IMG/VR virus record: IMGVR_UViG_3300044638_008494
Location: 43,023 to 107,022 of that record
DNA from: a virus
Strand: one strand, 5' to 3'
Length of the DNA stretch: 64,000 nt
Each line of letters begins with the position of its first letter. The first letter of the stretch is position 1. This document shows, in pieces, positions 1 through 64,000 of this stretch. The notes below the pieces were generated by a model. It was not told where the DNA came from, ran no database searches, and worked only from the letters and a program-made list of their open reading frames with translations. A program made the translations under genes and the position numbers.

Positions 1-1145
1 CTCAATCCTGTTGGTACGCCACTTTTATACAAATTAACAGTAATGCCTGTTATGGTCCAATATTTTTTATGGTACTCTTGAATTCCGCTCTGTTGAAAAA
101 TTCTTCCACCAAATTCACTATTTGTGATATAGCCATTAGATGTATTACTGTATATATTTTGATTATTATTAGTATTGCTTGATAATATTAAATTATTCTT
201 TACCGGAAGATCAAAATTAAACCATGCAGTTGTATTTGCAGTATTTGGCTTTATAAACCATGATCCAGTAAAACTATCTTGATATCCATTTAAAAATCTA
301 TTATTGTTTTGCAAGCCAGACAAAGTTACAAAAAATCCAGAAGTTTTAGAATAGGTGCTATATAAGTCTAGAATAATATTCCAGTTTGAATATAAATCTG
401 AAATATTTAGCGTATCCAAAGATCCAACAACTACATTTCCTACAACGCTTAAAACGCCTGATTCAAGTGGATTTGAAAATCTTAATATTGATAATGTTTG
501 ATTTATAGTTCCAAAATTTGTATTTAAAACTAACGGAAGATAATAGCTAGAATACGGTTCGCTTTGTAAAATTGTTAAATCTACGTAAGACTGTGGATCT
601 ATCTGTATATTTTTATTTTGATTTCCAGAAAAAACAAAATAATTAGTAGCGTTACTTGTAGGATTTATATTAATATCATGTACAACAAATGGAAATGAAT
701 TATTTTGATCGCCAGATATTTTTAAATTTAATGGATTTTTATAATAATCAGCCTGCTTATATATAATATTATATAACGGCCTGTCTCCATTTATTTTAAT
801 ATCTAAATCTTTTTCAAAATTCAAACTACCGTTCCAAGATAAATTTATTCCAGAGCAAAATCCATAATCTCCTGTTGTATTATAAATAATATTATTGTCA
901 ATAGATAAATTAAAATTATTTTTTGATAAATTTCCAGATAGATTAAAAAATTTATTTTTTGGATCAACAAAATATATAAAATTATCACTTTTATCTTTTA
1001 TCTTGCCACTTTCTATTGTAATTTTTTCTCGCACATTTTGAGATAAAAAATCAAAATTCGTACTATAAAAATTATCATAATTCATATAGCTTATGCTAAA
1101 TGATATTCCACTTTGAGGATAAAAATTTATACCAGAATATTTCAT
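1..1145 (-). CDS. Probable virion/tail protein, truncated by the left window edge (not in ORF track)
   Basis: ATG at 1145 overlaps the TGA of the upstream gene (ATGA); reads MKYSGINFYPQSGISFSISYMNY...; frame open where checked (start and window edge); last gene of the tail cluster. Confidence 0.7.
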   Translation of the reverse strand, partial: MKYSGINFYPQSGISFSISYMNYDNFYSTNFDFLSQNVREKITIESGKIKDKSDNFIYFVDPKNKFFNLSGNLSKNNFNLSIDNNIIYNTTGDYGFCSGINLSWNGSLNFEKDLDIKINGDRPLYNIIYKQADYYKNPLNLKISGDQNNSFPFVVHDININPTSNATNYFVFSGNQNKNIQIDPQSYVDLTILQSEPYSSYYLPLVLNTNFGTINQTLSILRFSNPLESGVLSVVGNVVVGSLDTLNISDLYSNWNIILDLYSTYSKTSGFFVTLSGLQNNNRFLNGYQDSFTGSWFIKPNTANTTAWFNFDLPVKNNLILSSNTNNNQNIYSNTSNGYITNSEFGGRIFQQSGIQEYHKKYWTITGITVNLYKSGVPTGL

Positions 1146-3442
1146 GACATTCTATTACTGACGTTTGTTTGAACTGCCGAGACAAGATTTCTTTGCAGTT
1201 TAGGTTTAAATGGTATGTCTTTATAACTATATGAAACTAAAAGACCAGCACTATCTACAGTTGCCGTTAATGACTGTAAGGTTGGGACAATTGGCAAATA
1301 AAATCCATCACATGTTGCACTATAAGTTTTTAATGGCTCCGTTGTGCCCCCAGATTCTGGCGTGTAAAGTTCTTCTCGAACATCCGTTTCTTGCGGGGTA
1401 ATATCTGAAATATTTACAGTATGTGATAATGCTGTACTGCTAATTCCTCCACTTTTTGCCCATGTATTGCTTGGCGAAGTATTTCCATTAGCAATAGTTT
1501 TAGAATATTGCGCGGTAGTTCTTCTAACAACTCTATACTTAGAAAAAGATGGATATACAAATAAAACGGTCTGACCATTGCAAGAACATACATTTCCAAA
1601 ACCACGAGCAGATCCCAAACCAGGAAGGGGAGCGCTTTCGGTATCATCATACGAGGTATCGTCATCGAAATCTTTAATAACACTTTTACATGGATTATTG
1701 TATTCCTTGTCTTTTTCTGCTGCCTCTTCTAGTGCTTTTTCTTGATCTTCATTACTTATTGCATTTGGATCCTCGTAACCAATTGTATCAGGAAGATCAT
1801 TATAGTTAGTAAATTGTGGCATTATTGTAGATCCAGCAGTTACTAGTGGAAAAATTCCACGCTTTGGGTATCTTACATATACTATCCTAAAGCCATCATT
1901 TTCAATTGAACTTCTTAAACTTCCAGGAGCTACGACCTGCTTTTCGTTTCCGCCGCCAAGATCAATCCATGAATATCCATTATTATTATCGTAAAGACTG
2001 CAAAAAATATCATGACTTACTCCGACAAAACAATCCTGCACTGCATCATCAAACTCGGATGAGTCAGAGTTGCCTTCTATCCAAGTAGAAACTGACCTCC
2101 ACAACCCCATTCTTACAAGACCAACCTCATCTTCCCATGTTCCACCTATTGGATTCAATCCTCGCCTAGTTGTTGCTGGACTATATTCTACGCGCTTTAT
2201 TTTTAATGACCCGTCTGCCAATGAGCCTAACCGCGAAACATCAGATGTATTGCTATATGGATAAAAAAGTTCCATATTTTTTGGTGGCTTCTGTATATTC
2301 TCCAAATCTTTAACTAAATAAAATGAACCACCCTCTCCAACACCCAAATATTCCAATATGTTAGCTCTCAAACTTTTGTTAAAATTAAAATTATATTTAT
2401 AATATAAATTTTCTCTTTCATCCCCAGATGGGGAACCGGGTATACCAATTGATCCATAATTTTTTAGCCCAACTAAGCTAAAATTTTCTCCCCAAACAGC
2501 ATATGCAGTTCTGTAGGCTGGTATGGTATCAAATAGTATGTCAAAAGCAGATGGATAATTTGGGTGAGGTATTGGAGATACGTCAAACGAATCATGAACT
2601 ACAGTTGATGCAGATCCATCAATGGCTTCGAAACTTTTATCTCTTTGAAAAAGCCAAGAAGAAAGCGTATATGTCCCTTCTTTTGTCCATCCTTCGTCTA
2701 CAGATAAAATTCCGCAACCTTCTTTTGGTAAATCTTCTGGAACAGAAATGCTACCATTGAATTTTTTCAATGCCTGTCTGGCCGTTGCATATCTCCAATC
2801 CCACCAATAATAACATCCAACATCATTATATATGCTAGCAAGAACAGTTCTGTAAGATCCCTCATAAGACACCCTTCCGCCAGAAATATTTGGAGCGCCA
2901 ATAATATTCAAAGCTTCATTTGGATCATAATCCACATCACTTGGTTCACAAGGGTTAGTTGTAAATTTTTCTCTTCCCAATCCGCCCGCACCAGTGCCTT
3001 GAAACCTTGACACAACATAATACTCATCCCTTGTTTCTATTCTAAATTCAACACCGCGACTTCCTGCAGAAATTCTTAATCTGGTAATTCTTAATGTTTT
3101 ACCTACTGTTGTGGTAGTAGATGGCAATCCTCTTCTAAATAAAACTATAGAATTCTGATCCAGATATATAGAATTATCCATATATTGATAAGTTATTAAA
3201 TTTTTACCTTGCTCATAATGCCTATTATATCCAATGAGCGTTCCGGCAAATTGAATTCCATTAAAATTTAATACCTGAGCATTTTGATTAAAATTTGATT
3301 GAAACGCTCCACCACCAGCTGCAATTTCGCCAGCAGCGAGCGTTGTTACCGATAATTTTGCTGGAGAATCTGTAACTGAAGCACTTAAAGAAACATTGAT
3401 AATTCCCTGATTTGCCCCAATCGATCTGATATTTATTGCCAT
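1142..3442 (-). CDS. Putative tail-tip/baseplate hub protein
   Basis: 766-aa ORF, fourth gene after the tape measure; call is by synteny. Confidence 0.5.
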   Translation of the reverse strand: MAINIRSIGANQGIINVSLSASVTDSPAKLSVTTLAAGEIAAGGGAFQSNFNQNAQVLNFNGIQFAGTLIGYNRHYEQGKNLITYQYMDNSIYLDQNSIVLFRRGLPSTTTTVGKTLRITRLRISAGSRGVEFRIETRDEYYVVSRFQGTGAGGLGREKFTTNPCEPSDVDYDPNEALNIIGAPNISGGRVSYEGSYRTVLASIYNDVGCYYWWDWRYATARQALKKFNGSISVPEDLPKEGCGILSVDEGWTKEGTYTLSSWLFQRDKSFEAIDGSASTVVHDSFDVSPIPHPNYPSAFDILFDTIPAYRTAYAVWGENFSLVGLKNYGSIGIPGSPSGDERENLYYKYNFNFNKSLRANILEYLGVGEGGSFYLVKDLENIQKPPKNMELFYPYSNTSDVSRLGSLADGSLKIKRVEYSPATTRRGLNPIGGTWEDEVGLVRMGLWRSVSTWIEGNSDSSEFDDAVQDCFVGVSHDIFCSLYDNNNGYSWIDLGGGNEKQVVAPGSLRSSIENDGFRIVYVRYPKRGIFPLVTAGSTIMPQFTNYNDLPDTIGYEDPNAISNEDQEKALEEAAEKDKEYNNPCKSVIKDFDDDTSYDDTESAPLPGLGSARGFGNVCSCNGQTVLFVYPSFSKYRVVRRTTAQYSKTIANGNTSPSNTWAKSGGISSTALSHTVNISDITPQETDVREELYTPESGGTTEPLKTYSATCDGFYLPIVPTLQSLTATVDSAGLLVSYSYKDIPFKPKLQRNLVSAVQTNVSNRMS

Positions 3443-3460
3443 TTATTTTATTTAATATTA

Positions 3461-5263
3461 TTATATTTCAAATAATATATTTCCTCCATTTTTTATATAA
3501 AAAAGACTACTTGCTAAAAACTCATCTTCTAGCTCAATATAGTCTATATTATTTGTATACCTTACCCCATTAAGCCAAACAGATGATGTATTTTTTGCTA
3601 TACTATTTACATTAAATAATCTTCCAGAATCATTTAATACATATTTTATTTTAAAATTTTTATTAGCAATATTTTGTGTGGAAATTATATTATAACCAGA
3701 AGGAATGTTTCTTAATATTTTATTTGGCAGCTGATAGTCCATACCAGATGCAAGTAATTGTCCATTTAAAAAACATAATTTATTACTAAAATTAATATTA
3801 TTAATATTAGATCCGCTACTTATATTTCCAGTTACTATGTATTCTTGATTTGGCCAAGAATCAATTAAAATATTGCTCGTAGACAATTCAGAAGATATGC
3901 GATTGGTATATATGTATGCTCCGGTTGTAAAATAGTCTCTTGTTGGATTATAAAAAATTTGACCGCTGGAAACAATAGGATTATATGACTGTTCTTTTAT
4001 TTGTAATTGGCCGTTATAATAATACCCAGAAACATTTTGCAAATTATTAGAAAGGGTTGGCTTAAGTCGATTTGTATTATTTTCAAATATTGCATTTGAA
4101 TATCCAATATTGTCATCATATAAATTTGAACCAAGAATAAACAGCCTATCGCTATTATCAATTGAATTATTTAAAAATATATAATCTACATATTCTGTTA
4201 TATATTTATAATTAGAAGCTATAGGCAATTTATTAATAATAGTGTATTCAAGAACATAGCCAGATTCAAATTCAAAATTTCTAATTCCTGTTAGTGTTTG
4301 ACACACATTAACATTTATTGTTTGCGGCGTAAATCCACTTATTCCATTATTTGATACGCCTTGTAGAAATTCATTGTATATTTCATTGTTAAAATCATTA
4401 AGCTCTATATGGCTAGCAAAATATGTTGACTCATCTGTTAATTGAACAAACGATCCAGTCGTTTCTTGCCTAACGTAACACCTAACCAATTCAATAATTT
4501 CAGAATCAATAATGCCTGTCGTTCCGCTTATTAATCCAGTCAATATCTGATCTTGCAAATCTATAACGCTACCACTAATGAATGACTGCTCGTAATAAGA
4601 TTTATTAAAAACAGAAAGATCATAAATAAATATATCTGATATTTTTGCCTTCAATAAGTTCTTGCTGTTTTCAAAATTAATTCCACTGCCTAAAGTATAA
4701 TTATTAGAATAATTATTATTTATATCTCCGAATTGAACTGTTGATTTGTTAATAGATTTATTAATAGAACTATAACATCCAACCGAATAATTTATTGGAG
4801 ATATTTCACAATAAAAAATACCTGTTTTTGGAGCCTTGGCGTTATGACAATATGTTATTGGTCCAATAATATTATCATAATATTCTATATATGGAAAACC
4901 AAATGGACTTATTCCAAAATTAACTCCTGAATATGTTGAATTTGTTTTTCCAAAAGAGGAAATGAAAACGTTATTTTGTCCAGTAAAACTCTCTATTTCA
5001 TATGTCATTAGAAACGCAACATTTTGAGAATTTAAATTTCTAATTTTTGCAAAATCTTTATCTAAAAATCCAACCCCACTATATTTCCAAAAATTATTAG
5101 GATTAGCTATTTCTAAATTCAAAGATTGAGCAGACCATGCAGATCCAGATAATATTGACTTGCCGCTAACTCCACTTTCATTAAAATCAAAATATGCAAA
5201 AGCCGTATTTTTATTAAAAAACGGGTCTTTCTCTAAAAAAAACTGTGTAGATTTATTTGACAT
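3461..5263 (-). CDS. Virion structural protein, possible LamG/ConA-like N-terminal domain
   Basis: 600 aa; AYFDFNE start and beta-rich N/S/aromatic composition; repeated (Y/F/W)xNGx motifs in the C-terminal half; tail cluster. Confidence 0.45.
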   Translation of the reverse strand: MSNKSTQFFLEKDPFFNKNTAFAYFDFNESGVSGKSILSGSAWSAQSLNLEIANPNNFWKYSGVGFLDKDFAKIRNLNSQNVAFLMTYEIESFTGQNNVFISSFGKTNSTYSGVNFGISPFGFPYIEYYDNIIGPITYCHNAKAPKTGIFYCEISPINYSVGCYSSINKSINKSTVQFGDINNNYSNNYTLGSGINFENSKNLLKAKISDIFIYDLSVFNKSYYEQSFISGSVIDLQDQILTGLISGTTGIIDSEIIELVRCYVRQETTGSFVQLTDESTYFASHIELNDFNNEIYNEFLQGVSNNGISGFTPQTINVNVCQTLTGIRNFEFESGYVLEYTIINKLPIASNYKYITEYVDYIFLNNSIDNSDRLFILGSNLYDDNIGYSNAIFENNTNRLKPTLSNNLQNVSGYYYNGQLQIKEQSYNPIVSSGQIFYNPTRDYFTTGAYIYTNRISSELSTSNILIDSWPNQEYIVTGNISSGSNINNINFSNKLCFLNGQLLASGMDYQLPNKILRNIPSGYNIISTQNIANKNFKIKYVLNDSGRLFNVNSIAKNTSSVWLNGVRYTNNIDYIELEDEFLASSLFYIKNGGNILFEI

Positions 5264-5267
5264 ATTT

Positions 5268-6803
5268 TTATTCAGTATATACGTAAGTAAAACTTACTTT
5301 CCTACCATCAAGATCCTCATTTATAGTTTTTGCTGTTAAAATCGAAAGCTTATATTCATTTACAATTTGTTGTATAAAATTCAAAGTATCAATATACTTT
5401 CCACTTTCAAATGAGGCATTTCCCTGTATTTGTATTGTTTGTGGCTGCTCATGAGTTCCATAAGCGCTCCATTCAGAACAAAGTGGCTGTTTAAATTCAT
5501 ATTGCTGCAAAGAGTATGATTTTGTTATCCCATATGTTAAAGATTTTATATAGCACGGTATTACTGTATTTATCTTATTAATACTCCAATTACATTTATA
5601 AATTATTTTAGATGCAGACTCGCTATATGTAACGTTTTCCTGTGCAAGTTTAAAATATGATAAATTATAATCATTATTATTAAATTCATCTATGTTTTTT
5701 ATAAATTCATTTAGTGGGTTAAATTTAGTATTAAAATAATCAACAACGCGAGTGTATCTTTCGGATTGATTTCCAACTCTGCATGTTATTTCCGAGACCA
5801 TTTCTGCCGAATCTTGGTCGGCCTGTATATCGTATCCAAGATTAAAAGATGCCGTAGATTTGACAGCTATTATTGGACTATTATCATTATTGAATACTGC
5901 GTTGAATTCAATAGTGTTACTTTGCAAGTTCTCATTAACACCAGAAGTTAAATAAAATGAATTAAGATCTCCATTATTTGTACATCCACTATAAACATCA
6001 AAAGCCAAACTCCACAAATCTAAAGTTTTATATTGATTTCTTACATTTTGTATGTTATTTCCCAACCCGCCTTCGATACTTCCGTTAATACTAACCGTAG
6101 TAAAATTATCAAGATCTTTATTAATTGTATTGCTATATCTTATAATTCCAGTAACAATATTTGCTTGATCAAATATATAATCTTCTTTTATTGAATATGT
6201 TCCATTCAAACGATCTGAAAATTCTGAAATTGAAACAAGTGTTGGCAAATTATTATCATGAATATTAATAAAAGCAGGTTTAATAAAATTATTTAATCCA
6301 GTCCTTGAGTATACCCAGTTCCTTGCGTTATAAATTGCTGCGTTTTTATTAGTCACACCATTTGCCGAGACTGAGTGGCTTATATTTACGCTTCTATTAT
6401 TATTTTCTTCTACAACAAATTCATCTACAGGATTGGTTACAAAATGTTTTCCGCTAAACGATAATGGATCAAAAACTTCCACATTAACAGTAAATGGCAA
6501 AATATACGCATAGTTTGATTCATCAAAAGATATATCTCTAATAATAACATTATCGGCATTATAGATAATATTATTATCTTCTTTAATTTGAAAATTTTTG
6601 AAATTTTGCGCGAAATTACTTACCAACTGCTGCTGTTTTAATAACATGCCACTAAAACCCACACCACAGCCTACAATCTCCCCCTCTAAATTAAAAGTGT
6701 CAATAGATTGCCACCAACCATCACTTTCTCTATTAAAAGAGACAAATGGAGTGTAGCATATTCCACTAAATGCATTTTTATTATTATACCAAATTTCATT
6801 CAT
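5268..6803 (-). CDS. Tail protein, probable paralog of 6796-8367
   Basis: 511 aa; overlaps its neighbour; shares patterns with it (I..IS.D.SN, SH.V/L, E..D..N.T.S..E). Confidence 0.55.
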   Translation of the reverse strand: MNEIWYNNKNAFSGICYTPFVSFNRESDGWWQSIDTFNLEGEIVGCGVGFSGMLLKQQQLVSNFAQNFKNFQIKEDNNIIYNADNVIIRDISFDESNYAYILPFTVNVEVFDPLSFSGKHFVTNPVDEFVVEENNNRSVNISHSVSANGVTNKNAAIYNARNWVYSRTGLNNFIKPAFINIHDNNLPTLVSISEFSDRLNGTYSIKEDYIFDQANIVTGIIRYSNTINKDLDNFTTVSINGSIEGGLGNNIQNVRNQYKTLDLWSLAFDVYSGCTNNGDLNSFYLTSGVNENLQSNTIEFNAVFNNDNSPIIAVKSTASFNLGYDIQADQDSAEMVSEITCRVGNQSERYTRVVDYFNTKFNPLNEFIKNIDEFNNNDYNLSYFKLAQENVTYSESASKIIYKCNWSINKINTVIPCYIKSLTYGITKSYSLQQYEFKQPLCSEWSAYGTHEQPQTIQIQGNASFESGKYIDTLNFIQQIVNEYKLSILTAKTINEDLDGRKVSFTYVYTE

Positions 6804-8367
6804 CGTCTATAGAAGTTACAGAGAATTGTGCGGTTCTTTCCATTGGATTTATGGATAATGTAGCGGATGTTGTTATTTCGCCCTCGCCGCCTTCATACAT
6901 ATCTTCAGGAAAAGTATTTAAAATCGTTTCCTTATTATATTTTCTTATTTTTGTTTTTGTTATTTCCTTAAAAGATTTTTGTTGGTGAAATTGTCTAACT
7001 AATTTATTAGATATTTTATATTCATCAAACAATCTTACTGGATAATTTATTGATTTAGACGATACACTTTCAGTATATTCTCCTGATAAGTTTATGTTCC
7101 TATCAGAATATATTGCTGTATAATCAAGGTCGCCATTATACTTAGAAACTGTAAGTGATTTGTTTTTTAAATTTAAAATTGGCTTTTTAATTTTATTACA
7201 AGAAATATTTTTATCTATTAAAGCCTCATAAGCATCATATGCAGCTGGATATAGTAAATTTATTTTTTGCTCATATCCATATTTCATATTTTCATATTTT
7301 TCTTGCGAATTTAATGGCCCATGTCCTTTTATTTTTAAATTTACTTGCGATGCAGATTCATATGGATCCGCAAAATTCGTCGTTGCATCTAATATCCAAG
7401 AAAATCGTGATGATATAAACTTCTGATCAGAATATTTTGACTCTAATTGAATTCTTCCATCAAACCTATTGGCCTGATATCCTTGCGATACGGCAAATGA
7501 ATTAAGAGTTCCGCTCGTATAATTCTGATAAAATGACTGGCATCTTGAATATGATAACCCTGAAATGGATTTTAATTTATTTTTTGCTCCATCAAATCTT
7601 GGATCAGACAATCCCAGAATATCTGCAGTTTCTGTTACTTCTGATACGCCTTCTTCATTTCTTAACAAAGAATATGAATAAAATACATCAGCATCATTAT
7701 CTCCATTTATTGATTTTGAAAAACTTTCTTCAAAAGAAAAAGTTTTATTTATTAAATCATATGTTTCAGAATAATTTTTTTTAACTGAAAAAAAGTTATT
7801 ACCACCGCTTAATAAAAAAAATGGAACCTCTTTTCCTATTATTCCAGACGCTATAGATTTAGCTATATTGCTTGCCAAATTCCCAACCAAGGCATTATCG
7901 AATTCAATATTTAAATTATGACTGTATTCATAAACATTATTTCGATTCAAATTTAAATTAAAATTTTCAGAAAAATTTGTTATCAAAGACAATCTGTTAT
8001 CGTTGATAAAATTAGACATACCGGTGAAATATGCACCGGTCATATTATACAAATTACCTGTGGATCTAATAATTATATCTGCTGTATATTCTGCAGTTCT
8101 AACCCAATTAGAAGAATCTACGCTTATATTAGTTATATATCCAGAACCGAAATTATGGCCATTAATAATTATTTCACTTGTAGATTTTGATAAGTTAATC
8201 AAGTCATTCAGCCCACTAAAAACGCCACTAACACCTTGACTGTTTTGAAGGTCTAATAAGAGTCCTTGTATTTGTAAATTTTTTTCTATAGCATAATTCA
8301 ACCCATAATCTCCAAAGAATTTTGGACTATGCGTGTACGTTAGTAGAGTTGCATTATCAAAAATCAT
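6796..8367 (-). CDS. Tail protein immediately downstream of the tape measure (distal-tail position)
   Basis: 523 aa; synteny. Confidence 0.55.
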   Translation of the reverse strand: MIFDNATLLTYTHSPKFFGDYGLNYAIEKNLQIQGLLLDLQNSQGVSGVFSGLNDLINLSKSTSEIIINGHNFGSGYITNISVDSSNWVRTAEYTADIIIRSTGNLYNMTGAYFTGMSNFINDNRLSLITNFSENFNLNLNRNNVYEYSHNLNIEFDNALVGNLASNIAKSIASGIIGKEVPFFLLSGGNNFFSVKKNYSETYDLINKTFSFEESFSKSINGDNDADVFYSYSLLRNEEGVSEVTETADILGLSDPRFDGAKNKLKSISGLSYSRCQSFYQNYTSGTLNSFAVSQGYQANRFDGRIQLESKYSDQKFISSRFSWILDATTNFADPYESASQVNLKIKGHGPLNSQEKYENMKYGYEQKINLLYPAAYDAYEALIDKNISCNKIKKPILNLKNKSLTVSKYNGDLDYTAIYSDRNINLSGEYTESVSSKSINYPVRLFDEYKISNKLVRQFHQQKSFKEITKTKIRKYNKETILNTFPEDMYEGGEGEITTSATLSINPMERTAQFSVTSIDDE

Positions 8368-8369
8368 AT

Positions 8370-11300
8370 TTATGCAGTCTGACCATTTTTAGTTTGTAAT
8401 CCAGCAATTTGCCTATTAACAGCATCAATTGCCGATGCAAGTTCTGCTCTTAACTGCTCTTGAACTTCCGATATTTTTGCTCCAACCTCAGCAATTGCCT
8501 CTTCAGACATTGATACGTCTATTTTAAAATCAGTACTAATATCAACAGGAAAACTAATATCTTGATTTAAAGTCATTTCTTTTCCACCATCTTCTACTGG
8601 CTGCTGAGATACCTCTCTCTGTGGTGACTCTTGAACTTGCTTAGTTTGTTCTTCAACTATTCCACTATTTTTATTAACAGCCTCACGACTACCATCTAAT
8701 GACTTTTTCAATTCCCTTATTTCTTCTTTTCCTTGCTCGATATTTTTAGGAGGGGCCATCGGGGCTTGAGGCTCAACTCCGATTGGCGGTTTTGATTCTG
8801 GGTTAAAATTTGGATCATAATACCCTAATCCCCCATCTGGCTGTGGAAACATTTTCGGAGGAGGAAGCGTTGGTTTAGGAAATTGAGGAAAAGCTGGGCT
8901 TAACAAAGGAGACTGAGGTGTATATGGTCGAGTTAGTGGCCCACCAATTGGCTGCAATGGAGATTGGATTTGTGGATCCGCAAATTGACCAACCAAAGGA
9001 TTAACTCCTCGATTTGTAAATGGAGACGCAGTAGGTGGAACATATGGTGAAACTGCGGGGTTATTATAAGGAAAAGGCTTTGGAGCCTGAAGCGGCATAC
9101 CCACGCTACCAGCTCCACCCTCTCCGAAATTAGGATCATAAAATCCTTGACTTCCATCAGGCTGAGTAAATGTTTGCGGCGGAGGAAGCGTTGGTTTAGG
9201 AAATTGAGGAAAATTAGGTCTTGGCGTCAATACTTCTCGCATATTTTCCGCTGACCCACCCAACATAACAGATCCTTCTAGCGCACTTACTATCTTATCT
9301 CCATTTAAATCTATAGCACCTATCATTTTTATAGCAAATGGATTAAGAGAATTTTCTAAAACAGACTTTATAATCGGCATAACGTCAGTCGCCATTGTTC
9401 CATCTATACCCTTGTTTAACATACCATCTCTGGAAGCATTTGGGGCTTGATATGGCATTTGCGACAATAATGATGTTACATCATAAGTGTTTCCAGCCTT
9501 TAACTCATCTCTTAAATACTGTATTACTGATATCATTTTATCATCTGATATTTTTTGTCCAGCCAGTAATGCGTCAATTGAAGATTTTAATTGTTGCTGA
9601 AAATCATCGACATTTTTAATTTCAGAATTTGCATTCTGGCTCTTTTGTACGGCGAGCTGATTTACGGACCGACCAGTATCGGTCGCCTCCACTTTTAATT
9701 CGTTTTTCAAATATTTAGAAAAATTTTCTTTTAAACTATCCGCAAACTCTTTTCCATACTTATTCATAGCATCAACTGCCAATTTATTATTTGGATCTGC
9801 CCTCCATTGGGTTAACTGCTCTTTTGTCATTGATTGAGACCATTGGCCCGACATTCGACCTTCTTCATTAAACATTTGATGTGTTTGATATTTATCTCCC
9901 CAACTTAACAAATCAGCACCAGGATCATCTGGTCCGTAGTTGTATTTCCTACGAACTACATTTTGATAATTTTTTTCTTCAATTTCTTTTATTATTTCTT
10001 GAAATGATTTTCCTAATGGGCCACTTGATGCTCCTGATATGTTTGTATTCGGAAGTTTATTTAAAATTTGTTTTAGTATAGAAATATTTTGAGCTACAGC
10101 TTGGTCTTGCTGCGCTTGAGATGCTTCCATTGCTTTAGCGGCCGCTGGGCTTATAATTGTAAAATTTCCGCCACTAGAGCCGCCAACGCCACTAACACCA
10201 CCAACGCCGCCAGCACTACCAGCACCACTAACACTGCCAGTAGTAGCTGCTCCCCGCATTGCTGCTTTTATTGCACTTGCGGCTGCTGTGCTTGTTATTG
10301 GGGGATTTGTTGTGGCGCTTCCTCTAGCATTAGACTGCATACTAAATGCACCGCCAGAAGTTGATGGGCATAATGCATTAATAGCTGTTTGCGCACAATT
10401 TGCCAAATTTAGTAATTTTTCCGCAGCATTATCTGCTTCTTTTTGTAATCCAGTAAAGGCTTGTTGTGAAAATTTATCCATATTTATTCCCACATATCCA
10501 ATAGATTTAACCAGATCTTCAGCTGCTTGATTGAATGGGTTAGCAAATTTTTGCCCAGGCTTCATACCGCCAAACTGCTGATTAACCATATCAACCACAT
10601 TTGCTCGACCCAATCCCTTTAAATTACCCAAACCAATAGCATCAAGGTATTCATCGGATTGATCTTGCAACATTGCTGTTAATCTTGATCTTTCTCCTCT
10701 TTGGTAATTTTCTGGAATTCCAAGAGCTTCCATAGCTTCTAATCTTCTGATTGACTGTTCGCGCTCGAACTTGTCCATTTCTCTTTTATATTTTAATGGC
10801 CCAATTTCGCCAGCTTGGTATGCCCTACGAAGCTCAGTTCCCTCCATTTGTGTTGGGTCAAATCCTGATAATCCAGAAACCCCACCAGCATATCCTTGCA
10901 TTTTTTGCATGCGATCATTAAATCTACCAACTGCAATATCGAATGCCTGTTGAACTTTTTGTGCAGCATTGTTAAAATCTATATTTTGTAGCGCCTGTTT
11001 TAAATTAAAATTTGCATCTTCAAGGCTTTTCTCATATGCGTCCTGCAGCCCTTTAGGCAATTTTGATAAATCAATTTTTTGTATATCTTCTATAGTTACA
11101 GCTTTTGCAATTTGTTCGGATACATTTTGCAAATCTACAACCTCTCCACGGTTAGCAGATGTTGTTAAATCTGCATTTTTTATATTATCTTGCAATTGCG
11201 GAACAAATGATCCCTTTAATGTATCAGCCGCTTCTTTACTTGCTTCTATAAAATCAATATAACTTTGCTGATCAATTCTTGCTGCGCCAATTGCCGCTTC

Positions 11301-14300
11301 TTGTTCAAAAGATGGGGTTCTGTACTGCATAATCGCAGTATCAGTTTGCGTGGCTAAGCCTAAATTAAATTTAGGTATATCTATTTTTAAAATTTTATTT
11401 AAGCTTCCTATTAATTTTGCAGAATTATCAAGCGCGTTTTTATTTTTTCTAAAATTATTAATATAATCTTGAACTACTTGTGGCAATTGTGAAATATTTT
11501 TTCTACTCTGTTCTTCAAGTCGAAGAGTATTTTGATTTTCTTCTAAACGCTTTTTCAAATTTTTAGATAAATCTTCTGATAATCCTCTTAATTCTGCAGG
11601 TGATGCTTTTTTAAATGCTTCTTTTAATTTTTCAAGTTCTTCTGCGGTGCCTTCCCCGCCTTCTTTCAACATGCTTAAAATATTATCAAATTCTTCTCCA
11701 ATACGGACCGCGTCAAATCCTTTTAATTTTTCCACCGAAGGAATTACCTTGTTTAACATGTCTATGCGGCCCTTAGTATCAACATCTTCTCCACCGGCAT
11801 AATCAAATGTAGATAAAATAGAATCAGCAATTTTTTTAGATTGATCTTTTCCTATATTGGTCCATGATGTTATAAATTCTTTACCAATATCTGTAGTTAA
11901 CGATTCAATATTTGCACCTCTTGTTTGATCTTGTATATATTTAGCTAAAATTTCTTGCTGTTTTGCAACATCATTTGTCGCAGATATTTGGTTTTGTATG
12001 CTTGGTGGCAACTTTGATAATTGTCGCAAGTATTCATTTTCTGCTCTTGTTATATCTTTAATTGGGGCATTGGATTCAGTTAAATCACTTAATTTTTCTC
12101 TAGCTATTAGTAATCCTTGCGTAGACTCTTGTGCTCTTTGTGCATTTTCTGTTGCTTTTTGAACTCTTTGAGATGCATCGCCCAATCCATTTATAGATAA
12201 TGCTAGCGCATCTACAATTGGCTTTGCTGATAATGCAGCTCCAACTATTCCTCCTATTATTGCGCCTGGTGCTCCACCGCCAACTGCCGCGCCAGCCCCT
12301 GCAAAACCACCAATATTGCCTAATCCAGTCAAAAGTGACCCCGCAACTGTTTGATCTCCACCAGCTATCTGAGATCCTATTCCGCTTGCTGTTTGAAGGG
12401 CGAATCCCAACCCCAAACCTTTATTTTTTGCAAACTCATCAAACCTTTCTCTTTTAGTCAAGCTTCGTTTATTTATAGCAGATTGAATTGTTGCTGCTCT
12501 TTCTTCAGATTTGGCCTGATCTCTCGCTACACGCTCTCTTCTTTTTTCCCTTTCTATTTGACCAGCCATTCCAGTATCTGTCCATGTCCCTGCTTGGGCA
12601 TTATATAATGTAGGATTTTGTCTGGCTGTATTTTCCTGAATATCTAATTTTTGCAAAAGCTTGTTTTGCCTATTTATTCTTTGCTGGTTAGATTCAAATG
12701 CTTGATCTAATGTTTGTCCGGTGGATTTTAGTTCTCCTTTTAATTTTCTTAATTCTTTTGCTCCATCATCCAGCTGTCCTCCAAAAAATGCTAGAGAAAA
12801 TAGCAATCCAGAAATTGATGCTGAAATTGCTGTAAAATCTGTTGCTCCAGAGGTGAAATTTGTTGCTCCAGAGGTGAAATTTGTTTCATTATCTCCTGCG
12901 GCAAAATTTGGAATGAATCCAGAAGAGGCCAATAATCCAGCACCTTTCTGCATCTCTGCAGAATCCTTCATGGCGCGATTTTTTCCACCATGTTGGCGCA
13001 TAGCTGAGGCAAACGAAGGCTGACTTTTATTTCTTACGTGCAAGAATGGCTTATCATCTATTACGGCTTTTTTTCCAGAAATAGATTCTTCTAAAGCAAT
13101 AACTTCTTTGACATACTGATCTGATTTTGCAAAATTTGGTATAAAACCAGAAGCTGCCATATCAGAAGTTTTGCGTATATTTTGATTATAATTTCTTAAT
13201 TCTTTTATGGCCATTGGGCTACTAGCCAGCGACTGCAAATCCTTATCTGATAAGCCCAACTCTTTTGCTCCTTGAACAAGTGGCTTGTATTTTAAATCTC
13301 CGATCTTAATTGCGTCCAGATTAAATCCAGCATTAGATTTAGATCCGTACAGCAGTTCTTTAAATTTATTTAACTTGTCTGGCGTTCCAAGTTTTAACAA
13401 CGATCCTTGCTGTATTCTTGCCAAGGCAGATTGTGCCGCAGATCTTTCTCCAAGGGTAGCGCCGCGCTTCATCAATTCTTGAATTGCTTGTATATTTACA
13501 AAATTTGGTATAAAACCAGAAGCAAATTTACCAACATTCGGCTGACTTTCAGATGCAATCCTCTTAGCCATATGTCCAAATACTATTGGGTCAATAAGCC
13601 CTACTTTATTTGTTTTTATTAAACCTTCTGGAGAAATTCCACCTTCGCGCGCCTGTATTTGCGCTTCTTTTGGAAGTGGGCGCATAAATGTAAAATTCGC
13701 TGATGAGGCAGTATCTAAAGCTAATGCTTGCAACCAATTTGGCTTTTCGCTTACAGACCTTTTTGCACTCTCAAATCTTGAATTGACAATAGCAATTAAA
13801 GATTTTTCTACCTCATAATCGTTAATTTCATCTTTAAATGTATTACCAGCAAATCTTTGCGATGTTACCAATGAGTTACCAGAGACTCTTCTTAAAGGCA
13901 ATAATTGTAAATTTGAATCAGTTTTTTTTAGTTGCCTTGTAGCTTTTGCCCAATCTATTGAACCAATATCTCTTAATTTACCTCTTTGTTGCATTGGGGA
14001 CTTGTAATCTAAAGTCGGTAATTTTAGAACTTTACTTCCGGTTTTAAACGCATGAGATTCTGCCCCACTGCCTAGATATTGTAAATCAGGATATTGTTGA
14101 TATAATTTATTTATACGCTTTTCAACTGCTGGTTTTTGTTTAATCTCCTCAAAATTAAACGAACTCTTATTTCGTATTTGCTCTAAAATTGGGCTATCTG
14201 CAAAATTTGGTATAAACCCACTTGCCATAGCAAACATCCCTTGCTGGTTTGGATATTTTTTTGCAAATATTGCTCCTAATTTTGCTACAATATCAGGATC

Positions 14301-17300
14301 TCTTAAAGCTTCTTGTGGCAATCTATTCTTTTTGACAAAGTCTTTAATCCATTGTGCTTGAAATTTATTTCTTCCAGCCATCATTGGATTTGCTGCAAAT
14401 GCTGGAATAAAACCATCGGCAGCGCCAGAAGATTGTAACGCTGCCATTCTTTTCTCTACTTCTATTTCAAACTGTGATCGCGCTCCTCCCCTTCTAAGAA
14501 CTAGCCCTTCTTTTCTAATACTTTCAATAGCTTTTATTCTAAGAGCCTGAACTTTTCCAAAACCAGGCCCACTTTTTACTTGTTTAACTGCACCAGGTTT
14601 TGCTTCGTTGAGTAATTTTTGCATTACTTCATTAGTTGCACCCGATGAGCTTTTTGCATCATACATTCCAGGCGCACCATGAAATAATTTTCTTAATCTT
14701 GGCGTTATTCTTTCTTGTCTAAAATCAATACCAGCATTTTGAGAAGTTTTTTGTAAGCCTTGCTGAAGTAAAGTAATTAATCCACCCTCGAAGGCAACGC
14801 CAACGGCACCCTCTGCTGCTCCATAGTTAGGAAGATCTTTTGGTGATTTTAAAAAGTTTTCACCTCCTAAAACTTGTCCGAATTGATTCGCCTCACGAAC
14901 AAGTAGGTCGCCTAAATTTTTTTTCAAATCAGGGAGCTGGCCTTTAATAACATCTTTATTAATTCCAGCAACCGGTATTAGCCCTTTGTATTTTTTGCCA
15001 AGATACGAACCAGCGCCCGGTGCCATTGTGTAACCTTCAGAAATATTAGGATAAATAAGAGATACAACCTTGCCATTTAATGCTTTAGATGTTCTCGTAT
15101 CACCAAGATCAATAATTTCATCGCCTTCCTTTGATGATTTGGCAAAATTTGGTATAAAACCAGAAGCTGCATTTGGAACAACCAATTTATAATTGCTTGG
15201 CATAAAAATATTATCCTTTTGTGGAGGATTTTGTTTTTTGCTTTTTCCGTAATTAGTTTCAATAACTTTAGAAATTAAATTATCGTTGTCTATTGTTCCA
15301 AATTTCACCTCGCCCACTGGTTTTCCTTTTGAATTTAATAGGTCCATTCTTGCAGTTTTTGATTCTGCAACTTGCAAACCAAGACGATTCGCAGCAAATC
15401 TCTCGAAATATTTACCAACAAGATCATTTTTTACCCCAGTGAATTGTCTGTCCTTATTAACTAATTTTGTATTGCCAGATAATAAGCTAGGAACCTTTTC
15501 TTTATTTGTGAGCAAATTTTGTTTTAACTGGCCAATTTGTTTTATAGAATACCCATTTCTTGTAAAATATTTAACAGCAGTCTCTGATAGCTTTGAATCT
15601 TTGGAATTTAAATTATTTAATTGTTTATCAAATTGATTTTCAAATGAAGATCTACTACCAATCGAAATAATATCAAATGAAAATGGAGAATATGTATCTA
15701 AACCCTTATTTGCTACTTGAGATGATTGTACTCCAGTTATAGTACCACCTGGCAAAGATTTTTTATTTTTTGGTTGTGCGAAATTTGGCACAAACCCAGA
15801 TGCAGATATTTTTTTAGCTCCATCAGGTAGACCATATTTGCTTTTCATTTCCCTATTCCATACAGCAGTTCCATCACCACCACCATAATTAGGAACAGCC
15901 CATTCTCCAGTATGAGCCACCATTGTCCCCTTTTTATTATTTCCCATTGGGAAATTTTTCATTACAACTGGTCTATCTTTTGCTGGATTTGCGTCACCAA
16001 CTCTATTATTAATATTATTTTGCTCTGCTGCTAGATGCGGCAAAAAGCCACCAGCCGCAGTTTTAACCTTAGAACCTCTTTGTGTTATAAAAGATTTTCC
16101 ACCCACGTTTTGCACACCAACTTGAGACGCTGTTGTTTTTGCTATCTGTGCTGCTATAGAATTTTGCTTTTGCAACTCTATGGTTTGCTGCTTTACAATT
16201 TCTAAATATGCTTTTGCCCCAGAAGCAACAGAGGCTTGGCCGCTAGATATTGCCTTGTATATACTAGCATTATTTTGTAAAAATTTTACAACACTTTGCT
16301 GTATTACTGCTTGTTCTTTAGCTGCTTGATTTACCCCTAAAATACTTTTAAAAGCTTCAACACCATATCTAGAAAATTCTGCAAATAGTTTAACTACCGC
16401 TGCCGTTACCAAAGCAAGCCCTGGTCCGCCAATAAAATTTCCAATTCCGCTTATTATTCCGCTACCAATTTTTGCACCAATACTATCAGCATCAACATTG
16501 TTCACGGCACCAGTGAGAAATTCAGAAATATTTAAAACATTTTTTGCAGCTGGCTCAAAAAGTCCACCAGCAATATTTCCTCCAGCTTGCTGTATATTTG
16601 CCAAGGCACGCGTACCTCTAGCAGAAAGTGTTTCATTTAATTTTTCATTACGCCTTATGGCCTGATCAGTAGTTCCAAGTGATGTTTTTAAAGCTTGGTC
16701 ATATATTGAATATTCCTTACCAAGATCTCCCAGCGCAGCTTTTAATACGTTAATTTGGAATACACCGCCAACCTGCTCAGCTACATAGTTTTTTTGCGTT
16801 GCAGATAATCCATCGTAAACACTAGCAAGTTCTTTCAATAATTGTACTTGCGTTTTTACATTACCCTCGGCATCTGTAGATTGTATGCCTAGCCCACCCA
16901 AAACTTCTTGTGTTTTTTCTCTACCAAGTCTTGTAAATATAGTTTTTAATGAGTTACCTATAACAGCACCGCCTCGAGCCGTAACTTGTTGCGCGGTGGT
17001 TACTAAAGCGATCAACTCATCAAAAGAAATTCCAGCATCATCAGCGGAAGATCCAACGCGGCTAAGTGCGTTTGCTAAATCCGCAGAACTAACAGCAAAA
17101 GCAGCATCAACGTTAGCTAGTTTATTTACAATTTCAGTTGCTTGTAGCGCAGATCCCCCAAACGAGTTGATTGCGGCTGTTAATGCAGATACGCTAGCGG
17201 CGGCATCCAATCCACTTAAACGTGTTAAGATCAAAGCCGCTTCTGTTCGCTTTAATGTTTCTTCTACCCCAAGACCTTGACGAGAAAGTTCCGTAGCAGC

Positions 17301-17696
17301 TTCGGCAACCACATCAAACGATTGCGCTGTGTTCCCAGCGATATCGAATAATGAAGCTCCAAATTTCGCTAAATTTCTATCTGTCAAATTTAACAGAACA
17401 TTAACATCTGCTAATTTTTTTTCTACATTTACAAATGTATTAAATAAAGAAGTAACAGCGCTTTGTATCGCAAAGATTGCACCAGCAGATGCAGCAAAGG
17501 CAATAACGCGCGCGTTCGCTGCGGCCAAAGACTTGTCGATTTCTTGTATTTGACCGCTAATTTTGCCCAATGGCTGTGCTGCGCCACCTGCTGTTTGAAT
17601 ATTTAGAGTAACACCTTGCTTGGCAACCTGATCAATTTGCCGCCTAAGTTTCGCGGTATTACCATCAACATCTACTCTGATATTTGGATTAGCCAT
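8370..17696 (-). CDS. Tail tape measure protein with internal motif-delimited cargo domains
   Basis: 3108 aa; TP901-type N-terminus (AATELSRQGLGVEETLKRTEAALILTRLSG...IVNKLANVDAAFAVSS); Ala/Gly-rich hydrophobic segments; follows tail tube and chaperones. Confidence 0.93.
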   Translation of the reverse strand: MANPNIRVDVDGNTAKLRRQIDQVAKQGVTLNIQTAGGAAQPLGKISGQIQEIDKSLAAANARVIAFAASAGAIFAIQSAVTSLFNTFVNVEKKLADVNVLLNLTDRNLAKFGASLFDIAGNTAQSFDVVAEAATELSRQGLGVEETLKRTEAALILTRLSGLDAAASVSALTAAINSFGGSALQATEIVNKLANVDAAFAVSSADLANALSRVGSSADDAGISFDELIALVTTAQQVTARGGAVIGNSLKTIFTRLGREKTQEVLGGLGIQSTDAEGNVKTQVQLLKELASVYDGLSATQKNYVAEQVGGVFQINVLKAALGDLGKEYSIYDQALKTSLGTTDQAIRRNEKLNETLSARGTRALANIQQAGGNIAGGLFEPAAKNVLNISEFLTGAVNNVDADSIGAKIGSGIISGIGNFIGGPGLALVTAAVVKLFAEFSRYGVEAFKSILGVNQAAKEQAVIQQSVVKFLQNNASIYKAISSGQASVASGAKAYLEIVKQQTIELQKQNSIAAQIAKTTASQVGVQNVGGKSFITQRGSKVKTAAGGFLPHLAAEQNNINNRVGDANPAKDRPVVMKNFPMGNNKKGTMVAHTGEWAVPNYGGGDGTAVWNREMKSKYGLPDGAKKISASGFVPNFAQPKNKKSLPGGTITGVQSSQVANKGLDTYSPFSFDIISIGSRSSFENQFDKQLNNLNSKDSKLSETAVKYFTRNGYSIKQIGQLKQNLLTNKEKVPSLLSGNTKLVNKDRQFTGVKNDLVGKYFERFAANRLGLQVAESKTARMDLLNSKGKPVGEVKFGTIDNDNLISKVIETNYGKSKKQNPPQKDNIFMPSNYKLVVPNAASGFIPNFAKSSKEGDEIIDLGDTRTSKALNGKVVSLIYPNISEGYTMAPGAGSYLGKKYKGLIPVAGINKDVIKGQLPDLKKNLGDLLVREANQFGQVLGGENFLKSPKDLPNYGAAEGAVGVAFEGGLITLLQQGLQKTSQNAGIDFRQERITPRLRKLFHGAPGMYDAKSSSGATNEVMQKLLNEAKPGAVKQVKSGPGFGKVQALRIKAIESIRKEGLVLRRGGARSQFEIEVEKRMAALQSSGAADGFIPAFAANPMMAGRNKFQAQWIKDFVKKNRLPQEALRDPDIVAKLGAIFAKKYPNQQGMFAMASGFIPNFADSPILEQIRNKSSFNFEEIKQKPAVEKRINKLYQQYPDLQYLGSGAESHAFKTGSKVLKLPTLDYKSPMQQRGKLRDIGSIDWAKATRQLKKTDSNLQLLPLRRVSGNSLVTSQRFAGNTFKDEINDYEVEKSLIAIVNSRFESAKRSVSEKPNWLQALALDTASSANFTFMRPLPKEAQIQAREGGISPEGLIKTNKVGLIDPIVFGHMAKRIASESQPNVGKFASGFIPNFVNIQAIQELMKRGATLGERSAAQSALARIQQGSLLKLGTPDKLNKFKELLYGSKSNAGFNLDAIKIGDLKYKPLVQGAKELGLSDKDLQSLASSPMAIKELRNYNQNIRKTSDMAASGFIPNFAKSDQYVKEVIALEESISGKKAVIDDKPFLHVRNKSQPSFASAMRQHGGKNRAMKDSAEMQKGAGLLASSGFIPNFAAGDNETNFTSGATNFTSGATDFTAISASISGLLFSLAFFGGQLDDGAKELRKLKGELKSTGQTLDQAFESNQQRINRQNKLLQKLDIQENTARQNPTLYNAQAGTWTDTGMAGQIEREKRRERVARDQAKSEERAATIQSAINKRSLTKRERFDEFAKNKGLGLGFALQTASGIGSQIAGGDQTVAGSLLTGLGNIGGFAGAGAAVGGGAPGAIIGGIVGAALSAKPIVDALALSINGLGDASQRVQKATENAQRAQESTQGLLIAREKLSDLTESNAPIKDITRAENEYLRQLSKLPPSIQNQISATNDVAKQQEILAKYIQDQTRGANIESLTTDIGKEFITSWTNIGKDQSKKIADSILSTFDYAGGEDVDTKGRIDMLNKVIPSVEKLKGFDAVRIGEEFDNILSMLKEGGEGTAEELEKLKEAFKKASPAELRGLSEDLSKNLKKRLEENQNTLRLEEQSRKNISQLPQVVQDYINNFRKNKNALDNSAKLIGSLNKILKIDIPKFNLGLATQTDTAIMQYRTPSFEQEAAIGAARIDQQSYIDFIEASKEAADTLKGSFVPQLQDNIKNADLTTSANRGEVVDLQNVSEQIAKAVTIEDIQKIDLSKLPKGLQDAYEKSLEDANFNLKQALQNIDFNNAAQKVQQAFDIAVGRFNDRMQKMQGYAGGVSGLSGFDPTQMEGTELRRAYQAGEIGPLKYKREMDKFEREQSIRRLEAMEALGIPENYQRGERSRLTAMLQDQSDEYLDAIGLGNLKGLGRANVVDMVNQQFGGMKPGQKFANPFNQAAEDLVKSIGYVGINMDKFSQQAFTGLQKEADNAAEKLLNLANCAQTAINALCPSTSGGAFSMQSNARGSATTNPPITSTAAASAIKAAMRGAATTGSVSGAGSAGGVGGVSGVGGSSGGNFTIISPAAAKAMEASQAQQDQAVAQNISILKQILNKLPNTNISGASSGPLGKSFQEIIKEIEEKNYQNVVRRKYNYGPDDPGADLLSWGDKYQTHQMFNEEGRMSGQWSQSMTKEQLTQWRADPNNKLAVDAMNKYGKEFADSLKENFSKYLKNELKVEATDTGRSVNQLAVQKSQNANSEIKNVDDFQQQLKSSIDALLAGQKISDDKMISVIQYLRDELKAGNTYDVTSLLSQMPYQAPNASRDGMLNKGIDGTMATDVMPIIKSVLENSLNPFAIKMIGAIDLNGDKIVSALEGSVMLGGSAENMREVLTPRPNFPQFPKPTLPPPQTFTQPDGSQGFYDPNFGEGGAGSVGMPLQAPKPFPYNNPAVSPYVPPTASPFTNRGVNPLVGQFADPQIQSPLQPIGGPLTRPYTPQSPLLSPAFPQFPKPTLPPPKMFPQPDGGLGYYDPNFNPESKPPIGVEPQAPMAPPKNIEQGKEEIRELKKSLDGSREAVNKNSGIVEEQTKQVQESPQREVSQQPVEDGGKEMTLNQDISFPVDISTDFKIDVSMSEEAIAEVGAKISEVQEQLRAELASAIDAVNRQIAGLQTKNGQTA
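8860..9213 (-). repeat. Duplicated Pro-rich block in the tape measure C-terminus (FPQFPKPTLPP)
   Basis: Identical 33-nt copies at 8860-8892 and 9181-9213, each followed by QPDG..G.YDPNF. Confidence 0.9.
12840..12881 (-). repeat. 21-nt in-frame tandem duplication (TNFTSGA x2)
   Basis: tgttgctccagaggtgaaatt at 12840-12860 and 12861-12881. Confidence 0.9.
12900..16058 (-). repeat. Eight dispersed (A/S)(S/D/G)GF(I/V/L)P(N/A/H)(F/L)(A/V) peptide motifs in the tape measure
   Basis: Copies at ~16031-16058, 15777-15806, 15141-15170, 14394-14423, 14199-14228, 13497-13526, 13128-13157, 12900-12929. Confidence 0.9.
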
Positions 17697-17730
17697 ATAT
17701 TCCGTAATTTGTACCTTTTACCTAAGATAA

Positions 17731-17736
17731 ATTACA
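17731..17736 (-). promoter_or_regulatory. Putative late promoter motif TGTAAT (tape measure)
   Basis: TGTAATTTAT in the short intergenic gap upstream of 17696; motif recurs before many structural genes. Confidence 0.55.
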
Positions 17737-17766
17737 GATTTTAAATGTAAAAATCGCTGCTTATAA

Positions 17767-18753
17767 TCAGCTCTTGCTAGCCAATTCGTATATTCCCATG
17801 CTTCCCTTTGTTTGGGATTCAGAAATTATTTTATCTCCCAATATATCACCGCCAGCAATGCTTTTAACGTCATCCCTATCTCCAAATAAGAAAGTAGATC
17901 CCTTATTTCCTTTTTTATTTTTACTGGTAGATTCTACTCGTTTCCTATTCTTTAAAGATTCAAGCCATTGATCTAATTTATCGGGGTTATCGTAAACCCC
18001 ATCTGGAATTTCAGCGTCAGAGTTTTTAATTATATTTTGATAATATTTCCCCCAAATTAAAACTTCATGCTGATTTTTTGTTAGTTTTATTACTGGCTTT
18101 CCAAACACTTCCATAGATGTGCTCCCTATATACAAGATATTTTGAAAATGATGAGATATGGCTGTTTTTTTTATTATTTTAGAAGAGAAATCGGATAAAT
18201 ATTTAAAATAGTAATATGTTGCCCAATCTAAGATATTTTCAGACTCTTCATCTAGATTTTTATTAAATAATAACTCTTTTAAATCTTCATTTTTAAATAA
18301 AAAATTTTGCAAGAAAAAATCAGAAGTTTTTTTTGTGGCCCACTCCTCTGATGTCATTACGATAAAGGATGATCTTTCTTTATTTAACTTATCTAATTTT
18401 TCATGCTCAGAATTAACTTGCTCGTCAATACGCTTTTTATCAGAATCATAGATTAGTTTTGATCTTGTTGTATTTAATCTATTAATTGTTGATTTTAATA
18501 TTCGAATTTGATTCTCTTTTTCTTCACTCCACCACCCATATTTGGATGCAAGCGCCACCTGATCTTCTTCTCCAAGTATTCCATTAACGCTGGCTTCATT
18601 TAAAAATCTATCATAAATATCTCTTATCTGAAGAGACTCTGATTGGGTTAAATGCTTTAAGTATATTTTTCCGTAATTTTCTATTTGGTATACGGAATAG
18701 CCATTAGATATATCTTCAAAAACGGCCAATACATCAACACTTTGGCCACTCAT
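17767..18753 (-). CDS. Putative tail assembly chaperone
   Basis: 328 aa, charged/helical, directly upstream of the tape measure. Confidence 0.55.
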   Translation of the reverse strand: MSGQSVDVLAVFEDISNGYSVYQIENYGKIYLKHLTQSESLQIRDIYDRFLNEASVNGILGEEDQVALASKYGWWSEEKENQIRILKSTINRLNTTRSKLIYDSDKKRIDEQVNSEHEKLDKLNKERSSFIVMTSEEWATKKTSDFFLQNFLFKNEDLKELLFNKNLDEESENILDWATYYYFKYLSDFSSKIIKKTAISHHFQNILYIGSTSMEVFGKPVIKLTKNQHEVLIWGKYYQNIIKNSDAEIPDGVYDNPDKLDQWLESLKNRKRVESTSKNKKGNKGSTFLFGDRDDVKSIAGGDILGDKIISESQTKGSMGIYELASKS

Positions 18754-18762
18754 AATGTTAGT

Positions 18763-19539
18763 TTATTCCTCGCTTGGCTTTGTGTCTTCTATTTTATTTT
18801 CTTTATTTTCTTCAGTATCAGCGGCAGTACTGTCATCTGCTGATCGATTTGACCCAGAATCGCTATCTTTAAAATCTTGCCAATTCGAGATTCTGTTTAA
18901 AAACCAAAGCGTAATTAAATAATTAAATCTTTGACCAACCTTTATAATAAAGGCTTCATCTTCATTGTCTGGATCAAGCTGATCATACCAGTCCAGCATT
19001 TCATCGTAATTTTCACCATTAAAAAACTGCTCGTCTTCGCTTTTATAAGCTAATTGTGTTAACCACCATTGGATGGTTGCATTTCTTGCCTTAGCCTCTG
19101 CCGTATTTTCAAAAATGTAAATTTGCTCAAGCTCAAATGTTTGAATCTCCCTTTTTGATTCTTCAATTTGCAATTCAAGTTTTGCTTTTTGAAGTTTTTG
19201 TTTATTATCTAATTCGGGCAATTGGTTTAATTTGTTCAACTCGATACTTGATTCAAAAAATGTTCTTTTGGCTTTAGTATAATCCTCTGCTTCAGAGTTT
19301 GAAATTGTTCCTCCTAAGTTTTCTAAAATAGTATTCCAAGCGGCTTTTGGCAATAGGCCAGCCTTAACAAAGCTCGCTAACTGTTTTGCGTATTCAACTT
19401 CGCCAAGTTGCCGCAAGCTTCTTGATGGTTTTAAAATATAAAATCTTTTCTCTTCATTCTTATTGTTTTTAGCAATGAATGAGTAAATCCATTTTTTAGT
19501 ATCAAAGTCCGGTTTATCCTGCACATCATTATTATTCAT
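18763..19539 (-). CDS. Putative tail assembly chaperone
   Basis: 258 aa, coiled-coil, between tail tube and tape measure. Confidence 0.55.
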   Translation of the reverse strand: MNNNDVQDKPDFDTKKWIYSFIAKNNKNEEKRFYILKPSRSLRQLGEVEYAKQLASFVKAGLLPKAAWNTILENLGGTISNSEAEDYTKAKRTFFESSIELNKLNQLPELDNKQKLQKAKLELQIEESKREIQTFELEQIYIFENTAEAKARNATIQWWLTQLAYKSEDEQFFNGENYDEMLDWYDQLDPDNEDEAFIIKVGQRFNYLITLWFLNRISNWQDFKDSDSGSNRSADDSTAADTEENKENKIEDTKPSEE

Positions 19540-19544
19540 ATTTA

Positions 19545-19784
19545 TTACTTTCTATTATTATCATCATTAATAAACAAAAAATCAAAATTTTCTAATTCTT
19601 TTGTTATATCTCTTATTGTATTATTTCCGTGATCAAGAATTCTCTTTCTAATTTTTTGAAATTCTTCATCTGACATGCGGCCATCAGCTACAATATCTTC
19701 TAATACATAGATAAAAGACAAAAAAAGCCTAGTCACAGACTTTTTAATATATCCGAGTACAAATTCTTTTATATTAAATTTCAC
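19545..19784 (-). CDS. Hypothetical protein (GTG start)
   Basis: 79-aa ORF filling the gap after a TGTAAT motif. Confidence 0.6.
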   Translation of the reverse strand: MKFNIKEFVLGYIKKSVTRLFLSFIYVLEDIVADGRMSDEEFQKIRKRILDHGNNTIRDITKELENFDFLFINDDNNRK

Positions 19785-19811
19785 CTTTAAAAACCTTTTA
19801 CCTTACATGGT

Positions 19812-19817
19812 ATTACA
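19812..19817 (-). promoter_or_regulatory. Putative late promoter motif TGTAAT
   Basis: Immediately downstream of the tail-tube terminator, upstream of 19784. Confidence 0.55.
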
Positions 19818-19826
19818 CCATAAAAT

Positions 19827-19858
19827 AAAAAAAGGGGCAGAAACTGCCCCTTTTTTTT
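19827..19858 (-). terminator. Intrinsic terminator after the tail tube gene (bidirectional)
   Basis: A7-GGGGCAG-aaa-CTGCCCC-T8. Confidence 0.85.
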
Positions 19859-19877
19859 GAATTTATTTTGTTTATAA

Positions 19878-20987
19878 TTATACCAAAGCAGCTGCTGGAA
19901 AACTTCCAGACAAGAAGATACCACGTTGATTATCTTCTGGGCCACCAATTGGAACTTCAAAACTTGCAGTTAGCGTAGCATTGTCTCCGATTGATGTTGA
20001 CAAGCTTTGACTTACAAGCTTAGCACCTTTAAGTGTTGCGCTCATTGCCAAATCTCCTGCACCAGAGCAGTCGATCTTCTTAAGCTTTAAGGTTAAATCG
20101 TATACTCCAGTATCGCAAAGAAGGCTAGAAATATTTCCATCTGAAAGATTTCCAACTTCAGCATCTATATCTAGCGTAGCTGTAACTGGAAAGTCAATTT
20201 CTCTAGCAAATGAGAAGCGGCTTCCCAATTTGTTCAATGGCGTTCTTGCTAAATCAAAACTCATGGTTGCTGATTGAACTTTCAAGTCAGAAGCTGAGTA
20301 CCCAATGATTCCAGTAATATCGATAGTAGCATCGCCTGGAAGAAGTGCTGTTGGTTGTGCGCCATAAGCGTTTGTTTTGTGCTGAGGCAATCTGAATGCC
20401 TGTGACGTAATTGGCAATCCATTTACTGGATTAACAGCAGGAACATCGTTATTACCATCAACTGATGAGTAAATTCTAGCATTAAGTGCTTCCAAATCAA
20501 CTGTAGCTGTTGGAATATCGCCCACTGCAACATTCAAGCTATATGAAGTAACATAACTATTTCCAACACCAACAACTCCGGTTACCCCTGCATAGTTTGA
20601 TGCGTCACTACCTTCAGATGCGACTAAAAGATATAGATTTTTTTCGTCGGTTGTCTTTTGAAGAATATCTTTTAAGCATGAAACTTGTGCTTGGGTTCCT
20701 GTAGCAACAGTTAGTCCTAGCAATTTTTCATTTAAACCATCTGTTACATAGTAAGATAAGCTTGCTGAAACTGTTGGGGCTTCTGTGTCAAGACGATCAA
20801 TTGCTGCAAGATTTCCAAATTGGTTAATATCTTGTAGATTTCTTGTGAAATCTGAATCAAATGATTGAACACGGGTAAGCTGTTTGATATCAGCTGATCC
20901 GGTTTGCGCCACTCTAGCACCGTTTGTTCCAGTAGTTTGGCTTGCGAATACTCCTAGTGATTGATATATAATGCGATTTCTGCTCAT
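19878..20987 (-). CDS. Major tail tube protein
   Basis: 369 aa; MSRNRIIYQS...RVQS...INQFG pattern; own promoter motif and terminator; follows head-tail genes. Confidence 0.75.
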   Translation of the reverse strand: MSRNRIIYQSLGVFASQTTGTNGARVAQTGSADIKQLTRVQSFDSDFTRNLQDINQFGNLAAIDRLDTEAPTVSASLSYYVTDGLNEKLLGLTVATGTQAQVSCLKDILQKTTDEKNLYLLVASEGSDASNYAGVTGVVGVGNSYVTSYSLNVAVGDIPTATVDLEALNARIYSSVDGNNDVPAVNPVNGLPITSQAFRLPQHKTNAYGAQPTALLPGDATIDITGIIGYSASDLKVQSATMSFDLARTPLNKLGSRFSFAREIDFPVTATLDIDAEVGNLSDGNISSLLCDTGVYDLTLKLKKIDCSGAGDLAMSATLKGAKLVSQSLSTSIGDNATLTASFEVPIGGPEDNQRGIFLSGSFPAAALV

Positions 20988-21028
20988 AATTTTATATTTT
21001 ATTTAAATAAAGTGTTATTCTTATACTA

Positions 21029-21034
21029 ATTACA
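21029..21034 (-). promoter_or_regulatory. Putative late promoter motif TGTAAT (tail tube)
   Basis: TGTAATTAGT upstream of 20987. Confidence 0.55.
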
Positions 21035-21062
21035 TTTAAAAAGCCCAAAAAGCCAATTTTTT

Positions 21063-21935
21063 TTAATTTATTCGCGGCTCTCTAACGTAACTTAAAGTAA
21101 AATCTGCAAATGCCCCATAAGAGTTATTTCCTACTAGTTTATTAACTGAAGGGGCAAATTTAGATATCGTTACGGAAGAGACTAGTGCCATTAAACTTCC
21201 TGTTTGGGAATATTGATGGCATAAATTTAAATAATTATAATTCTGATTTTTATAATCCCCATATATATTAAATGGCATATCTTTAGGGTGCAAAACAGGA
21301 AAATATTTCCTAGCCATATCTGTTGCGATTGAAACGCCAGCATCTAGTAAGTATGGTGAATCTGCCAAAAATATAGTTCTTATATTAACTACGCTTTCAT
21401 CTAATCCACCGAACGCGAAAGGTTGATTTTCTGTATATTGTGTTTTAACAAAAATAGCCGGATATGTTAACTGGTCATAACTTAATGGCGTTTTAGCATC
21501 ACTTCCAAAAGAGTCATTTGGTCTTACCGGATATTTAGATTCAAATATTAGAGTATCATCTTGAGATTCAGTATAGTATACATTATATTCTTTATAGGCA
21601 TATGAGCATTTTACACTCGATAATGATGTTGATAATGTGTTGTTAAAAATCGCTCTTCCCAATTCATAATCAATGTAAAGACCACCTGTTGTTTTTGGAT
21701 TAAAGGTATTGTTTATGTAAACGCCAGATGGTATATTTGCTCCATTTATTGAATAATCAGAAACAAATTGTCTGTACGGACTGGCATAAATTGTTTTATT
21801 AGAAAAATTTGGATCTTGCGTGTTATATAAATTTCCACTATTGACGTTTATATATGCAGACCCTTTTCTTAAAATTTCATGGTCAATGAAATGTGTAAAG
21901 CTCGGCGCAATTCTATTTAAAAATTGAGGTACCAT
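21063..21935 (-). CDS. Putative tail terminator/completion protein
   Basis: 290 aa; YPAIFV...PFAFGG motif; just upstream of the tail tube. Confidence 0.5.
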   Translation of the reverse strand: MVPQFLNRIAPSFTHFIDHEILRKGSAYINVNSGNLYNTQDPNFSNKTIYASPYRQFVSDYSINGANIPSGVYINNTFNPKTTGGLYIDYELGRAIFNNTLSTSLSSVKCSYAYKEYNVYYTESQDDTLIFESKYPVRPNDSFGSDAKTPLSYDQLTYPAIFVKTQYTENQPFAFGGLDESVVNIRTIFLADSPYLLDAGVSIATDMARKYFPVLHPKDMPFNIYGDYKNQNYNYLNLCHQYSQTGSLMALVSSVTISKFAPSVNKLVGNNSYGAFADFTLSYVREPRIN

Positions 21936-21936
21936 A

Positions 21937-22521
21937 TTATTTCAAATCTATTAAAAATTTTTTCCACATTGATGACCAGTACTGCTTTCTTTGATATTGT
22001 CCAGATCTTACCTTATTATCAGCTTGAATACCGCCGCCAGATCTTCCCAATTTTTTAGAAATATAAAAGGAAAATCCAGATATTCCTTGCTCAATTGATT
22101 TTATCCATGACCTGCCAAGCTCCCAAGGCATTTGGGCATTAGCTGTAAGATCTGCATCTGAAACTCCGTTGACATCAAATTCAAATAATATTTTATCTCC
22201 ACTTTCTGATGTTTTGGGATTTTTATTTTTAATTTGTATTTTATTTTTTAAAAAAGCTATCCACAAATCTACTGGATTATTTCCAGCATCAAATCCTATA
22301 AAAGAAAAAAGATTTCCATAACCACCTAAAGTTCCAGATATATTTGTCGAGCTTGGACCAGCTTTAATCTCTCTCGATACTGAGTGCGATCCAAAATCAT
22401 TAATTAGTTCATTTTTAGCTTTTTCTAATTTTGATTGAGCGATTTCAAATGCCTGTTTTTTAATTTGCTTATTACTTAGAACAGCAATATTCAAATCATT
22501 TTGATTAACTCCTTTAGCCAT
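21937..22521 (-). CDS. Putative neck/tail completion protein
   Basis: 194 aa, basic; head-tail cluster synteny. Confidence 0.45.
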   Translation of the reverse strand: MAKGVNQNDLNIAVLSNKQIKKQAFEIAQSKLEKAKNELINDFGSHSVSREIKAGPSSTNISGTLGGYGNLFSFIGFDAGNNPVDLWIAFLKNKIQIKNKNPKTSESGDKILFEFDVNGVSDADLTANAQMPWELGRSWIKSIEQGISGFSFYISKKLGRSGGGIQADNKVRSGQYQRKQYWSSMWKKFLIDLK

Positions 22522-22967
22522 TACTGCATGTCCCTTCTTTTTGCGTATATTGTATAATACTGCACATCAAATAATCCGTGAAGCCTTGGAACGCCCACAG
22601 CTTCACATGCAATATTGTCAACATAAAATGATTGACTGCCGTTTAAAAATTCATAAGCGTCTTGCTTCATTTTTAATCGGCAAACTTGACCAGGTAATGG
22701 ATTTTCTATACCAGGTATCAACTCTTCTTCTTTGCCATTTAACCATTTTATTCTCATTAAAAATTGGCCAGTAACGGGCACTGTATCAAAGTTAAAATTA
22801 TCGGCCTGTCTATAATTTCTATATGATGAAATATAATCATCGTTAGTAATTACGTCCACTCTTTCTGGATCACGATAAATAACAACATTTCTACCAAATG
22901 TCTCATGCAAATTATTAAACTGCGAAGACATTTCTGCTTTTTCTGCGGCTGATAAAAAAGATGGCAT
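22521..22967 (-). CDS. Putative head closure (stopper) protein
   Basis: Start moved to ATG 22967 (MPSFLS...), which removes the overlap with the upstream gene; synteny. Confidence 0.5.
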   Translation of the reverse strand: MPSFLSAAEKAEMSSQFNNLHETFGRNVVIYRDPERVDVITNDDYISSYRNYRQADNFNFDTVPVTGQFLMRIKWLNGKEEELIPGIENPLPGQVCRLKMKQDAYEFLNGSQSFYVDNIACEAVGVPRLHGLFDVQYYTIYAKRRDMQ

Positions 22968-22969
22968 AA

Positions 22970-23518
22970 TTATAAACCTGGTTCGCTTCTTGGATAGTAT
23001 ACACTGCGATTTGCGCCCGCCCAATACCCTCCGTCAATAACATCAGTTCCGTCAACTGATTGTGGTTTAGATTTTGATTTTAAATATTGTTTTACTAAAT
23101 TATTAGCATTGTCCTGAGCGTCTTTACGAAAGCCTTGGTAAGTTCTAGCAAGCTCTGACCTGTTAACTCTTGTTATTGTCGAGTCGCCCTCTTTTAAAGT
23201 AGTCCATGCGCCAATATTATATGCGCCAGAAAGAGCCATTTTAGCCTCCCTGCTGTAGAAAAATGTATCAAAATTAGCCTTATAAATTGCTTGCTCTTGG
23301 TTTTCTAACGGTGGCTCTATTGCAATTCCGGTTACTTTTCCAATAGGGGAATATTTTGGACTAACCTCAAAGCATCCATCAATTTGATTATTTAAATATC
23401 CCAAGTTGGCAGGATCTAAAAACCATCCGACTAAATAAGTATACGAATAATCGTCTCGATCTCCAAGATCCAGAACTACATTATTTACAAAATCATTAAA
23501 CCATTTAGGGTATTGCAT
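22970..23518 (-). CDS. Putative head-tail adaptor
   Basis: Start moved to ATG 23518 (MQYPKW...); LKEGDSTITR pattern; synteny after the capsid gene. Confidence 0.5.
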   Translation of the reverse strand: MQYPKWFNDFVNNVVLDLGDRDDYSYTYLVGWFLDPANLGYLNNQIDGCFEVSPKYSPIGKVTGIAIEPPLENQEQAIYKANFDTFFYSREAKMALSGAYNIGAWTTLKEGDSTITRVNRSELARTYQGFRKDAQDNANNLVKQYLKSKSKPQSVDGTDVIDGGYWAGANRSVYYPRSEPGL

Positions 23519-23525
23519 GTTACTA

Positions 23526-23531
23526 ATTACA
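23526..23531 (-). promoter_or_regulatory. Putative late promoter motif TGTAAT
   Basis: TGTAATTAGTAAC-ATG. Confidence 0.55.
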
Positions 23532-23560
23532 CGCAATTAGCTCTTAATTAATCTATAAAA

Positions 23561-23926
23561 TTAAGCGCCCTCTCTCAATATTTTATGAATGGTTTTTGGT
23601 ACCGATGACGGTGCAGAAGCTGTGTTAACCTGTCCAGATTTGAACGATGCCACATGCCTCAAGAATTCATTTACCAATCTTTCTTTTAAGATATGAGATT
23701 CAACATCTGGTCTCAGGCCAATATCTCTAGCATGGTTTTGAAGATCTACTGGCAGCATATCATTCAATTTGGCAGTATAGACATCTAAATCCATAGTACC
23801 ATATTTAGATAAGCCATCTGAGCCCCAAATCTGCTCTAGTGCGGTTGGTTTATTGGCGGCAATTTTACCGTCAATTTCAACATTTTCATTTAAAATTTCT
23901 TTAGATGTGCGTTTTTTTCTTGGCAT
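23561..23926 (-). CDS. Hypothetical protein downstream of the major capsid
   Basis: 121-aa ORF. Confidence 0.7.
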   Translation of the reverse strand: MPRKKRTSKEILNENVEIDGKIAANKPTALEQIWGSDGLSKYGTMDLDVYTAKLNDMLPVDLQNHARDIGLRPDVESHILKERLVNEFLRHVASFKSGQVNTASAPSSVPKTIHKILREGA

Positions 23927-23991
23927 AATATTATTTATTCAATTTATTATAACAAGAACAAACTACAATTTCAATTTTATATTTAATATAT

Positions 23992-24023
23992 AAAAAAGAA
24001 AAAGCCCTGATTTCTCAGGGCTT
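23992..24023 (-). terminator. Intrinsic terminator after the major capsid gene
   Basis: AAGCCCTGA/TCAGGGCTT stem with a 4-nt loop, followed by a T tract on the minus strand. Confidence 0.8.
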
Positions 24024-24051
24024 AATCTTTGATTAACTTCTTGAACTTTGA

Positions 24052-25167
24052 TTAGACAATCAAGCCAACTACTGCGCGGCTGTCGAGACATACGCGACCT
24101 TCGCGTAGTTTCATGTACCAGCCCATTTTGTTTGCGCGAGCTTGGAATTGATCGTCAACAAATGTTTGAACTTGACCACCGTTGTCGTCAAATGTTTCGA
24201 CTGGGCGTAGGAAAGCTCCACGGGCCATGTCGAAGCCAATTAATAGCTCGTCTGTTGCATTGGTGAATGCAGCAGCGTTTGTTCCGTCTGCTTCTGCGAA
24301 GGTTTTGCTTCCGGCAAAGAAGTCGAAGAGTTCATTGTATCTCTTTCCTTCGCCAAGCTCTAGCAATTCATGAATTGTCACACCGAAGATTTCGGATGTG
24401 CCAGCACTACGATAGATTTGGCTGCGAACTTCATCAGGAAGAGCAACGTTACCAGCTGTTGTTCCAGCGCCGCTACGGGTGTTAACTGGGTTGTAAGCAA
24501 AGGAACGAATTTGTCCTTTGATTTCTGGGCTAACATAGATATCTGTAAGTCCAGCAGCTGATGCTGTTGATGTTCCGCCTAGGTAATCGCTATTGAAGCG
24601 GCTTACTAGTGTCCAGAGTGAACTTAGATCATCTGGTGTGAATACGCCAGCTGCTGCTGAGCGAATGGCGTGATTTTTTCCATTTGAGCTTGCGTCAGCA
24701 AGAACTTTCATAATAACAGCCCATGCATTGCGCTCTTGTTTTACTAAGAGTTGGTTTGCTGCGAATTCGATGTAGCGAGCTACAACATTTAGGCGTGCTC
24801 TGCGAGCATAACGCTTGTCGAAGCTGATTGCACTGTCGAGATCATATGTGCGAAGTTTGATTTCGCTTGCTCCTGCAACTTCATTTGTTGGGAGACCACC
24901 ACCGACAGTTTGTGACCAAATGGAGATGTCGCCATATCCTTGACCAAAAAGTGTGTCGATTGGGAATGAAGGAGAATCATCCTCATTGTATGCTTCGTCA
25001 CGGTAGATTTGAGCGGCTGATCCAGCGTGCATCAAAACTTCTTGAACGACTGGGCTTAAGAATGCTGCGAAAGCTTCTTGAGCTTCAGCGGCTTCGACTT
25101 TATTGTTAGAAGCCATGGCCTTGATTAGGGCTACTTGCTCTGGTGTATTTTTGAATTCGATTTTCAT
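24052..25167 (-). CDS. Major capsid protein (HK97 fold expected)
   Basis: 371 aa; follows protease/scaffold and decoration genes; biased codon usage; followed by a terminator. Confidence 0.82.
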   Translation of the reverse strand: MKIEFKNTPEQVALIKAMASNNKVEAAEAQEAFAAFLSPVVQEVLMHAGSAAQIYRDEAYNEDDSPSFPIDTLFGQGYGDISIWSQTVGGGLPTNEVAGASEIKLRTYDLDSAISFDKRYARRARLNVVARYIEFAANQLLVKQERNAWAVIMKVLADASSNGKNHAIRSAAAGVFTPDDLSSLWTLVSRFNSDYLGGTSTASAAGLTDIYVSPEIKGQIRSFAYNPVNTRSGAGTTAGNVALPDEVRSQIYRSAGTSEIFGVTIHELLELGEGKRYNELFDFFAGSKTFAEADGTNAAAFTNATDELLIGFDMARGAFLRPVETFDDNGGQVQTFVDDQFQARANKMGWYMKLREGRVCLDSRAVVGLIV

Positions 25168-25199
25168 ATGTTTATATTTTTATTTATTCTCCTTTTAAA

Positions 25200-25739
25200 T
25201 TAGTTAAGATTGAACTCCAATGGAGCGTATCCTTCGTCATTCTTAGGACCTAGGAAACGTCCGATTGAGTTTGCGCTTGTTGCTGCAACAACTTTGAGTG
25301 AGCCGTCACCAGCGTCTGCGATTGCTGCGCCGGAACCAAAAGCTGGTGTTCCGACGATACCACTATAAAGAACAAAGCCTTTTGTTGCAACTGGAGCGGC
25401 TTGTCCGCTTACTGTTACATCCATTTCGGCTGCTTTACGTGGGTCATAAATTAGTGGGTAGCCATTTTCATCAACTGTGCGAACATCTTTAAGAAGCATT
25501 CCAAGAACGCTTGCTTTAGCTGTGCCAGATGGGGCTGCTGTTACGAGCCAAGGAACATTGAATGTTGCTGAAAGCGTACCTTCAACAGAAGATAGATTTT
25601 CAAGCGTTAGCTCGTTTTTTAGGTTTAGACCTTCGCCAACAGCGGTAACAAATGTACCTTTATTGGCAGCTGCTCCGTTGTATGAGAAGAACGGAACAAT
25701 GTCATATTGATTTACTGCACGTAGAGGTTTGATATTCAT
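25200..25739 (-). CDS. Capsid decoration/cement protein
   Basis: 179 aa, Gly/Ala-rich; between scaffold and capsid genes. Confidence 0.6.
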   Translation of the reverse strand: MNIKPLRAVNQYDIVPFFSYNGAAANKGTFVTAVGEGLNLKNELTLENLSSVEGTLSATFNVPWLVTAAPSGTAKASVLGMLLKDVRTVDENGYPLIYDPRKAAEMDVTVSGQAAPVATKGFVLYSGIVGTPAFGSGAAIADAGDGSLKVVAATSANSIGRFLGPKNDEGYAPLEFNLN

Positions 25740-25764
25740 AGTGTTTTATTTTTTCTTAGTATAT

Positions 25765-25770
25765 ATTACA
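25765..25770 (-). promoter_or_regulatory. Putative late promoter motif TGTAAT (decoration-capsid operon)
   Basis: TGTAATATAT upstream of 25739. Confidence 0.55.
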
Positions 25771-25799
25771 GTTAATTTTTATTTTTTACCTAAATATTT

Positions 25800-27389
25800 T
25801 TATCTATTTAAATTAATTTTGATGTTGTCTCCGCTAAATGCAGAAGCCATACGATCTTTAAGAGATTCTACTGCACCAGCAGCATTTACTACATCATTAG
25901 TAACAGCAGCCTCTGCAATTGCTTGTGCGGCAGCTACTTCTGCTTTGACTTCTTCTGGCATTTGCGGATCAATTTCAACAGTTGCAGCCGTAGCTACAAT
26001 CTCTTCATTTGATTTGGCCATTTTCATTTTTTCTTCTTCTTTCATCTTTTCGGCCATTGCTTTTTTGGCAGCTTTATTTTTAGCAGATGCCAATGTTGAA
26101 AATTTCTTGAACCATTTTTGAAAATCATCTTCGCTAGCAACTGCTTTTAGATCTTCAGCGATAATTTCACGATCTTCATCTGTAAGATCATACTCTGAAT
26201 CGATAGTTGACATGCGAGCTTGGAATACTTCTTCAGCTTCTTTAGCTGCGATTTGATTTTTAAGTTCATTAAGAGCTGTTTCTGAATCTTCTTTTGATTT
26301 CTTAAGCTCGTCTAATTGTGCTTGCAATTGGGCAATTTGTTCGCCAAGATTTGTTGCAAGTGTTTCTTTTTCATCAGCTTGTTTTTTCCATGCTTCAGAG
26401 TTTTCTGCAATTTTTTCAGCAATAAAGTCTGTTACTGCTGTTGCAGAAAGTTCCTTCATAGAGCTGTCATTGATTTCTTTGATGTCTGTTATTTTCATAA
26501 TTAAATTAATTGATGCTTCCTCATTTATTACATTTTCTAATTGAATTTTATCACATTTTTTTTCATTCTCTTCAGATCCAACCTTTACAAGTTTTAAATC
26601 TACAGGCTCCTCATCAGGATTGTCTGTTGTGATAATGCCCTTAACTTCTGCTGCTGGAGTTTCAGTCAATCCAATACCAAGGCTCAAAATAGTGTCACCT
26701 TGTAGGTTTAAATATACTGGATTGCCCTCTTCGTCAGCGCCATTGCCGCCAAATGTTTTCAATCTGGCTTTTAATTCATTAACAGCTTCGCCATCTACAA
26801 TTTCACATTCTTTAAGATATTTAGATCCTTTAGCAATATTGAATTCTTTAAATGCAACCTCCCAAGACGCAGAAATAGAACCAAATTTATCAGATGCCAA
26901 ATCTCCTGATTCAGATACAGCATCAGCAAAGTCAGGATTTACTGCTCTCCAAATAATTCCAGAAAGCACAACATTAAATACTTTTCCTTCAGCGGCTAGT
27001 TCGCGCGCACTTGCCTCAGCTATTGGTTGGTCATCTGGAAATGAAGAAAATCCATAATCTGTAATGCATCCAACAACATTCTGCCTTTCATGTTCGATAT
27101 TGATATATTTTCCCTTAAAGCTTTTTGCTATTTCTATACCACGCTCGCCAGAAATCATGTGGCCATTTTTATTGCCAAGATTTGGAGTATAAGCATTGAA
27201 TGCAACGCCTAGAATATCATAACTAGATTCAAAATCAAAATCTTTTGGAAGTAGATTTTTTAGCTTATCTGCGCTAGCTTTAGCAATATATTGGAGATCT
27301 TCTTTATCCATTGATACCGCTTTGATTTGGATGCTATCAAAACGCGCATGAAATGGATAGTCTTTTAATGAAATTTTTTTCTTTTTCAT
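25800..27389 (-). CDS. Prohead protease fused to a coiled-coil scaffold
   Basis: INIEH and SASWE catalytic-type motifs in the N-terminal half; acidic E/K/A coiled coil in the C-terminal half. Confidence 0.75.
   Translation of the reverse strand: MKKKKISLKDYPFHARFDSIQIKAVSMDKEDLQYIAKASADKLKNLLPKDFDFESSYDILGVAFNAYTPNLGNKNGHMISGERGIEIAKSFKGKYINIEHERQNVVGCITDYGFSSFPDDQPIAEASARELAAEGKVFNVVLSGIIWRAVNPDFADAVSESGDLASDKFGSISASWEVAFKEFNIAKGSKYLKECEIVDGEAVNELKARLKTFGGNGADEEGNPVYLNLQGDTILSLGIGLTETPAAEVKGIITTDNPDEEPVDLKLVKVGSEENEKKCDKIQLENVINEEASINLIMKITDIKEINDSSMKELSATAVTDFIAEKIAENSEAWKKQADEKETLATNLGEQIAQLQAQLDELKKSKEDSETALNELKNQIAAKEAEEVFQARMSTIDSEYDLTDEDREIIAEDLKAVASEDDFQKWFKKFSTLASAKNKAAKKAMAEKMKEEEKMKMAKSNEEIVATAATVEIDPQMPEEVKAEVAAAQAIAEAAVTNDVVNAAGAVESLKDRMASAFSGDNIKINLNR
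26527..26532 (-). promoter_or_regulatory. Internal TGTAAT motif before an in-frame ATG at 26498 (separate scaffold product)
   Basis: TGTAATAAAT, then an AT-rich leader and MKITDIKE at the protease/scaffold boundary. Confidence 0.5.
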
Positions 27390-27404
27390 TTGTATTATTT
27401 ATCT

Positions 27405-27410
27405 ATTACA
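27405..27410 (-). promoter_or_regulatory. Putative late promoter motif TGTAAT (protease)
   Basis: TGTAATAGAT upstream of 27389. Confidence 0.55.
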
Positions 27411-27450
27411 CTTAAAAAAAACATGAAACACATTTAATAAAATATTAATA

Positions 27451-28245
27451 TTATTGTAATTTTAAATCTGATGCTGGGCCATTATTAAATAATAAATTAA
27501 ATAATCCATCCATTTCAGATATATTAGAGAAACTTCTATTTATAAAAAGACCAAGGCGCATGGTTCCAGAAAATCCATAAAGTTGGTGCCCAAAGCCAGG
27601 AAAGCCATTAAAAGTGGTGCCATTATTAGCTGATACAGTTCCATTTAAATTACCAGATGGCTTTCTTGTTGCATATCTCACAGTTCCATTATTTAGAAAT
27701 GAACATGCAAAAAAATACCACTCTGTGCCGTTTGGTAGATATCCTGTTGTTTGATTATCCTGACCATTATAAGGCATCAACGTCTGGAACGTTCTTGTGA
27801 AAATATGTGGCCCTGGAAAACTTGCTTGATTGTATCCATTAGCTGCGGTATTGCAATGCATTAGAACATTTTCACTAGTAGGAGTTGCAATAGTATTATC
27901 TGTAATTGCTACAAAAACCATTGTAAAAGGATATCGAAAAAGAATAGAAGTATTTGAATAGGCCCAACTACCTATAGATTTTGAAAACAATAAGCCATCT
28001 TTATTGGGTATCACCCCAAAAGTTTGAAGATTGGGGCCTATTTTTGAAAGCAAATTAGGCCCATCAAGATCTCTAAAATCATATGCCGCAACAATATTAC
28101 TAGCAAAATTGCTTTCTAAAATATTTCTCCATAAATTCCTTTTACTTGTAAAAGCTAAAGGTTTTAAAGCGGCGCCAAGAGGGCCATTATACAATCCGTT
28201 ATCTAATGGCGCACCCAATGAGGAGCTTCGAGTATCTCCATCCAT
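27451..28245 (-). CDS. Virion protein, possible LamG/ConA-like domain
   Basis: IVAAYDF...FTM...WYFFA...FSG pattern. Confidence 0.45.
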   Translation of the reverse strand: MDGDTRSSSLGAPLDNGLYNGPLGAALKPLAFTSKRNLWRNILESNFASNIVAAYDFRDLDGPNLLSKIGPNLQTFGVIPNKDGLLFSKSIGSWAYSNTSILFRYPFTMVFVAITDNTIATPTSENVLMHCNTAANGYNQASFPGPHIFTRTFQTLMPYNGQDNQTTGYLPNGTEWYFFACSFLNNGTVRYATRKPSGNLNGTVSANNGTTFNGFPGFGHQLYGFSGTMRLGLFINRSFSNISEMDGLFNLLFNNGPASDLKLQ

Positions 28246-28251
28246 AAGAAA

Positions 28252-28674
28252 TTAATAGTTTTCTATTATTGAAGTAATATTAATTGCACCAATACTGCTT
28301 GGATTATTTCTGCACGTTGCGCGTATTTGCGTTCCAGAACCAATAGGGTAATATCTTTTTCCAGCATTATCTAATGGAAGAGATGGAATGCCAGATGTTG
28401 CAAATACATCAACAGATGGCGCAATTCCAGACCCTGCAAATGCACCAACTGGAACTGTTACTATTGGATATCCACTAGAAGTCTGCTCTGAAAATATTGA
28501 AAAAACTATTTGTACTGGTATGCTAGAAGTGCTATGTATATTAATTGATTTTACGATACTATCGTCCATACCGGCTGGCGCCACAATTTTGTCAACCAAA
28601 GCATCTCCACTGACAAATGTTTGGCCGGTATTTATAATTTGTTGAGTTAAAAATAGTGATGTTTGTTTTGACAT
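28252..28674 (-). CDS. Small beta-rich virion protein
   Basis: 140 aa in the fibre-like cluster. Confidence 0.5.
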   Translation of the reverse strand: MSKQTSLFLTQQIINTGQTFVSGDALVDKIVAPAGMDDSIVKSINIHSTSSIPVQIVFSIFSEQTSSGYPIVTVPVGAFAGSGIAPSVDVFATSGIPSLPLDNAGKRYYPIGSGTQIRATCRNNPSSIGAINITSIIENY

Positions 28675-28689
28675 ATAGTATCCTTTACA

Positions 28690-30699
28690 TTAAATATATC
28701 TTAAAATAGTTAAATTTCTAATTGTTGTATAATTATCTATCTCTTCTTCTGGTTTTATTACAAGTATTTTTCCATCATTAGTAGAATTTAAAGCGTATGC
28801 AATTTTAATTCTTTTTCCACCAACAGGATCTTTTGTTAAATTTCCAACTAGCACATTGGATAAATATAAAATATCTCCAGCATTGTAAGTTGATGTGTTT
28901 ACGCCCCCAACAACACCAAAAGTTGTAATAAGACCCTCCTCATTATTTAAAATATTATGTGTTGCTACTCCAATTAAATGAGAAGTGTGGAAATCATTGC
29001 TTCCAATTGCTGGCCAAATCCTCGGTCTATTTCCTTGCACTCCTGAAATGTAAACAACCATCCCATTAGATATTGTGCTATTTGATTTATTAACTCCGCG
29101 AACATATTGTTCTTGCCCAATATTTAAAGTAACATCTGGCTTATCTAAATAAGCATTAAATGTTTTTGTATCATCGCTGTAAAAAATTCTACCCTCTTTA
29201 TATGGGATATTAGCATCTAAATTTGTAGCAAAATCAATAGTATTAAAATTTCCACTCGTATATTTAACAGTTATATTTTGTGATGGGTAACCATCCTTAC
29301 TAATCTCTATCCCGCTTACGCCATCTATATCTACTGCGCCATATGAATTATTTAAACTTGTAATTCCAGAATTTCCCGCCTCAACAAGTCCTGTCAAAAA
29401 TCCAGAAAGATAATAAAAATCTCCGGTCATTTGCCCAGAAAAAGAATCAACATATCCAGAAATTTGGTTTATATTATTTGAATAATTATTTAATGTTCCC
29501 GTAACTATACCTGAAAGCGTGTTAAAGTTTCCGGTAATTTGTCCAGATAATTGAATAAATGCGCTTGTCAAATCATTTTCAAAACCAGAATATTGCGCCC
29601 AAACCTGTCCAGAAAATGTTGTATACTGCCCAGTTATTTGTCCAGAAAAAGTATCAAATTGATTTTGTAATCCGCTAGTAAAAACATCATAAGATCCTGT
29701 TTGGAAACCTCCGGAAAATATTTCAAATATATCTTGGGTAACAACATTTTTAAAATAATTAGCCGAAGATATTGACCTTCCACCAAGAACAATATTTAAA
29801 TTTCTTAAATCATTAAGGCCATTATAAAGATCTACCCCTACAATTTTTCTAAATGGAACATAAAATGGAGTATCGAATCTTTTCCAATTTGCAAAACTAC
29901 CCGTACTTAAATTAAAAGCCGCTATTGTATATTTTATATCGTCTTTTGGATCTCTATAATAAAATCTCCCACTAAGAGGAGTGACTGGCGTTAATGGGTC
30001 TAGATTTAATGTTCCCCATCCGGTAGTCATCGAATATATTCCCCACCGTGTTGCTACAAACTGATTCGCGCTATAATATTCTAAAACTCCTTCTCCGGTA
30101 ATTGCCCCATATTCTAAAAAGAACGATATAGCAGCATCACCACTTGACATAATTACGCCTTGGCTGACATTTCCTTCATAGAGATCATGGTATCTACCTC
30201 TTAAAGAAACAGATAAATCTTCAGCATTAGGAAGGCCAGAATAAATATCCCAGCCTAAAATACAATCGCCACTAACTCTAGTTTCTGGTATAACCCCAGA
30301 GCTATAATATTCAGTACCACTAATATAAAACGGTGCAATAATTGTTTTATCTAAAGGATCATATAATGATCTAATATATATTGCTCCGCTCAATGTTGAT
30401 CCGGTAACGCCAGGTATTCTTAAACTACAACTCCATCCAGTAGCTAAATAATTTGATGCATTATATTCTTCGTACAGTGCTATTCCAGTATATGGATATG
30501 ATGCAAAAAAATTTGGAGGCTGTAAGCCTATTTCTGATGGCAGTACTACAAATTGATTATTACCAGGCACAACAATAGGCCTCTCGTCAAGAAGCAATGT
30601 CTCCTCCCAATCATCAAGCCTAATATTTACACCGCTTAAATATAGCTGAGCTACACTTAGCGTTGAATCAGACCTTCCAAATCTTAATTTATTAGTCAT
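28690..30699 (-). CDS. Fibre-like virion protein (two beta domains, SG-periodic coil, C-terminal fibre/decoration-like domain)
   Basis: Two copies of a domain also present in 47136-50258; 11-residue FSGQ periodic segment; C-terminal NKSNSTISNGMVVYISG...IGVAT...GDILYLS. Confidence 0.55.
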   Translation of the reverse strand: MTNKLRFGRSDSTLSVAQLYLSGVNIRLDDWEETLLLDERPIVVPGNNQFVVLPSEIGLQPPNFFASYPYTGIALYEEYNASNYLATGWSCSLRIPGVTGSTLSGAIYIRSLYDPLDKTIIAPFYISGTEYYSSGVIPETRVSGDCILGWDIYSGLPNAEDLSVSLRGRYHDLYEGNVSQGVIMSSGDAAISFFLEYGAITGEGVLEYYSANQFVATRWGIYSMTTGWGTLNLDPLTPVTPLSGRFYYRDPKDDIKYTIAAFNLSTGSFANWKRFDTPFYVPFRKIVGVDLYNGLNDLRNLNIVLGGRSISSANYFKNVVTQDIFEIFSGGFQTGSYDVFTSGLQNQFDTFSGQITGQYTTFSGQVWAQYSGFENDLTSAFIQLSGQITGNFNTLSGIVTGTLNNYSNNINQISGYVDSFSGQMTGDFYYLSGFLTGLVEAGNSGITSLNNSYGAVDIDGVSGIEISKDGYPSQNITVKYTSGNFNTIDFATNLDANIPYKEGRIFYSDDTKTFNAYLDKPDVTLNIGQEQYVRGVNKSNSTISNGMVVYISGVQGNRPRIWPAIGSNDFHTSHLIGVATHNILNNEEGLITTFGVVGGVNTSTYNAGDILYLSNVLVGNLTKDPVGGKRIKIAYALNSTNDGKILVIKPEEEIDNYTTIRNLTILRYI

Positions 30700-32131
30700 C
30701 GGTTAACGTAAGATTAAATTGAGTATAATACAGATTGGCCATAAAAACAGCATCATGCCCAGAAAAACCACTAGCCAATATATATAATTTAGTATCATTA
30801 GCGCCACTTAAAAATATACTATATTTATCATTTCCACCAAACAAATCGGCTTGATCTTTTATATCAATTTTTAAATTTGTTCCCCGCTGCACAACGAAAT
30901 GCTTGCGTCCATATATGCCATCCGAAGCAACATCATAACTGGCATAAAAATCTTGAATATTATATCTTGCAGCTACATAATCAATATGGCCCATAATTAC
31001 AGAGCCTGTTTGAACAAAAATTCCATCGTAATTACTTTTTGGAACGCGCATTTTTTTAATAGGATTAAATCCAGTAACGCCAAATCCGCCAGAAATTACC
31101 GCTTTCATGTGGATTGAATTGTAGAATGTATTATCTGAAGATGTTCCAACAGCGAAACCATATGGATGATTATAGGTAGATCCATGAAAATTATTAGCAT
31201 TTATTAATGTAGCGCCTTTTGTTTCAAAAAACGTTGAGCCTGTAGAATTTATTATGCAAGTATTTTCGCACCGTTGAGCAACGTTATTGCTGCTTCTTAT
31301 TAAAGATGAATTTTTATTGCCAGACGTAAAATTGCTAGATCCATGAACGAACAAATCTTGATCTCCGCCAAAATTATTTGCATTTCCAATAAATGAAGTT
31401 CTGTTATCAGAAACGTTAATAAGCGTATTGTTTGCCCCCCAACCACTTCCTATATAGTCTAATATGATTGTTTTTTGCCCTGTTCCGTTAAATATTCCCA
31501 TGTCTTTACCTGGCAACAAAAACAGTGGACCACCTTGTATGCCATTAATTGCATTTACTCCAGAAAATGCAGCTTGTCCAGCATCAATAATTATTGATTG
31601 TCCCGTTGGAATTACTTCTACCCCATTTCTTCCAATTAAATTAATGTCTCCTGATCTTGAATTAATTCTATATACCGCATCTGCCCTTATTCTTAAATTA
31701 TTTCCAGAAATATACGTTTGAACCCCTTGTTCACCAACAATTGTATATCCACTAATTGCTATTTGATTTGAATTTAATGGCCACACTACAACACTTCCCA
31801 TTCCAGTAAGGCTTACATTGCCAGACAAAGAATTTAAAGTCCCAACTGTTCCACCACCGCTAGGAAAAATATATAATGTAGAATTTTGAAAATAAGTGCC
31901 AATGCCACTGAATCCAGTAATATTGATAGCGCCTGTTACTCCGTTAATATTATTTAAGATTCCCCTATTTCCATTTTGAACTGTTAAAATTAAAGAATCT
32001 CCACTTTCTATTCCAACCAGCCCAGAAGTAGCATATATATTATTATAATTAGGATATAAAGGAGAAGTATATGCTGTTACTAATCCAGAAACATCAGGGT
32101 GCAGTTGAGAGGCGCGAATAAGAGTATTCAT
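30692..32131 (-). CDS. Fibre-like virion protein
   Basis: Repeated V..IN...G.I.L.G..G motifs typical of trimeric fibre shafts. Confidence 0.55.
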   Translation of the reverse strand: MNTLIRASQLHPDVSGLVTAYTSPLYPNYNNIYATSGLVGIESGDSLILTVQNGNRGILNNINGVTGAINITGFSGIGTYFQNSTLYIFPSGGGTVGTLNSLSGNVSLTGMGSVVVWPLNSNQIAISGYTIVGEQGVQTYISGNNLRIRADAVYRINSRSGDINLIGRNGVEVIPTGQSIIIDAGQAAFSGVNAINGIQGGPLFLLPGKDMGIFNGTGQKTIILDYIGSGWGANNTLINVSDNRTSFIGNANNFGGDQDLFVHGSSNFTSGNKNSSLIRSSNNVAQRCENTCIINSTGSTFFETKGATLINANNFHGSTYNHPYGFAVGTSSDNTFYNSIHMKAVISGGFGVTGFNPIKKMRVPKSNYDGIFVQTGSVIMGHIDYVAARYNIQDFYASYDVASDGIYGRKHFVVQRGTNLKIDIKDQADLFGGNDKYSIFLSGANDTKLYILASGFSGHDAVFMANLYYTQFNLTLTDD

Positions 32132-34026
32132 TATTTTTTAGAATGATAAAGTACAGCTGCCTCATCTGGCCCAATTTCATGATATGCGGCTATATCAAAA
32201 ACTTCTTTTGATATTTCATTTTTTGTAACATCAGATATTGGATTTTCAATATAGTTATTAATTGATTTCGTCCAGTTTGTTTTTTCTTCAGAAGAGACGA
32301 TAATGTTGGCAACATCTAATGCTATATTTTTTTGTGCTTGGTTTAATTTTTTAATTTTATATTTTTTCTTCAAAGCGTCACAAATACCCGCTTCCAAAGC
32401 GTCTTTATCTTTAAGAGTCTGGCTAATCAATTTTGTACTAAATTTGTATGAAGCTACAGATTTTTGACCAACTGGGGTGATTTTTTGTGTTGTTTGCGCT
32501 GCTGGCGTAGCTGATGGCCTGCCTGCTTGCCCTGCTGGCTGTTTTGGGTTTAAAAGTGGCTCATAAAATCCCTGCTCTTTTTCCAATATCATTTCTTTTT
32601 GCGATTCAGCCAACTCATAAGGTTCCGGCAACACATTTGTATTGATTGCAGAAATTGCATCTTTCGGAGATATTGCTCCTAACTCAAGAAGTCTTGTATA
32701 AACTCTTGACAAAACAGCAGAATCATTTCTAAAATTATGCGTTTTCCATTTTGGTTCTGGTGCCGATTTAAAATTCATAGTTTTAGCGATTTCACGAATT
32801 TGTGGCCCCAGAAATTTAGTCATAAATTCTTGCCTTGCAAACTCAAGCCTTTTGAAAAATGCATCCATTTTTGCGCTTGCATTTGCAAATTTATCATCAC
32901 CAAAAATAATATTATTTAAACCTAAACGAATATCACGATCTACAATTTCATACTTTTTAGGATCTAAAATGTCTCCAATTTGCGGTATCACAAATTGTGC
33001 CTTTGTTGTATAGTCTGCTATCAAAACTCTTCCAACGCTACCATTTTCAAAAATTTTTCGAAGCACTTCTTGGCTTTTTTGGCTTGGTGGCCCAAGCTCT
33101 TCATCGCCTTGAGTTATTAACAATACAGCTTGCTGTATAGTTCTTGAAATAGCCATGTCTACCTTTTTAAGCTCAAGCTTCCAATTTATATCTTCCAAAA
33201 CAGGAAAGCCCATAGGAACAGCAAGTGGTTCATAATCTTGTTTTTTATAAAAAATACTAACCAAACGATCTGAATCTAATGATATTTCTAAAGATTGATT
33301 TCCATTTTTTATATTTTTAAGCTCTGGGATAGTCGATGCAATTTTTTTATCTTCTTCGCTTGTTGGTTTTAATAAAGCACCTATCTCAAATGAATTCAAT
33401 CGCTTTTTGTAAATTGGCGCGGTAAAACTAGAAGATGCTAATACTTGAATATCATATGGATTCAAAATAATATACTTTAATGGAATTTTAAGCGCTGCTT
33501 CCATAATATTCATTTGCTGCAGCTTGCGTAAACTTTCTCTAGGAAATTCTCCAAATAATTTATAAATGAAAACATTTCCACTGCGGAAATATTCGCGGAA
33601 AAACATATCCGTTAATTGCCATAAATTAATTTTTTCTGCCCAAATATTAAAAAAGTTTCTTGACTCTTTATTTCCGCCAGAAAATGTAATTTCTGAAATT
33701 GCAAATTCTGTCATCAAGTCAATTGTGTTTCTAAAAATTGGCACATTCCAATATGCTTTTTGACACAATAAGATTGTATCTTGCAATGAAATATTTGTAG
33801 CATATTTGCCGCTATTTTTTTCATATAAAAACGGAGCAACTCCAGCTTCAAGATTTGCAAACCTTTGAATTCTGGTTATGCTACCAGCAGAATTCGACCT
33901 TGAACCCCTTTCTGGGGTTGTATCGCAAGAGCCAATTAGCTTATCATAATCATCCAAGCTAGCTGTTAGTGGCTCCGAAATCTCCTTTTTGCTCTTTTTA
34001 GACCTTGTACCTTTTTTAGATATCAT
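32131..34026 (-). CDS. Portal protein
   Basis: 631 aa, directly after the terminase; CQKAYWNVPIFRNTIDLMTEF-type N-terminal helix. Confidence 0.8.
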   Translation of the reverse strand: MISKKGTRSKKSKKEISEPLTASLDDYDKLIGSCDTTPERGSRSNSAGSITRIQRFANLEAGVAPFLYEKNSGKYATNISLQDTILLCQKAYWNVPIFRNTIDLMTEFAISEITFSGGNKESRNFFNIWAEKINLWQLTDMFFREYFRSGNVFIYKLFGEFPRESLRKLQQMNIMEAALKIPLKYIILNPYDIQVLASSSFTAPIYKKRLNSFEIGALLKPTSEEDKKIASTIPELKNIKNGNQSLEISLDSDRLVSIFYKKQDYEPLAVPMGFPVLEDINWKLELKKVDMAISRTIQQAVLLITQGDEELGPPSQKSQEVLRKIFENGSVGRVLIADYTTKAQFVIPQIGDILDPKKYEIVDRDIRLGLNNIIFGDDKFANASAKMDAFFKRLEFARQEFMTKFLGPQIREIAKTMNFKSAPEPKWKTHNFRNDSAVLSRVYTRLLELGAISPKDAISAINTNVLPEPYELAESQKEMILEKEQGFYEPLLNPKQPAGQAGRPSATPAAQTTQKITPVGQKSVASYKFSTKLISQTLKDKDALEAGICDALKKKYKIKKLNQAQKNIALDVANIIVSSEEKTNWTKSINNYIENPISDVTKNEISKEVFDIAAYHEIGPDEAAVLYHSKK

Positions 34027-34038
34027 ATGCAGTTATTT

Positions 34039-34044
34039 ATTACA
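34039..34044 (-). promoter_or_regulatory. Putative late promoter motif TGTAAT (portal)
   Basis: TGTAATAAATAACTGCAT-ATG. Confidence 0.55.
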
Positions 34045-34082
34045 GTAATGTATTCTGAAATTCATTTTATTTAAAAATTAAA

Positions 34083-35987
34083 TTAAATTAGGGTTGGTAT
34101 AAACTGTTCTCTTTTAATTTGAACCTGAGTTTTAACCAATTCAAAATAACACTTTACTCCCCAGTTTCCTAATAATAGCGTGCTGTAGTTATCTTTTCTA
34201 GGTTTATTATTGGCGGTTGAAGTTCTAGCTGACCTTGGGAGATCAAAGCTTTGATGACCTCTGGAAGTTGATGTTACCTCAATATTCGCGCACTGCTCTT
34301 TTGTTGAAATAATAATATCGTCTTGAAGTTCAATAAATTCTCTTATTGATAATTTTCTATTATCTTCTTTGGAGTCGCCCTCTAGAACGCCAGATCCATG
34401 AGGAAATACTAATTTTAATGGAATTCTTAAATTAAACATATAGGACATATATTCTGGATGATTGCTCGCGCGAGAAGCAAACCATATTTTTTTATGATCA
34501 ATACATGATTGCAAATAAGAATTAGATCTCATAATCCAATCAGTACTTGGTGTTTGCCTGATGCACATGCATCCCATATCTGGGCTATATTGCTTTTTTG
34601 CTTTAATAAGCATATCCACTTGATCCTGACCATCTTTAGTAGAATCCCATTCTGTTATATATGTTATTTTTTTACTTATACCCTTAAATAATTCACTTTC
34701 ATTACATGCATCAATAATTGTATCCAAGTTCGAAGAGTCGGCAATTATTAAAACAACGTTAAAATGTGTTAGTACATAATAAATATATTTTATATGATCT
34801 TGAAGATCTGCGCCAACCCTCTGATATCCGTGAACAAGAACTCCTTCTTCTTTTTCCTCATCAAGCTCTATAACTGACATGGCAAAAAAGTCTGATGAGG
34901 CACTTTTTGAATAGTTTGGGTCAATTGATAATATATATTTTTTTAATGGGTCTCCAGTAACTTTAGAATGTGGATACTCACCATCTGGAATGGTACATTC
35001 GTTCATTTTACGCATTGAAAAATACCCATCGCCACCATCACGAAATTGCGCGCCATATTCGCGTTGAAATGAATCTTCTGATATGCTTGCTCTTTGTGAT
35101 TGGATAAATTCTCGGTTTAATATAGTTGCCGGTATAGCCTCCCATCCCATTTGTGATATAAAATAAGTCGGTCTTTCTTCTTCCTTATTATTCATCGTCA
35201 AAATATCCGGACGTTCTACAAAATCAGTCCAGTCAGAATACATTTTATACAAATGCTGAAATTGATAAGATGCAGATGATAAGCAAATCATTTGCGCGGC
35301 ATTTTCAAAAATCATTTTATTATTGGGATGTAATGTGCCAGCTTTAATTAACTCGTCCTCTAACTTTCTAACTTTAATTCTAAATGCTGCATCCCTTGGC
35401 GAAGAAAGGAATGGCGCCAATACATCATTAATCATCTGTGGAGATAATAACAACACCTCATCGAGAATAAGAACGTCACAGCGCATACCTCGCGTATCTT
35501 CGGAAAGCGGAATGGCACATATATATCCGCCATTAACATCCCATTGAAACTTATCGTTTCTTAAATATGGCTTTTTGTCAAAGCATGACCTTGCAAGCTG
35601 AGCCTCTTCCGTGTTTAATAGCCTTACAATTTCTTCAAAAATTCTACGGCTTGTTCTAAAATTTGCTGAAGCAATAACAATTCTAGTACCAGGCTCAAAT
35701 ATGCATTTTAATATACAATACCAACCCGCCAAAGTAGATTTTCCACCACCACGACTAAAAATAAGCATGCAATTATTCTTTTCAAACATTGCATTTATAT
35801 GCATAACCTGCATAGGCTCCATATTAATTCCAAGAATTAACTGCGATGTAAAGCCAATGTTGTGACGCAAGAATTTTGCCAAAGTTATTTTAGCCGTTCT
35901 ATCATCAATCTCGCCATGAAGATTTAGCAGCTCTTTATTTACATCTACTATATCTTTTGCTGGTTGATTTCCTGCCCAAATTGCCAT
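34083..35987 (-). CDS. terL: Terminase large subunit
   Basis: Walker A SRGGGKST, Walker B VLILDE, SSA coupling motif, FQREYGAQF, RNase H-like SIDP...D and terminal KDNYS. Confidence 0.92.
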   Translation of the reverse strand: MAIWAGNQPAKDIVDVNKELLNLHGEIDDRTAKITLAKFLRHNIGFTSQLILGINMEPMQVMHINAMFEKNNCMLIFSRGGGKSTLAGWYCILKCIFEPGTRIVIASANFRTSRRIFEEIVRLLNTEEAQLARSCFDKKPYLRNDKFQWDVNGGYICAIPLSEDTRGMRCDVLILDEVLLLSPQMINDVLAPFLSSPRDAAFRIKVRKLEDELIKAGTLHPNNKMIFENAAQMICLSSASYQFQHLYKMYSDWTDFVERPDILTMNNKEEERPTYFISQMGWEAIPATILNREFIQSQRASISEDSFQREYGAQFRDGGDGYFSMRKMNECTIPDGEYPHSKVTGDPLKKYILSIDPNYSKSASSDFFAMSVIELDEEKEEGVLVHGYQRVGADLQDHIKYIYYVLTHFNVVLIIADSSNLDTIIDACNESELFKGISKKITYITEWDSTKDGQDQVDMLIKAKKQYSPDMGCMCIRQTPSTDWIMRSNSYLQSCIDHKKIWFASRASNHPEYMSYMFNLRIPLKLVFPHGSGVLEGDSKEDNRKLSIREFIELQDDIIISTKEQCANIEVTSTSRGHQSFDLPRSARTSTANNKPRKDNYSTLLLGNWGVKCYFELVKTQVQIKREQFIPTLI

Positions 35988-35988
35988 A

Positions 35989-36909
35989 CTATATTATTTC
36001 TTTTTCAATGCAATATTGCAAATCTATTTTTTTAACTTCTTCTCCAAGTCCTAAAATTTTTAAAATTAAATCAGTCATATGCTTTCTGCCATCACAATAT
36101 ACAACTTGAAAGCATTCATATTTTTTATATAAATCTCTAACTCTATGAAATATGTATTCTGGGCTTGTTGCAAACCACCGTTTTTTATTATAGGCTAAAG
36201 AGCTATATGATGCTTCGACCATTATAATAATATATCCGTTATTATTTTGCGCTCTTAATAATTCTTTTTCAAATCTTTCAAGATTGGCACCAAAAGTTCC
36301 AAAAAAATCACTGAAACTTTTACGCTCAATAACGATTCTGGAAGCTGGAGATAAGGCATAGTCGCCATAATCAAGCGCAACATTTACTTTTCTCAAATCT
36401 TTTGCAAATTTTAAAGGTCTCTTTTCGCGCGTGTCAATTACTATTTGCTTTGCAGGTTTTGAATTCGTAGCCCGTACATCTAAATTATAATAATCATATT
36501 TAGATTCTTTATTGCTTTTGATACATATTTCGTTATAGTTAGCCGAGCATAATTTTTCTATAAAGCGAATTGATGGCAAGCAGCTTATTGTTTGTACGAA
36601 AAATTCTGGCGGTGCATTTTTTAAATTTTTAATATCACAATATTTTTTAATTTTTCCAGATATATAATCTAAAGCCTTCTCTTGACCAATTTTGGCAAGC
36701 CAAGATTTCATAGAAATTTTATCTTCAAAATCTGAAAGAAAATATTGCTCTACTGATTTGAAATGTATTTTTTTGTTATTCGACAAATCATGTCTTGGGT
36801 AAAATTGTTCGAAATATCTTTTTTGAGATATCTTATGTTGCTTTAAATGCTTTGAAAGCTCTATCACGCCGCTAAATTTTTTAGCACAAAACTCGCATTT
36901 GATTTCCAT
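35989..36909 (-). CDS. ERCC4/XPF-type nuclease with an N-terminal C2H2 zinc finger
   Basis: CEFC...HLKQH finger; IVIDTRE, GDY and IERKSFSD motifs. Confidence 0.8.
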   Translation of the reverse strand: MEIKCEFCAKKFSGVIELSKHLKQHKISQKRYFEQFYPRHDLSNNKKIHFKSVEQYFLSDFEDKISMKSWLAKIGQEKALDYISGKIKKYCDIKNLKNAPPEFFVQTISCLPSIRFIEKLCSANYNEICIKSNKESKYDYYNLDVRATNSKPAKQIVIDTREKRPLKFAKDLRKVNVALDYGDYALSPASRIVIERKSFSDFFGTFGANLERFEKELLRAQNNNGYIIIMVEASYSSLAYNKKRWFATSPEYIFHRVRDLYKKYECFQVVYCDGRKHMTDLILKILGLGEEVKKIDLQYCIEKEII

Positions 36910-36910
36910 A

Positions 36911-38023
36911 TTAACCTACCAATTCTTCTACAGTTGCTCCACGAAGAAGGGCTTTTATTTCGGTCATAGAATTAATACGACCAGCCTCTTCTTTAATTTT
37001 CATTTTTTCCAGTTCAGCTAAATGTATTGTTTTTTTTCTAAACTCTTCATCTTTCCAAGCCTGTACTAAATTTATAAGCTTTTCAAAGCCATCACTTTTT
37101 TCTTCTAAACGCTTATTTCTTTTTGTTGTCAAATCATTATATAATTTTGTCTTGATATTTTCACATGAATTTAGTTCTGTTTGAAGTACGTTAATAGCTT
37201 CATTCATCTTCATTGAAATTTCACCAGCGGCCATAGTTGCGCGCAATGACTCTATTCTTCTTTGAATTTCTGCCGCTCTGACGATTTGATTGCACAAAGT
37301 AATAAATTGATCCAAATCTTCCTGTGTTAAATCTGGCTTGTCGTGAGTATACCTAATAAAAGCATCTTCAAAAAGATCTCGATCTCCTTGAATTTTGTAA
37401 GTATTAATTTGATATATAAAGCGAAATATATTAAGATACTTTTTAAGCTGCTGCATTTCAAAAAGCTGTTGTTTTTTCAACGTCTCTTCATTATATCCAT
37501 AATTTAAATATTTGTTTACACGCTCAATTGTTTGCTTTAAAGTTTTTGGTGGCTTATATTCAGAATCTATTAACTCTTCTGGGTTATAATTAATATTAAC
37601 AATTTCTAGCTCATCTTTTGGCTGCGGTACATTATCTTTTTTAATAGCATCTTTGATTTCTTCAATTTTCGCATTGATCGTTCTATATTCTTGGCTTAAG
37701 TTTGTAAGATCATCGTTATTAAAAAGCTCTCTTGCTATTTCTAGCGCACTTTTAACTCTGAAATTATTTTTTATATAAATAATTTGCTCTTCAGCTAAGC
37801 TAATAAAGCCTTTTAAAATAACTGTTCTTGTTTTGAATTTCAACCCACTCTCTTTGCAAAATGCTTTAATTGCCCTAGCTTCTTTTGTTTTTCCGTCCAG
37901 AGCATCATTTTCAAAAACGCTTTTAACAATGTTTGAAAGCTCAGGCTCCAAATCTATAGAAAAAAAATCAAGCACTTTCTTTTTGTGCTCTTCAGAAAGT
38001 TCAAAATTTACTGAATCAGACAT
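36911..38023 (-). CDS. Hypothetical coiled-coil protein (terminase small subunit candidate)
   Basis: 370 aa; HTH-like SALEIARELF; upstream of terL. ORF is solid, function speculative. Confidence 0.4.
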   Translation of the reverse strand: MSDSVNFELSEEHKKKVLDFFSIDLEPELSNIVKSVFENDALDGKTKEARAIKAFCKESGLKFKTRTVILKGFISLAEEQIIYIKNNFRVKSALEIARELFNNDDLTNLSQEYRTINAKIEEIKDAIKKDNVPQPKDELEIVNINYNPEELIDSEYKPPKTLKQTIERVNKYLNYGYNEETLKKQQLFEMQQLKKYLNIFRFIYQINTYKIQGDRDLFEDAFIRYTHDKPDLTQEDLDQFITLCNQIVRAAEIQRRIESLRATMAAGEISMKMNEAINVLQTELNSCENIKTKLYNDLTTKRNKRLEEKSDGFEKLINLVQAWKDEEFRKKTIHLAELEKMKIKEEAGRINSMTEIKALLRGATVEELVG

Positions 38024-38024
38024 A

Positions 38025-38708
38025 TTATATTATCATTTCTTTGACAATTTTCTTTGCTTTTATTACAATCTGTGCCCTTATCTTTTTAACAAATTTATAA
38101 CCAGTTTTTGTAGATCCGTTTTTATAACCAAGCATTGTTATAACTTCTGTTTCTGGATACCCATCTACAAACAAATATGTGTAAACCTTTTGCTGAACTG
38201 GCGTTAAAGATTTTAACATTTCGCTATGAACTTTTGGAACAAACGATTCAAAATCAAAACCGCTAGAATCTGATGCGCGAGCATCAAACTCATTGCCTTC
38301 ACCAAAAATTCTTTCATCATTTACGCTAACTGGCAACTTGACATCATAAGCATGTTTCTTTGTTTTCTCCCATTTTGCATAATCAGCACATTTAGAAGAT
38401 TGAACGTTATATAATTTACAATTATTTCCGCCAGCATTATGTGGGCAATTTAAACACGGTCTGGCATAGTTGGAATAATTGTTTCTAACAAGGTTAATAA
38501 TTTGATTTGTAATAACAGTATTTAACCACGGAAGGAGGGCCATCTCTGGATTCCACTTTTCCCATTTTTTAAAAATATGTAGTCTTAATTTTTGTTCTAC
38601 ATCATTAAAGTCCATCCACGCAATGGATGTTAGCTTCCATTGGGAGCGTCTTTTTGCTATTTCCTGATTTATTACATCCAAGCAGGATTCGAAAGATGGG
38701 CGCTCCAT
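38025..38708 (-). CDS. Phage RNA polymerase sigma factor (sigma70-family regions 2 and 4) with a Cys-rich insert
   Basis: DFNDVEQKLRLHIFKKWEKWNP...WLNTVITNQIINLVR (region 2); LTPVQQKVYTYLFVDGYPETEVITMLG (region 4). Confidence 0.72.
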   Translation of the reverse strand: MERPSFESCLDVINQEIAKRRSQWKLTSIAWMDFNDVEQKLRLHIFKKWEKWNPEMALLPWLNTVITNQIINLVRNNYSNYARPCLNCPHNAGGNNCKLYNVQSSKCADYAKWEKTKKHAYDVKLPVSVNDERIFGEGNEFDARASDSSGFDFESFVPKVHSEMLKSLTPVQQKVYTYLFVDGYPETEVITMLGYKNGSTKTGYKFVKKIRAQIVIKAKKIVKEMII

Positions 38709-38710
38709 AT

Positions 38711-39178
38711 TTATTCTTCGTTATCTATTATATTAATATCATTATCATTTTGATAATTTCTACCTGACATTTTAGCTTCTGAAATAAAACTCGCAGGCAA
38801 CGACTTCGCTATTTTTTTTCTTCCACGCTTTTGTTTTATAGATTTTTTTATACCAACTCCTTGTTTTTGCACCGGCTCATCAGATACCAAGTCGGCAAGT
38901 TTGATGCCATCATTTTGATTGTATTTTTCTATATTAACATCTAGTCCGCGCATAGAACTGTAATCAGTAATATAATCAGCTTCATTTTCAACTTCCTCTA
39001 CTGTATTGCTTTTATTTAAATTTGGCTTTGCTATATTAACCTCAAATTTATTGCTTTTAATATTGCTAATTGAAGACGCCTCAATAGAAAAAGATGACCC
39101 ACAATGAGAGCAAAATTTTGGTTTTTGAAATTGGTAAAGATTTTTACCGCCACATTTTGGACAAAAATAACTTAACAT
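38711..39178 (-). CDS. Zinc-ribbon protein
   Basis: FCPKCG...PKFCSHCG; probable start ATG 39178. Confidence 0.65.
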   Translation of the reverse strand: MLSYFCPKCGGKNLYQFQKPKFCSHCGSSFSIEASSISNIKSNKFEVNIAKPNLNKSNTVEEVENEADYITDYSSMRGLDVNIEKYNQNDGIKLADLVSDEPVQKQGVGIKKSIKQKRGRKKIAKSLPASFISEAKMSGRNYQNDNDINIIDNEE

Positions 39179-39246
39179 AATTAAAATAAATTTATTATGT
39201 AATATTCTACCCAATAAAAGAGTAAAAATCTAATTTTAATTTATTT

Positions 39247-40101
39247 TTATATTTTTTGGCTTGGGCACCAGCTATCCTGATAAACTTGAGAAATATTTGT
39301 GCTATGAGGCTTATTTTTCTTTTCTTTTTCTTTTTCAGCCAGCTTAATAGCCTCTTCTTTTTTATACTCTGTTATTTTTTTAACAACAAATTTGCAAAGC
39401 TCAGATCTTAAAATATCATCTTCTGTAAAATGAAAATGATGTATTCCTTTATTTTTTGACTCTTCGCATGAAAATAATTCTACTATTTTTTCAAAAGCGC
39501 CCTGCTTGTTGTATGGAAGATCAGATTGTGATGGATCTGCACATATAATCATTTTTGTAAATTTGCCAATTCTCGTAAGTAGCGTGCCAAATTCAGACAA
39601 CGTAGCATTTTGCATTTCGTCCATAAGCACAACTCTTGCTGCAAAACTTAATCCGCGACAAAAATTAATAGGCTGATTAGTAATTCTATTGTCGCCTTTT
39701 AATCTTTTAATCTGATCTATTGGCAATAGCTCTTCTAATTTGTCAGCAAACGGCATCATATAAACATCATATTTTGATTGCAAATCGCCTGGTAAATAAC
39801 CAAGTTTTGAATCTGCGCTTTCTACAGCTGCCCTTACGCAAATAATGTCCGAAGCTTTTTTATCATTAAGCATTTGTAGCGCAGCCCTTACAGCTATTAA
39901 AGTTTTTGATGATCCGGCTGGGCCACTTACAAATACAATTCTCGTATCCTTATTACTAATTAATTTAAAAAATTCTTTTTGCTTGTCAGTCCACTCTAAT
40001 TCTCTTATTTTAAGCTCAAAGTCGATTTTATCTCTTTGATAAACCTTTGGGCTCTTATCCTCAGCTTTGCGCATACCACGCGCTGGTTGCTTTTTAGACA
40101 T
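39247..40101 (-). CDS. phoH: PhoH-family ATPase
   Basis: GPAGSSKT P-loop; LGYLPGDL, RGLSF, DEMQN, LTRIG, DPSQSD and DILRS motifs. Confidence 0.93.
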   Translation of the reverse strand: MSKKQPARGMRKAEDKSPKVYQRDKIDFELKIRELEWTDKQKEFFKLISNKDTRIVFVSGPAGSSKTLIAVRAALQMLNDKKASDIICVRAAVESADSKLGYLPGDLQSKYDVYMMPFADKLEELLPIDQIKRLKGDNRITNQPINFCRGLSFAARVVLMDEMQNATLSEFGTLLTRIGKFTKMIICADPSQSDLPYNKQGAFEKIVELFSCEESKNKGIHHFHFTEDDILRSELCKFVVKKITEYKKEEAIKLAEKEKEKKNKPHSTNISQVYQDSWCPSQKI

Positions 40102-40109
40102 ATATTAAT

Positions 40110-40196
40110 ATTACAGTAATTATATTTAGATATTTTTTTAAAAATATTTATTTATTTTTTTATATTTAATAGTGTATACTTACATATTTATGTAAT
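40110..40196. promoter_or_regulatory. Divergent pair of TGTAAT late promoter motifs
   Basis: TGTAAT on minus at 40110-40115 before phoH and on plus at 40191-40196 before 40204. Confidence 0.55.
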
Positions 40197-40203
40197 ATAA
40201 GTT

Positions 40204-41421
40204 ATGCAAGTTTATCCGTTAAGAGATGCGTTACACCCATCAGCACTATTTTTTATTGAAAAATGTGACAGCTTAGGGGTTGAATTAAATGCTCAGGAAG
40301 CAGAAGCTGTTAATTTTTTAGTCACCAGATTAATACAAACAAATTTGTGGAATAAATTTAGAGTAATATATCCATTTGTTGGAAGAAGTGCTAAAACACA
40401 TAGTTTAAATTTAAGAAATATTTTTAGACATAAAGTAAATTGGTTTGGTGGAATTTGGCATGATAAATTTGGAATAAATGCAGATGGTGTTTCCGGATAT
40501 GGAAATACCTATTTTGCGCCATCTTGGCTTGATGATGAAGACATTCATGTTTCAGTTTATACTGGAACGTACTGGTCGGACGCAAATGAAAACTGCCCCT
40601 TGATAGGTACAAGCAGCAGTTCTGTTAGTGTGCCCAATCGTGGCTTGGGCTGGATGCACGCAATATATTTAAGATCCCCAACGCCAACCATAGCTTATGA
40701 AGAAAATGGAATCACGCATTATAAGTTACCCCCAGTTTTCACATACTCGTGCACGCCACCAGACAGTACAGCTTCATCTGGAATGTTTGCCGGAGAAGAT
40801 GCTTCGAATCAAAATCATTGGTTAGCGCACGGTTTAATTGCTGGAACAAATGGAAGAAATTGCTATGTGTGTGGTAAAAGATTTGGAGTTAGCATGTCTC
40901 AAGGAGGATTTAGAAATCCAATCAATCCAGAGTCCGGAAATGACCCCATAGAAGGTAAACGTATTTTATATAGTCAGTTTCCTTTTTTATTATTTGGCAA
41001 TGGGCGTTTTGGAAGCAGCGGTCAGGCAAGAGGCAAAGGAAATTTACGATTTGCTAGCATTGGTTATAATTTAACTGAAAGTGAAAATAAAATTTTTTAT
41101 GATATAGTTAATGGGTTTCAAACAATTTTAAATAGAAATGTTCCGTGCAATGAAATAAACCCAGTACCGGCTTTGTATAAGGAAAAAACAACATTTTATC
41201 CATCAATAAATATAACAGGTGGCAAAAGAAAAATTGGTCGGTTAATTAACCAAATGAAGGACTTTACAAGATTAACTCCAGATAAATCTTCGAGATATAA
41301 AAGAGATGCTCTGTCAGCATCAATGACAATAAAATCATGTACAAGAGTTGGTCCAAGAAGAATTTTTTTGGGTGATGGCGCGATGCCATCTGTTGCAATA
41401 CTAGATTTAATAGAAAACTAA
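40204..41421 (+). CDS. Virion protein, family A (LWNKF..IYPFVG; LamG-like)
   Basis: Paralog of 46284-47126 and, more distantly, of the N-terminus of 50268-53627. Confidence 0.6.
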   Translation: MQVYPLRDALHPSALFFIEKCDSLGVELNAQEAEAVNFLVTRLIQTNLWNKFRVIYPFVGRSAKTHSLNLRNIFRHKVNWFGGIWHDKFGINADGVSGYGNTYFAPSWLDDEDIHVSVYTGTYWSDANENCPLIGTSSSSVSVPNRGLGWMHAIYLRSPTPTIAYEENGITHYKLPPVFTYSCTPPDSTASSGMFAGEDASNQNHWLAHGLIAGTNGRNCYVCGKRFGVSMSQGGFRNPINPESGNDPIEGKRILYSQFPFLLFGNGRFGSSGQARGKGNLRFASIGYNLTESENKIFYDIVNGFQTILNRNVPCNEINPVPALYKEKTTFYPSINITGGKRKIGRLINQMKDFTRLTPDKSSRYKRDALSASMTIKSCTRVGPRRIFLGDGAMPSVAILDLIEN

Positions 41422-41451
41422 AGATATAATTTTATTATAACTAATCGCTTA

Positions 41452-42582
41452 ATGAATGTTTTTTTAAGAAAATTTAAAGAATACAATATTTCTCCAAATA
41501 TTGGTATAGGCGGCTATTGGAATATAGCAATAGTTAACAAAAATGGCCAAGAAAAATTTCCATTTGGTCATCATATGAAAAAAAATATGATACTTGATCA
41601 AGGACTTGACATATTAGCTTCCAATAAATATTATACTAGTTATGGCGGATTGAACTGGAACGCCACTTCTGCATTTCTATTAGGCGATGCTGTCCTTGGC
41701 GGATCTTCTATACCAGTAAGCCCTTCAGACGTTTCGCTTAACAATGAGTTACAATCGACTAATATTATTAATGATGATTCTTGTACAATAAATGATGATT
41801 ATATAAATGGATCCAGAACTTTTAGAAAAGTTTATGACTTCCAAACCCCCCAATCTCCAATAGCGGTAAGAGAGTTTGGAATTAGAACTAGATTTAATGC
41901 CGTGAACAATCAAAATAAAATGTTTTCAAGATTTGTGTTGCCTGAAAATATTTCTATAGGCACGCAAGAATTTGTAAGGTTATTTTATGATTTTACAATA
42001 AAATGCGATGCAATTGTTAATCCCATAAATGTTACAAGATCTTCCGGAACATTAAACTGTAATGGTGTTTTAAAATTATGCGGCAGATTTGATGATATAT
42101 TCGGAGCATATGATGCTAATGGAAATCCAATTATAAGATACGGAGATTCGCCCCAATCAACATTTATGCCATATTGTGAAGAATTTTGTGTGCAGGAAAA
42201 TTGCTTGCATAAATGCATCGGCACTGCCTATTTAATAGCGGACATATTTATACCAACTAGTCCCGGCTCATCAATTATTGGCGAGTGGGTTGGTTCAAAA
42301 CCAACAGAGGATGAAAATACAGTAATAGCATCATCATATATAAATGGCAATTTTTACAGAGACATAACATATATATTTGAAAGAGGAAATCCTTTTGAAA
42401 ATAAACCCTTTCAAGGTTTTTTATTTAGTACGGCAAAGTCTGATAGAGAAAATACGGTAGCCGGATGGTTTTGGGAATTTAATAATAAACAAATTAAATT
42501 AATAGAAAAAGAAATTGTAATACAGATAAGGCAATCTATGTCAAGGATAGATACGCCAGATACCATGTCGTATGCACCATAA
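41452..42582 (+). CDS. Tail-fibre attachment-like protein, family B
   Basis: PFG...KN.ILD...SRTF...YDF...E.G...SRF.LP...YDF motif set shared with 42572, 53656 and 54806. Confidence 0.6.
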   Translation: MNVFLRKFKEYNISPNIGIGGYWNIAIVNKNGQEKFPFGHHMKKNMILDQGLDILASNKYYTSYGGLNWNATSAFLLGDAVLGGSSIPVSPSDVSLNNELQSTNIINDDSCTINDDYINGSRTFRKVYDFQTPQSPIAVREFGIRTRFNAVNNQNKMFSRFVLPENISIGTQEFVRLFYDFTIKCDAIVNPINVTRSSGTLNCNGVLKLCGRFDDIFGAYDANGNPIIRYGDSPQSTFMPYCEEFCVQENCLHKCIGTAYLIADIFIPTSPGSSIIGEWVGSKPTEDENTVIASSYINGNFYRDITYIFERGNPFENKPFQGFLFSTAKSDRENTVAGWFWEFNNKQIKLIEKEIVIQIRQSMSRIDTPDTMSYAP

Positions 42583-45500
42583 TCAAAGCAATAATATTAA
42601 AGCAGATGCCAATGCCGATGCTTTTGTATCGGCAAAATGGAATATTCAGATATGCCAATCTGGAGATATTGACGGTTCTAAAACAATATACCCGTTTGGT
42701 AAAAAAATGAGAAAAAATGCCATTTTAGATAACTGGCTTAGATCGGTAATATTACTATTTCAACAAACTCAATCAAATGTGAAGACCTTAGATGGGTCTG
42801 TAAATATGCGAGAGCTTACTCGTGGATATATACAATTAGGAACCGGAATTAAACCAATATCTTATTCAGATGTTCAATTATCATCATTTATAAGAGAGAG
42901 TGATTATATAAGGCCCTTTTATGGGTTTGAGACTGGTTATGGAATAATAGAATCAGGCGCAGCAATTTTTAGAAGAAGTTATGATTTTTTACCAGAAGTT
43001 AAAAATATAACATATACAGAGGCTGGTTTCAGGCCATACGCCGCATCTCTTATAAACGATAATAATTTAAAAAATAAAATATGGTCTAGATTTTTGTTTA
43101 CTGCAGAAACAGGAGTGATAGGCTTTTTAAGCGGATATATAGATAATAGTGGTATTTTTAGAATGTTTGATCATGAGATTGATCATGTAAGTGGTGTTTT
43201 TGTAGCCAATGATAAATATAATATTTCACCATTCAAATCCCGAAGAAATGAAAGAATAATTGGATTTGTAAGCGGATTTAGATTTCCAAACGGGCAATTC
43301 TCTGGGTATGCTCCAGACCCAAGATATAACTTAAGTGGTTACTTTGTAAGCGGTACAAAATATAATTTTAATCCAATTACAGAACTTTCCAACCAGCCAA
43401 TAACAGGTTATATATCTGGATATGCAGATGAGTTTGGTAATTTTTCAGGGTTTAGTAATCGTTCAATATCTGGAGTTAGTGGTTATTTTATAGATAATAA
43501 TGCTTACAAATTTAAACCAAATAGATATTTTGAATCGGAAACGATCACTGGCTTTATAAGCGGATCAATTGACAAATACAATAATTTTTCAGGAAATATT
43601 AACAATCCTTCAAGTGGGTATCTAATAAATAGCGAAAAATATAATTTTCCAACAGGAAATATGTTTTCTGGCTTTTCAGGTCAAGATTATTTTTATGACG
43701 ATTGGGGTTATAATTATAGTGGATTTAATAATATTAACAGTGGATTTTCAGGCAATAATAAATTTAATGAAAAAATAATTGGATATATAAGTGGATATTT
43801 AAATGTATCTGGAGTTTTTTCCGGATTGAATCTTTTGAATACATCATCCGGATCAAGTGGTTATTTTATTGACAATCAAAGATTTCAATTCCCATCCATT
43901 GGATTTAATAAATTTGATAATCAATATTTGTTTAACAAAAACATCGGATATAATTATACTGGGTTTAACTTTGCTGATGGTAGTGGATTTTCTGGCGTAG
44001 AATTTGGCAATTCTGGCTTATGTATAGTAACTGGATTTATTGGTGATAGAAATTTTTATACAGGAAACGGCATTTATACTAATGATATTGGAAATAGAAT
44101 TTTATTAAAATATAGTGGAGAATTTAGCGGTTTTGATGGAGAAATATTAACTCAAGACATAAAAACATATTCATATTCAACTGTTAATTTCTTCATTAGC
44201 GGAACTAGTGGATTTAGCGGTATCAGTGGAGCGATATCTGGTTATGGAATATTAACAGGAATAATTGGTAGCCGCACAATATTTTATAAAAGTGGTCAAT
44301 TCGAAGCCTTTGAAAATAATCAATTATTTCAAAAATATTTGGATTATAAATATACTGGATTTTCTTTTCCGCAAGGTAGTGGTTTTTCTGGTACAGATTT
44401 TTTAAATTCCGGTCACGGCATAATGACTGGATTTATTGGAGATAGAAATACAGTTAATTTTTCTGGTAGATACAGTGGCCTGAGCGGAATACCAACTCAC
44501 GAATATGGATGGTACTATACAGAAGAAGGTTTTTTTGGCTCAGGGCTTCCAAATTTTACAGGAACTTTTACTGGCGGAAAATTTGATATAGGCCTAACTG
44601 GATTTAGCGGAACACCATTTCCTTCTGGAGAAAAAATTATAGGTTTTATAAGTGGATACGTAAATGAATTAAATAGTTTTGTTAGATTTGACAACGTCAA
44701 CGTTCCAAATTTTACAGGATATAGTGGTTATTATACAGACAATAGACAAAGATTTTTTCCAACAGGAGATTTATTCTCTGGATTTTCTGGGCAAAGCGGC
44801 TTTGATGCTAATTTGCAATACAGATTTACGGGGTTTAGCTTTCCAGAAGGAAGTGGTTTTTCGGGAAATGCCTGGCCTATAATTCAGAAAGAAAACGTTG
44901 TTGGATTTATAAGCGGTTTCATGACTGAAGTTCAGCAATTTATACCATTTCAAAACCTATATCCAGAACTATCATCAAGCGGATATTATATCAGTGGAGC
45001 CCAAAGATTTTTTCCAACTGGAAATTTATTCTCTGGATTTTTTGGACAGTCAGGGCTAGATGTGTCAGCATATGAATATTCTGGATTTTTCTTATCTGGC
45101 CCGAGTGGTTTCAGTGGTGCCAACTTTATTGGATCCGGAACTGGAATATTAACTGGAATTATAGGATATAGAAAATATCCAACATACCCATTTTCTGGAA
45201 GTGGAGTAATAACTGGATACATTGGCGACCGAAATGTTTTAAAATATAGCAATACTGGCATACTTACAGGACTTATTGGTTACAAAGATTATATCTCCGG
45301 TGTCCAACTTGAATATGGTCAATTTGTTAGAGTTACTTATGAAGTTATGAGCCGTATCCCAATGCTTACTGGAGCAATTCAAGTAACAGGGTCTAATTTA
45401 GTAGACGGAGGTTTTAATGCAAGTGGACAATTAAAGCTTATTGGTTTATATGAATATATTTTTGGCTACTGGAAAATGAGAAACAACGGAAGACACACTG

Positions 45501-46282
45501 AAGGGCCATTTGTTGAAGGCTTTTGGTGGCCATCAAATCCGGTTCATTGCTTTAGAGATTGGAGAGTTCCTAATGTTGCCTGCCCATACCCGCTAACACA
45601 TTTAAGTGCAAACTTAATACAGTCTGGGTATGGAACATTTCCGCCAATAGATCAAGTGCGAAGATTACCAGCAGTTAACTTCAATAATGATGAGGCTGGC
45701 TGCATGACAGCATCTACTAGAGGCCCTGACTGCTCACAAGGAGCAAATCAATTTATTTTAGATATTAAAAGGCAAGTAAGGTGGTCTTCAAGGGAGGAAA
45801 TACCAGATGATGGAGATGATAGAATAGACTCTCGTGTTCCAATCTATCCCGTTGTAAGCAATGGTCTTGTTCAAGAAACTTATGACCAAAACACAAAGCC
45901 AGCATATGTAGATATAAAAATAATATTTCCAGCAGAATATCCAAATGCAGATGTTGCTATTAATGGTATATATATATCACCATCAATAGATGAGTGTGTT
46001 TTGTGTCAAGGAGGAAACAGTTGCTTTAATCAATTCTTAAAACCTTACAGTCCAGATCCTGAATGGATAGTCTACCCGTGCAAATCTGGATGGACACCAG
46101 ATCAAGGAGACTATCATGTTGTAAAAAATGAAGATATGCCTGACAGTATAAAAGCAAGCTATGGGATAAGCGGCAGGCAGGGCGTCGGATGGGCATATCT
46201 TTTCAACACGCCGCAAATGAAATATGAAGATCAAAAAATAGAAGTAGATTTTAGATTTTCTATGGTTAGAGACATAATATAA
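42572..46282 (+). CDS. Family B fibre protein carrying seven nested SG modules
   Basis: Family B domain split between WSRFLF and GVQLEYGQFVRVTY by a ~730-aa SG/TG-rich insert. Confidence 0.65.
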   Translation: MHHNQSNNIKADANADAFVSAKWNIQICQSGDIDGSKTIYPFGKKMRKNAILDNWLRSVILLFQQTQSNVKTLDGSVNMRELTRGYIQLGTGIKPISYSDVQLSSFIRESDYIRPFYGFETGYGIIESGAAIFRRSYDFLPEVKNITYTEAGFRPYAASLINDNNLKNKIWSRFLFTAETGVIGFLSGYIDNSGIFRMFDHEIDHVSGVFVANDKYNISPFKSRRNERIIGFVSGFRFPNGQFSGYAPDPRYNLSGYFVSGTKYNFNPITELSNQPITGYISGYADEFGNFSGFSNRSISGVSGYFIDNNAYKFKPNRYFESETITGFISGSIDKYNNFSGNINNPSSGYLINSEKYNFPTGNMFSGFSGQDYFYDDWGYNYSGFNNINSGFSGNNKFNEKIIGYISGYLNVSGVFSGLNLLNTSSGSSGYFIDNQRFQFPSIGFNKFDNQYLFNKNIGYNYTGFNFADGSGFSGVEFGNSGLCIVTGFIGDRNFYTGNGIYTNDIGNRILLKYSGEFSGFDGEILTQDIKTYSYSTVNFFISGTSGFSGISGAISGYGILTGIIGSRTIFYKSGQFEAFENNQLFQKYLDYKYTGFSFPQGSGFSGTDFLNSGHGIMTGFIGDRNTVNFSGRYSGLSGIPTHEYGWYYTEEGFFGSGLPNFTGTFTGGKFDIGLTGFSGTPFPSGEKIIGFISGYVNELNSFVRFDNVNVPNFTGYSGYYTDNRQRFFPTGDLFSGFSGQSGFDANLQYRFTGFSFPEGSGFSGNAWPIIQKENVVGFISGFMTEVQQFIPFQNLYPELSSSGYYISGAQRFFPTGNLFSGFFGQSGLDVSAYEYSGFFLSGPSGFSGANFIGSGTGILTGIIGYRKYPTYPFSGSGVITGYIGDRNVLKYSNTGILTGLIGYKDYISGVQLEYGQFVRVTYEVMSRIPMLTGAIQVTGSNLVDGGFNASGQLKLIGLYEYIFGYWKMRNNGRHTEGPFVEGFWWPSNPVHCFRDWRVPNVACPYPLTHLSANLIQSGYGTFPPIDQVRRLPAVNFNNDEAGCMTASTRGPDCSQGANQFILDIKRQVRWSSREEIPDDGDDRIDSRVPIYPVVSNGLVQETYDQNTKPAYVDIKIIFPAEYPNADVAINGIYISPSIDECVLCQGGNSCFNQFLKPYSPDPEWIVYPCKSGWTPDQGDYHVVKNEDMPDSIKASYGISGRQGVGWAYLFNTPQMKYEDQKIEVDFRFSMVRDII

Positions 46283-46283
46283 T

Positions 46284-47126
46284 ATGTTTAATAGGCAAGG
46301 TACAGATTTTGTAAATGGTCTTGTATATCCGCTTATAAATGCAGCGGGTGGTGAAGATAAATTTTTAAGACACGAAATCGGAGCACTCTCTGAGCTTGCA
46401 GATGCACTAGTTCAATTTAATTTATGGAATAAATTTATAGCCATTTATCCATTTGTGGGAAGAAATATAATCACATCGTCTTTTAATTTTAAAAACCCAC
46501 AACAATATAGAATATCATGGTATGGCGGATTACTTTTTGATAAAAATGGCGTTACAAACAATACAAACTCCTCTTATGGCCAAACAAATATTCCACTGAC
46601 TTTTTTTCAAAAGAATATTAATAATGTTCATATTTCTGCTTATAACAGAACAGACATAAAAGATGTTATTGGAGATGGTAGAATGATTGGTGTGAATACA
46701 TTAGAAATTGAAAGAAATGTAAAAGATATGGGGGCATTTGAACTAAACTTTGGCAATAACAATGGGATTATTGGATATGTTTATAACAAAATAAATGATC
46801 TGGGAGGCTTTGGTCTTCTAAGAAACGAAATGATAAGTAGTGGTATTTCTGGCAAAGGCCTGATGATAGGTCTTAATACAAGCCATTGCTATCTAAATGG
46901 CCAAACCTTTGGGCGCTGGTTTCCGGCATTACCAACGGAAATTCACGATACAAATAATAAAACATTATTATTATTTGGAAATAGATTTTTTACAAGAGTT
47001 ACTTCGAGTGCAAATATCAACCTGTCATTTGCTAGTGTTGGTTATGGATTAAATAAAATAGATGTATATAATTATACAAATATTGTAGAAAACTTTCAAA
47101 AAGCAATGTTCAGATCAGCACTGTAA
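46284..47126 (+). CDS. Virion protein, family A
   Basis: LWNKFIAIYPFVGR...HISAY...LLFGN...FASVGYGL, matching 40204-41421. Confidence 0.6.
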   Translation: MFNRQGTDFVNGLVYPLINAAGGEDKFLRHEIGALSELADALVQFNLWNKFIAIYPFVGRNIITSSFNFKNPQQYRISWYGGLLFDKNGVTNNTNSSYGQTNIPLTFFQKNINNVHISAYNRTDIKDVIGDGRMIGVNTLEIERNVKDMGAFELNFGNNNGIIGYVYNKINDLGGFGLLRNEMISSGISGKGLMIGLNTSHCYLNGQTFGRWFPALPTEIHDTNNKTLLLFGNRFFTRVTSSANINLSFASVGYGLNKIDVYNYTNIVENFQKAMFRSAL

Positions 47127-47127
47127 T
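47122..47127 (+). promoter_or_regulatory. Putative late promoter motif TGTAAT
   Basis: TGTAATATAAATAT-ATG, overlapping the upstream stop. Confidence 0.5.
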
Positions 47128-47135
47128 ATAAATAT

Positions 47136-50100
47136 ATGCCAAGCGTCTTTTCCATCGAATCTATCAATCTAAATGGCTCATTATTAACAGCCAATAATGA
47201 TAGGCTGTACATAAATGGCCAACAAGTAAAAAATACTTCTGGTGTTCAAATAAGCGAAAACTTTTTTATAAAAGGATATGCGCCTATTTCTTTTTATAGC
47301 CGATGGGCGGTTAGAGGTCAATATTTAAATGAAACATTATTGAATGACCTATTTATGGCCACTGGGTATGTTATTACCTGCGGATATCCAGCAACAGGAT
47401 CTATACCTTTGCAGGGAAGATTTTATCAAAGAAAAGTAGATTCAGTCATAGATGTTAAGCCAATAGCTGATTTTGAACTGCCACCAAGACAGGTGTATGT
47501 GCAAAAAGCTATTTCTGAAAAAATATATCCAGATAGTGTTTTGGGCCTTGATATAGCGCAAGCGCCAAATGAAATGCGAGCAATATCATGCCATTTGCTC
47601 GGATATTTTCCAGCGGCTGGCCACTTTGATAAGATGCCAAGAACTTTTAATTTTTATAGCCAATCTGAGCCAAAAGTTGGAAATGGAGCATACGAAGAGT
47701 ACATGCAATATAACGCAACATTTACAGGTGTTTCATTGTATTGTAGCGAAACGGGTCGTGGCCCAACCACATACCGTCAAGAAATAACAGGATATATAAG
47801 CGGATTTTTACAAAACGAACCGTTATATATTCCACTAAGTAGAGAGGCTGTTTATCAAACTTGTGATCCGTGCTATTCTCCACCAAATATGAGTGACTGG
47901 AGTGGATATTTTATAGATGGTAAAAAATATAATTTTAATACAGGAAATCAATTTTCTGGATTCAACGGAATATCTTTATTCTCGCAACAGTCTGGTTATG
48001 AATATTCTGGTTTTAAATTAAACAGCGGTACGTTTTTCAGCGGCTACTCTGATAGTGAATATGGGTTTGGCGAAATGCTGGAAACAGTAGGGTGGAGAGT
48101 GGCGCCATATCCAGAAACTGTTTCCGGCTTTATAAGCGGATACAGAACATCTGGCGGTAGTTTTATATTGCTTAGTGAAATAACAGGCTCTCGTGTTAGC
48201 AATTTTCCTCTTGATCCTAGCGGATATATAATAGGATCTAGTGGTTACTTTTTGAGTGGACAACAATACTTCTTCCCAGATATGATGCCAAGAAGGCAAA
48301 AAGTGGTTGGCTTTTTAAGTGGGTTTATGAGTAGTAATGGTATATTTACCCCATACCATACAACCAATCCTTTTACAAGCGGAAACAGCGGTTACTTTAT
48401 AACAAGACAATATTTTTTCCCAACAGGAAGATTTTTTTCTGGCTTTTCTGGTATGCCAGGCTTTTTAAATAATGCTACTGGTTATGGTTTTGTTTATTCT
48501 GGATTCGGTTTTCCAGAAGGTAGTGGATTTTCAGGCATGCAATTTACAACATCTGGAAGCGGCATAATGACTGGGATTATTGGTACTGGTGTTGTAATTC
48601 CAGATACAATATTTACAAGATTCAGCGGAATGTTTGGGTTTCAAGAAAATATGGGGTATGAATACTCTGGAATATTTTCAGATATATCAAGTAACTTTTT
48701 TTCCGGAATATTTCCTGATAGTTCTGGGGGAATTACTGGAATGGTAATTGGAAAAATTGGATATAGAAATGTTCCTACAAGGCGAGAAATTTCTGGCTTT
48801 ACAAAAGCCAAGTCTGTTACCAATTTTAGTGGATTTAATATTACTGGAAATAACATATCTGGCCTTAGCGGATATTTTATAGACAACAGGACAGTTTCAT
48901 TTTTAACAGGCGCCCCAAACCGCGATCTTTTAATAAAAGGCTTTGAAGGTTTTGATAATGAAAGTGGTTTTGATAATTTTGGATATGAGTATTCTGGGTT
49001 TCTTACAATGCCAAGCAGTGGATTTTCTGGACTCGGTATGCCATATCTTTTTTCAGAGCCTGTGACTGGATTTGTTAGTGGATTTTTAAGCGGACAAAGT
49101 AATACATTCATTAGGTTTACTGGATTTTCTGGTTCTAGCGGATATATCCTTGACGGAGACAAATATCATTTTCTACCAGCAAGATGGAAGAGTGGTCAGA
49201 ATATAAGCGGCTTTCAAAGTGGCACTGTAGACATATCCACCGAACAATTTGTACCTTTCAGCTTTCCAAATTCATCGAGTGGTTATTACATAAATGGAGT
49301 TCAATACTTTTTTCCAACAGGAACTGGGATAGATAATAGATTTAATGGATTTGATGATTCGCTGTTTGGATTTGACATGTCTATTGGATATTCTTATACT
49401 GGATTTGCAGGATTTAGCGCGGCTACAAATTTTAATCAACCGCCGAGGTTTCAAAAAGTTATTGGGTATATAAGTGGACTCCAAGATACATTCAATAGAT
49501 TTACCGGATTTCAACTTTTAAATTCAGCGTCTGGCTCAAGCGGATATTTTATAAATGGCAGAAGATATGTTTTTCCAATTTCTAATATGAGTGGATTTTC
49601 TGGATTAGGCCAGTTCTTTTATAATAATTTGGGCTTTTCATATACTGGATTTAGTTTTCCAGAAGGTAGTGGGTTTTCCGGTACAGTTGCTCAGCCATAT
49701 ACCCGAGGAATAATGACAGGCTTTATTGGTTTTAGATTGCTGCCCTCAGGTACTGGCATGATTACTGGCATGATAGGCTCTCGAAATGTTCCGCAAAGTT
49801 CTGGAACTTTTAATGGATTTAATGGGCTTAGCGGGTTCAATTTACAACAGGGCTACCAATACAGTATAGATATAAATACTTTTAATTATACAAATGCTAA
49901 TTTTATAGGTGAAAGCGGTCTAACATCTGGTCTTGGAGTTATAACTGGAAATATTGGGTATAGAAACGTGATCAGGCTTGATAAAAATTTTGGGACAGGA
50001 ATAATAACTGGAATTATAGGTTATAGAAATGTGCCATACATGAGCGCATTTAGCGGAAAATTTTACCGAAAAGACAAGTATGGAAATAAAAATATTCTTT

Positions 50101-50258
50101 TTCCATTTTCTATAAATTCTGGTGAATTATATAAAGAATATGACTCTAATTCTGTTGGATTTTTTATATCGGGCGGTAGCAGGCTAGGAATAGATATAGA
50201 CAATACACTTTCAGGAATTGGTGGTGTTAATATAGTAATGGAAGGTTTTTACGATTAA
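47136..50258 (+). CDS. Virion fibre protein carrying seven nested SG modules
   Basis: Two copies of the 28690-type domain; the second is split by a ~750-aa SG insert. Confidence 0.65.
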   Translation: MPSVFSIESINLNGSLLTANNDRLYINGQQVKNTSGVQISENFFIKGYAPISFYSRWAVRGQYLNETLLNDLFMATGYVITCGYPATGSIPLQGRFYQRKVDSVIDVKPIADFELPPRQVYVQKAISEKIYPDSVLGLDIAQAPNEMRAISCHLLGYFPAAGHFDKMPRTFNFYSQSEPKVGNGAYEEYMQYNATFTGVSLYCSETGRGPTTYRQEITGYISGFLQNEPLYIPLSREAVYQTCDPCYSPPNMSDWSGYFIDGKKYNFNTGNQFSGFNGISLFSQQSGYEYSGFKLNSGTFFSGYSDSEYGFGEMLETVGWRVAPYPETVSGFISGYRTSGGSFILLSEITGSRVSNFPLDPSGYIIGSSGYFLSGQQYFFPDMMPRRQKVVGFLSGFMSSNGIFTPYHTTNPFTSGNSGYFITRQYFFPTGRFFSGFSGMPGFLNNATGYGFVYSGFGFPEGSGFSGMQFTTSGSGIMTGIIGTGVVIPDTIFTRFSGMFGFQENMGYEYSGIFSDISSNFFSGIFPDSSGGITGMVIGKIGYRNVPTRREISGFTKAKSVTNFSGFNITGNNISGLSGYFIDNRTVSFLTGAPNRDLLIKGFEGFDNESGFDNFGYEYSGFLTMPSSGFSGLGMPYLFSEPVTGFVSGFLSGQSNTFIRFTGFSGSSGYILDGDKYHFLPARWKSGQNISGFQSGTVDISTEQFVPFSFPNSSSGYYINGVQYFFPTGTGIDNRFNGFDDSLFGFDMSIGYSYTGFAGFSAATNFNQPPRFQKVIGYISGLQDTFNRFTGFQLLNSASGSSGYFINGRRYVFPISNMSGFSGLGQFFYNNLGFSYTGFSFPEGSGFSGTVAQPYTRGIMTGFIGFRLLPSGTGMITGMIGSRNVPQSSGTFNGFNGLSGFNLQQGYQYSIDINTFNYTNANFIGESGLTSGLGVITGNIGYRNVIRLDKNFGTGIITGIIGYRNVPYMSAFSGKFYRKDKYGNKNILFPFSINSGELYKEYDSNSVGFFISGGSRLGIDIDNTLSGIGGVNIVMEGFYD

Positions 50259-50267
50259 AAAATAGCA

Positions 50268-53200
50268 ATGTTACATGAAGATATCATCGATCCGCTTGTT
50301 ACTGATTACATCGACAGAGTTACTGGCGAAGGACTAAACTATTTTAATGCCAACGCCACCACTAGATTAAATGATTTTGTAAAATATTTAGTTAGCGTTA
50401 TTCCGGATAGACAGTTTGGCTTTTACCCGCTCAGAAGTGACCAAAATATCGGTAACGGAAATAAAGCGTTTGGAATAGGCAGGTTAGCCTCTGGAAGTCC
50501 AATGATTTTTCCTGGCTTAGCTCAGTGGACAGAAAGCGGCGTAATGTTTGGTGATAAGGTTAGACCTGGCGGAACGTTTGGACCAACATATGAAACGGTT
50601 GGCATGATAGATTTTTCTGGCAAAGTTGAAGGGGGATTTGCTTTTAGAGAAAATGACTTTTCTATATTTTATTTTTTAAAACACCAAAGAGCTGGTGAAT
50701 TTGCAACCTCACTGTATCGTGGCGAAGGTGGCTTATGCCCATATTTTATATGTGATAAATCTCCAGATTGGTTTCAGGCTATTGCTCCAGAGTTTTCAAC
50801 AAGCCGTTTTCGTCCAAGAGGTACAACATATATATATGATGAAATATTTGGCGAAGATAAAAAAGGATTACAAATAGACTGGAGCCAAAAAGAAACTGAA
50901 AAATATTATGCGCCCACCGCAATAAGTTTTTACGATCCTGATAAAGACCAGACAGAGCCGAGATTTTATTGTCTTAATTTAAATGGAAATTTAAACCATT
51001 ATTCCATGAAATTTATCTACGGCAGAGATCCAAACATGCTTTCTGGAAATTTTTTATCACCATACGTTGCTGTTGCTGGGTTAGAAGGTCAGCCAGTTAG
51101 ATATGATATGCCGAAAAGATTTGTTGCTGGCGCTGGCGCAACAAACGACAGAGCTACAGAATATAACAGAGATGGGTTGCCTCATATAGTTCCTGGTATT
51201 TTAATTACAAAAGGCAATTATTCATATATTCATGAAGAAATAGCACAAAATATGGCTGAAGCTATTGGCTTGCTATTTGCAGTAAAACCAGTACAAATTT
51301 CAGGTCTTCAAGACCATGCTTCTAATATTTGTAGTCCAAAAATCGTATCATTAGATTATTATAAAACAGAACCAAAAATATATGATAAGGTATTACAAGG
51401 ATTTGCAAATTTTACAGCAAAAATAAGCTCAATAATAATTGAAGATTATGGTAGGTGGTTGACTGATTTTATTGCTAGCTTATGCGGAACAGATATTGGC
51501 GGCGTTGTTAGATGTTTTGGTGGATGGACTGCTAGATCTCCAATTGAAAAAGCAGAAATACGCCCAACGCTAAATTCTGGATTGTATATTACTGGCAACC
51601 AAATAACAGGAACATATGGAAATTTAAAATTGGGAGAATTTCACAATAACGGAATAGTAGGTTTTGTTAGTGGATATATGGACGTTTCTGGAAACTTTAG
51701 CGGGTTCCAATCACGTACAATTTCAGGACACAGTGGATTTTACTATACAGGATCTTATAATGTTTTCCCCCCATATCAATTTTTTGAAGTACAAAAAATT
51801 ACCGGATACGTTAGTGGGTTTTTAAACAATAGCGGATCATTCGATATATTTAATTCCACACATCCATATTACAATAGTGGATATTTTTTAAGTGGCCAGA
51901 TTACAGATTTTACATATTCATTAATTGAACAAGAAGATATATCTGGATTTCAATATGGTTTTTTAAATAATTTATTAAATTCTTGGGAGCCATTTGCTTC
52001 AACAAATAAATTATCATCAAGCGGATACCTATTAAATGGACAATTTATTGAATTTTTACCAGAAAAAATAATCGAAAAAACTCCAGTTACTGGATTTCGT
52101 GTTGGTTTTATGAACGGCCTTGGTATTTTTTCTGGATACTCAACTGGAGAAGGTGGTACAAGCGGTATATTATTAACTGGTGACGTTTTTTCTGACGATC
52201 CAAATTCAAGAATATTTTTTCCACTCGATGGCAATTTTGTAGGATTTGATGGCATTTCTGGATTTGATCCCGAAATTGGGTATGAGTATAGCGGATTTGA
52301 TTTTTTTGATTCTAGCGGATTTATTTCTTTTGATCAAGCTAATCCGTTTTTTGGAACCGGAGAAATGACGGGGCTTATTGGTTATAAATACATTGTTTAT
52401 TTATCTGGGGAATTTTCTGGGGAAAATAGCATTACTGGCGTCAATGAAGGCTTTGGGCTAGATTTCAATGGATTTTTTGATGGAGACACTTATTTTTCGG
52501 GAGTTGAATTTGACCCACTAACAAATAGTTTTTTGAATTATGGAACTGGATATTTAATAGGCAAAATAGGTACAAAAAATGTTCAAAACTTTTATGGTGA
52601 TCCTGGTTTTGATAATAGACCAGGGTTTGATCCGCTTGCTGGTTATAGCTATACTGGCTTTTCATTTCCAGAAGGTAGTGGCTTTGCTGGTATAAACGGA
52701 AATACTTTCGGAACAGGGTACATGTCAGGATTTATTGGTTCAAGAAATTTTATTGACTATACTGGCATATATTCTGGATTTACTGGTTTACTAGATAAAT
52801 ACAACCAGTATTTACCATGGGTTATATTTCCAAACTTTGAATTTACTCGAGGAAGTGGATTTATTGGATCAGTTCCTGGTTATGGTTTATTAACTGGAGT
52901 AATAAGTACTGGAGATGTGAGCGGCGATGCAGCGTTTGTTGTAAGCAATATTGGATCAGGCCTTTATCTAACTGGCCTACAAAGAACGGGAATAAATATA
53001 TCTGGTATTGATTTTGGACCAATAGATTTTTCAATTGGAAATATAAGCGGAATGGTTACTGGGGCAAGCTATACTCTCGCTATTATAAGCGGAGGAACGT
53101 TTTTTGAAACAGGATATACTGGATTTAATTCAGGAACAGATTCTGGATATTATGATATAAAATCTGGAACATATATGAGTGGACATATTACTGGATTAAG

Positions 53201-53627
53201 TTATATTACAGGAAATCTGTCAATTGGCAGTGGCTTGTTTTATGAACTAGAAACTGGATTTACGTTTGAGTCTGGATATATTGATGCAAACGTAACAAGC
53301 GTAACATTAACAGAAGCAATCTCTGTATTATTAGTGGTTCAAGACGGTGTTCCAGAAACCACATCTTTTACTTCAAGCATTACTGGTATTATATATGCAT
53401 CGGCTGATATAAATACTGGCCTAAGTATGGAAACTGGATCGGTTTCTGCAACCATCACTTCTATCGATCACTATACATTCTTACGTAACGATGTGACTGG
53501 AAATTTTGAAACTGGTTATTATAATATAAGTGGACTATATAGGATCAGCACTGCATATCCAGCAATAACCGGAGAAAATATATACTACAACATATCTGGA
53601 GTGCTATTAAAAACAGGGTCCCCATAA
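50268..53627 (+). CDS. Virion fibre protein carrying four nested SG modules
   Basis: Family A-like N-terminus, nested SG region, S/T/G-rich C-terminus. Confidence 0.62.
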   Translation: MLHEDIIDPLVTDYIDRVTGEGLNYFNANATTRLNDFVKYLVSVIPDRQFGFYPLRSDQNIGNGNKAFGIGRLASGSPMIFPGLAQWTESGVMFGDKVRPGGTFGPTYETVGMIDFSGKVEGGFAFRENDFSIFYFLKHQRAGEFATSLYRGEGGLCPYFICDKSPDWFQAIAPEFSTSRFRPRGTTYIYDEIFGEDKKGLQIDWSQKETEKYYAPTAISFYDPDKDQTEPRFYCLNLNGNLNHYSMKFIYGRDPNMLSGNFLSPYVAVAGLEGQPVRYDMPKRFVAGAGATNDRATEYNRDGLPHIVPGILITKGNYSYIHEEIAQNMAEAIGLLFAVKPVQISGLQDHASNICSPKIVSLDYYKTEPKIYDKVLQGFANFTAKISSIIIEDYGRWLTDFIASLCGTDIGGVVRCFGGWTARSPIEKAEIRPTLNSGLYITGNQITGTYGNLKLGEFHNNGIVGFVSGYMDVSGNFSGFQSRTISGHSGFYYTGSYNVFPPYQFFEVQKITGYVSGFLNNSGSFDIFNSTHPYYNSGYFLSGQITDFTYSLIEQEDISGFQYGFLNNLLNSWEPFASTNKLSSSGYLLNGQFIEFLPEKIIEKTPVTGFRVGFMNGLGIFSGYSTGEGGTSGILLTGDVFSDDPNSRIFFPLDGNFVGFDGISGFDPEIGYEYSGFDFFDSSGFISFDQANPFFGTGEMTGLIGYKYIVYLSGEFSGENSITGVNEGFGLDFNGFFDGDTYFSGVEFDPLTNSFLNYGTGYLIGKIGTKNVQNFYGDPGFDNRPGFDPLAGYSYTGFSFPEGSGFAGINGNTFGTGYMSGFIGSRNFIDYTGIYSGFTGLLDKYNQYLPWVIFPNFEFTRGSGFIGSVPGYGLLTGVISTGDVSGDAAFVVSNIGSGLYLTGLQRTGINISGIDFGPIDFSIGNISGMVTGASYTLAIISGGTFFETGYTGFNSGTDSGYYDIKSGTYMSGHITGLSYITGNLSIGSGLFYELETGFTFESGYIDANVTSVTLTEAISVLLVVQDGVPETTSFTSSITGIIYASADINTGLSMETGSVSATITSIDHYTFLRNDVTGNFETGYYNISGLYRISTAYPAITGENIYYNISGVLLKTGSP

Positions 53628-53655
53628 ACATTTAACTGTAAATAAATAAAATAAG

Positions 53656-54741
53656 ATGAATGAAAAAAATATAATTATTTCACAAAATAATGTGGCCGGA
53701 ATAAGTGGAGAATATTTAATCCAAGTTATTAAAAGTGATGGAAGTGTTGAATTTCCATTTGGGCAAGAAAAAAGAAAAAATTTAATACTTGATAGTTTTT
53801 TCCGTGCAATTTTGACTGGATATAAATTTGGAATACAGTCATTCGTACAAACCTGCCGAGTGGGTAATAATATTCAAGCACCAGTTAGAACAAACACAGG
53901 TCTTGTTGGGACTATTCTTGGGCAAACATATAAGAGTGATAATTTTATATCTCAAATAAACAGTCAAAACAATACCATTTCGCTAACACGCGATTTTATT
54001 TTTGACGCTATCCCTGGTGGAATTGGGCAAGTTTCTTATGCCGAGGCCCTAATTGGTAGCTTTGCAATAAATGAAATTAGCGAAATTGCAACAAGTAGAT
54101 TTGTTTTTCCCGGCACGCTAATTTTACAGAGCGGAGATCGCTTAAAAGTACAATATACATTGACGATTTATCTCCCATATTTAAATAGCGATTTGCCAAT
54201 AACGCTGACTGGCGATGGATTAAATTTTACGGGAAAGGTAAGGCTATCATCAAATGTTACTGGAATAATAGGTCAATTGAGCGGCAGTAAAACCTATGTT
54301 GGTTTGGGCGATAGCGACACAACTGTATTTAGAGATTATACAGCAAACAGCAATGCTTTTTCTACAACCACAGAATTTCAAGAATACGGTAGGTATCAAA
54401 ATATTTTTGGCACGCCACTATGGGCCAACAATATTGGTTTTTATCCGAGTGGGCACATTCCAGCCAATTATCCTACGGGAAGGCTTGATTATACACCAAC
54501 AGGAAGCCGAGCAACATTAACAACGGGCCTTATAGATCAAAATGATAATTACAGTTCAGTTCCTATAACATACTATTTCCCACCATTTTCTGGAGATCGC
54601 AGCGTTGGTGGCATATATTTGTGGCACCATAATACAGGCTCATCATACAGCGCGATATATTATTCATTTAATAGTGGGCAAGTAATACCATCCGGGCTGC
54701 CCGTAACAATAACCTTAGACTGGCGATTCTCCAGATCATAA
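53656..54741 (+). CDS. Tail-fibre attachment-like protein, family B
   Basis: FPFG...KNLILD...SRFVFP...LKVQY. Confidence 0.6.
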   Translation: MNEKNIIISQNNVAGISGEYLIQVIKSDGSVEFPFGQEKRKNLILDSFFRAILTGYKFGIQSFVQTCRVGNNIQAPVRTNTGLVGTILGQTYKSDNFISQINSQNNTISLTRDFIFDAIPGGIGQVSYAEALIGSFAINEISEIATSRFVFPGTLILQSGDRLKVQYTLTIYLPYLNSDLPITLTGDGLNFTGKVRLSSNVTGIIGQLSGSKTYVGLGDSDTTVFRDYTANSNAFSTTTEFQEYGRYQNIFGTPLWANNIGFYPSGHIPANYPTGRLDYTPTGSRATLTTGLIDQNDNYSSVPITYYFPPFSGDRSVGGIYLWHHNTGSSYSAIYYSFNSGQVIPSGLPVTITLDWRFSRS

Positions 54742-54805
54742 ATAATAAAAATAATATTTTAATTCCAATTGGATGTGTATATAATAGAGAAAGTAATATA
54801 AAATT

Positions 54806-56050
54806 ATGGCGAATTTAATAATTAATCGTACTCGTGAAGTAGAGGTTGGTACTGAAACATTTGTAAAAGGAATGTGGAAGCTAGAAGTGGTTTGCCCAAA
54901 TGGGGAAATAAAAAAACCATTTGGCGATGGGTGGAGACCAAACTTGCTTATGCGCAGAGGCTTACAGCAGCTAGTTGGCGGCCTTGATGGGTTCTCAAGT
55001 ATAGCATATCTAATGAATACAGCGCAGTACGGTAACGTGGTTACCTCACCAACAGATAGAACTTTTAATGGCGGGCTTGTTAATAGCACAGCCTATCCAA
55101 GTATTACAAACGATACCCAGCTTGGCATATTTGGTTTTAGTGCTTTTAGTAGCGTTGGCGCGGCAGGAAATATAATAACTGACAATTTAAATACTGGATC
55201 AAGAACTTTTCAAAAAACATATGATTTTTTAGCAACACCAAACCAGCAAACAGTAAGAGAAATTATAATAACTGACTATCGGGACCCTAACAACCCAACC
55301 GTTAGAGGTACTGGTCGTGCGGATAGCGACATGCTTTCAAGATTTATATTGCCATCGCCAGTTGTACTCGCTCAATACCAATTTTTGAGACTTACATATG
55401 CTTTGCAAATTACCATCCCAGCAATTACTGCCGCTGGTGAAGTAAATATTGATGTACAAAGCGGAAGTTTTAACGGTCTTGGCAAATTAAGATGTGTTGG
55501 CTCTTTTAATCAAATATTTGGCTCAATGACTACGAATGGTGAGCCAATTGATACTCTTTTTCGTTCTGCATTCTGTGGAAATATTACCAAAAGAAATCCA
55601 TGGTGTCTTGTTAGTAGTTTTAGAACACATGCAACGCTTGTTCCTGGCGGTGACCTGTCTGGAACCGCACAAATGGCATTTCCGGCAGTTAATACAGATG
55701 TTAATGCATCCATAGCAGCACAAACTAGCGCGGCATCTGTTCAAAGTGATGGTGCTGGCGGAAGCGTTATTGATCTAGGGCTTTCAAATGGAAACTTGTC
55801 GTGGACACGAGGTGCAACACTATTATTCCCAGCAACAAATCCAAACCTGCCAGATCAATATATAGGCGGAGTTTTTTTTACGCCAGGAGCTAGTACAGGA
55901 TCTAGCTGTAATACTGCACTAAGTACAGGATTTGACTTTTCTGGCTGGTACTGGAGATTTGTAGATCTTTCTGGAAACCCTCGTGGACAACTCAAAGACA
56001 TTAACTTTGCCCTTGCCATTAATGTAGCACACACGGCATCTATTACATAA
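54806..56050 (+). CDS. Tail-fibre attachment-like protein, family B
   Basis: KPFG...NLLM...GSRTFQKTYDF...SRFILP...LRLTY. Confidence 0.6.
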   Translation: MANLIINRTREVEVGTETFVKGMWKLEVVCPNGEIKKPFGDGWRPNLLMRRGLQQLVGGLDGFSSIAYLMNTAQYGNVVTSPTDRTFNGGLVNSTAYPSITNDTQLGIFGFSAFSSVGAAGNIITDNLNTGSRTFQKTYDFLATPNQQTVREIIITDYRDPNNPTVRGTGRADSDMLSRFILPSPVVLAQYQFLRLTYALQITIPAITAAGEVNIDVQSGSFNGLGKLRCVGSFNQIFGSMTTNGEPIDTLFRSAFCGNITKRNPWCLVSSFRTHATLVPGGDLSGTAQMAFPAVNTDVNASIAAQTSAASVQSDGAGGSVIDLGLSNGNLSWTRGATLLFPATNPNLPDQYIGGVFFTPGASTGSSCNTALSTGFDFSGWYWRFVDLSGNPRGQLKDINFALAINVAHTASIT

Positions 56051-56060
56051 TAGATAAACC

Positions 56061-56726
56061 TTAATTATCTAAAAACTTTAGTTTGATTTTGCCATTGCTG
56101 TCTATTAATGCATAGCTAACTGGCAGGTCGCACTGTGAGCCTAAGTTTACACACTCTACCCCATCCACAGTTTTGTGTTCGGGCATATGGGTGTGACCAA
56201 AAACAACCGTATTGCATCCGAGATCTCGGCCATGATGGGCAACCCGGCGCAACACTCTTTCCGCCGAAGAACGCCACGTTTTTATTTTTCGCTTGAGTTT
56301 CCGGGTGAATTTTTGCCCACGATCTATTTTTTGCAAGAAATAATACACTCCAGATGCTATTTCAGTGAGTACTGGCCGCATTTTAATAATATAATCCCAA
56401 CGATCACCGTGGACAAAATAAAAACGCTTTCCATTAATAACCTCAATGTGTTCGTGTTTAAAATCAAAACCTAATAGCGCACTAACAGTATCCAGATCGC
56501 GGTCATGATTACCCTTAATAAAAATGCATTTTTTATTTTTTGATAGCTTACGTAACAGCGATAATACCTTCCACTGACGTTTGCATAAACGATGAATATT
56601 GTACGAATCCAGCAAATCTCCACATATTATTAAACTATCATACGTTTCCTCTTCAAGTATTTTTAAAACTAAATCTGCTTGGCATACAGGGCTGCCAAGA
56701 TGTATGTCTGAAAGGCACAGTATCAT
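56061..56726 (-). CDS. Calcineurin-like metallophosphoesterase (UDP-2,3-diacylglucosamine hydrolase-like subgroup)
   Basis: SDIHLG, GDLLD, GNHD, HGD and GHTH motifs. Confidence 0.85.
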   Translation of the reverse strand: MILCLSDIHLGSPVCQADLVLKILEEETYDSLIICGDLLDSYNIHRLCKRQWKVLSLLRKLSKNKKCIFIKGNHDRDLDTVSALLGFDFKHEHIEVINGKRFYFVHGDRWDYIIKMRPVLTEIASGVYYFLQKIDRGQKFTRKLKRKIKTWRSSAERVLRRVAHHGRDLGCNTVVFGHTHMPEHKTVDGVECVNLGSQCDLPVSYALIDSNGKIKLKFLDN

Positions 56727-57041
56727 AATGTTTTATATTATTTTTTTTATTTACTACTTTTTACCTCACTTGATTACACTCTTCGACCATTTATAGCATA
56801 TTACAATATAGAAACAAACAGCCCATGCATTTTTAATTCTTTTTTATTATATATGGGTTGATTTTATTGGTGTTAGGATACCCTAGCCCCCTGATAAGTA
56901 AAAGAAGGATAGATTTAAAAGTTGTAGAGTTTTAAAAATAGGCCCCAGCGAGCAAAAGTTCAAACGCTCGTATGAATTTTTTTCAAAAATGGGGGGGGTG
57001 TTTGTCAACAAAAAAAGTTTCATTAATCGTAAAAAAATCCC

Positions 57042-57069
57042 TTGCTTTCTGGCTGTTTTGTGTTACCTT
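57042..57069 (+). promoter_or_regulatory. Sigma70-type early promoter, leaderless
   Basis: TTGCTT-16-TACCTT with extended TG; ATG 6 nt downstream; upstream A tract. Confidence 0.65.
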
Positions 57070-57075
57070 GTAGAC

Positions 57076-57366
57076 ATGAAAGAAATAGAAAACAAATTCA
57101 CCAAAGGACAAATCTACCGCCTCGAGTATCTGTCTCGGATGGGTCGCTTCCACTACCACAACGTAGAGTTCGTTCGCTACGTTGGCCCCTTCTACTTTGA
57201 AGGTCGCTACTCTTGGGATGATAACTCGATCCCTTGCGGCAACTACTGGTTCCGTAACGAAAAGGATGAGCCTACTCAAGTCGTCGAGTGGCAAGTCAAC
57301 GAAAAGACTCAAGAAGTCGAAGCGTTCGGCAAGTGGGAAAGAAACTTCCGCTACCAAGACTGGTAA
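57076..57366 (+). CDS. Early hypothetical protein (MKEIENKF...)
   Basis: Start set by promoter geometry. Confidence 0.75.
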   Translation: MKEIENKFTKGQIYRLEYLSRMGRFHYHNVEFVRYVGPFYFEGRYSWDDNSIPCGNYWFRNEKDEPTQVVEWQVNEKTQEVEAFGKWERNFRYQDW

Positions 57367-57372
57367 AAAATC

Positions 57373-57603
57373 ATGAACACATACGATAACGAAATCATCC
57401 ACAAAGGTAAGGAATACTACCTCTCGACGGAGTATGGCTTTGACCATACTGACACCCTGCAACTCTCGGGCTTTCTCTTGACCGATGAGGATGGAGAAGA
57501 AATCTCGCAAGAGGACTTTGAGGCGAACACCGATCTTTATGATCATGTTTGCACTATCCTCGCAAACGAAAGTGCCGTCTGTTATGGCGGCGCACCTTGC
57601 TGA
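57373..57603 (+). CDS. Early acidic hypothetical protein
   Basis: 76 aa, 6 nt after the previous stop. Confidence 0.7.
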   Translation: MNTYDNEIIHKGKEYYLSTEYGFDHTDTLQLSGFLLTDEDGEEISQEDFEANTDLYDHVCTILANESAVCYGGAPC

Positions 57604-57607
57604 CACT

Positions 57608-57694
57608 ATGACAAAGAACGCTATGACATACATCGCTGAAGCACTCGCCGTGGTGCTCATCCTCCTGCTCGGCGTTGCGATTCTTTCGCTCTAA
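57608..57694 (+). CDS. 28-aa membrane peptide
   Basis: MTKNAMTYIAEALAVVLILLLGVAILSL; its stop is the first TAA of repeat R1. Confidence 0.5.
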   Translation: MTKNAMTYIAEALAVVLILLLGVAILSL

Positions 57695-57766
57695 GTTGTT
57701 GTAAATCAACGACTTACAGAGCCGGGCCGGGCCGCCGGGCGTAAGTCCTTGGTATTCAACGACTTA
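57692..57766. repeat. Cassette repeat R1 (25-bp box / 25-bp GC core / 25-bp box)
   Basis: taagttgttgtaaatcaacgactta-cagagccgggccgggccgccgggcg-taagtccttggtattcaacgactta. Confidence 0.95.
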
Positions 57767-57778
57767 CACAAATACACG

Positions 57779-57795
57779 TTCAAGAAGTGTGCCAA
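57779..57795 (-). promoter_or_regulatory. Sigma54-like -24/-12 element
   Basis: Minus strand TTGGCACACTTCTTGAA, 12 nt from R1. Confidence 0.5.
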
Positions 57796-57835
57796 CTCTC
57801 CGAAAAAAAGTTTTACATAATCGAAAAAAAATCCA

Positions 57836-57863
57836 TTGACTTTTCCGAGTCTTGTGCTATTCT
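57836..57863 (+). promoter_or_regulatory. Sigma70-type early promoter, leaderless
   Basis: TTGACT-16-TATTCT with extended TG; ATG at 57870. Confidence 0.75.
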
Positions 57864-57869
57864 ATATAC

Positions 57870-58244
57870 ATGAACAAAAACGAAACCACATTCAACGTCA
57901 ACGGAACCCTCTGCACCCTCGTCATCTCTGAGGACAACGATGGCGACTGCATCAAACTCTGGCACGATCTCGTCAGCGTCGAGACTGGCAAGGTTCTCGC
58001 AACCCTCGACTGGTCGCCCTACTCCATCCCTTCCGATGAGGAAGTGCAACAGATCATCGACTTGGGGGAAGTCGTTCTCGGAAAATTCACCTTGCCCGAA
58101 GGTTTGCGCTGGTCTAACTCTCACCCCATGTCCCGCATGAACTTCTGCTCGGACGTTCTCGCCATGTTCCTCGCTGGCGAGGAGCATCCCCAAGGCGGGA
58201 AGCTGGAGCTTGTGTTCCGCGTGCGTCATTCCGTTGCCGCATAA
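57870..58244 (+). CDS. Early hypothetical protein (MNKNETTF...)
   Basis: Start set by promoter geometry. Confidence 0.75.
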   Translation: MNKNETTFNVNGTLCTLVISEDNDGDCIKLWHDLVSVETGKVLATLDWSPYSIPSDEEVQQIIDLGEVVLGKFTLPEGLRWSNSHPMSRMNFCSDVLAMFLAGEEHPQGGKLELVFRVRHSVAA

Positions 58245-58252
58245 AAAATCTC

Positions 58253-58281
58253 TTGCGTTTCCGCTCAACATCCCATACTCT
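58253..58281 (+). promoter_or_regulatory. Sigma70-type early promoter, leaderless
   Basis: TTGCGT-17-TACTCT; ATG at 58288. Confidence 0.65.
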
Positions 58282-58287
58282 AACAAC

Positions 58288-58503
58288 ATGAACAGCATCC
58301 ACGACGACTACAGCACGCAACCGCAATCCGACGAATACGCGACCGAGCACGAGGAAGTGCGCGGCGCGTTCGCCGCCGAGCCTGCCGTTGAGCAGGAGCC
58401 CGAGCCCCAACCCTATGATGGGTTCGAGGGCCAATGGGCAGGCGATGGATCGGGCTTCGACGACCTCGCGGACTTGGGTGAGCAGGAGGGCTGGGACACG
58501 TAA
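58288..58503 (+). CDS. Very acidic small early protein
   Basis: 71 aa, D/E-rich, MNSIHDDYS...EQEGWDT. Confidence 0.7.
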   Translation: MNSIHDDYSTQPQSDEYATEHEEVRGAFAAEPAVEQEPEPQPYDGFEGQWAGDGSGFDDLADLGEQEGWDT

Positions 58504-58574
58504 GAGTGTCATAAACTTTCTCCGAACGTTTCGATGCGCGTCTCCATGGCGCGGGAATAAACGATGAGGAGAGT

Positions 58575-58606
58575 GAAACGCTCGTTCTAAACGGGCGTTT
58601 CTTTTT
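58575..58606 (+). terminator. Intrinsic terminator
   Basis: GAAACGCTCGTT/AACGGGCGTTTC stem followed by TTTTT. Confidence 0.75.
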
Positions 58607-58625
58607 GCCTAAATTGCTTCTTGTG

Positions 58626-58700
58626 TAAACCCTTGATATTCAACCGCTTACGCAACCGGGCGGGGCGCCCGGCTCTAAGTCCTTGATACTCAACCACTTA
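58626..58700. repeat. Cassette repeat R2 (variant core)
   Basis: taaacccttgatattcaaccgctta-cgcaaccgggcggggcgcccggctc-taagtccttgatactcaaccactta. Confidence 0.9.
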
Positions 58701-58791
58701 CGTAATGCCTTGCGAACCCGCATGGATACTGGCTTCGCGGGCGTCAAGCTTTTTTATGAAAAAAAATTCTTCATCAAATCAAAAAAATCCG

Positions 58792-58819
58792 TTGTTTTCT
58801 GCGAGGCCCGTGCTATTCT
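58792..58819 (+). promoter_or_regulatory. Sigma70-type early promoter, leaderless
   Basis: TTGTTT-16-TATTCT with extended TG; ATG at 58826. Confidence 0.65.
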
Positions 58820-58825
58820 GTATAC

Positions 58826-59017
58826 ATGAGAAACAACAGAAGCTGGCGCGACGAAGAACGCGAAGCAACCCTCGACTACCCGCTGGCCGTGGATCGTGAA
58901 GATCCCGCCTACCGGCAGAACCCAGACGCTTACGAGCGTGAAATCGAGCGCCTTAATCGGCACGAAGGCTGGGAGCGTAGCCGTTGCGGTTACTACTATA
59001 GCCGCAACTACCGCTGA
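58826..59017 (+). CDS. Early hypothetical protein
   Basis: 63 aa, start fits promoter. Confidence 0.7.
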   Translation: MRNNRSWRDEEREATLDYPLAVDREDPAYRQNPDAYEREIERLNRHEGWERSRCGYYYSRNYR

Positions 59018-59026
59018 AAAAGCCTC

Positions 59027-59055
59027 TTGACTTTCAGCCCATTTTCACCGATACT
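59027..59055 (+). promoter_or_regulatory. Sigma70-type early promoter, leaderless
   Basis: TTGACT-17-GATACT; ATG at 59062. Confidence 0.65.
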
Positions 59056-59061
59056 TTCGAT

Positions 59062-59229
59062 ATGACAGAAAACACCACACCTACTGGCTGGCCCGAAGTC
59101 TGGAACTTCGACGAACCCAAAGACGACAACCTCACCCCAGAGGAAGCGTTTGACATCCTTTTCGGCTACGCCGAGGAGCGTCATCGCAACGACCCGTGCG
59201 CTCGTCCCGCCCCCAAACCCAAACACTAA
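59062..59229 (+). CDS. Early hypothetical protein, 55 aa (not in ORF track)
   Basis: MTENTTPTGWPEVWNFDEPK...PKPKH, hand-translated. Confidence 0.65.
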   Translation: MTENTTPTGWPEVWNFDEPKDDNLTPEEAFDILFGYAEERHRNDPCARPAPKPKH

Positions 59230-59233
59230 CACT

Positions 59234-59443
59234 ATGACAAACACAGACGGCATCATCAAGTCGCTTGAAACCCTTATCAAGCATGAAAAAGCAATTCAAC
59301 GCCAAGGGGATCAAATCGAAGAAATAAAAAATGTCATTCAAGGAACCTTGCAAACAATTCAAGGCTTGATTGTGGTCAACGCTGTTCTCACAAGAGAGAT
59401 TGAAAATTTGCGAAATAACAAGCCTTTCTTTGGACTGAACTAA
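59234..59443 (+). CDS. Early coiled-coil protein
   Basis: MTNTDGIIKSLETL..., starts 4 nt after the previous stop. Confidence 0.65.
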   Translation: MTNTDGIIKSLETLIKHEKAIQRQGDQIEEIKNVIQGTLQTIQGLIVVNAVLTREIENLRNNKPFFGLN

Positions 59444-59444
59444 C

Positions 59445-59600
59445 ATGAGCAGAATCATTATGACAATCGACACGCGACCGCTTGCGCGTGTCATAGAGCG
59501 CAGCGTCCGCAAGACATCTTGCCGCCCATCCTTCGCTATGCGCGTCAAGACAAAATTCTCACGCAAGGCAAAGTTTTTTCGCGGTTGGAAAGACGAGTAA
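59445..59600 (+). CDS. Basic early protein, 51 aa (not in ORF track)
   Basis: MSRIIMTIDTRPL...KTKFSRKAKFFRGWKDE; its stop is the first TAA of R3. Confidence 0.55.
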   Translation: MSRIIMTIDTRPLARVIERSVRKTSCRPSFAMRVKTKFSRKAKFFRGWKDE

Positions 59601-59672
59601 AGCGTTGGTAATCAAGCACTTGCGTTACCGGGCCGGGCCGCCGGGCGTAAGTCGTTGATAGTGAAAGACTTA
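59598..59672. repeat. Cassette repeat R3
   Basis: taaagcgttggtaatcaagcacttg-cgttaccgggccgggccgccgggcg-taagtcgttgatagtgaaagactta. Confidence 0.95.
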
Positions 59673-59700
59673 TATAAAATGTTTTTTTAAAAAAAATTCA

Positions 59701-59728
59701 TTGACTTTATTCAAAAATCACTCATAAT
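59701..59728 (+). promoter_or_regulatory. Sigma70-type early promoter, leaderless
   Basis: TTGACT-16-CATAAT; ATG at 59735. Confidence 0.7.
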
Positions 59729-59734
59729 AAAGTT

Positions 59735-60040
59735 ATGAAAAAAATAATTAAAAGAGTTATAGTTACCGCATTAGCAACTGTCAGCATTGCAATGAACTGC
59801 ATTTTTGGCTTTATAATATATGCCTCATTGAAGTCAGAAGCGAACATGAAAACTTTTTGCAATTCCGAGATCGCACAAAAAGCATCTGTCACTACTCTGA
59901 AAGAAAATGGCCAATTAATGCTGCTGCTTAACAGAGATGGTAAAGAAATAAAAATAAATATTCTTGAAGCTGCTAAAAATAAACTGGCATTTGATATTCT
60001 GTCAGGTTTTTCTGCCCACGAAAAACATATTAAAAATTAG
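59735..60040 (+). CDS. Membrane-anchored protein, AT-rich
   Basis: 101 aa with an N-terminal hydrophobic helix. Confidence 0.7.
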   Translation: MKKIIKRVIVTALATVSIAMNCIFGFIIYASLKSEANMKTFCNSEIAQKASVTTLKENGQLMLLLNRDGKEIKINILEAAKNKLAFDILSGFSAHEKHIKN

Positions 60041-60047
60041 TTTTATA

Positions 60048-60122
60048 TAAACCCTTGAAAATCAACAACTTACGTAGCCGGGCCGGGCCGCCGGGCGTAA
60101 GTGCTTGATAATGAACGACTTA
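60048..60122. repeat. Cassette repeat R4
   Basis: taaacccttgaaaatcaacaactta-cgtagccgggccgggccgccgggcg-taagtgcttgataatgaacgactta. Confidence 0.95.
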
Positions 60123-60134
60123 TGCAAAACACCA

Positions 60135-60151
60135 TTCAAGAAGCGTGCCAA
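60135..60151 (-). promoter_or_regulatory. Sigma54-like -24/-12 element
   Basis: Minus strand TTGGCACGCTTCTTGAA, 12 nt from R4. Confidence 0.5.
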
Positions 60152-60212
60152 GTCTGGGCGAAATGATAAAAAATCTTGCAAAAAATTTTTCAAGGTTGTG
60201 AAAAAAAATCGC

Positions 60213-60241
60213 TTGCACTTTTTCCGAGGTCGTGCTACTTT
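60213..60241 (+). promoter_or_regulatory. Sigma70-type early promoter, leaderless
   Basis: TTGCAC-17-TACTTT with extended TG; ATG at 60248. Confidence 0.65.
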
Positions 60242-60247
60242 TTAACC

Positions 60248-60775
60248 ATGAAAGAGAAAAAAACAATCGAAGAAAGAAAGGCGTATTGTCTTTTGATGTT
60301 TTGTTTTTTTTCATTCATAGCTTTTTTGTTAGCACGCGCAGGAATGTTGTTTGCTGCTGCGAATATCATTGTGGGAACAATCATTCTTTTGCTCTCTTTT
60401 TTCTTCCTGTATGTTGGATCAGCCTTTTTGGCGATTCAAGTAGTTTCTTGGATCGGTAACAATTTTGGAAAAATTTTTACTTTTGGCGGCCACTTCAATA
60501 AACCACAACCCGCTTACAGCCTGCCAGATGGCCTTGCCGCTACCGGACAAAACGCTTGCGCTATCCTTGCCTACAATGAACTTGCAAAAAATCATCCCGA
60601 AGAAATCTTGCCCCATCTTCGCGTGATGAGGATATGGATTGAAAAAATGAATGACGTTGACGCTGCGGTTATGGCTTACAATCTCGCCTTAAAAAAAATT
60701 CGCGGACAAAAAAATCGCAATGAGTTTGTAAAAATGGCAAAAAATAACTTCAGCAAATTCATCAGCTTTGAATGA
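60248..60775 (+). CDS. Membrane protein with a TPR-like helical C-terminus
   Basis: Two or three hydrophobic segments, then PAYS...GQ...AILAYNELAKNHPEE. Confidence 0.7.
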   Translation: MKEKKTIEERKAYCLLMFCFFSFIAFLLARAGMLFAAANIIVGTIILLLSFFFLYVGSAFLAIQVVSWIGNNFGKIFTFGGHFNKPQPAYSLPDGLAATGQNACAILAYNELAKNHPEEILPHLRVMRIWIEKMNDVDAAVMAYNLALKKIRGQKNRNEFVKMAKNNFSKFISFE

Positions 60776-60793
60776 GTGTCATAGTAATGTCAT

Positions 60794-60824
60794 AAAGCGT
60801 CCGCGCAAGCGGGCGTTTTACTTT
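60794..60824 (+). terminator. Intrinsic terminator
   Basis: AAAGCGTCCGC-GCAA-GCGGGCGTTTT (GNRA loop). Confidence 0.7.
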
Positions 60825-60843
60825 GCGCGAATCCAATTCTCCA

Positions 60844-60918
60844 TAAACCCTTGAAAATCAACAACTTACGTAGCCGGGCCGGGCCGCCGGGCGTAACCCC
60901 TTGATAATCAAGCACTTA
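60844..60918. repeat. Cassette repeat R5
   Basis: First 53 nt identical to R4; right box taaccccttgataatcaagcactta. Confidence 0.95.
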
Positions 60919-60930
60919 TGCATTATAGCA

Positions 60931-60947
60931 TTCAAGAAGTGTGCCAA
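60931..60947 (-). promoter_or_regulatory. Sigma54-like -24/-12 element
   Basis: Minus strand TTGGCACACTTCTTGAA, 12 nt from R5. Confidence 0.5.
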
Positions 60948-60986
60948 TCGTAGCGAATGGGCAAAAATAAAAAATAAAAAAATCCC

Positions 60987-61014
60987 TTGCATTTCTGCGG
61001 CTCTGTGATATTCT
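60987..61014 (+). promoter_or_regulatory. Sigma70-type early promoter, leaderless
   Basis: TTGCAT-16-TATTCT with extended TG; ATG at 61021. Confidence 0.7.
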
Positions 61015-61020
61015 TTAAAC

Positions 61021-61173
61021 ATGGAAAAGAAAATGACTCAATACGCGGACAAGCTCAATGCCTTCCGCGCTGGCGAAATCACCGAGGACGAATGGAAAGC
61101 GTTCTGCTTTGAAGCTCTCTCCGAGATCCTCGAAGACACGAAAGATGTCCTCATCAGGCTGAAAAACGCTTGA
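61021..61173 (+). CDS. Early hypothetical protein, 50 aa (not in ORF track)
   Basis: MEKKMTQYADKLNAFRAGEITEDEWKAFC...RLKNA. Confidence 0.65.
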   Translation: MEKKMTQYADKLNAFRAGEITEDEWKAFCFEALSEILEDTKDVLIRLKNA

Positions 61174-61198
61174 CTCAATCGCAACAATTAAACATACT
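61170..61198 (+). promoter_or_regulatory. Sigma70-type early promoter, leaderless
   Basis: TTGACT-17-CATACT; ATG at 61205. Confidence 0.7.
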
Positions 61199-61204
61199 AT
61201 CACC

Positions 61205-61384
61205 ATGAATAAACAAACACCACAAAAAGCCCAACTCTGGGCAGTCGGAAACAAAGTCTATCGCGTCATCCGTAACGAAGGCGACAAGACTCACGTTCAC
61301 CATCACGGAGAAATGGCCCTGTTCTACACGCGCCATTTGAAAATGGCGACACCTTCCCAAGTTGCGGAATACTTGGGAAAATAG
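61205..61384 (+). CDS. Early hypothetical protein, 59 aa (not in ORF track)
   Basis: MNKQTPQKAQLWAVGNKVYRVIR...VAEYLGK. Confidence 0.65.
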   Translation: MNKQTPQKAQLWAVGNKVYRVIRNEGDKTHVHHHGEMALFYTRHLKMATPSQVAEYLGK

Positions 61385-61385
61385 T

Positions 61386-61414
61386 TTGACAATCACCACA
61401 AAACCTAACAGAAT
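61386..61414 (+). promoter_or_regulatory. Sigma70-type early promoter, leaderless
   Basis: TTGACA-17-CAGAAT; ATG at 61421. Confidence 0.65.
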
Positions 61415-61420
61415 AACAAC

Positions 61421-61609
61421 ATGACAAAAAAACAATTCACCGCCATTGCTCACATCTTGGCAAAACGCTTGGCCGAAAAAGTCAAAGCTCCCATCGGAGA
61501 ATACGAAGTTGTCGAAGTCCTCGCCTTGGACTTGGCGAAATACTTCTCGACAGAAAACCCTCGTTTCGACGAAGATCGCTTTTTGGAAGCTGTCTACACT
61601 CACAGATAA
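61421..61609 (+). CDS. Small phage protein (MTKKQFTAIA...ENPRFDEDRFLEA)
   Basis: 62 aa; NPRFD..RF..A pattern. Confidence 0.75.
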   Translation: MTKKQFTAIAHILAKRLAEKVKAPIGEYEVVEVLALDLAKYFSTENPRFDEDRFLEAVYTHR

Positions 61610-61614
61610 AAACC

Positions 61615-61704
61615 ATGTCAATCTGGGTTCCACTCTTTTACCTTTGCATCATGCCAGCCGCTTGCGGATTCTTAATCCTCTGGGCTGATTCCAGAAAAAA
61701 ATAA
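61615..61704 (+). CDS. 29-aa membrane peptide
   Basis: MSIWVPLFYLCIMPAACGFLILWADSRKK, tightly packed between neighbours. Confidence 0.45.
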   Translation: MSIWVPLFYLCIMPAACGFLILWADSRKK

Positions 61705-61708
61705 TCAC

Positions 61709-61888
61709 ATGAAAAAATACATCACATTCGACAAGATTGCTTACGCAATGTCCCTCTCAACCTTCATCTTCATCGCGGTAACGCTTTGCGCTGCTTGTGT
61801 TAACTTGCAAAACAGAACCAGCAAGAACCAAAAGCAAATGCAGGAAGAAGTCCGCGCAATGTTTGCCCACATCGAGGCACCTCTATGA
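61709..61888 (+). CDS. 59-aa single-pass membrane protein
   Basis: MKKYITFDKIAYAMSLSTFIFIAVTLCAAC...; ATGA overlap with the next gene. Confidence 0.6.
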   Translation: MKKYITFDKIAYAMSLSTFIFIAVTLCAACVNLQNRTSKNQKQMQEEVRAMFAHIEAPL

Positions 61889-62085
61889 TTACCCCCAATA
61901 TCCAAAAAGCTCTTGAGTCAAACGGAGTCCGTTTCTTTGCAAAAGACTTTCTCATGGAAGGCATGAGGAAAGATTGCGTTGACGCTGTGCATGATGCAAA
62001 ACTCGTTTATGAGTTGCTGCGCGAACGCATGGAAGCTATTCTTTCACTCACGCCAACTTATCCAGAAACAGAAACAAATGAGTAA
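61885..62085 (+). CDS. Early hypothetical protein
   Basis: 66 aa; KDCVDAVHDA motif. Confidence 0.7.
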   Translation: MITPNIQKALESNGVRFFAKDFLMEGMRKDCVDAVHDAKLVYELLRERMEAILSLTPTYPETETNE

Positions 62086-62266
62086 AGACCAAGTCAAAGC
62101 CGTGTGCGATTACTCGCATGATGTCATAATGAAAATCAAAGCCGTGTTGGGGTTCAAAAAGAAAAGTCCTTCGCTTCTTTGTCATAGTCTCGCGCACCTC
62201 AACACCGCGACATGGCTTGAGCGCGCGGTCTGCAACGGCACAATCATGGACTACAAGCCGCGATAA
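62078..62266 (+). CDS. Early hypothetical protein (MSKDQVKAV...)
   Basis: ATG overlaps the end of the upstream gene. Confidence 0.6.
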   Translation: MSKDQVKAVCDYSHDVIMKIKAVLGFKKKSPSLLCHSLAHLNTATWLERAVCNGTIMDYKPR

Positions 62267-62268
62267 CG

Positions 62269-62343
62269 TAAGTCGTTAGCAATCAAGCACTTATGCTACC
62301 GGGCCGGGCCGCCGGGCGTAAGTCGTTCAAAATCAATAACTTA
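62269..62343. repeat. Cassette repeat R6
   Basis: taagtcgttagcaatcaagcactta-tgctaccgggccgggccgccgggcg-taagtcgttcaaaatcaataactta. Confidence 0.95.
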
Positions 62344-62428
62344 TGAATAAGTGCAGATACTATCATGCCCATGAGAGAATTTCAAGTAAAAAAGCAAAAA
62401 ATAATTTTTAAAAAAATAAAAAAATTCA

Positions 62429-62456
62429 TTGCGTTTTCCATGATGTGTGGTATACT
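62429..62456 (+). promoter_or_regulatory. Sigma70-type promoter with no protein ORF behind it
   Basis: TTGCGT-16-TATACT with extended TG; the position 6 nt downstream reads ATG ATT TAA. Confidence 0.7.
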
Positions 62457-62462
62457 GCTTAC

Positions 62463-62663
62463 ATGATTTAAAAACAAAAGACATAATCCAGCCCAAAGAG
62501 AACCTTGGGTGTGCAAGCTGGATGTCTCACTTTCACCCTACTTTTTCTTTGAAATTTTTGATAGGACAAGAGGTTCTCCATCGAGAAGGGTTGATCGCCG
62601 GAAAAAAGGTGGAGACGTAAGCGTCGGATCGTAATGACAAGGCCTACTCCTATCAATTTTTTT
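62463..62663 (+). ncRNA. Candidate structured non-coding RNA (~200 nt)
   Basis: Own promoter, no ORF, several stems, 9-bp closing helix followed by a T tract. Confidence 0.45.
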
Positions 62664-62664
62664 C

Positions 62665-62693
62665 TTTACTTTTTTTTCTGATTCTGTTACTTT
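62665..62693 (+). promoter_or_regulatory. Sigma70-type early promoter, leaderless
   Basis: TTTACT-17-TACTTT with extended TG; ATG at 62700. Confidence 0.55.
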
Positions 62694-62699
62694 AGCTTT

Positions 62700-62894
62700 A
62701 TGACAAAAGAAACCACTAAATGCCCCAAGTGCGGGGGGAAAGCCACGCAAACCTACGAGCCACCCTATCAGGAATACGCTGGAGCCAGCGTGCAGGGCGG
62801 CTACTACTTCGTGGAGTGCGCTTGCGGCCACGAAGGCTTCGAGAAGGCCAGTCTCGACGACTACAACTGGCAAGAGAATACAAGGGGCTGGTAA
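62700..62894 (+). CDS. Small zinc-ribbon early protein
   Basis: CPKCGG...ECACGH; its stop is the first TAA of R7. Confidence 0.7.
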   Translation: MTKETTKCPKCGGKATQTYEPPYQEYAGASVQGGYYFVECACGHEGFEKASLDDYNWQENTRGW

Positions 62895-62966
62895 CCCCTT
62901 CATTCTCAAGGACTTGCGTTACCGGGCCGGGCCGCCGGGCGTAAGTCGTTGAATATCAGCAACTTA
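62892..62966. repeat. Cassette repeat R7
   Basis: taaccccttcattctcaaggacttg-cgttaccgggccgggccgccgggcg-taagtcgttgaatatcagcaactta. Confidence 0.95.
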
Positions 62967-62978
62967 TAGATTATCCCG

Positions 62979-62995
62979 TTCAAAAAGTGTGCCAA
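62979..62995 (-). promoter_or_regulatory. Sigma54-like -24/-12 element
   Basis: Minus strand TTGGCACACTTTTTGAA, 12 nt from R7. Confidence 0.5.
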
Positions 62996-63044
62996 GTCTC
63001 GCACCAAGTAGAAAAAAAATATTTTTTTAATCATAAAAAATCCC

Positions 63045-63072
63045 TTGCGTTTTTGCGCGGCTGTGCTACTCT
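63045..63072 (+). promoter_or_regulatory. Sigma70-type early promoter, leaderless
   Basis: TTGCGT-16-TACTCT with extended TG; ATG at 63079. Confidence 0.7.
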
Positions 63073-63078
63073 ATAAGC

Positions 63079-63231
63079 ATGACAGAGAAAGAAAAAGAAT
63101 TGGCGAAGCTCTACGCTCAACTTGAACAAGCCGCAGAGGACTTACTCAACCCTTGTCTGGACGATCAAACAACTTGCTTGCTTGTCCACATGAACAAGCT
63201 CCGCAAAAAAATCCGCGAAGCTCAAAAATAA
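63079..63231 (+). CDS. Early helical protein, 50 aa (not in ORF track)
   Basis: MTEKEKELAKLYAQLEQAAEDLLN...KIREAQK. Confidence 0.65.
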   Translation: MTEKEKELAKLYAQLEQAAEDLLNPCLDDQTTCLLVHMNKLRKKIREAQK

Positions 63232-63269
63232 TCCTTGCAACCGAAAACAAAATCAAAGAAAATAAAATT

Positions 63270-63512
63270 ATGAAAATCACCAAGACTGACCTCTACGACA
63301 CCCTCATCCAAGCTCGCGTAGCTTTGTCAAAAGACATCCGCGAAACCTTGCGCGGTCGCCGTCACTCTTTCTCTCCGAACCTCTTGCGGGAATCTGTCCG
63401 CGAAAAAATCGCTGCCTATCGGTTGCTCTCCAACCTCTCGGAAATCAACGCGGAAACCTACACGCACAGCAAGCGTGACCTCGCTCGCGTAAAAAAAGCT
63501 CTTGCCAAGTAA
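63270..63512 (+). CDS. Basic early protein (MKITKTDL...)
   Basis: Start 63270 fits a weak TTGCAA-17-GAAAAT-6-ATG promoter. Confidence 0.65.
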   Translation: MKITKTDLYDTLIQARVALSKDIRETLRGRRHSFSPNLLRESVREKIAAYRLLSNLSEINAETYTHSKRDLARVKKALAK

Positions 63513-63537
63513 CGCAATCTCTGACAAAATCACCACC

Positions 63538-64000
63538 ATGACACTACTAAGCACCAACAACACCAAAATCAAAAAAGGCGAAAAGCTCGGCTGGCGCACT
63601 TACGGCCTTTCACTCTCACCCGCTGGCAAAAGTGGCAAACAATTCTGTCCGCATCGCTCGGCTGGCTGTGAGTTTGCTTGTCTCGACACTTCGGGCATGG
63701 GCATCTTTTCAAACGTGCAAGACGCACGCCTTGCAAAGTCGCGTTTCTTCATCGACAACCGCAACGAGTTTCTTTCTCAGTTGCATAAAGAATTGCACAA
63801 TGCAGAAAAGTGGAGCGCAAAAAATAATATGCCTGTCGCCGTTCGTCCGAACGTGCTTTCTGATCTGCCTTGGCATAAGCTGATCGACATGGCGCGCTTT
63901 CCGTCAATTCAGTTTTACGATTACACGCCGAACCTTCAACGCATGATGCAGTTTCTAAACGGCGAGTTGCCTAAAAATTATCATCTGACCTTCTCGCGCA
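63538..64000 (+). CDS. Gp88-like Cys-rich (radical-SAM-related) phage protein, truncated by the right edge
   Basis: Hand-translated MTLLSTNNTKIKKG...SLSPAGKSGKQFCPHRSAGCEFACLDTSG...VRPNVLSD...FYDYT...NYHLTFS; frame open to the end. Confidence 0.7.
   Translation, partial: MTLLSTNNTKIKKGEKLGWRTYGLSLSPAGKSGKQFCPHRSAGCEFACLDTSGMGIFSNVQDARLAKSRFFIDNRNEFLSQLHKELHNAEKWSAKNNMPVAVRPNVLSDLPWHKLIDMARFPSIQFYDYTPNLQRMMQFLNGELPKNYHLTFSR

Follow-up and report, generated by a model that had tools for sequence, protein, structure and literature searches.

Organization of the tape measure gene

The window analyzed here is a 64,000-nucleotide stretch of viral DNA (positions 43,023 to 107,022 of IMG/VR record IMGVR_UViG_3300044638_008494), the source of which is a large, uncultured, apparently nontemperate tailed phage. 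On its minus strand we found an open reading frame (ORF) that encodes a TP901-type tape measure protein (TMP) with a PhageMin_Tail match well above the curated cutoff of that family; matches to TMP families of the PHROG collection are confined to the N-terminal 540 amino acids. None of the ORFs flanking the TMP gene had tail-family matches, and a weak terminase match (34083 to 35987) lies on the same strand as the TMP gene. No protease domain was detected in the TMP or in 10 neighboring ORFs.

8370..17696, minus strand: TMP ORF (P0001), 3108 aa; PF10145 at E 6.7e-29, nine PHROG TMP families
16764..17336, minus strand: TP901-type PhageMin_Tail domain (PF10145), aa 121-311; 101.6 bits versus a cutoff of 33.2
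12777..12839, minus strand: first strongly hydrophobic, membrane-type segment 3' of the array, aa 1620-1640; computed on the TMP
12192..12287, minus strand: second hydrophobic segment, Gly/Ala-rich, aa 1804-1835; computed on the TMP

Eight copies of a peptide of the type A-[AS]-x-G-F-[ILV]-P-N-F-A, located with the pattern [AS][AGSD]GF[ILV]P[NHA][FL][AV], punctuate aa 548 to 1599 of the TMP and delimit seven blocks (B1 to B7). They are exactly the eight peptides listed in the initial annotation. The expectation from composition is 2e-5 per protein, no match arose in 5000 shuffles, and the motif is restricted to the TMP gene within the whole 107-kb record. The array lies, as had been described, between the TP901-type part and the first hydrophobic segment. 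Its position just ahead of a hydrophobic segment extends to the family, in which the median distance to such a segment is 111 aa after the last motif versus 679 aa from random positions (209 relatives).

16029..16055, minus strand: motif 1, AGGFLPHLA, degenerate, aa 548-556; pattern match
15804..16028, minus strand: B1, first block, constant, 75 aa; found near aa 550-640 in almost every relative
15777..15803, minus strand: motif 2, aa 632-640; pattern match
15168..15776, minus strand: B2 cassette, 203 aa, PD-(D/E)xK-nuclease-like pattern; from invariant residues
15141..15167, minus strand: motif 3, aa 844-852; pattern match, identity with relative P0153 drops directly 3' of it
14421..15140, minus strand: B3 cassette, 240 aa, commonest cassette family; from model and relatives
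14394..14420, minus strand: motif 4, ADGFIPAFA, aa 1093-1101; left breakpoint of the B4+B5 indel
14226..14393, minus strand: B4 cassette, 56 aa; family in about 20 relatives
14199..14225, minus strand: motif 5, aa 1158-1166; pattern match
13524..14198, minus strand: B5 cassette, 225 aa, minimal protein-kinase-like domain; from model and invariant residues
13497..13523, minus strand: motif 6, aa 1392-1400; right breakpoint of the B4+B5 indel
13155..13496, minus strand: B6 cassette, 114 aa; family in about 17 relatives
13128..13154, minus strand: motif 7, aa 1515-1523; pattern match
12927..13127, minus strand: B7, constant last block, 67 aa; 42 direct matches among relatives
12900..12926, minus strand: motif 8, aa 1591-1599; pattern match

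A conserved boundary peptide and the exchange of cassettes

At E ≤ 1e-3, the family to which this protein belongs has 372 representative proteins, almost all of them TMPs of 2000 to 3500 aa. More than 300 metagenomic TMPs share one plan, in which a constant first block and a constant last block enclose variable cassettes. At the family level the boundary peptide reads A-[AS]-x-G-[FY]-[IV]-P-N-F-A, with 1 to 12 copies per relative (2 to 12 in nearly all full-length ones), and the first copy is degenerate in most relatives too. The initial annotation suggested testing whether block content varies among such TMPs while the motif stays fixed, and the collected proteins show that it does: 151 relatives carry 700 copies of the motif, and their 526 intermotif blocks fall into 118 clusters. 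Arrays hold from 1 to about 10 cassettes, which are basic, variable, and reorderable; the pI exceeds 8 in 98% of 110 cluster representatives, and the net charge is positive in 99 of the 99 arrays examined.

Cassettes have been added, lost, replaced, and rearranged among relatives, and the breakpoints lie in the boundary peptide. The cassette order is B4-B3-B6 in P0156, B6-B3-B4 in P0020, and B3-B4-(B5)-B6 in the TMP described here, and the array of P0201 contains two GNAT-like cassettes. A near-identical relative, P0153 (94 to 99% identity in the flanks), is without B4 and B5, a 290-aa indel with its junction within the motif, and carries a B3 allele that diverges immediately past motif 3; both the indel and the allele swap end exactly at motifs. 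HSP ends fell within 5 aa of a motif in 39.6% of cases, versus 4.8% at random.

Three copies of the motif (13126 to 13154, 13495 to 13523, and 15139 to 15167) are 97 to 100% identical over 29 nt, in agreement with the shared DNA stretch noted in the initial annotation. This identity and the location of breakpoints within the repeat could be taken to mean that the repeat is maintained as a nucleotide sequence, to serve a recombinase or homologous exchange, and that the peptide has no role of its own. However, codon use in the motif is like that in the rest of the gene across the family, the nucleotide identity of same-peptide copies is 87% within a gene (0.873) versus 83% between genes of different phages (0.831), and the amino acids are nearly invariant across the 700 copies. 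Since synonymous sites in the motif are as variable as those elsewhere in the gene, selection acts on the motif peptide and not on the DNA; the synonymous variation largely refutes a purely DNA-level site, to which we assign a very small probability. Recombination of cassettes at the motif seems to be incidental to the selective maintenance of the peptide. The interpretation in the initial annotation is supported in part. Its proposal of a recombination joint is upheld by the homology breakpoints at motifs, but not in the sense of a site that is primarily maintained in DNA.

Constant end blocks and variable cassettes

Five variable cassettes (B2 to B6) lie between B1 and B7, each a separate basic domain with the motif at its boundaries, and our analysis confirms the observation of motif-delimited modules in this TMP. 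All seven blocks are Lys-rich (K, 10 to 13%; pI 9.6 to 10.2), and the C-terminal 1509 aa of the protein have a pI of 5.3. The description of the blocks as unrelated modules holds at the sequence level only. Their globular appearance is supported by compact AlphaFold2 models of the two blocks modeled, B3 (pLDDT 82.2, pTM 0.73) and B5 (pLDDT 91.5, pTM 0.85), the domain ends of which fall within about 3 to 8 residues of motifs. Because B3 and B5 are predicted to fold as globular domains and B5 is kinase-like, the blocks are not ordinary helical tape-measure repeats. Foldseek, which had been suggested as a check on the blocks, gave kinase-like matches for B5 and no match for B3, and a fold could be assigned to one of the five variable cassettes (B5).

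The two constant blocks behave as bookends. B1 has a mean column identity of 68% in a 29-sequence alignment (A8), and its interior contains two tandem echoes of the motif core (..PNF.. and ..VPNY..) with no cassette between them; it is improbable that these echoes are cleaved, and they point tentatively to a structural function. The B7 family forms the last block of the array in every case among its direct matches. In L007 and L088, B1-like and B7-like blocks recur jointly as a second array.

Thirteen B2 sequences, with identities as low as 21%, all have E125, D145, and E156-x-K158, which reproduce the PD-(D/E)xK arrangement (E ... D ... (D/E)-x-K). The ESM features of B2 are nearest to the Tox-REase-9/7/3 clusters at 0.86 to 0.89, under the 0.9 mark; a match to DUF6998 (E 0.007) is below the cutoff of that family, and a profile search of PDB sequences gave no match. 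Judged from its residues, B2 as a nuclease is a lead only.

B3 had direct phmmer matches in 28 of the relatives examined, with K24, E118, D139, Y160, K163, and K175 invariant. We considered a PD-(D/E)xK assignment for B3 as well, in which the conserved E118, D139, and x-A-K163 fall on a helix, a strand, and a strand, in that order; the restriction-endonuclease fold is absent from its Foldseek and VIA listings. Although the B3 fold is predicted with confidence, Foldseek found no match to it in the PDB or in BFVD, nor did VIA, where the best Z of 5.0 was on a helical hairpin. B4 and B6 had no family match in protein-family searches. The array position of the B4 family differs between relatives, and the B6 family sits before or after the B3 family. 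Pfam recognized almost none of 79 cassette representatives, and no peptidase or polyvalent-protein hallmark domains were found in the TMP or in these representatives.

A kinase-like cassette

A Foldseek search of the PDB with the B5 model gave 21 matches at E ≤ 1e-3, and every one listed is kinase-like, including PRPK/Bud32, APH(2''), OspG, RIO, and CDC7. The best 50 VIA matches are likewise all kinase-like, with Z of 5.5 to 7.1 (up to 7.9 in another VIA run) over alignments of 131 to 175 residues at an rmsd of 3.8 to 5.5 Å. The predicted fold is two-lobed, and G45, E47, F51, K59, D162, N168, and D203 are invariant in 11 sequences. These provide a Gly-rich loop (G43-S-G45-x-E47, between strands 1 and 2), a β3 Lys (K59, in the third strand), a catalytic Asp and Asn (D162-x5-N168), and a metal-binding Asp (D203).

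No kinase sequence model matched B5 (the only Pfam match was LepB_N at E 0.048), and NCBIfam and PADLOC returned nothing relevant. Its ESM features lead to the Phage_T7_kinase cluster at 0.93, a lead only, with 17% of the cluster members carrying the family. On the strength of its predicted fold and its residues we class B5 as kinase-like, without placing it in a named family. Bud32/PRPK, RIO, OspG, and NleH have the same fold and a similar size of about 220 aa, but B5 differs from these minimal kinases in being part of a virion protein instead of a separately expressed gene and in having no sequence-level membership. OspG and NleH are type III secreted effectors that cross a narrow injection channel unfolded, and T7 gp0.7 is a phage kinase that serves early host takeover. 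No free-standing homologs of similar size were found for B3 or B5, the two cassettes searched.

An alternative hypothesis is that the cassettes are tail parts that tune length or fill the lumen, or assembly aids, with variation that is neutral or length-tuning. TMP length determines tail length, cassette number varies among relatives, and most cassettes are without a recognizable enzyme family, all of which would suit such a role. Yet B5 retains all of its kinase catalytic residues in relatives that are 30 to 36% identical (one 76%), B2 and B3 have invariant charged residues, P0201 carries GNAT-like cassettes, and the models of B3 and B5 are of globular domains rather than helical ruler segments. 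We regard a structural role of this kind as improbable.

DISCUSSION

The explanation that we consider best, at slightly better than even probability, is that this TMP bears an exchangeable array of cargo that is delivered via the tail and that its motif is read by one partner. On this view, the tail probably brings enzymes into the host, in a set whose makeup can change. We infer that the cassettes enter the cell, that the motif is cleaved, and that the cassettes have enzyme activity, along the following lines. Three TMP copies would occupy the tail lumen in a compact, nonnative state, as described for T5 pb2; three folded domains of 200 to 240 aa exceed a tube lumen of about 4 nm, so the model needs unfolded storage, which we assume. 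Upon infection, the TMP would be expelled C terminus first, and its hydrophobic segments would go into the membrane. The positively charged array would be the last part to exit before the DNA and would be threaded into the cytoplasm, possibly assisted by the membrane potential (inside negative). There the cassettes would refold and act ahead of any phage gene expression; B5 may phosphorylate host or phage targets, and B2 may cut or hold nucleic acid. The motif would serve as the recognition peptide for one partner conserved family-wide. The same peptide is encoded at every boundary, and the resulting short DNA similarity lets recombination exchange whole cassettes in frame.

As for the partner, we tentatively favor a specific protease that would cut the array into free proteins in the manner of a polyprotein. 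In viral polyproteins, as at the NIa sites of potyviruses, the same 7- to 10-residue peptide likewise marks each domain boundary; those are sites of specific proteases, whereas no protease was identified for this TMP. Next most likely, and to our minds a minority possibility, is that the motif acts as a joint that docks the chain, keeps it in register, or insulates neighboring folds. It might, for example, be a short strand with affinity for the tube wall, the assembly chaperone, or the B1/B7 bookends, and the cassettes would function at the pore of DNA entry without being detached from the TMP. Such tethering would fit the motif-core echoes in B1, the failure to find a protease in the TMP and the 10 neighboring ORFs, the second arrays of L007 and L088, in which bookends and motif behave as one unit, and the proposal by the authors of the P23-45 study that the TMP-fused RNA polymerase acts at the pore (PMC10770324). 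On the other side, the kinase, nuclease-like, and GNAT-like domains probably differ in their targets, which favors release; the seven almost invariant contiguous residues at every boundary are typical of a specific enzyme-substrate or receptor-peptide pair and fit cutting and docking alike.

Carrying the release model further, we speculate that the tail could be an effector injector with a plug-in slot. A polyprotein marked at each boundary by the ten-residue peptide would be stored unfolded in the lumen, and a dedicated protease or translocation factor would read the peptide at infection. The basic enzymes so released, a phage-specific and rapidly exchangeable set (a kinase, nuclease-like and acetyltransferase-like proteins, and many of unknown fold), would reach the cytoplasm before the DNA and disarm or reprogram the host. 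We offer this full picture as a possible one, with less than even confidence.

To our knowledge, virion-delivered cargo is otherwise known as single fixed domains (T5 pb2 and P23-45 gp96) or as head-packaged polyvalent proteins, and we found no publication in the literature describing the cassette architecture of this TMP. T5 pb2 (pb2* plus pb2C) is a trimeric TMP that sits, metastable, within the lumen of the tube. Cleavage follows R1127, at a domain boundary that separates the hydrophobic stretch from an enzyme domain; the latter is expelled at infection and may need refolding (PMC10038345). In pb2 there is one fixed, C-terminal muralytic domain and one cut site, whereas the TMP described here has five or more exchangeable cassettes in its N-terminal half, each fenced by a conserved peptide at which cleavage is putative. 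The gp96 protein of Thermus phage P23-45 has an active virion RNA polymerase at the TMP N terminus (PMC10770324). Like the proposed array, this large enzyme module lies on the N-terminal side of the ruler part in a giant TMP, is carried in the virion, and acts before phage gene expression, but it is a single fixed enzyme without a repeated boundary peptide and without cassette exchange.

Polyvalent proteins are giant proteins that accompany the DNA and combine many unrelated effector-type domains (GNAT, nucleases, and others), with a content that varies between relatives (Iyer et al. 2017; PMC5512222), an account in which tape measures are not mentioned. The TMP described here shares the trait of many unrelated effector-type domains that vary between relatives. 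Polyvalent proteins, however, are head-packaged or transferred by conjugation and have no conserved interdomain peptide. A zincin-like MPTase domain is credited with their processing; no such domain was found in this TMP.

In hundreds of environmental phages, the tail ruler contains a common in-frame slot system that accommodates more than 100 cassette families, nearly all of them unknown to Pfam. Proteins that enter with the DNA act before phage genes are read out and make the first move against host defenses. The system makes testable the state of the TMP in the lumen and what exits the tail with it. Should delivery occur, the cassettes would constitute a large untapped set of candidate host-takeover or antidefense enzymes, and the boundary peptide would offer a natural means of loading foreign proteins into a phage tail.

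A motif-fenced array in the tape measure protein

The longest open reading frame (ORF) in the window (8370-17696, minus strand) encodes a 3108-aa tape measure protein (TMP), the N-terminal half of which carries an exchangeable array of folded, basic domains fenced by a motif. Residues 121-311 match PF10145, the TP901-type minor tail / tape measure model (E 6.7e-29), and a PHROGs search with the whole protein matched nine tape measure families over the first ~540 residues, all matches being confined to this N-terminal part. The source contig, an IMG/VR virus record of 107 kb, has an estimated completeness of 70%. A weak large-terminase match lies upstream of the TMP gene on the same strand, and the remaining neighbors have no PHROGs or Pfam match. 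The ten ORFs flanking the gene (1142-8367 and 17767-23024) had no match in PHROGs or Pfam at the cutoffs applied, and neither a protease nor a tail family was detected among them. As far as sequence models go, the tail genes of this phage are dark. Elsewhere in the window, four plus-strand ORFs (405, 1236, 1040, and 1119 aa; 40204-53627) had no Pfam match, and over the final 10 kb (54001-64000), where ORFs become short, G+C content is 0.40-0.49, up from ~0.30-0.37.

The initial annotation had listed eight similar peptides in the TMP and noted that three copies share a sequence; all eight lie exactly where it placed them, and the three nearly identical 29-nt DNA copies are real. The TMP composition predicts 2e-5 motif matches by chance, and none arose in 5000 shuffles. 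Within the whole record, the motif is confined to the TMP gene. The eight copies delimit seven blocks.

Motif copies and blocks of the TMP array (minus strand; motif positions in TMP residues, each block following the motif on its line)
Motif 1, aa 548; block B1, 75 aa
Motif 2, aa 632; block B2, 203 aa
Motif 3, aa 844; block B3, 240 aa
Motif 4, aa 1093; block B4, 56 aa
Motif 5, aa 1158; block B5, 225 aa
Motif 6, aa 1392; block B6, 114 aa
Motif 7, aa 1515; block B7, 67 aa
Motif 8, aa 1591; end of the array

All seven blocks are Lys rich, with pI values of 9.6-10.2; the C-terminal 1509 aa have a pI of 5.3. The last motif is followed, ~20 residues on, by the first segment of strong hydrophobicity (aa 1620-1640). 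Between the two lies a tandem 21-nt direct repeat (12832-12873; 90% identical) that encodes NFTSGAT twice. Farther toward the C terminus, in a Pro-rich region (8697-9299; aa ~2800-3000), a ~40-aa repeat, ..FPQFPKPTLPPP..QPDG..G[FY]YDPNF.., occurs twice; its YDPNF piece is reminiscent of the PNF core found in the array motif. Block B1 contains tandem echoes of the motif core. A three-copy complex prediction for B1 with both of its motifs scored 0.00, which weighs neither for nor against.

A family with fixed motifs and variable cassettes

With TMP residues 547-1599 as the query, a full HMMER search covering 1.84 billion representatives found 372 proteins at E<=1e-3, almost all with lengths of 2000-3500 aa. 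In a word-indexed search, nearly every one proved to contain PF10145 and to be named a TP901-family tape measure protein by JGI. The core G-[FY]-[IV]-P-N-F occurs 700 times in 151 sampled relatives (1-12 copies per protein), and nearly every full-length relative has 2-12 copies. The family consensus is A-[AS]-x-G-[FY]-[IV]-P-N-F-A, with N present in 92% of copies; the invariance of G and P is built into the search pattern.

The initial annotation had proposed asking whether block content varies among relatives while the motif stays fixed, and it does: splitting the proteins at their motifs and clustering the pieces (blastp, 1e-5, 60% coverage) distributed 526 blocks among 118 clusters. The first block (the B1 family, always at ~aa 550-640) and the last (the B7 family) are constant. 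Between these bookends lie one to about ten cassettes, whose content varies from phage to phage. Three cassette families occur in three orders: B4-B3-B6 in the relative P0156, B6-B3-B4 in P0020, and B3-B4-(B5)-B6 here. In some relatives (L007, L088, P0003, P0004, and P0016), a second, smaller array lies near the C terminus, flanked by B1-like and B7-like ends of its own; it is located at aa 2530-2852 in the L007 TMP and aa 2120-3100 in the L088 TMP.

The family was found at 80 IMG/VR loci, on contigs of up to 208 kb. A tblastn search with the array matched no GenBank phage record, and a search of 185,579 prokaryote species genomes found four matching MAG contigs, labeled Nitrospinales, Thermodesulfobacteriota, Verrucomicrobiales, and Flavobacteriaceae (L089-L092). 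These are probably phage contigs misbinned into MAGs; because the labels span four unrelated phyla, we rejected a host assignment from them. Given the IMG/VR loci, the lack of a GenBank phage match, and only four scattered MAG contigs, the family seems to be a clade of lytic phages from the environment.

Exchange at the motif

Homology to a 76%-identical TMP (locus L006) extends through aa 1-1103 and picks up again at aa 1392. On this alignment, B4, motif 5, and B5 together thus form a 290-aa indel whose two ends both fall within motifs.

The relative P0153 offers the best natural experiment. This protein lacks B4 and B5 but otherwise matches closely, with identities of 99% for the N-terminal part, 97% for B1, 94% for B2, 96% for B6, 99% for B7, and 90% for the following 800 aa; its B3 is only 74% identical. 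In a windowed protein alignment, 18-20 of every 20 residues are identical through the end of motif 3, and identity falls immediately past it. The deletion junction, ..SAAG|GFIPNFVNIQ.. in the protein-level alignment, lies inside a motif and is followed straight away by 20/20 identity. No contig encoding P0153 was found in the viral-contig scan. Across all pairs of full-length relatives (68,868 HSP ends inside arrays), 39.6% of ends are no more than 5 aa from a motif center, versus 4.8% for random positions, and the median distance to a motif is 8 aa versus 52 aa.

As an alternative, we considered that the repeat might act chiefly at the DNA level. Across the loci, 177 strict motif copies show synonymous codon use much like that in the rest of the same genes; where two copies encode an identical peptide, their DNA is 87.3% identical within a gene and 83.1% between genes. 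On these grounds we largely rejected the alternative; since synonymous positions vary like the rest of the gene, it is the motif peptide that is conserved. The initial suggestion of a recombination joint thus stands as far as exchange breakpoints fall at motifs, and fails as far as it implies a mainly DNA-level site. Evidently, the short (21-29 nt) DNA similarity that derives from the peptide is enough for in-frame exchange.

A kinase-like cassette

Fold searches, which had been suggested for every block, were run on B3 and B5; they identified B5 as kinase-like and left the B3 fold unmatched. B5 has 11-12 relatives, every one within a TMP. Its AlphaFold2 model, built from an 11-row alignment, has a pLDDT of 91.5 and a pTM of 0.85. 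Foldseek against the PDB gave 21 matches at E<=1e-3; all those listed are protein-kinase-like, including PRPK/Bud32 (E 6.7e-5, TM 0.44), APH(2''), the Shigella effector OspG, RIO kinases, and CDC7, with PknB and NleH just above this threshold. In an independent aligner (VIA; 48,161 chains), the top 50 were exclusively kinase-like (Z 5.5-7.1; 131-175 residues aligned), and a recheck of Foldseek's ranked chains reached Z values of up to 7.9.

The invariant residues of B5 correspond to the kinase set and sit in the expected elements of the model: G43-S-G45-x-E47 between strands one and two, K59 in strand three, D162-x5-N168, and D203. No kinase sequence model in NCBIfam or in the Pfam release searched, which lacks PF27024 (T7 kinase), matches B5, so we label it kinase-like, by predicted fold and residues, outside any named family. 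At least one cassette thus carries an intact predicted enzyme active site. Within the sensitivity of the search tool, a collection of 5.8 billion clusters contained no free-standing B5 or B3 homolog of similar size.

Other cassettes

Searched singly against Pfam, NCBIfam, and PADLOC, no block matched above the cutoff, B4 and B6 having no match at all, and the whole array matched no PDB sequence. In B2, E125, D145, and E156-x-K158 are invariant in 13 relatives at identities down to 21%, a PD-(D/E)xK nuclease pattern. Its nearest clusters in a protein-language-model search were restriction-endonuclease-fold toxins, below the 0.9 mark; the only Pfam match, DUF6998 (E 0.007), fell below the cutoff, and the B2 profile matched no PDB sequence. 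We regard B2 as a candidate nuclease, a lead for further work.

B3 represents the most frequent cassette family, and its relatives were located on DNA at one locus in a metagenome scan. Its model is confident (pLDDT 82.2, pTM 0.73, 29 alignment rows), and K24, E118, D139, Y160, K163, and K175 are invariant. Foldseek against the PDB, VIA against 48,161 chains, and BFVD gave no credible match. A by-eye guess at a PD-(D/E)xK or ADP-ribosyltransferase fold is unsupported, the fold searches being empty and Diphtheria_C matching at E 0.13.

Pfam recognized almost none of 79 cassette representatives from relatives; two had weak P-loop NTPase matches (AAA_29/AAA_30, E ~3e-3). The relative P0201 (3866 aa, 11 motifs) has two GNAT-acetyltransferase-like cassettes within its array (aa 1289-1462 and 1765-1937), a call based on Acetyltransf_CG (E 1.6e-6). 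Lysozyme, SLT, and GH19 peptidoglycan hydrolase domains of relatives are positioned downstream of the array and were therefore rejected as cassettes.

Comparison with known systems

The closest known systems are T5 pb2, P23-45 gp96, and the polyvalent proteins of Iyer et al. (2017). The TMP array is distinguished by three features: it has many cassettes rather than a single domain, its boundaries share one conserved peptide, and cassettes are exchanged at that peptide. Iyer et al. ascribe processing to an MPTase domain, which this TMP lacks, and do not mention tape measures. A full-text literature search did not find the string GFIPNF, and literature searches pairing tape measures with polyvalent proteins or antidefense returned no account of this architecture.

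Proposed mode of action

In T5, the TMP sits in the tail lumen as a metastable trimer. Cleavage after R1127 separates its hydrophobic stretch from an enzyme domain; the TMP is expelled at infection, and the freed domain may need refolding (PMC10038345). In P23-45, the TMP N terminus is an active virion RNA polymerase, which its authors propose works at the entry pore (PMC10770324). In the family described here, the array lies a median of 111 aa upstream of the next hydrophobic window, versus 679 aa for random positions. Net charge was positive in 99 of 99 arrays examined, at +4.4 per 100 aa versus +0.1 in the C-terminal remainder; 98% of 110 cluster representatives have a pI of >8 (median, 9.8), and almost every acidic block is a bookend.

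The motif would need a single partner conserved across the family. We favor a specific protease, by which the array would be processed like a polyprotein. A close second is that the cassettes stay tethered and the motif serves as a docking joint, a reading favored by the tandem core echoes within B1 and by the empty protease search of the TMP and neighboring ORFs.

In the proposed sequence of events, the array would be kept non-native within the tail lumen and would exit last, immediately before the DNA, threaded through a channel formed by the C-terminal half of the TMP. Its positive charge would favor entry into the cytoplasm, which is negative inside. There, the cassettes may refold and act ahead of phage transcription.

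Follow-up and report, generated by a model that had tools for sequence, protein, structure and literature searches.

A minimal protein-kinase-like module, putatively injected, among the cassettes of a phage tape measure protein

The kinase gp0.7 of phage T7 (PF27024, Phage_T7_kinase) targets host proteins early in infection, being expressed after DNA entry and not carried as virion cargo. OspG, NleH and HopBF1 (T3SS) are ready-made proteins that a secretion system delivers into eukaryotic cells, and OspG and HopBF1 are active enzymes. RIO and Bud32 proteins, with roles in ribosome biogenesis and KEOPS, have an ATP loop of the GxGxE[AS] type; RIO kinases display in addition a flexible loop and an N-terminal RIO-specific helix, and Rio1 and PRPK/Bud32 are mainly ATPases. 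In APH-type enzymes, the substrate is held by a helical C-terminal subdomain. The Kinase-PolyVal family (PF18762), on the other hand, comprises minimal Ser/Thr/Tyr-type kinase domains of the polyvalent proteins that phages and conjugative elements encode (Iyer, Burroughs, Anand, de Souza, Aravind 2017, PMC5512222). [quoted passage not shown] 2017, PMC5512222). For one tape measure protein (TMP), gp96 of Thermus phage P23-45, fusion to an enzyme has been experimentally shown: this protein of 5,002 residues is fused to a virion RNA polymerase that reportedly works on the incoming genome ahead of any phage protein synthesis (Chaban et al. 2024, PMC10770324).

In this study, we analysed a window of 64,000 nucleotides from an uncultured lake phage, following up a sequence-only reading that had proposed a kinase-like module inside the tape measure protein. 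At about even chances, we favour the view that this module is a minimal protein-kinase (PK)-like domain, a divergent relative of Kinase-PolyVal, which forms a swappable TMP cassette and is putatively an injected kinase acting on the host. The carrier is a single unbroken ORF of 3,108 residues (8370..17696, minus strand), standing in a run of minus-strand ORFs. Its N-terminal region matches the PhageMin_Tail core (PF10145; 16764..17336, minus strand; residues 121-311; E 6.7e-29) and is also matched by nine PHROG tape-measure families; judged by these matches, it is a real tape measure protein, and the proposed placement holds. About 6 kb upstream of the TMP, the same minus-strand run includes a capsid-like match (PF25209, E 0.0036) that lies under the Pfam cut-off. 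Between residues 550 and 1600, the TMP contains eight GFIPNF-type motifs, which fence seven modules. The kinase-like module, one of the seven (13518..14198, minus strand; residues 1167-1393, numbered below as block 1-227), lies between GFIPNFA upstream (14199..14219, minus strand; residues 1160-1166) and GFIPNFV downstream (13497..13517, minus strand; residues 1394-1400). The block originally delimited, 13527-14198 on the minus strand (residues 1167-1390), is indeed motif-bounded, beginning directly after GFIPNFA and stopping three residues short of GFIPNFV. The module, with a size of 25 kDa, is free of Cys and basic (pI 9.8); about 35 residues of short helices precede a kinase core of about 180 residues (approximately block 36-217).

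The five motifs on which the proposal had been built (YLGSGAESHAF, KVLKLP, LVTSQRF, LDTASSANF and VGLIDP) are all present, in that order, in the minus-strand translation. The first is the Gly-rich ATP loop (14046..14078, minus strand; block 41-51), in which G45, E47 and F51 are invariant among the homologues described below, with G43-S-G45 lying between predicted strands at block 40-44 and 48-53. The strand-3 lysine K59, in V-L-K (14022..14024, minus strand), falls within a predicted strand (block 56-61) and, like G45, is invariant in six of six. Q114, the Gln of the last N-lobe strand (13857..13859, minus strand), is invariant too. The catalytic-loop equivalent, D162-TASSA-N168 (13695..13715, minus strand), has both D162 and N168 invariant and is followed by an invariant F-T-F strand. 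Its length, one residue more than the near-universal canonical Dx4N, had been correctly pointed out: the Dx5N spacing occurs in the window copy and three homologues, Dx4N in two. A two-helix insert of 25 residues (13611..13685, minus strand; 19-25 residues in homologues), with predicted helices at block 177-185 and 190-196, separates the catalytic loop from the metal-binding Asp, D203. The latter closes the DFG-equivalent G-L-I-D (13590..13601, minus strand; block 200-203), which comes after a predicted strand (block 199-201) and is invariant at all four residues. No His precedes the catalytic Asp. In the helices at block 68-79 and 83-93, where alphaC would supply an acidic residue, none is invariant across six homologues; position 73, the best candidate, holds Glu in four of six, Gly in the window copy and Arg in one homologue. 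The module ends 17-25 residues past D203, the C-terminal substrate-binding subdomain being absent.

A search of 1.84 billion representative proteins and of IMG/VR recovered only six homologous modules, about 30% identical. Each is bounded by GF[IV]PNF-type motifs and belongs to a TMP-like protein, complete or fragmentary; binning has placed TMP relatives with MAGs of Flavobacteriales and Verrucomicrobiales. The ordinal position of the cassette and its neighbours vary across the six TMPs. Searching GenBank phages with the block (tblastn) gave no match; profile searches of viral contigs returned no related loci with one alignment (A2) and only two already known records with another (A3), which also found no related loci in genome and metagenome contigs. 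Across the six homologues, 22 positions are invariant, G45, K59, Q114, D162, N168 and D203 being among those inside the motifs first proposed; 12 of the 22 fall within the 39 positions that the sequence-only reading had named (Fisher p = 2.9e-5). The kinase-motif pattern is more than chance.

In searches of the block against Pfam, PHROGs and PDB sequences, nothing significant to any kinase was found; the sole Pfam line, LepB_N (E 0.047; 13.7 bits, cut-off 25), is noise. The PF18762 HMM, which finds 16 of 401 Bacteroidota genomes, gave no match to the block and its homologues even at E ≤ 10 (cut-off 27 bits); the genome to which the window belongs had no match either, nor had five related records. 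Similarly, none of four family members was matched by the RIO1/Bud32 Pfam models at E ≤ 10. Kinship to Kinase-PolyVal is suggested by profile comparison: with one homologue's long N-terminal extension trimmed beforehand, hhalign of the module profile against 11 PF18762 members gave a score of 29.3 (P = 8e-4), confident over the N-lobe only (36 columns, probability 25%), with Q114 aligned to the PolyVal Gln. Column-shuffled controls had a mean of 12.5 ± 2.2 and a maximum of 20, and none of 150 reached 29.3. The score against Pkinase was lower (14.4), as was that against APH (17.4, P 0.1). In the ESM-Atlas, the named neighbours are kinase clusters: the Phage_T7_kinase set dominates with 14 of 30, Kinase-PolyVal accounts for two and Pkinase for one, although in the T7-kinase cluster shown only 17% of members carry the Phage_T7_kinase family.

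Could the module instead be a small-molecule kinase of the APH/Kdo type, modifying a metabolite, a signalling nucleotide, an antibiotic-like compound or a host envelope sugar? APH(2'') provides the best PDB sequence-profile matches, which are non-significant (E 0.3) and align at the ATP loop and Lys and again where G-L-I-D meets the IDFG of APH(2''), and it shows the highest structural sequence identity (17-20%). Yet hhalign ranks APH below PolyVal, the 17-25 residues past D203 leave the module without the APH-type substrate-binding C-terminal subdomain, and an envelope target would lack ATP, the periplasm being, to our knowledge, without it. We consider such an enzyme very unlikely.

The fold itself was predicted with AF2 from an alignment of four sequences, which left out P0005 and P0006. 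The model reaches a pLDDT of 84.2 and a pTM of 0.78, four of the five models having at least 75, and consists of a five-strand N-lobe plus helices and a C-lobe cut down to the catalytic core. Against the PDB, Foldseek returned 38 matches at E ≤ 1e-3, all PK-like among the matches listed, including PRPK/Bud32 (4e-5), APH(2''), Rio1/2, NleH and CDC7. Independently of Foldseek, VIA-align over 48,161 chains gave a best 50 made up wholly of PK-like structures, among them OspG, HopBF1 and Rio1 (1zp9; Z 7.4, rmsd 4.8, 170 aligned residues). These scores are middling (best Z 7.4-7.8, TM 0.3-0.45), and with this tool a Z under 8 can come from common arrangements. Matches in BFVD include annotated protein kinases, some from phages, intermixed with uncharacterized phage proteins; among them are proteins of Pantoea and Enterobacter phages annotated 'Protein kinase', which we presume to be T7-type kinases. 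The sequence-only reading had claimed a kinase fold, to be abandoned if no bilobal fold were predicted for the block; the fold confidently predicted for it is bilobal and protein-kinase-like, and the top structural matches all belong to the kinase superfamily, which supports the claim at the level of the fold without proving it.

One may object that AlphaFold over-interpreted the motifs in a shallow alignment and that the block is a filler domain of the TMP. The four-sequence alignment, the structural Z under 8 and the missing significant kinase-family sequence match would fit this. Nonetheless, the cassettes of K2, a second motif-bearing kinase-like family, gave a pLDDT of 36 when folded likewise, so that AF2 yields no confident kinase fold from motifs alone; moreover, the best 50 structures of the Foldseek-independent search are wholly PK-like, and three model-free lines (hallmark-residue invariance, hhalign to PolyVal and the ESM-Atlas kinase neighbours) agree. 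The absence of a kinase fold thus appears extremely improbable.

With the fold taken as PK-like, its best structural matches, Rio1 and PRPK/Bud32, raise the question of a RIO/Bud32-type ATPase switch serving the virion, where ATP hydrolysis, after arrival in the cytoplasm, would drive or time TMP translocation, channel formation or DNA entry and would leave host proteins unmodified. The module resembles these proteins in its comparable small size and in being without an activation segment; its GSGAES loop recalls their GxGxE[AS] type, and it is permanently tethered in a protein that translocates. The resemblance is structural only, however, and in the module an insert of its own precedes the DFG-like Asp. 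Of roughly 14 related TMPs examined, only about 6 have the cassette, and unrelated modules freely take its place, which argues against a core mechanical role; by sequence profile, the cassette is closest to PolyVal, a conflict-associated kinase. Hence, a switch of this type seems to us decidedly unlikely.

Set beside Kinase-PolyVal, the module shares a PK-like core without the C-terminal subdomain, in which the residues for ATP binding and phosphotransfer are kept. All three hallmarks of the family are found: E47, the Glu just before strand 2 (GAE[SQ]); Q114; and the short stretch past D203. A conserved Trp after strand 3 is a further likeness. Both are parts of multi-module phage proteins for which entry into the host along with the DNA is predicted; both bear signs of recombination as cassettes, and their phage lineages overlap. 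They also differ. Where PolyVal has an EDLHDEN catalytic loop, the module has LD-x5-NFTF, devoid of the His, and the helical insert of 19-25 residues between catalytic loop and metal-binding Asp is its own, N168 and D203 standing 29-35 residues apart in the module family versus about 12 in the PolyVal members compared. Furthermore, the module is carried by a tape measure protein within GFIPNFA fences and goes undetected by the PF18762 HMM.

Whether such a core would still transfer phosphate is the point on which a pseudokinase, or nucleotide-binding module, has to be weighed: a real PK-like fold without phosphotransfer, kept as a TMP folding unit, or else for binding or as a decoy that would, for instance, sequester a nucleotide or a host protein. 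The lack of a conserved alphaC Glu (Gly at position 73 in the window copy), the Dx5N spacing, the absence of an HxD histidine and the missing substrate-binding C-lobe would all suit it. Conversely, K59, D162, N168 and D203 are invariant at about 30% identity, residues of which a pseudokinase has usually lost one or more; minimal effector kinases, OspG and HopBF1, are among the structural matches; and the related Kinase-PolyVal keeps its active-site residues (PMC5512222). On balance, we find a pseudokinase unlikely. OspG, NleH and HopBF1 are comparable kinase folds of about 150-200 residues trimmed to the catalytic core, although no specific sequence kinship of the module to them was detected.

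Overall, we suggest that the phage probably carries the module into its host as a ready-made putative enzyme. As a kinase, the module would bind ATP/Mg2+ and transfer or hydrolyse the gamma-phosphate. In the virion it would travel in the tail lumen, extended or partly unfolded; a folded domain of 25 kDa is too big for three abreast in the tail tube, so unfolded transit must be assumed. Preceding the DNA, it would then exit the tail together with the TMP and reach the cytoplasm, as the TMP-fused RNA polymerase of P23-45 must. There it would refold, perhaps once it has been released at the motifs on either side. Once refolded, it may phosphorylate host proteins before any phage gene is expressed, a role like that of T7 gp0.7 in purpose but not in timing. 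It is conceivable, though doubtful, that we are dealing with a kinase family that exists only as a TMP cassette, cut free at its GFIPNFA joints after expulsion and phosphorylating host proteins of defence, transcription or translation seconds after adsorption, prior to phage expression.

An injected kinase-fold domain had been called unusual. The idea of an injected phage kinase is not new, given the precedent of the polyvalent proteins (Iyer et al. 2017) and the TMP-fused enzyme of P23-45 gp96 (PMC10770324); what is new is a branch that is TMP-borne and invisible to HMMs. In both gp96 and the present protein, an enzyme for the host cytoplasm, here a predicted one, is built into a giant TMP. 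The gp96 protein has a single fused enzyme, an N-terminal two-barrel RNA polymerase, whereas our phage has an array of motif-fenced cassettes, known from sequence.

The enzymes of phage takeover are usually taken to be products of early genes or else proteins packaged in the head, T4 Alt and the N4 virion RNA polymerase being examples of the latter. If the reading as a TMP-cassette kinase is true, the tail lumen would deliver ready-made enzymes in a changeable set. As part of the TMP, such a kinase would act before transcription, escaping those defences that sense early expression, and would show that enzymatic cargo in the tail lumen can be swapped. The module is small and self-contained, which makes for easy expression and assay, and would present a natural case of how far the trimming of a kinase can go. 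Given that its family is unseen by Pfam and PHROG models, many more effector domains may lie concealed in the giant TMPs that uncultured aquatic phages encode.

The kinase-like block (window 13527-14198, minus strand) corresponds to residues 1167-1390 of a single minus-strand open reading frame of 3,108 aa (8370..17696). The first ~440 residues of this frame match PF10145 (PhageMin_Tail, E 6.7e-29) as well as nine PHROG tape-measure families, and the carrier is therefore assigned, on sequence similarity, as a tape measure protein (TMP). Most ORFs near the TMP in the source IMG/VR virus record (107 kb, completeness about 70%, G+C about 33%) have no match in PHROG or Pfam, a weak capsid-like match upstream being the only such annotation among its neighbours; none of the ten large flanking ORFs (window 1-8367 and 17767-23926, minus strand) matches PHROG at E <= 1e-3, nor do the six scanned against Pfam at E <= 0.01. 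The structural module of this phage is largely unannotatable from sequence. Between aa 550 and 1600, eight copies of the motif GF[ILV]P[NHA][FL][AV] delimit seven modules in the TMP middle (window 12900-16049, minus strand), all without Cys and strongly basic (pI 9.6-10.2), while the C-terminal half (1,500 residues) is acidic (pI 5.3) and contains both Cys of the protein. Three hydrophobic stretches rich in Gly cover aa 417-439, 1620-1640, and 1804-1835. The block is module 5, beginning directly after GFIPNFA (14199-14219, minus strand) and ending just before GFIPNFV (13497-13517, minus strand). In related TMPs the motifs mark off between three and seven modules, and an all-against-all comparison yields module families recurring in different orders: the kinase-like cassette is fifth of seven in the window, second of three and second of five in the related proteins P0003 and P0005, and third of four at the related locus L003, with different neighbours in each. 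Module 1 (window 15798-16028, minus strand; aa 557-633) contains the stretch GTMVAHTGE...VPN...GLP.GAKKI, found by eye in all related TMPs compared, right ahead of the first clean GF[IV]PNFA motif; it seems to be a fixed element of the protein and not one of the exchangeable modules.

From a four-sequence alignment, AlphaFold2 modelled the block with pLDDT 84.2 and pTM 0.78. The predicted core opens with three strands, of which the first two flank the Gly loop and the third bears K59 (residue 1 of the block being TMP aa 1167); two helices and two strands follow, the last with Q114, then a hinge and long helix. Next come the loop that holds D162 and N168, a short strand (F-T-F), an insert of two helices, a strand with D203 right after it, and one final helix. 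The elements of the model succeed one another as in a kinase core. Foldseek returned 38 PDB matches at E <= 1e-3, and among the matches listed all are protein-kinase-like (PRPK/Bud32, APH(2''), Rio1/2, NleH, CDC7, and COQ8A); a VIA-align re-check gave Z up to 7.8, a middling value in the range (under 8) which, according to that tool, can alone reflect a common arrangement. When 48,161 representative chains were scanned without Foldseek, the best 50 were exclusively protein-kinase-like proteins, among them OspG and HopBF1 (minimal effector kinases), TkArkI (an archaeal tRNA kinase), and Rio1 (1zp9; a likewise middling Z of 7.4, rmsd 4.8 over 170 residues). Matches in BFVD include annotated protein kinases, some of phage origin, alongside small phage proteins that are uncharacterized. 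The weight of the fold evidence lies in the uniform match lists and their agreement with the residue evidence, not in the Z-scores. Could AlphaFold2 merely have drawn a kinase from the motifs? As an informal control, a second kinase-motif cassette family of related TMPs (K2) was run in the same way and reached only pLDDT 36 despite its kinase motifs, which argues that it did not. The kinase fold proposed by the sequence-only reading is supported, and a protein-kinase-like fold is very probable. K2 itself is motif-bounded at L002:6547-7125 and L007:6178-6753 (both plus strand) and at aa 205-418 of P0007, where it directly precedes a homologue of the window's kinase-like cassette; it carries GxGxxGxFY...VK, a DLHGSN (Dx4N) loop, and IIDAG, with P = 2.5e-4 against the Pkinase profile in hhalign. 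Other cassettes in related TMPs look enzyme-like by eye: P0005 aa 1369-1549 shows an R-S-E-type pattern recalling ADP-ribosyltransferases, and in P0006 aa 430-1277 a HIGH-type nucleotidyltransferase signature comes after a P-loop (GAAGSGKT), the Pfam matches there being only weak (PF25199, E 0.0036; PF16581, E 0.041).

Searched exhaustively with HMMER, 1.84 billion representative proteins yielded no more than four relatives of the block (31-34% identity); a word-indexed search added one and IMG/VR loci one more, all modules between the same motifs within TMPs or TMP fragments. The six-sequence alignment has 22 invariant positions, including G45 and E47 (ATP loop), K59, Q114, D162, N168, and G200-L-I-D203. 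The five motifs quoted earlier, from Gly-rich loop to DFG-equivalent, occur in the described order, and 12 of the 22 invariant positions fall within the 39 named from one sequence (Fisher p = 2.9e-5), a pattern beyond chance. The catalytic loop is indeed one residue longer than Dx4N in the window and three homologues (Dx5N), with Dx4N in two.

Against Pfam, PHROG, and PDB families the block sequence has no significant match; the top PDB profile, APH(2'') (E 0.3, not significant), aligned at the ATP loop and Lys and again at IDFG. Its named ESM-Atlas neighbours are kinase clusters (Phage_T7_kinase set 14/30, Kinase-PolyVal 2, Pkinase 1). According to Iyer et al. (2017, PMC5512222), Kinase-PolyVal domains (PF18762) retain the active-site residues although their C-terminal subdomain is missing altogether, have a Glu N-terminal to strand 2 and a Gln in the last N-lobe strand, and are known chiefly from Bacteroidetes and Verrucomicrobia (pro)phages. 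The block shows the same hallmarks: E47, Q114, and only 17-25 residues past D203, the C-terminal subdomain being absent. The PF18762 HMM finds no match in the block, its homologues, or six related virus records. Compared by hhalign with PF18762 members from 16/401 Bacteroidota genomes, the block scored 29.3 (P = 8e-4, probability 25%), confidently over the ATP-loop/Lys region, the alignment reaching through the conserved Trp and Gln under relaxed settings; column-shuffled controls averaged 12.5 +/- 2.2 (maximum 20; 0/150 at the observed score). With APH the block profile reached 17.4 and with Pkinase 14.4, where the PolyVal profile itself reached only 24.8 and 18.3. Given these hallmarks and scores, the block fits best as a divergent sister to Kinase-PolyVal, outside the family as the PF18762 HMM defines it. 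It differs in its catalytic loop (LD-x5-NFTF without His, versus EDLHDEN) and in having 19-25 residues inserted ahead of the metal-binding Asp. The sampled Bacteroidota PF18762 genes (L022-L041) have open frames of about 210-237 aa, several with an in-frame stop or split in two. Relatives of the TMP N-terminal domain on genome contigs (L013-L021, 42-51% identity) were binned in MAGs, five Flavobacteriales/Flavobacteriaceae/Flavobacterium, three proteobacterial, and one Verrucomicrobiales, which, because phage-contig binning is unreliable, serve as host hints only; as such, they fit the lineages named for PolyVal kinases.

Our computations show the kinase-like fold of the model, the invariance of the hallmark residues, and the location of the cassette in the TMP, and we infer ATP binding and catalysis. 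Against catalysis count the Dx5N loop and the lack of a conserved helix-C acidic residue, the window's copy having Gly at the best candidate position; yet K59, D162, N168, and D203 are kept in every copy at about 30% identity, and we lean towards real phosphotransfer or ATPase activity. The block would most likely be a minimal ATP-dependent phosphotransferase, carried in the tail along with the TMP, passing unfolded through the tube, expelled ahead of the DNA into the cytoplasm, possibly released at the flanking motifs, and active there on host proteins. Iyer et al. (2017, PMC5512222), taking T7 gp0.7 as the analogue, proposed this role for the PolyVal kinases. We hold this full scenario, from tail to host proteins, to be evenly balanced. 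Our literature search returned no paper that connects tape measure proteins with kinases or with polyvalent proteins, nor any in which the GF[ILV]P[NHA][FL][AV] motif appears. An injected kinase-fold domain had been considered unusual; predicted injected phage kinases were already known (Iyer et al. 2017), and the novelty is narrower, the block being a new, HMM-invisible variant among them. Its carrier, the TMP, is unusual but has one experimental precedent: P23-45 gp96, in which a cytoplasm-acting enzyme, the virion RNA polymerase, was shown by experiment to be fused to the TMP (PMC10770324).

Follow-up and report, generated by a model that had tools for sequence, protein, structure and literature searches.

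Recursive self-insertion of a protein domain is very rare and is documented mainly in the cyanobacterial RNA polymerase and in the two-deep nests of the ferlins. In the polymerase, the Si3 element of the beta' subunit consists of recursively nested sandwich-barrel hybrid motifs (SBHM) forming an elongated rod of 150 A (PMC10895346, PMC13114784). The DysF fold has two long antiparallel terminal strands and a loop of ~77 residues with short capping strands (PMC3898210); besides the ferlins, TECPR1 and Pex30 contain it, and in dysferlin and myoferlin one copy is nested in another, so that the chain reads N(outer) N(inner) C(inner) C(outer). The proteins of contractile sheaths (T4 gp18, pyocin, diffocin) are built like a 'Russian doll' in which each further domain is inserted into the previous one (PMC6088184).

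Within the window, i.e. the whole stretch of 64,000 nucleotides of viral DNA that was analyzed, a gene of an uncultured lake-water phage (C1236; ORF 42572-46282, + strand, open for 1236 aa) has a tail-fibre-like product that carries an insert rich in SG and aromatic residues. Our analyses suggest that this insert very probably consists of seven beta domains of ~100 residues joined by recursive domain insertion and not head to tail. According to the original prediction, no phage fibre with such a topology is known to have been described. The phage setting is new, as are the domain family and its stepwise variation; the nesting principle itself is not, being already known from Si3, DysF and the sheath proteins.

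The phage nests resemble Si3 in that (i) homologous beta domains of ~80-100 residues are combined, some continuous and others made of distant chain segments, (ii) there are several nesting levels, with nodes hosting more than one insert, in what would be a rod set into a host-element loop, and (iii) the copy number varies between lineages. Unlike Si3, which lies in a cellular enzyme, they lie in a phage fibre-like protein and belong to another fold and family, the phage module having no match in Pfam; moreover, they are distinguished by three paralogous genes per genome, by many depth variants among close relatives and by two fixed insertion sites that are recognisable from sequence. With its predicted two long terminal strands plus loop, the phage module would be an analogue of the SBHM rather than a member of that family. 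The ferlins, unlike the phage, are eukaryotic and nest DysF just two levels deep. In the sheath proteins, by contrast, the nested domains are non-homologous, reach at most about four levels without branching, and form a sheath subunit and not a fibre.

Order and balance of the module pieces

The nest occupies positions 43115-45298 (aa 182-909) of ORF 42572-46282. A profile HMM trained solely on six contiguous complete modules from three neighbouring genes gave partial matches across this ORF in the order O, O, O, OM, full, MC, MC, (M), OM, full, C, in which O, M and C stand for opener, middle and closer. The mapping reproduces the piece order of the original prediction, with modules 1-3 broken at site A and module 4 at site B, as well as the resumption of each module at its stopping point: C alone follows OM, and MC follows O. 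The breakpoints are grouped at module-profile positions 44-50 (site A) and 80-83 (site B). Using separate O, M and C profiles with a threshold of 6 bits, 19 of the 21 pieces were recovered, and regular expressions identified seven openers (at aa 182, 229, 277, 325, 402, 689 and 776) and six canonical closers. Below threshold are two degenerate pieces, closer 4 (GNGIYTNDIGNR, aa 496-512) and middle 1 (aa 629-672); both can be aligned to the profiles and occupy gaps of fitting size at the places expected from the bracket grammar, and they are 76% and 82% identical, respectively, to their counterparts in a 62%-identical orthologue (L002). The proposed match of seven openers to seven closers is borne out by 19 clear pieces and by two that are degenerate but conserved, and in a check of bracket balance set beforehand the pieces were ordered and balanced in all three genes. 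At the level of sequence, this confirms the reading of the insert as seven copies of one ~100-residue domain nested in one another's loops.

Along the + strand, the nest begins with opener 1 (43109..43237, aa 180-222; O 25.3 bits) of module 1, which is interrupted at both site A and site B and would form the branch point. Opener 2 (43244..43387, aa 225-272; O 38.3 bits) and opener 3 (43388..43531, aa 273-320; O 49.1 bits), both broken at site A, are followed by opener 4 with middle 4 (43532..43759, aa 321-396; O 36.1 and M 31.7 bits; module HMM positions 2-82), broken at site B, and by the complete module 5 at the putative tip of arm A (43763..44056, aa 398-495; module HMM positions 1-99, E 8e-39). 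Then come the sub-threshold closer 4 (44057..44107), which can be aligned to the outer closers in 11 further site-B nests, middle 3 with closer 3 (44111..44284, aa 514-571; module HMM positions 38-98, E 3e-10; M 6.4 and C 18.1 bits), middle 2 with closer 2 (44288..44455, aa 573-628; module HMM positions 40-98, E 3e-17) and middle 1 (44456..44587), a hub segment for which the module HMM match is not significant (positions 46-82, E 2.1) and which is nearly identical in the relative P0045. By the separate profiles, middle 3 is a degenerate piece as are middle 1 and closer 4. Arm B comprises opener 6 with middle 6, broken at site B (44624..44872, aa 685-767; O 48.6 and M 39.5 bits), the complete module 7 at its putative tip (44882..45178, aa 771-869; module HMM positions 1-99, E 1e-37) and closer 6 (45179..45241, aa 870-890; C 23.5 bits), after which closer 1 (45242..45295, aa 891-908; C 10.8 bits) ends the nest.

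The linkers at the junctions are all short and vary little in length (O>O 7 aa, M>O 8, C>C 4, C>M 5). When the 13 contiguous units of C1236 were shuffled, a valid bracket order was obtained in 0.7% of the shuffles (3.3% and 25% for the sister genes), and with single-piece shuffling at a frequency of 1.9e-5. The DNA contains no module-sized or module-period tandem array, and the profile positions break off and then resume, a pattern that differs from that of head-to-tail repeats.

Given the metagenome source and the repetitive protein sequence, an assembly or gene-calling artefact could be considered, but is scarcely credible: the DNA of the module copies is only 60-80% alike and without tandem arrays, contigs from four other, independent lake-water studies cover the gene with zero differences, indels or joints, and orthologues on other contigs share the piece order. 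A single unbroken piece of 2334 nt spans 43876-46209, and the stretch is present in sequencing runs from 24 studies (lake-water metagenomes); no RNA run was listed among these sequencing runs. A recent DNA duplication was likewise rejected on the basis of the 60-80% similarity of the copies and the lack of tandem arrays.

Sister genes and whole-module gain or loss

The neighbouring ORFs 47136-50258 and 50268-53627 follow the same O/M/C grammar with different trees. HMM mapping places the nest of the former at 47775..50033 (+ strand, aa 214-966) with the tree ()(())(((()))) and that of the latter (F1119) at 51648..52919 (+ strand, aa 461-884) with the tree (((()))), its pieces being arranged as O O O [full] MC MC MC. 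The family is rare: 1.84 billion proteins yielded 21 representative clusters. In 56 relatives we found 13 distinct, perfectly balanced architectures with depths from 1 to 4 and up to 10 modules. At the automatic threshold, 31 of the 56 were parsed perfectly; in the failures the profiles overlooked one or two short pieces, except for three fragments truncated at an end and one divergent protein whose only matches were M-like, and no failure consisted of a balanced set in the wrong order.

Between orthologues, indels are multiples of one module, and those that separate close relatives cleanly add or remove whole modules. P0025 lacks exactly one module of 100 aa after YFFP, with near-identical flanks, and P0045, which is 83% identical to C1236, lacks 305 aa corresponding to three modules of arm A. 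Conversely, P0002 (65% identical) carries an additional 283 aa around aa 546-553, i.e. at site B of module 3. The nest topology is identical in the 62%-identical phage. In this comparison of homologues, the expected gain or loss of whole nested modules was found in the form of the balanced architectures and of single-module indels, and the differences of one module in P0025 and three in P0045 make growth by self-insertion directly visible.

Conservation also bears on the status of the interrupted modules. If only uninterrupted modules folded, the split pieces would be decayed remains that now act as flexible Gly/Ser-rich linkers, and the degeneracy of middle 1, closer 4 and middle 3 fits this idea. 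We regard it as very unlikely given that the interrupted modules are 66.5% identical to the orthologue, compared with 72.9% for the complete modules and 46.5% for the C-terminal part of the host domain, that the degenerate pieces are themselves 76-82% conserved, and that the outer pieces are modelled with regular strands at pLDDT 69-91.

For the 18 modules in the window, opener similarity and middle/closer similarity were uncorrelated (Mantel test, r 0.09, p 0.38) and, therefore, co-duplication of the parts is not evident for old events. Mean-field DCA, trained on 131 complete modules and applied to split pairs, gave a weak signal, placing the true partner at the top in 38% of the site A cases and 34% of the site B cases with 20% and 19% expected; the score is confounded because the training set includes shallower orthologues of the split modules, and it is not counted here as support. 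The MI-APC signal was dominated by invariant columns.

Predicted structure and competing architectures

An AF2 model of residues 685-892 (O6 M6 [module 7] C6), based on an alignment of 37 rows (A3), had a pLDDT of 82.3 and a pTM of 0.52, so that the relative orientation of the modules is not fixed by the model. In this model all seven strands of the intact inner module recur, column by column, in the interrupted outer module. The terminal strands assigned by DSSP are 86-100 and 172-187 in the inner module (model residues 85-187) and 2-13 and 193-204 in the outer module, in each case with five short strands between them. Opener 6 and middle 6 correspond to model residues 1-82 (pLDDT 69-91), and the outer closer forms a confident strand at residues 193-204 (pLDDT 81-89). 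Structural matches by VIA-align fell into two classes, covering 85..187 and 1..~208; they aligned about 55-89 residues, and no match stopped at the break. The alignments handle the range 1..208 (about 85 aligned) without 85-187 as a single domain of ~100 residues. Together, the aligned ranges and the DSSP strands point to a discontinuous outer domain, and for this one site-B pair (modules 6/7) the split pieces of one module are predicted to fold into one domain. The model does not have openers pairing only with adjacent segments, and the out-and-back, self-inserting reading of the original prediction gains support from this modelled pair in addition to the HMM grammar and the indels in relatives. 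For site A, the case for nesting comes from the sequence grammar and the comparative data, and the geometry of such nests would be extrapolated from these.

The AF2 modules share with DysF the layout of two long terminal strands and a long loop, pairing of the terminal strands not being visible in the model. DysF chains were the top VIA-align matches of the outer module as well as of the inner one, with scores that are all below the tool's meaningful level (4cah_B, Z 3.6, rmsd 5.6 A over 89 residues; 8p5p_A, Z 3.6; 9h6x_D, Z 3.1). The protein and five single modules had no sequence match to DysFN or DysFC in Pfam. Moreover, Trp/Arg stacks hold DysF together; the phage modules, by contrast, are rich in Phe, Tyr, Gly and Ser and their consensus has one conserved Arg in the closer. 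Given the lack of a sequence match, the weak structural scores (Z 3.1-3.6, rmsd about 5 A) and the different residues, homology to DysF is not established. Searches with Foldseek against PDB and BFVD, of the ESM Atlas (best score 0.84), of the PDB by sequence and of GenBank phages by tblastn gave no match, and Pfam contained no family for C1236 or, at E <= 10, for five single modules. AF2 on the F1119 nest (aa 457-921) as a single sequence reached a pLDDT of 29, and a complex prediction of opener 2 (aa 223-274) with middle and closer 2 (aa 572-630), each with an alignment, scored 0.16 against a mark of 0.32, which speaks neither for nor against their pairing.

Alternatively, the insert could contain two types of repeats in blocks, with an opener array or solenoid beside a middle/closer array as layers of one continuous beta structure lacking discrete nested domains. 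Short SG(F/Y) strand motifs are typical of solenoids, the piece order of F1119 is simply the one that such blocks would give, and the pTM is just 0.52. In our view, this architecture is unlikely. Two blocks do not account for two distinct break sites at which the modules resume exactly where they stopped, for the balanced counts in 13 architectures, or for indels that take out one O+M+C set at a time. Also, the outer module in the AF2 model shares the strand pattern of a free-standing module, VIA-align splits two domains of ~100 residues, and three tandem complete modules stand alone in P0008, P0013 and P0047.

Most phage fibres are intertwined trimers, and a monomer model could mislead. In a trimeric or oligomeric fibre the opener of one chain might be completed by the middle and closer of another (domain swapping). 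We consider such intermolecular complementation quite unlikely: linkers of 4-8 aa at every junction fit hairpin-like returns within a chain, the position of the nest in a host-domain loop forces the two ends of the same chain together, and the monomer AF2 model is confident.

The host domain and a proposed two-armed rod

C1236 starts with the N-terminal part of a family B host domain (42572..43099, + strand, aa 1-176), which ends in WSRFLF, and continues after the nest with the C-terminal part (45299..46279, + strand, aa 910-1236), which begins with GVQLEYGQFVRVTYEV. Both parts align with the paralogues B376 (41452..42582, + strand), G361 and H414 (both within 53656..56050, + strand), all of them family B domains without a nest. 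The nest sits between SRFLF and EYGQFVRVTYEV, and in the three paralogues the same two motifs are only a few residues apart; the alignment bears out the idea that the nest is inserted within this domain. As the nest takes the place of a hairpin turn of the host domain, its ends must meet. B376 matches phrog_4176 ('tail fiber protein') with E 1.6e-8 and G361 with E 5e-8, whereas the N-terminal part of C1236 does so with E 0.054 and the whole protein has no match; the nest alone has no match in PHROGs, and a sequence search of the PDB found no solved structure for the phrog_4176 host family.

Combining these data, we suggest that each module comprises a long N-terminal strand (the opener), a loop of ~70 residues that contains five short strands and, at the C-terminus, a second long strand (the closer). 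If the terminal strands were paired antiparallel as in DysF, both chain ends would be brought to the same pole. Either of two loops of a module can accommodate another whole module: the one at site A after ...YFFP or the one at site B just before the closer strand. In this model (i) the chain runs outward via openers 1-4 and completes the tip module 5, (ii) it runs back via closer 4, middle and closer 3, middle and closer 2 and middle 1, and (iii) it goes out again at site B of module 1 through module 6 and the tip module 7 and returns home via closers 6 and 1. Every return piece would complete the domain begun by its own opener, and the product would be a two-armed out-and-back rod of about 4-5 nm per module, as estimated from the terminal strands of 12-16 residues. 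Because the chain ends of the rod meet, the whole nest can plug into a hairpin loop of the family B (phrog_4176-like) host domain, and a lineage would alter the length of an arm by gaining or losing whole modules.

With both chain ends at the base, such a rod could be plugged into any surface loop and extended module by module, which may be a useful design principle, and outer modules could not close before the whole inner nest is made. Three genes per genome and at least 13 architectures offer a natural series for studying the evolution and folding of discontinuous domains. To standard domain and repeat finders these proteins present only partial matches in a seemingly scrambled order, a caveat for their annotation. 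It is about an even call whether the broader interpretation holds, i.e. that the modules are an undescribed domain family of a small clade of freshwater siphophages that builds branched, length-adjustable fibres by recursive self-insertion, as the first case from a virus and the best-resolved evolutionary series of nested homologous domains, and that they are perhaps a remote relative, in a prokaryotic virus, of the eukaryotic DysF fold with the same nesting habit.

The weak PHROG matches and the paralogy suggest a fibre function for C1236. The protein may be a virion fibre or adhesin in which a Tyr/Phe/Gly/Ser-rich rod reaches or binds the host surface, and changes in the nest would be a plausible route by which the phage tunes the reach and branching of a host-recognition appendage while leaving the anchor domain untouched. 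A point against a fibre function is that the gene cluster and the tail genes are divergently transcribed.

Order of module pieces in C1236 and its sister proteins

The nest of C1236 (ORF 42572-46282, +, 1236 aa) lies at aa 182-909 (43115-45298) and consists of modules of about 100 residues, each with an opener (O), a middle (M) and a closer (C) and interruptible after the opener (site A) or before the closer (site B). To avoid circularity, the search profile was made from only six uninterrupted modules, taken from three neighbouring nest genes. Read along C1236, its partial matches are O, O, O, OM, full, MC, MC, (M), OM, full, C, and the profile is interrupted either at positions 44-50 (after YFFP; site A) or at 80-83 (site B), which bears out the order of pieces originally proposed. 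Seven openers had been predicted to match seven closers; motif searches found seven openers and six canonical closers, and closer 4 is degenerate. When opener, middle and closer were each given a profile of their own, rebuilt from 134 complete modules, 19 of the 21 pieces were recovered. The other two, closer 4 and middle 1, are still alignable, the gaps they fill have the right length, and they are 76% and 82% identical, respectively, to their orthologues in a 62%-identical phage, both above the protein average. A valid bracket order arises in 0.7% of shuffles of the 13 contiguous units of C1236 and in 1.9e-5 of shuffles of single pieces. With each pair of brackets denoting one module and inner brackets the modules inserted in its loops, the same grammar holds in the sister proteins E1040 (ORF 47136-50258), with the tree ()(())(((()))), and F1119 (ORF 50268-53627), with the tree (((()))).

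The nest stands in place of a hairpin turn of the host domain, between SRFLF and EYGQFVRVTYEV, and this domain is uninterrupted in the nest-free paralogues B376, G361 and H414, confirming the predicted position within a family-B domain whose flanks are nearly adjacent in the paralogues. Contigs from four other studies match the C1236 gene with zero differences and zero joints. At the DNA level the module copies are 60-80% alike and the gene contains no tandem array; split modules are nearly as well conserved as complete ones (66.5% vs 72.9%), and the linkers at module junctions are 4-8 aa long. After its nest, F1119 carries a different Gly/Thr/Ser/Tyr-rich region with TGxxYxxSG-like motifs (aa 885-1119; 52920-53624), in which the module profile has no match except one stray (E about 0.2-0.5).

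Architectures of relatives and differences by whole modules

Searching 1.84 billion representative proteins with the profile returned only 21, and a word-seeded search enlarged the set to 56 in all; in IMG/VR, seven distinct syntenic phages have two or three module-bearing genes apiece. An automatic parser found 31 of the 56 relatives perfectly balanced, with 13 distinct valid architectures ranging from ()()() to ()(((())))(((()))). The parse failures comprise three end-truncated fragments, one divergent protein with M-like matches only, and proteins in which the profiles missed one or two short pieces; no protein combines balanced pieces with an invalid order. P0022, a database protein of 434 aa, has three matches to the module middle only, spaced by ~130 aa, and may represent a distant family on a different repeat plan.

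Orthologues differ in length by one, two or three modules at a time, as three comparisons show directly: (i) P0025 and the E1040 type differ by exactly one complete 100-aa module directly after ...YFFP, with nearly identical flanks, (ii) P0045 (83% identical to C1236) is 305 aa shorter and has one complete module at the place of modules 2-5, with hardly any change in arm B (modules 6-7), opener 1 or middle 1, and (iii) in P0002 (65% identical), site B of module 3 (about aa 546-553) carries three complete modules that add 283 residues. Among relatives, C-like proteins are 618 to 1488 aa long, a spread due mostly to the number of modules. The shallowest C-family member (633 aa; L009, 9470-11368) uses the same host-domain loop and has two complete modules separated by ~130 aa (aa 273-402) without a match to any part of the module profile.

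Structure model and proposed architecture

The predicted pairing of distant pieces was examined by AF2 for one site-B nest, O6 M6 [module 7] C6 (aa 685-892), using an alignment that combined 12 site-B nests with 25 complete modules. The model has a mean pLDDT of 82.3 and a pTM of 0.52; all five models fall in the range 78-82. Each of the two modelled modules has an N-terminal strand of 12-16 residues, a ~70-residue loop with five short strands and a C-terminal strand of 12-16 residues, and for this pair the interrupted outer module 6 reproduces column by column the pattern of intact module 7, including the closer 110 residues downstream. Domain limits were read indirectly, from VIA-align aligned ranges against 48,161 chains rather than from coordinates. 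These ranges fall into two classes, 85..187 and 1..~208; in the latter, no more than about 55-89 residues align to targets of ~100 residues. None ends at the break; thus, the model is of two domains, one discontinuous. The high pLDDT and middling pTM fit a pair of rigid bodies whose hinge is uncertain.

For each of the two domains, DysF domains rank highest in VIA-align (Z 3.1-3.6), with scores too weak to claim homology. DysF has two long terminal antiparallel strands with a 77-residue capping loop between them (PMC3898210), resembling the modelled module and its ~70-residue loop. Foldseek with the nested-pair model gave no match in PDB and BFVD.

DysF-like pairing of the two long terminal strands would bring the chain ends of a module together at one pole, so that it could be inserted into another module's loop. 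Site B, directly before the closer strand, would lie at the far pole, and a site-B insert would therefore lengthen the rod end to end. Consecutive closers would represent the chain zipping back (C7-C6-C1 in C1236; C7-C6, then M5C5 and C4, in E1040). Module 1 of C1236 holds inserts at both sites, a feature conserved across the C family, which would give one arm of modules 2-5 and another of modules 6-7. We infer the geometry of site-A nests, and strand lengths in the model suggest about 4-5 nm per module. C1236 may function as a fibre or adhesin reaching the host surface.

Precedents and genomic setting

Recursive insertion of homologous domains is already known. Cyanobacterial RNAP Si3, like the C1236 nest, has branching nodes: its SBHM domains number eight, of which four are discontinuous, and build a rod of 150 A within the trigger loop (PMC10895346); the recursion is described as six-level, with bifurcating nodes (PMC13114784). 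Ferlin DysF domains are themselves nested, two deep (PMC3898210), and the 'Russian dolls' of sheath proteins are heterologous (PMC6088184). The suggestion that no described phage fibre has this topology stands, as we found no literature description of one. No earlier description of the module domain family was found in Pfam, PDB (by sequence) or the ESM Atlas.

The virus record is 107 kb, linear and ~70% complete (IMG/VR), and 24 studies have lake-water or freshwater metagenomes that contain window DNA. The window encodes a large terminase with only ~23% identity to any cultured phage and a tape-measure protein (8370-17696, -; PF10145 at aa 121-311) whose 3108 aa imply an exceptionally long tail. 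The plus-strand cluster (40204-56050) is oriented divergently from the head and tail genes, and two of the small proteins it encodes, B376 and G361, have matches to phrog_4176 'tail fiber protein' (E about 1e-8). A second paralogous family with the motif LWNKF..IYPFVGR, without Pfam or PHROG matches, is shared by A405 (40204-41421), D280 (46284-47126) and F1119, in which it takes up the N-terminal ~460 aa (50268-51650); its genes alternate with family-B and nest genes, an order repeated in related phages. Related contigs (L005/L008/L013 and L010/L012, with the window; IMG/VR UViGs) reach 133-171 kb, and this freshwater clade may therefore have genomes well above 100 kb.

Follow-up and report, generated by a model that had tools for sequence, protein, structure and literature searches.

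Domain insertion is usually rare, ancient and one level deep. A far deeper case is the SI3 region of the cyanobacterial RNA polymerase beta' protein RpoC2, in which eight domains are recursively inserted over six levels with bifurcating nodes (PMC13114784). These are hybrid-motif domains of the HABAS/SBHM type (PMC13114784, citing the HABAS work PMC11515920). A domain inside a copy of itself, at one level only, is also found in the DysF region of the ferlins dysferlin and myoferlin, where a long strand of 13-14 residues at each terminus runs antiparallel to the other, and the 77-residue loop that connects them contains short strands (PMC3898210).

The locus described here lies on a linear 107-kb viral contig of metagenomic origin from IMG/VR, which is ~70% complete. 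We analysed a stretch of 64,000 nucleotides of this contig, bases 43023-107022 (the window; G+C ~34%), and all nucleotide positions below refer to it. The protein p2, encoded in the window, holds seven copies of a ~100-residue all-beta module that are arranged by the bracket grammar ()(())(((()))), and we put the probability that this architecture is genuine recursive domain insertion at about 0.8.

As in SI3, one small beta-domain family is repeatedly inserted into its own copies, the array sits inside a host domain, the tree has branch points, and shallower versions occur in related lineages. The p2 module differs in that it belongs to another family, without a Pfam match and with no hybrid-motif chain among the fold matches listed. 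Furthermore, SI3 is part of a polymerase, whereas p2 is a putative virion protein with two defined insertion sites, and depth varies between phyla in SI3 but among proteins that are 90% identical in p2. New here are the module family, the two fixed sites that give true trees, the fact that one gene cluster uses three different host scaffolds, and the variation of depth among near-identical orthologs.

The phage and its fibre gene cluster

The source is an uncultured, deeply divergent, large-genome phage. The window encodes a large terminase (34083-35987), which reaches at best ~23% identity to that of any GenBank phage, as well as a PhoH-like protein and an ERCC4-type nuclease, and most structural genes of the window matched no PHROG family. 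The structural region also holds one ORF of 3108 residues (8370-17696, minus strand). From 54000 to 64000 the genes are short and the G+C content is higher, at 0.40-0.49 instead of about 0.34.

The gene order is p1, p2, p3. These genes, and a further gene of the window that bears on the host domain of p2, are as follows.

42572..46282, plus strand: p1, 1236 aa, seven modules, ((((|(|))|)|)|(|(|))), on a different host scaffold (HMM parse, rejoining, BLASTP)
47136..50258, plus strand: p2, whole ORF, 1040 aa, in the tail-fibre gene cluster; orthologs 72-98% identical in other metagenomes
50268..53627, plus strand: p3, 1119 aa, four modules in the nest ((((|)|)|)|), with every insertion at site A (HMM parse, rejoining)
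28690..30699, minus strand: 669-aa protein with the same jelly-roll domain as p2 in tandem, unsplit (sequence similarity)

The p1-p2-p3 block is bracketed by two genes on the plus strand, 41452-42582, which adjoins p1, and 53656-54741, which adjoins p3. Both match PHROG 4176, tail fiber protein (E about 1e-8), with the first ~190 residues of their products, and may be paralogues delimiting a variable cassette. The proteins p1, p2 and p3 themselves had no match in Pfam or PHROGs and no DNA or protein match among 50,697 GenBank phage records. Going by its gene neighbourhood, p2 is a putative structural protein of a tail-fibre or receptor-binding gene cluster, and our confidence in a function as a fibre or receptor-binding projection is much less than that in the architecture. 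Phage tail fibres are usually trimeric. Between p1 and p2 lies an ORF of 280 residues (46284-47126, plus strand) without a Pfam or PHROG match; it begins two bases beyond p1, and its stop is followed after ten bases by the start of p2.

Seven modules and two insertion sites

Six motifs follow one another in each module: the opener strand, the hairpin SGYF..FxP, then FSGF, GYxYSGF and SGFSG, and lastly a GxGIxTGxIGxRNVP-type closer. Gly, Ser and Phe are the only residues at invariant columns of the module alignment. The motifs were grouped into an opener, a middle and a closer part (N, M and F), and one HMM for each part was seeded from p2 and iterated on homologs. In p2 the opener, middle and closer HMMs gave 7, 7 and 7 matches, in the order N M F, N [N M F] M F, N M [N [N M [N M F] F] M F] F. 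An earlier note on this DNA had read the same tree, with seven openers and seven closers, by eye; the well-formed HMM parse bears this out and located in the sequence all the break points that it had claimed. The parts of p2 (residue numbers of the 47136-50258 product) are as follows.

47271..47621, plus strand: jelly-roll copy 1, contiguous, aa 46-162 (structure alignment to model 46..160; sequence similarity to the 28690-30699 product)
47622..47756, plus strand: jelly-roll copy 2, N-terminal piece, aa 163-207, ending in SETG (structure alignment; pLDDT ~84)
47784..48116, plus strand: module 1, contiguous, with a degenerate closer, aa 217-327 (profile score 123.5, positions 2-103)
48120..48278, plus strand: module 2 opener part, aa 329-381, split at site A behind YFFP (HMM parts, rejoining; contiguous in P0002 and P0003)
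48279..48611, plus strand: linker and complete module 3, aa 382-492, guest in site A of module 2 (HMM parts, rejoining; missing exactly in P0002 and P0003)
48612..48776, plus strand: module 2 middle and closer, aa 493-547 (rejoined module aligns to profile positions 5-103)
48789..49031, plus strand: module 4 opener and middle, aa 552-632, split at site B behind SGFSG (HMM parts, rejoining)
49032..49178, plus strand: linker and module 5 opener, aa 633-681, split at site A behind HFLP (HMM parts, rejoining)
49179..49421, plus strand: linker and module 6 opener and middle, aa 682-762, split at site B behind GFS (HMM parts, rejoining)
49422..49745, plus strand: linker and module 7, aa 763-870, complete and innermost (HMM parts; AlphaFold2 pLDDT 76, pTM 0.67, all-beta)
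49746..49793, plus strand: module 6 closer, aa 871-886 (HMM parts, rejoining)
49794..49973, plus strand: module 5 middle and closer, aa 887-946, parts at 889-946 (HMM parts, rejoining)
49974..50036, plus strand: module 4 closer, aa 947-967, closer proper at 952-967 (HMM parts, rejoining)
50037..50255, plus strand: jelly-roll copy 2, C-terminal piece, aa 968-1040, its start marked by FSGKFY (similarity to the 28690-30699 product, pLDDT ~84, structure alignment)

Three modules thus stand at the top level of the outgrowth, and the second and third of these carry guests to depths of 2 and 4. The guests are complete units that lie wholly inside the gaps of their hosts (module 3 proper spans residues 390-492 and module 7 proper residues 775-870), which gives four self-nested levels in p2 in addition to the jelly-roll host. 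The opener part of module 1 has an extra loop with a Cys-x-x-Cys pair (47853-47906, aa 240-257). The ortholog P0003 lacks 18 residues exactly at this loop, which is a second, smaller variable site.

The sequence of the array is repetitive and has a strong composition bias, and the contig is metagenomic. This could imply that the outgrowth is a set of unrelated low-complexity arrays of short repeats whose balanced order has arisen by chance or through the assembly of reads over repeats. Each HMM, however, matched the real sequence 7 times and composition-matched shuffles of the p2 core 0.02-0.07 times. If the 7+7+7 parts are put in random order, the result is well formed with a probability of 1.9e-5, which becomes 0.0056 among strings that keep openers before middles before closers. 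DNA copies of the module are 60-89% identical over at most 141 nt, with the maximum of 89% spanning 38 nt, and are thus too diverged to mislead an assembler. Lastly, the same architecture is present in a 98%-identical protein of 1040 residues and in two 72%-identical loci, all from other metagenomes, and since it recurs at these identities in independent samples it is not an assembly artefact. We consider such an origin of the balanced order very improbable.

For recursive insertion, the split modules themselves provide a direct comparison. Contiguous modules, 21 in all, from the window and related loci were used to make a reference profile of 104 positions (alignment A3). When the halves of the 12 split modules of p1, p2 and p3 were rejoined in silico, every one of them gave a single match from positions 4-6 to 100-103, so that the two pieces together make up one contiguous copy. 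Profile scores were 30-105 for rejoined and 95-124 for intact modules. Failure of rejoined halves to align with intact modules over the full length had been set beforehand as the result that would speak against nesting; the alignment was full-length in 4/4 cases in p2 and in 8/8 in p1 and p3. Openers that were left with their actual downstream chain stop aligning at positions 47-60 (site A) or at positions 81-86 (site B), and there are therefore two insertion sites. Site A lies just after FxP and site B is a five-residue turn, from SGFSG to the closer, before the last strand. The window contains 13 insertions, eight at site A and five at site B, and only those two loops ever take a guest. A linker of 7-13 residues precedes each guest.

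The reach of the module was examined in several collections. No sequence match was found in Pfam, PHROGs or the PDB (including a profile search of the latter), and no usable match came from the ESM Atlas. Among 1.84 billion representative proteins, a module profile found 21 clusters, and those examined were all p1-, p2- or p3-type proteins or their fragments. A search for related loci with P0025 found nothing. Judged by these comparisons, the module would be a new family without known relatives in the families searched.

The host domain and the fold of the module

The core of p2 consists of two tandem jelly-roll domains, with an outgrowth of 750 residues, built from nothing but copies of the module, in one loop of the second. 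The earlier note had identified the host as the domain that is duplicated in the 28690-30699 product, split in p2 between SLYCSETG and FSGKFY. Sequence similarity agrees with this, as residues 47-166 of p2 match residues 187-317 of that product (E = 3e-5) and the C-terminal residues 969-1037 match its residues 239-307 (E = 0.002). The split is further supported by structure alignment. With VIA-align, compact jelly-roll chains align to copy 1 on model residues 46..160 (XepA with Z 8.9; nucleoplasmin and C1q/TNF with Z 7-8). Copy 2 is matched by single jelly rolls (adiponectin, TNF, the calicivirus S domain) on model residues 162/165..1040, over about 105 residues with an rmsd of ~3.1 and Z 6.7-7.3. 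Since single chains span 162/165..1040, pieces 163-207 and 968-1040 are packed as one domain in the model. Although 760 residues apart, they thus form one jelly roll in the AlphaFold2 model, both with pLDDT ~84. For the two copies together, Z runs from 8.9 to 6.7 with 86-109 aligned residues and an rmsd of ~3. In the model, the host is therefore assigned at the level of the fold, as a TNF/C1q/nucleoplasmin-like jelly roll, and not at the level of a superfamily. The strand order leads us to infer that strands three and four of the second jelly roll flank the array.

AlphaFold2 predicted module 7, with alignment A3, as an all-beta domain with pLDDT 76 and pTM 0.67. A long strand comes first (5-17) and another last (90-103), with short strands between, and both insertion sites fall between strands. 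Foldseek found no match of the module at E <= 0.001 in the PDB or BFVD. In a VIA-align comparison with 48,161 representative chains, three DysF structures were among the four best matches (4cah with Z 4.0 and 88 residues, 9h6x with Z 3.5 and 8p5p with Z 3.0); they cover 85-88 of 105 residues with an rmsd of 4.4-5.1, and Z values of 3.0-4.0 are not significant. The module shares with DysF the self-insertion and, in its predicted fold, the long terminal strands with short strands between them. It differs in that DysF is defined by arginine/tryptophan stacks, whereas the invariants of the module are Gly, Ser and Phe; both these stacks and a sequence-family match to DysF in Pfam are absent. The predicted topology of the module thus weakly resembles the DysF domain, as a likeness of topology and not as membership.

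The whole of p2, modelled with 25 sequences, reached pLDDT 66.8 and pTM 0.36, with a long strand at every opener and closer. Inner modules had pLDDT 50-60, and in split modules the strand pattern matches at pLDDT 50-85. A complex prediction of the module 5 opener half with its middle-plus-closer half, with an alignment for each, scored 0.08 (mark 0.32), a value that speaks neither for nor against their pairing. The opener of a split module probably pairs with its own closer, the halves packing as they do in intact modules.

Variation of nest depth among orthologs and neighbours

A search of 5.8 billion proteins yielded 46 relatives. The 25 p2 orthologs have 3 to 9 modules in seven architectures.

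()()(): 3 modules
()()(()): 4 modules
()()((())): 5 modules
()(())(()): 5 modules
()()(((()))): 6 modules
()(())(((()))): 7 modules
()(((())))(((()))): 9 modules

The close orthologs P0001-P0006 (918-1235 aa) parse as well formed without manual correction, and in more distant homologs degenerate parts were placed by eye before a well-formed parse was obtained. The automatic parse of the 836-residue P0007, with module 4 inside module 2, was rejected, as it had missed a degenerate closer that is visible in sister sequences.

Orthologous modules keep their places and the differences are whole guests, mostly at the innermost position. P0002 and P0003, which are about 90% identical to p2 at aligned positions, lack exactly residues 382-492, and their module 2 is contiguous, with YFFP leading directly into the FSGF motif. 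In P0005 (1235 aa) and P0006 (1233 aa) module 3 hosts two modules at site B, one inside the other, which results in a second four-deep branch and nine modules in total. A tree of the host domain of the 25 proteins needs at least nine changes of architecture. Sister pairs differ by 1 to 3 modules, such as p2 (7) and P0003 (6), P0008 (6) and P0023 (3), and P0018 (5) and P0021 (4).

A rival explanation holds that the outgrowth is a ribbon that folds back on itself, one continuous out-and-back beta-structure in which the balanced count arises because each outgoing strand needs a returning partner. Its topology is identical to that of nesting, so that the grammar alone separates neither, and the array resembles fibrous beta-proteins in its high content of Gly, Ser, Phe and Tyr. 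Moreover, in the whole-p2 model the last strand of one module is continuous with the first of the next (310-337, 533-561). Four observations argue against it. Firstly, the window has six modules that are contiguous, and related loci bring their number to 21. Secondly, one module alone is predicted to fold, with the scores given above. Thirdly, orthologs gain or lose exactly one whole module, both halves of split ones included. Lastly, the top-level modules stand in tandem, which is unneeded in a single hairpin. We therefore hold the ribbon to be an unlikely alternative to recursive insertion.

The neighbouring proteins carry the same module on other scaffolds. Their parses depend on recognising degenerate middles and closers in gaps, and in p1 two degenerate parts were placed by hand. 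Nests are up to four levels deep in p2 and five in p1. BLASTP found no similarity between the host parts of p1 and p2, in line with the earlier statement that these domains are unrelated. The C-terminal host part of p1 (45287-46279, aa 906-1236) is cysteine-rich and shows no similarity to that of p2; it may form a separate tip domain that is rich in disulfides or binds metal. Members of the p1 family have 2 to about 10 modules. In the 836-residue branch (L010:6093-8126, L012:6070-8121, L013:6082-8121) a p1-type protein of ~680 residues lies upstream of the p2-type gene; it has two modules, one nested at site B, against seven in p1 of the window.

Origin of the nests and their possible role

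The earlier note had proposed that the module colonised different scaffolds independently through the same two loops, and that a tree of the modules would give the order of insertion. The different scaffolds and the shared loops hold, with both loops in use across p1, p2 and p3. Independence and order cannot be read from the sequences, because all 18 modules of the three proteins are about equally diverged (35-52% identity). Parent-child pairs are no more alike than other pairs (0.385 vs 0.383, p = 0.41), so that the proposed tree carries no signal of the order. Likewise, the congruence of N-half and C-half distances under the nested pairing gave r = 0.18, against 0.125 +/- 0.11 in permutations (p = 0.31). 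No recent duplicate was found among the window modules at either the protein level or the DNA level, where the values are those given above. The triple nest m5[m6[m7]] of p2 is colinear with m3[m4[m5]] of p1 at 45% identity, which is not clearly above background; pre-nested blocks may have moved between scaffolds rather than been built twice.

The sequence around the module 3 indel is a mosaic. Between p2 and P0003, identity is 97% in the host domain and 85-87% in module 2. Between p2 and P0004, it is 88% in module 3 and 61-78% elsewhere, except for module 7 at 86%. This pattern suggests that modules may be exchanged by recombination between alleles.

If the architecture is indeed one of recursive insertion, the ends of the module, as long beta-strands that probably lie side by side, would let a copy fit whole into a loop of another, which would stay folded. 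The chain would then run outward via the first halves and back via the second halves, and the presence of two loops that accept guests would produce a tree and not a string. The array would be an exposed projection on a jelly-roll virion protein, its length and branching tuned by the gain or removal of modules, and it would probably serve to reach or bind the host surface. Whole modules would be swapped through recombination between alleles. Recursive self-insertion could in that case be a fast and reusable route by which phages alter the length and branching of a host-recognition appendage, with depth reset between near-identical genomes by exact module exchange at two dedicated loops, and with one polypeptide folding as a tree-shaped projection that is read from a bracket grammar; we offer this wider reading tentatively.

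As a compact and apparently insertion-tolerant scaffold, the module may interest protein engineers. The orthologs with 3 to 9 modules, some of them only about 10% diverged, form a natural series for the stepwise growth of a protein, and this series bears on the folding of discontinuous domains around their guests, on the tolerance of loops and on the length and branching of virion appendages.
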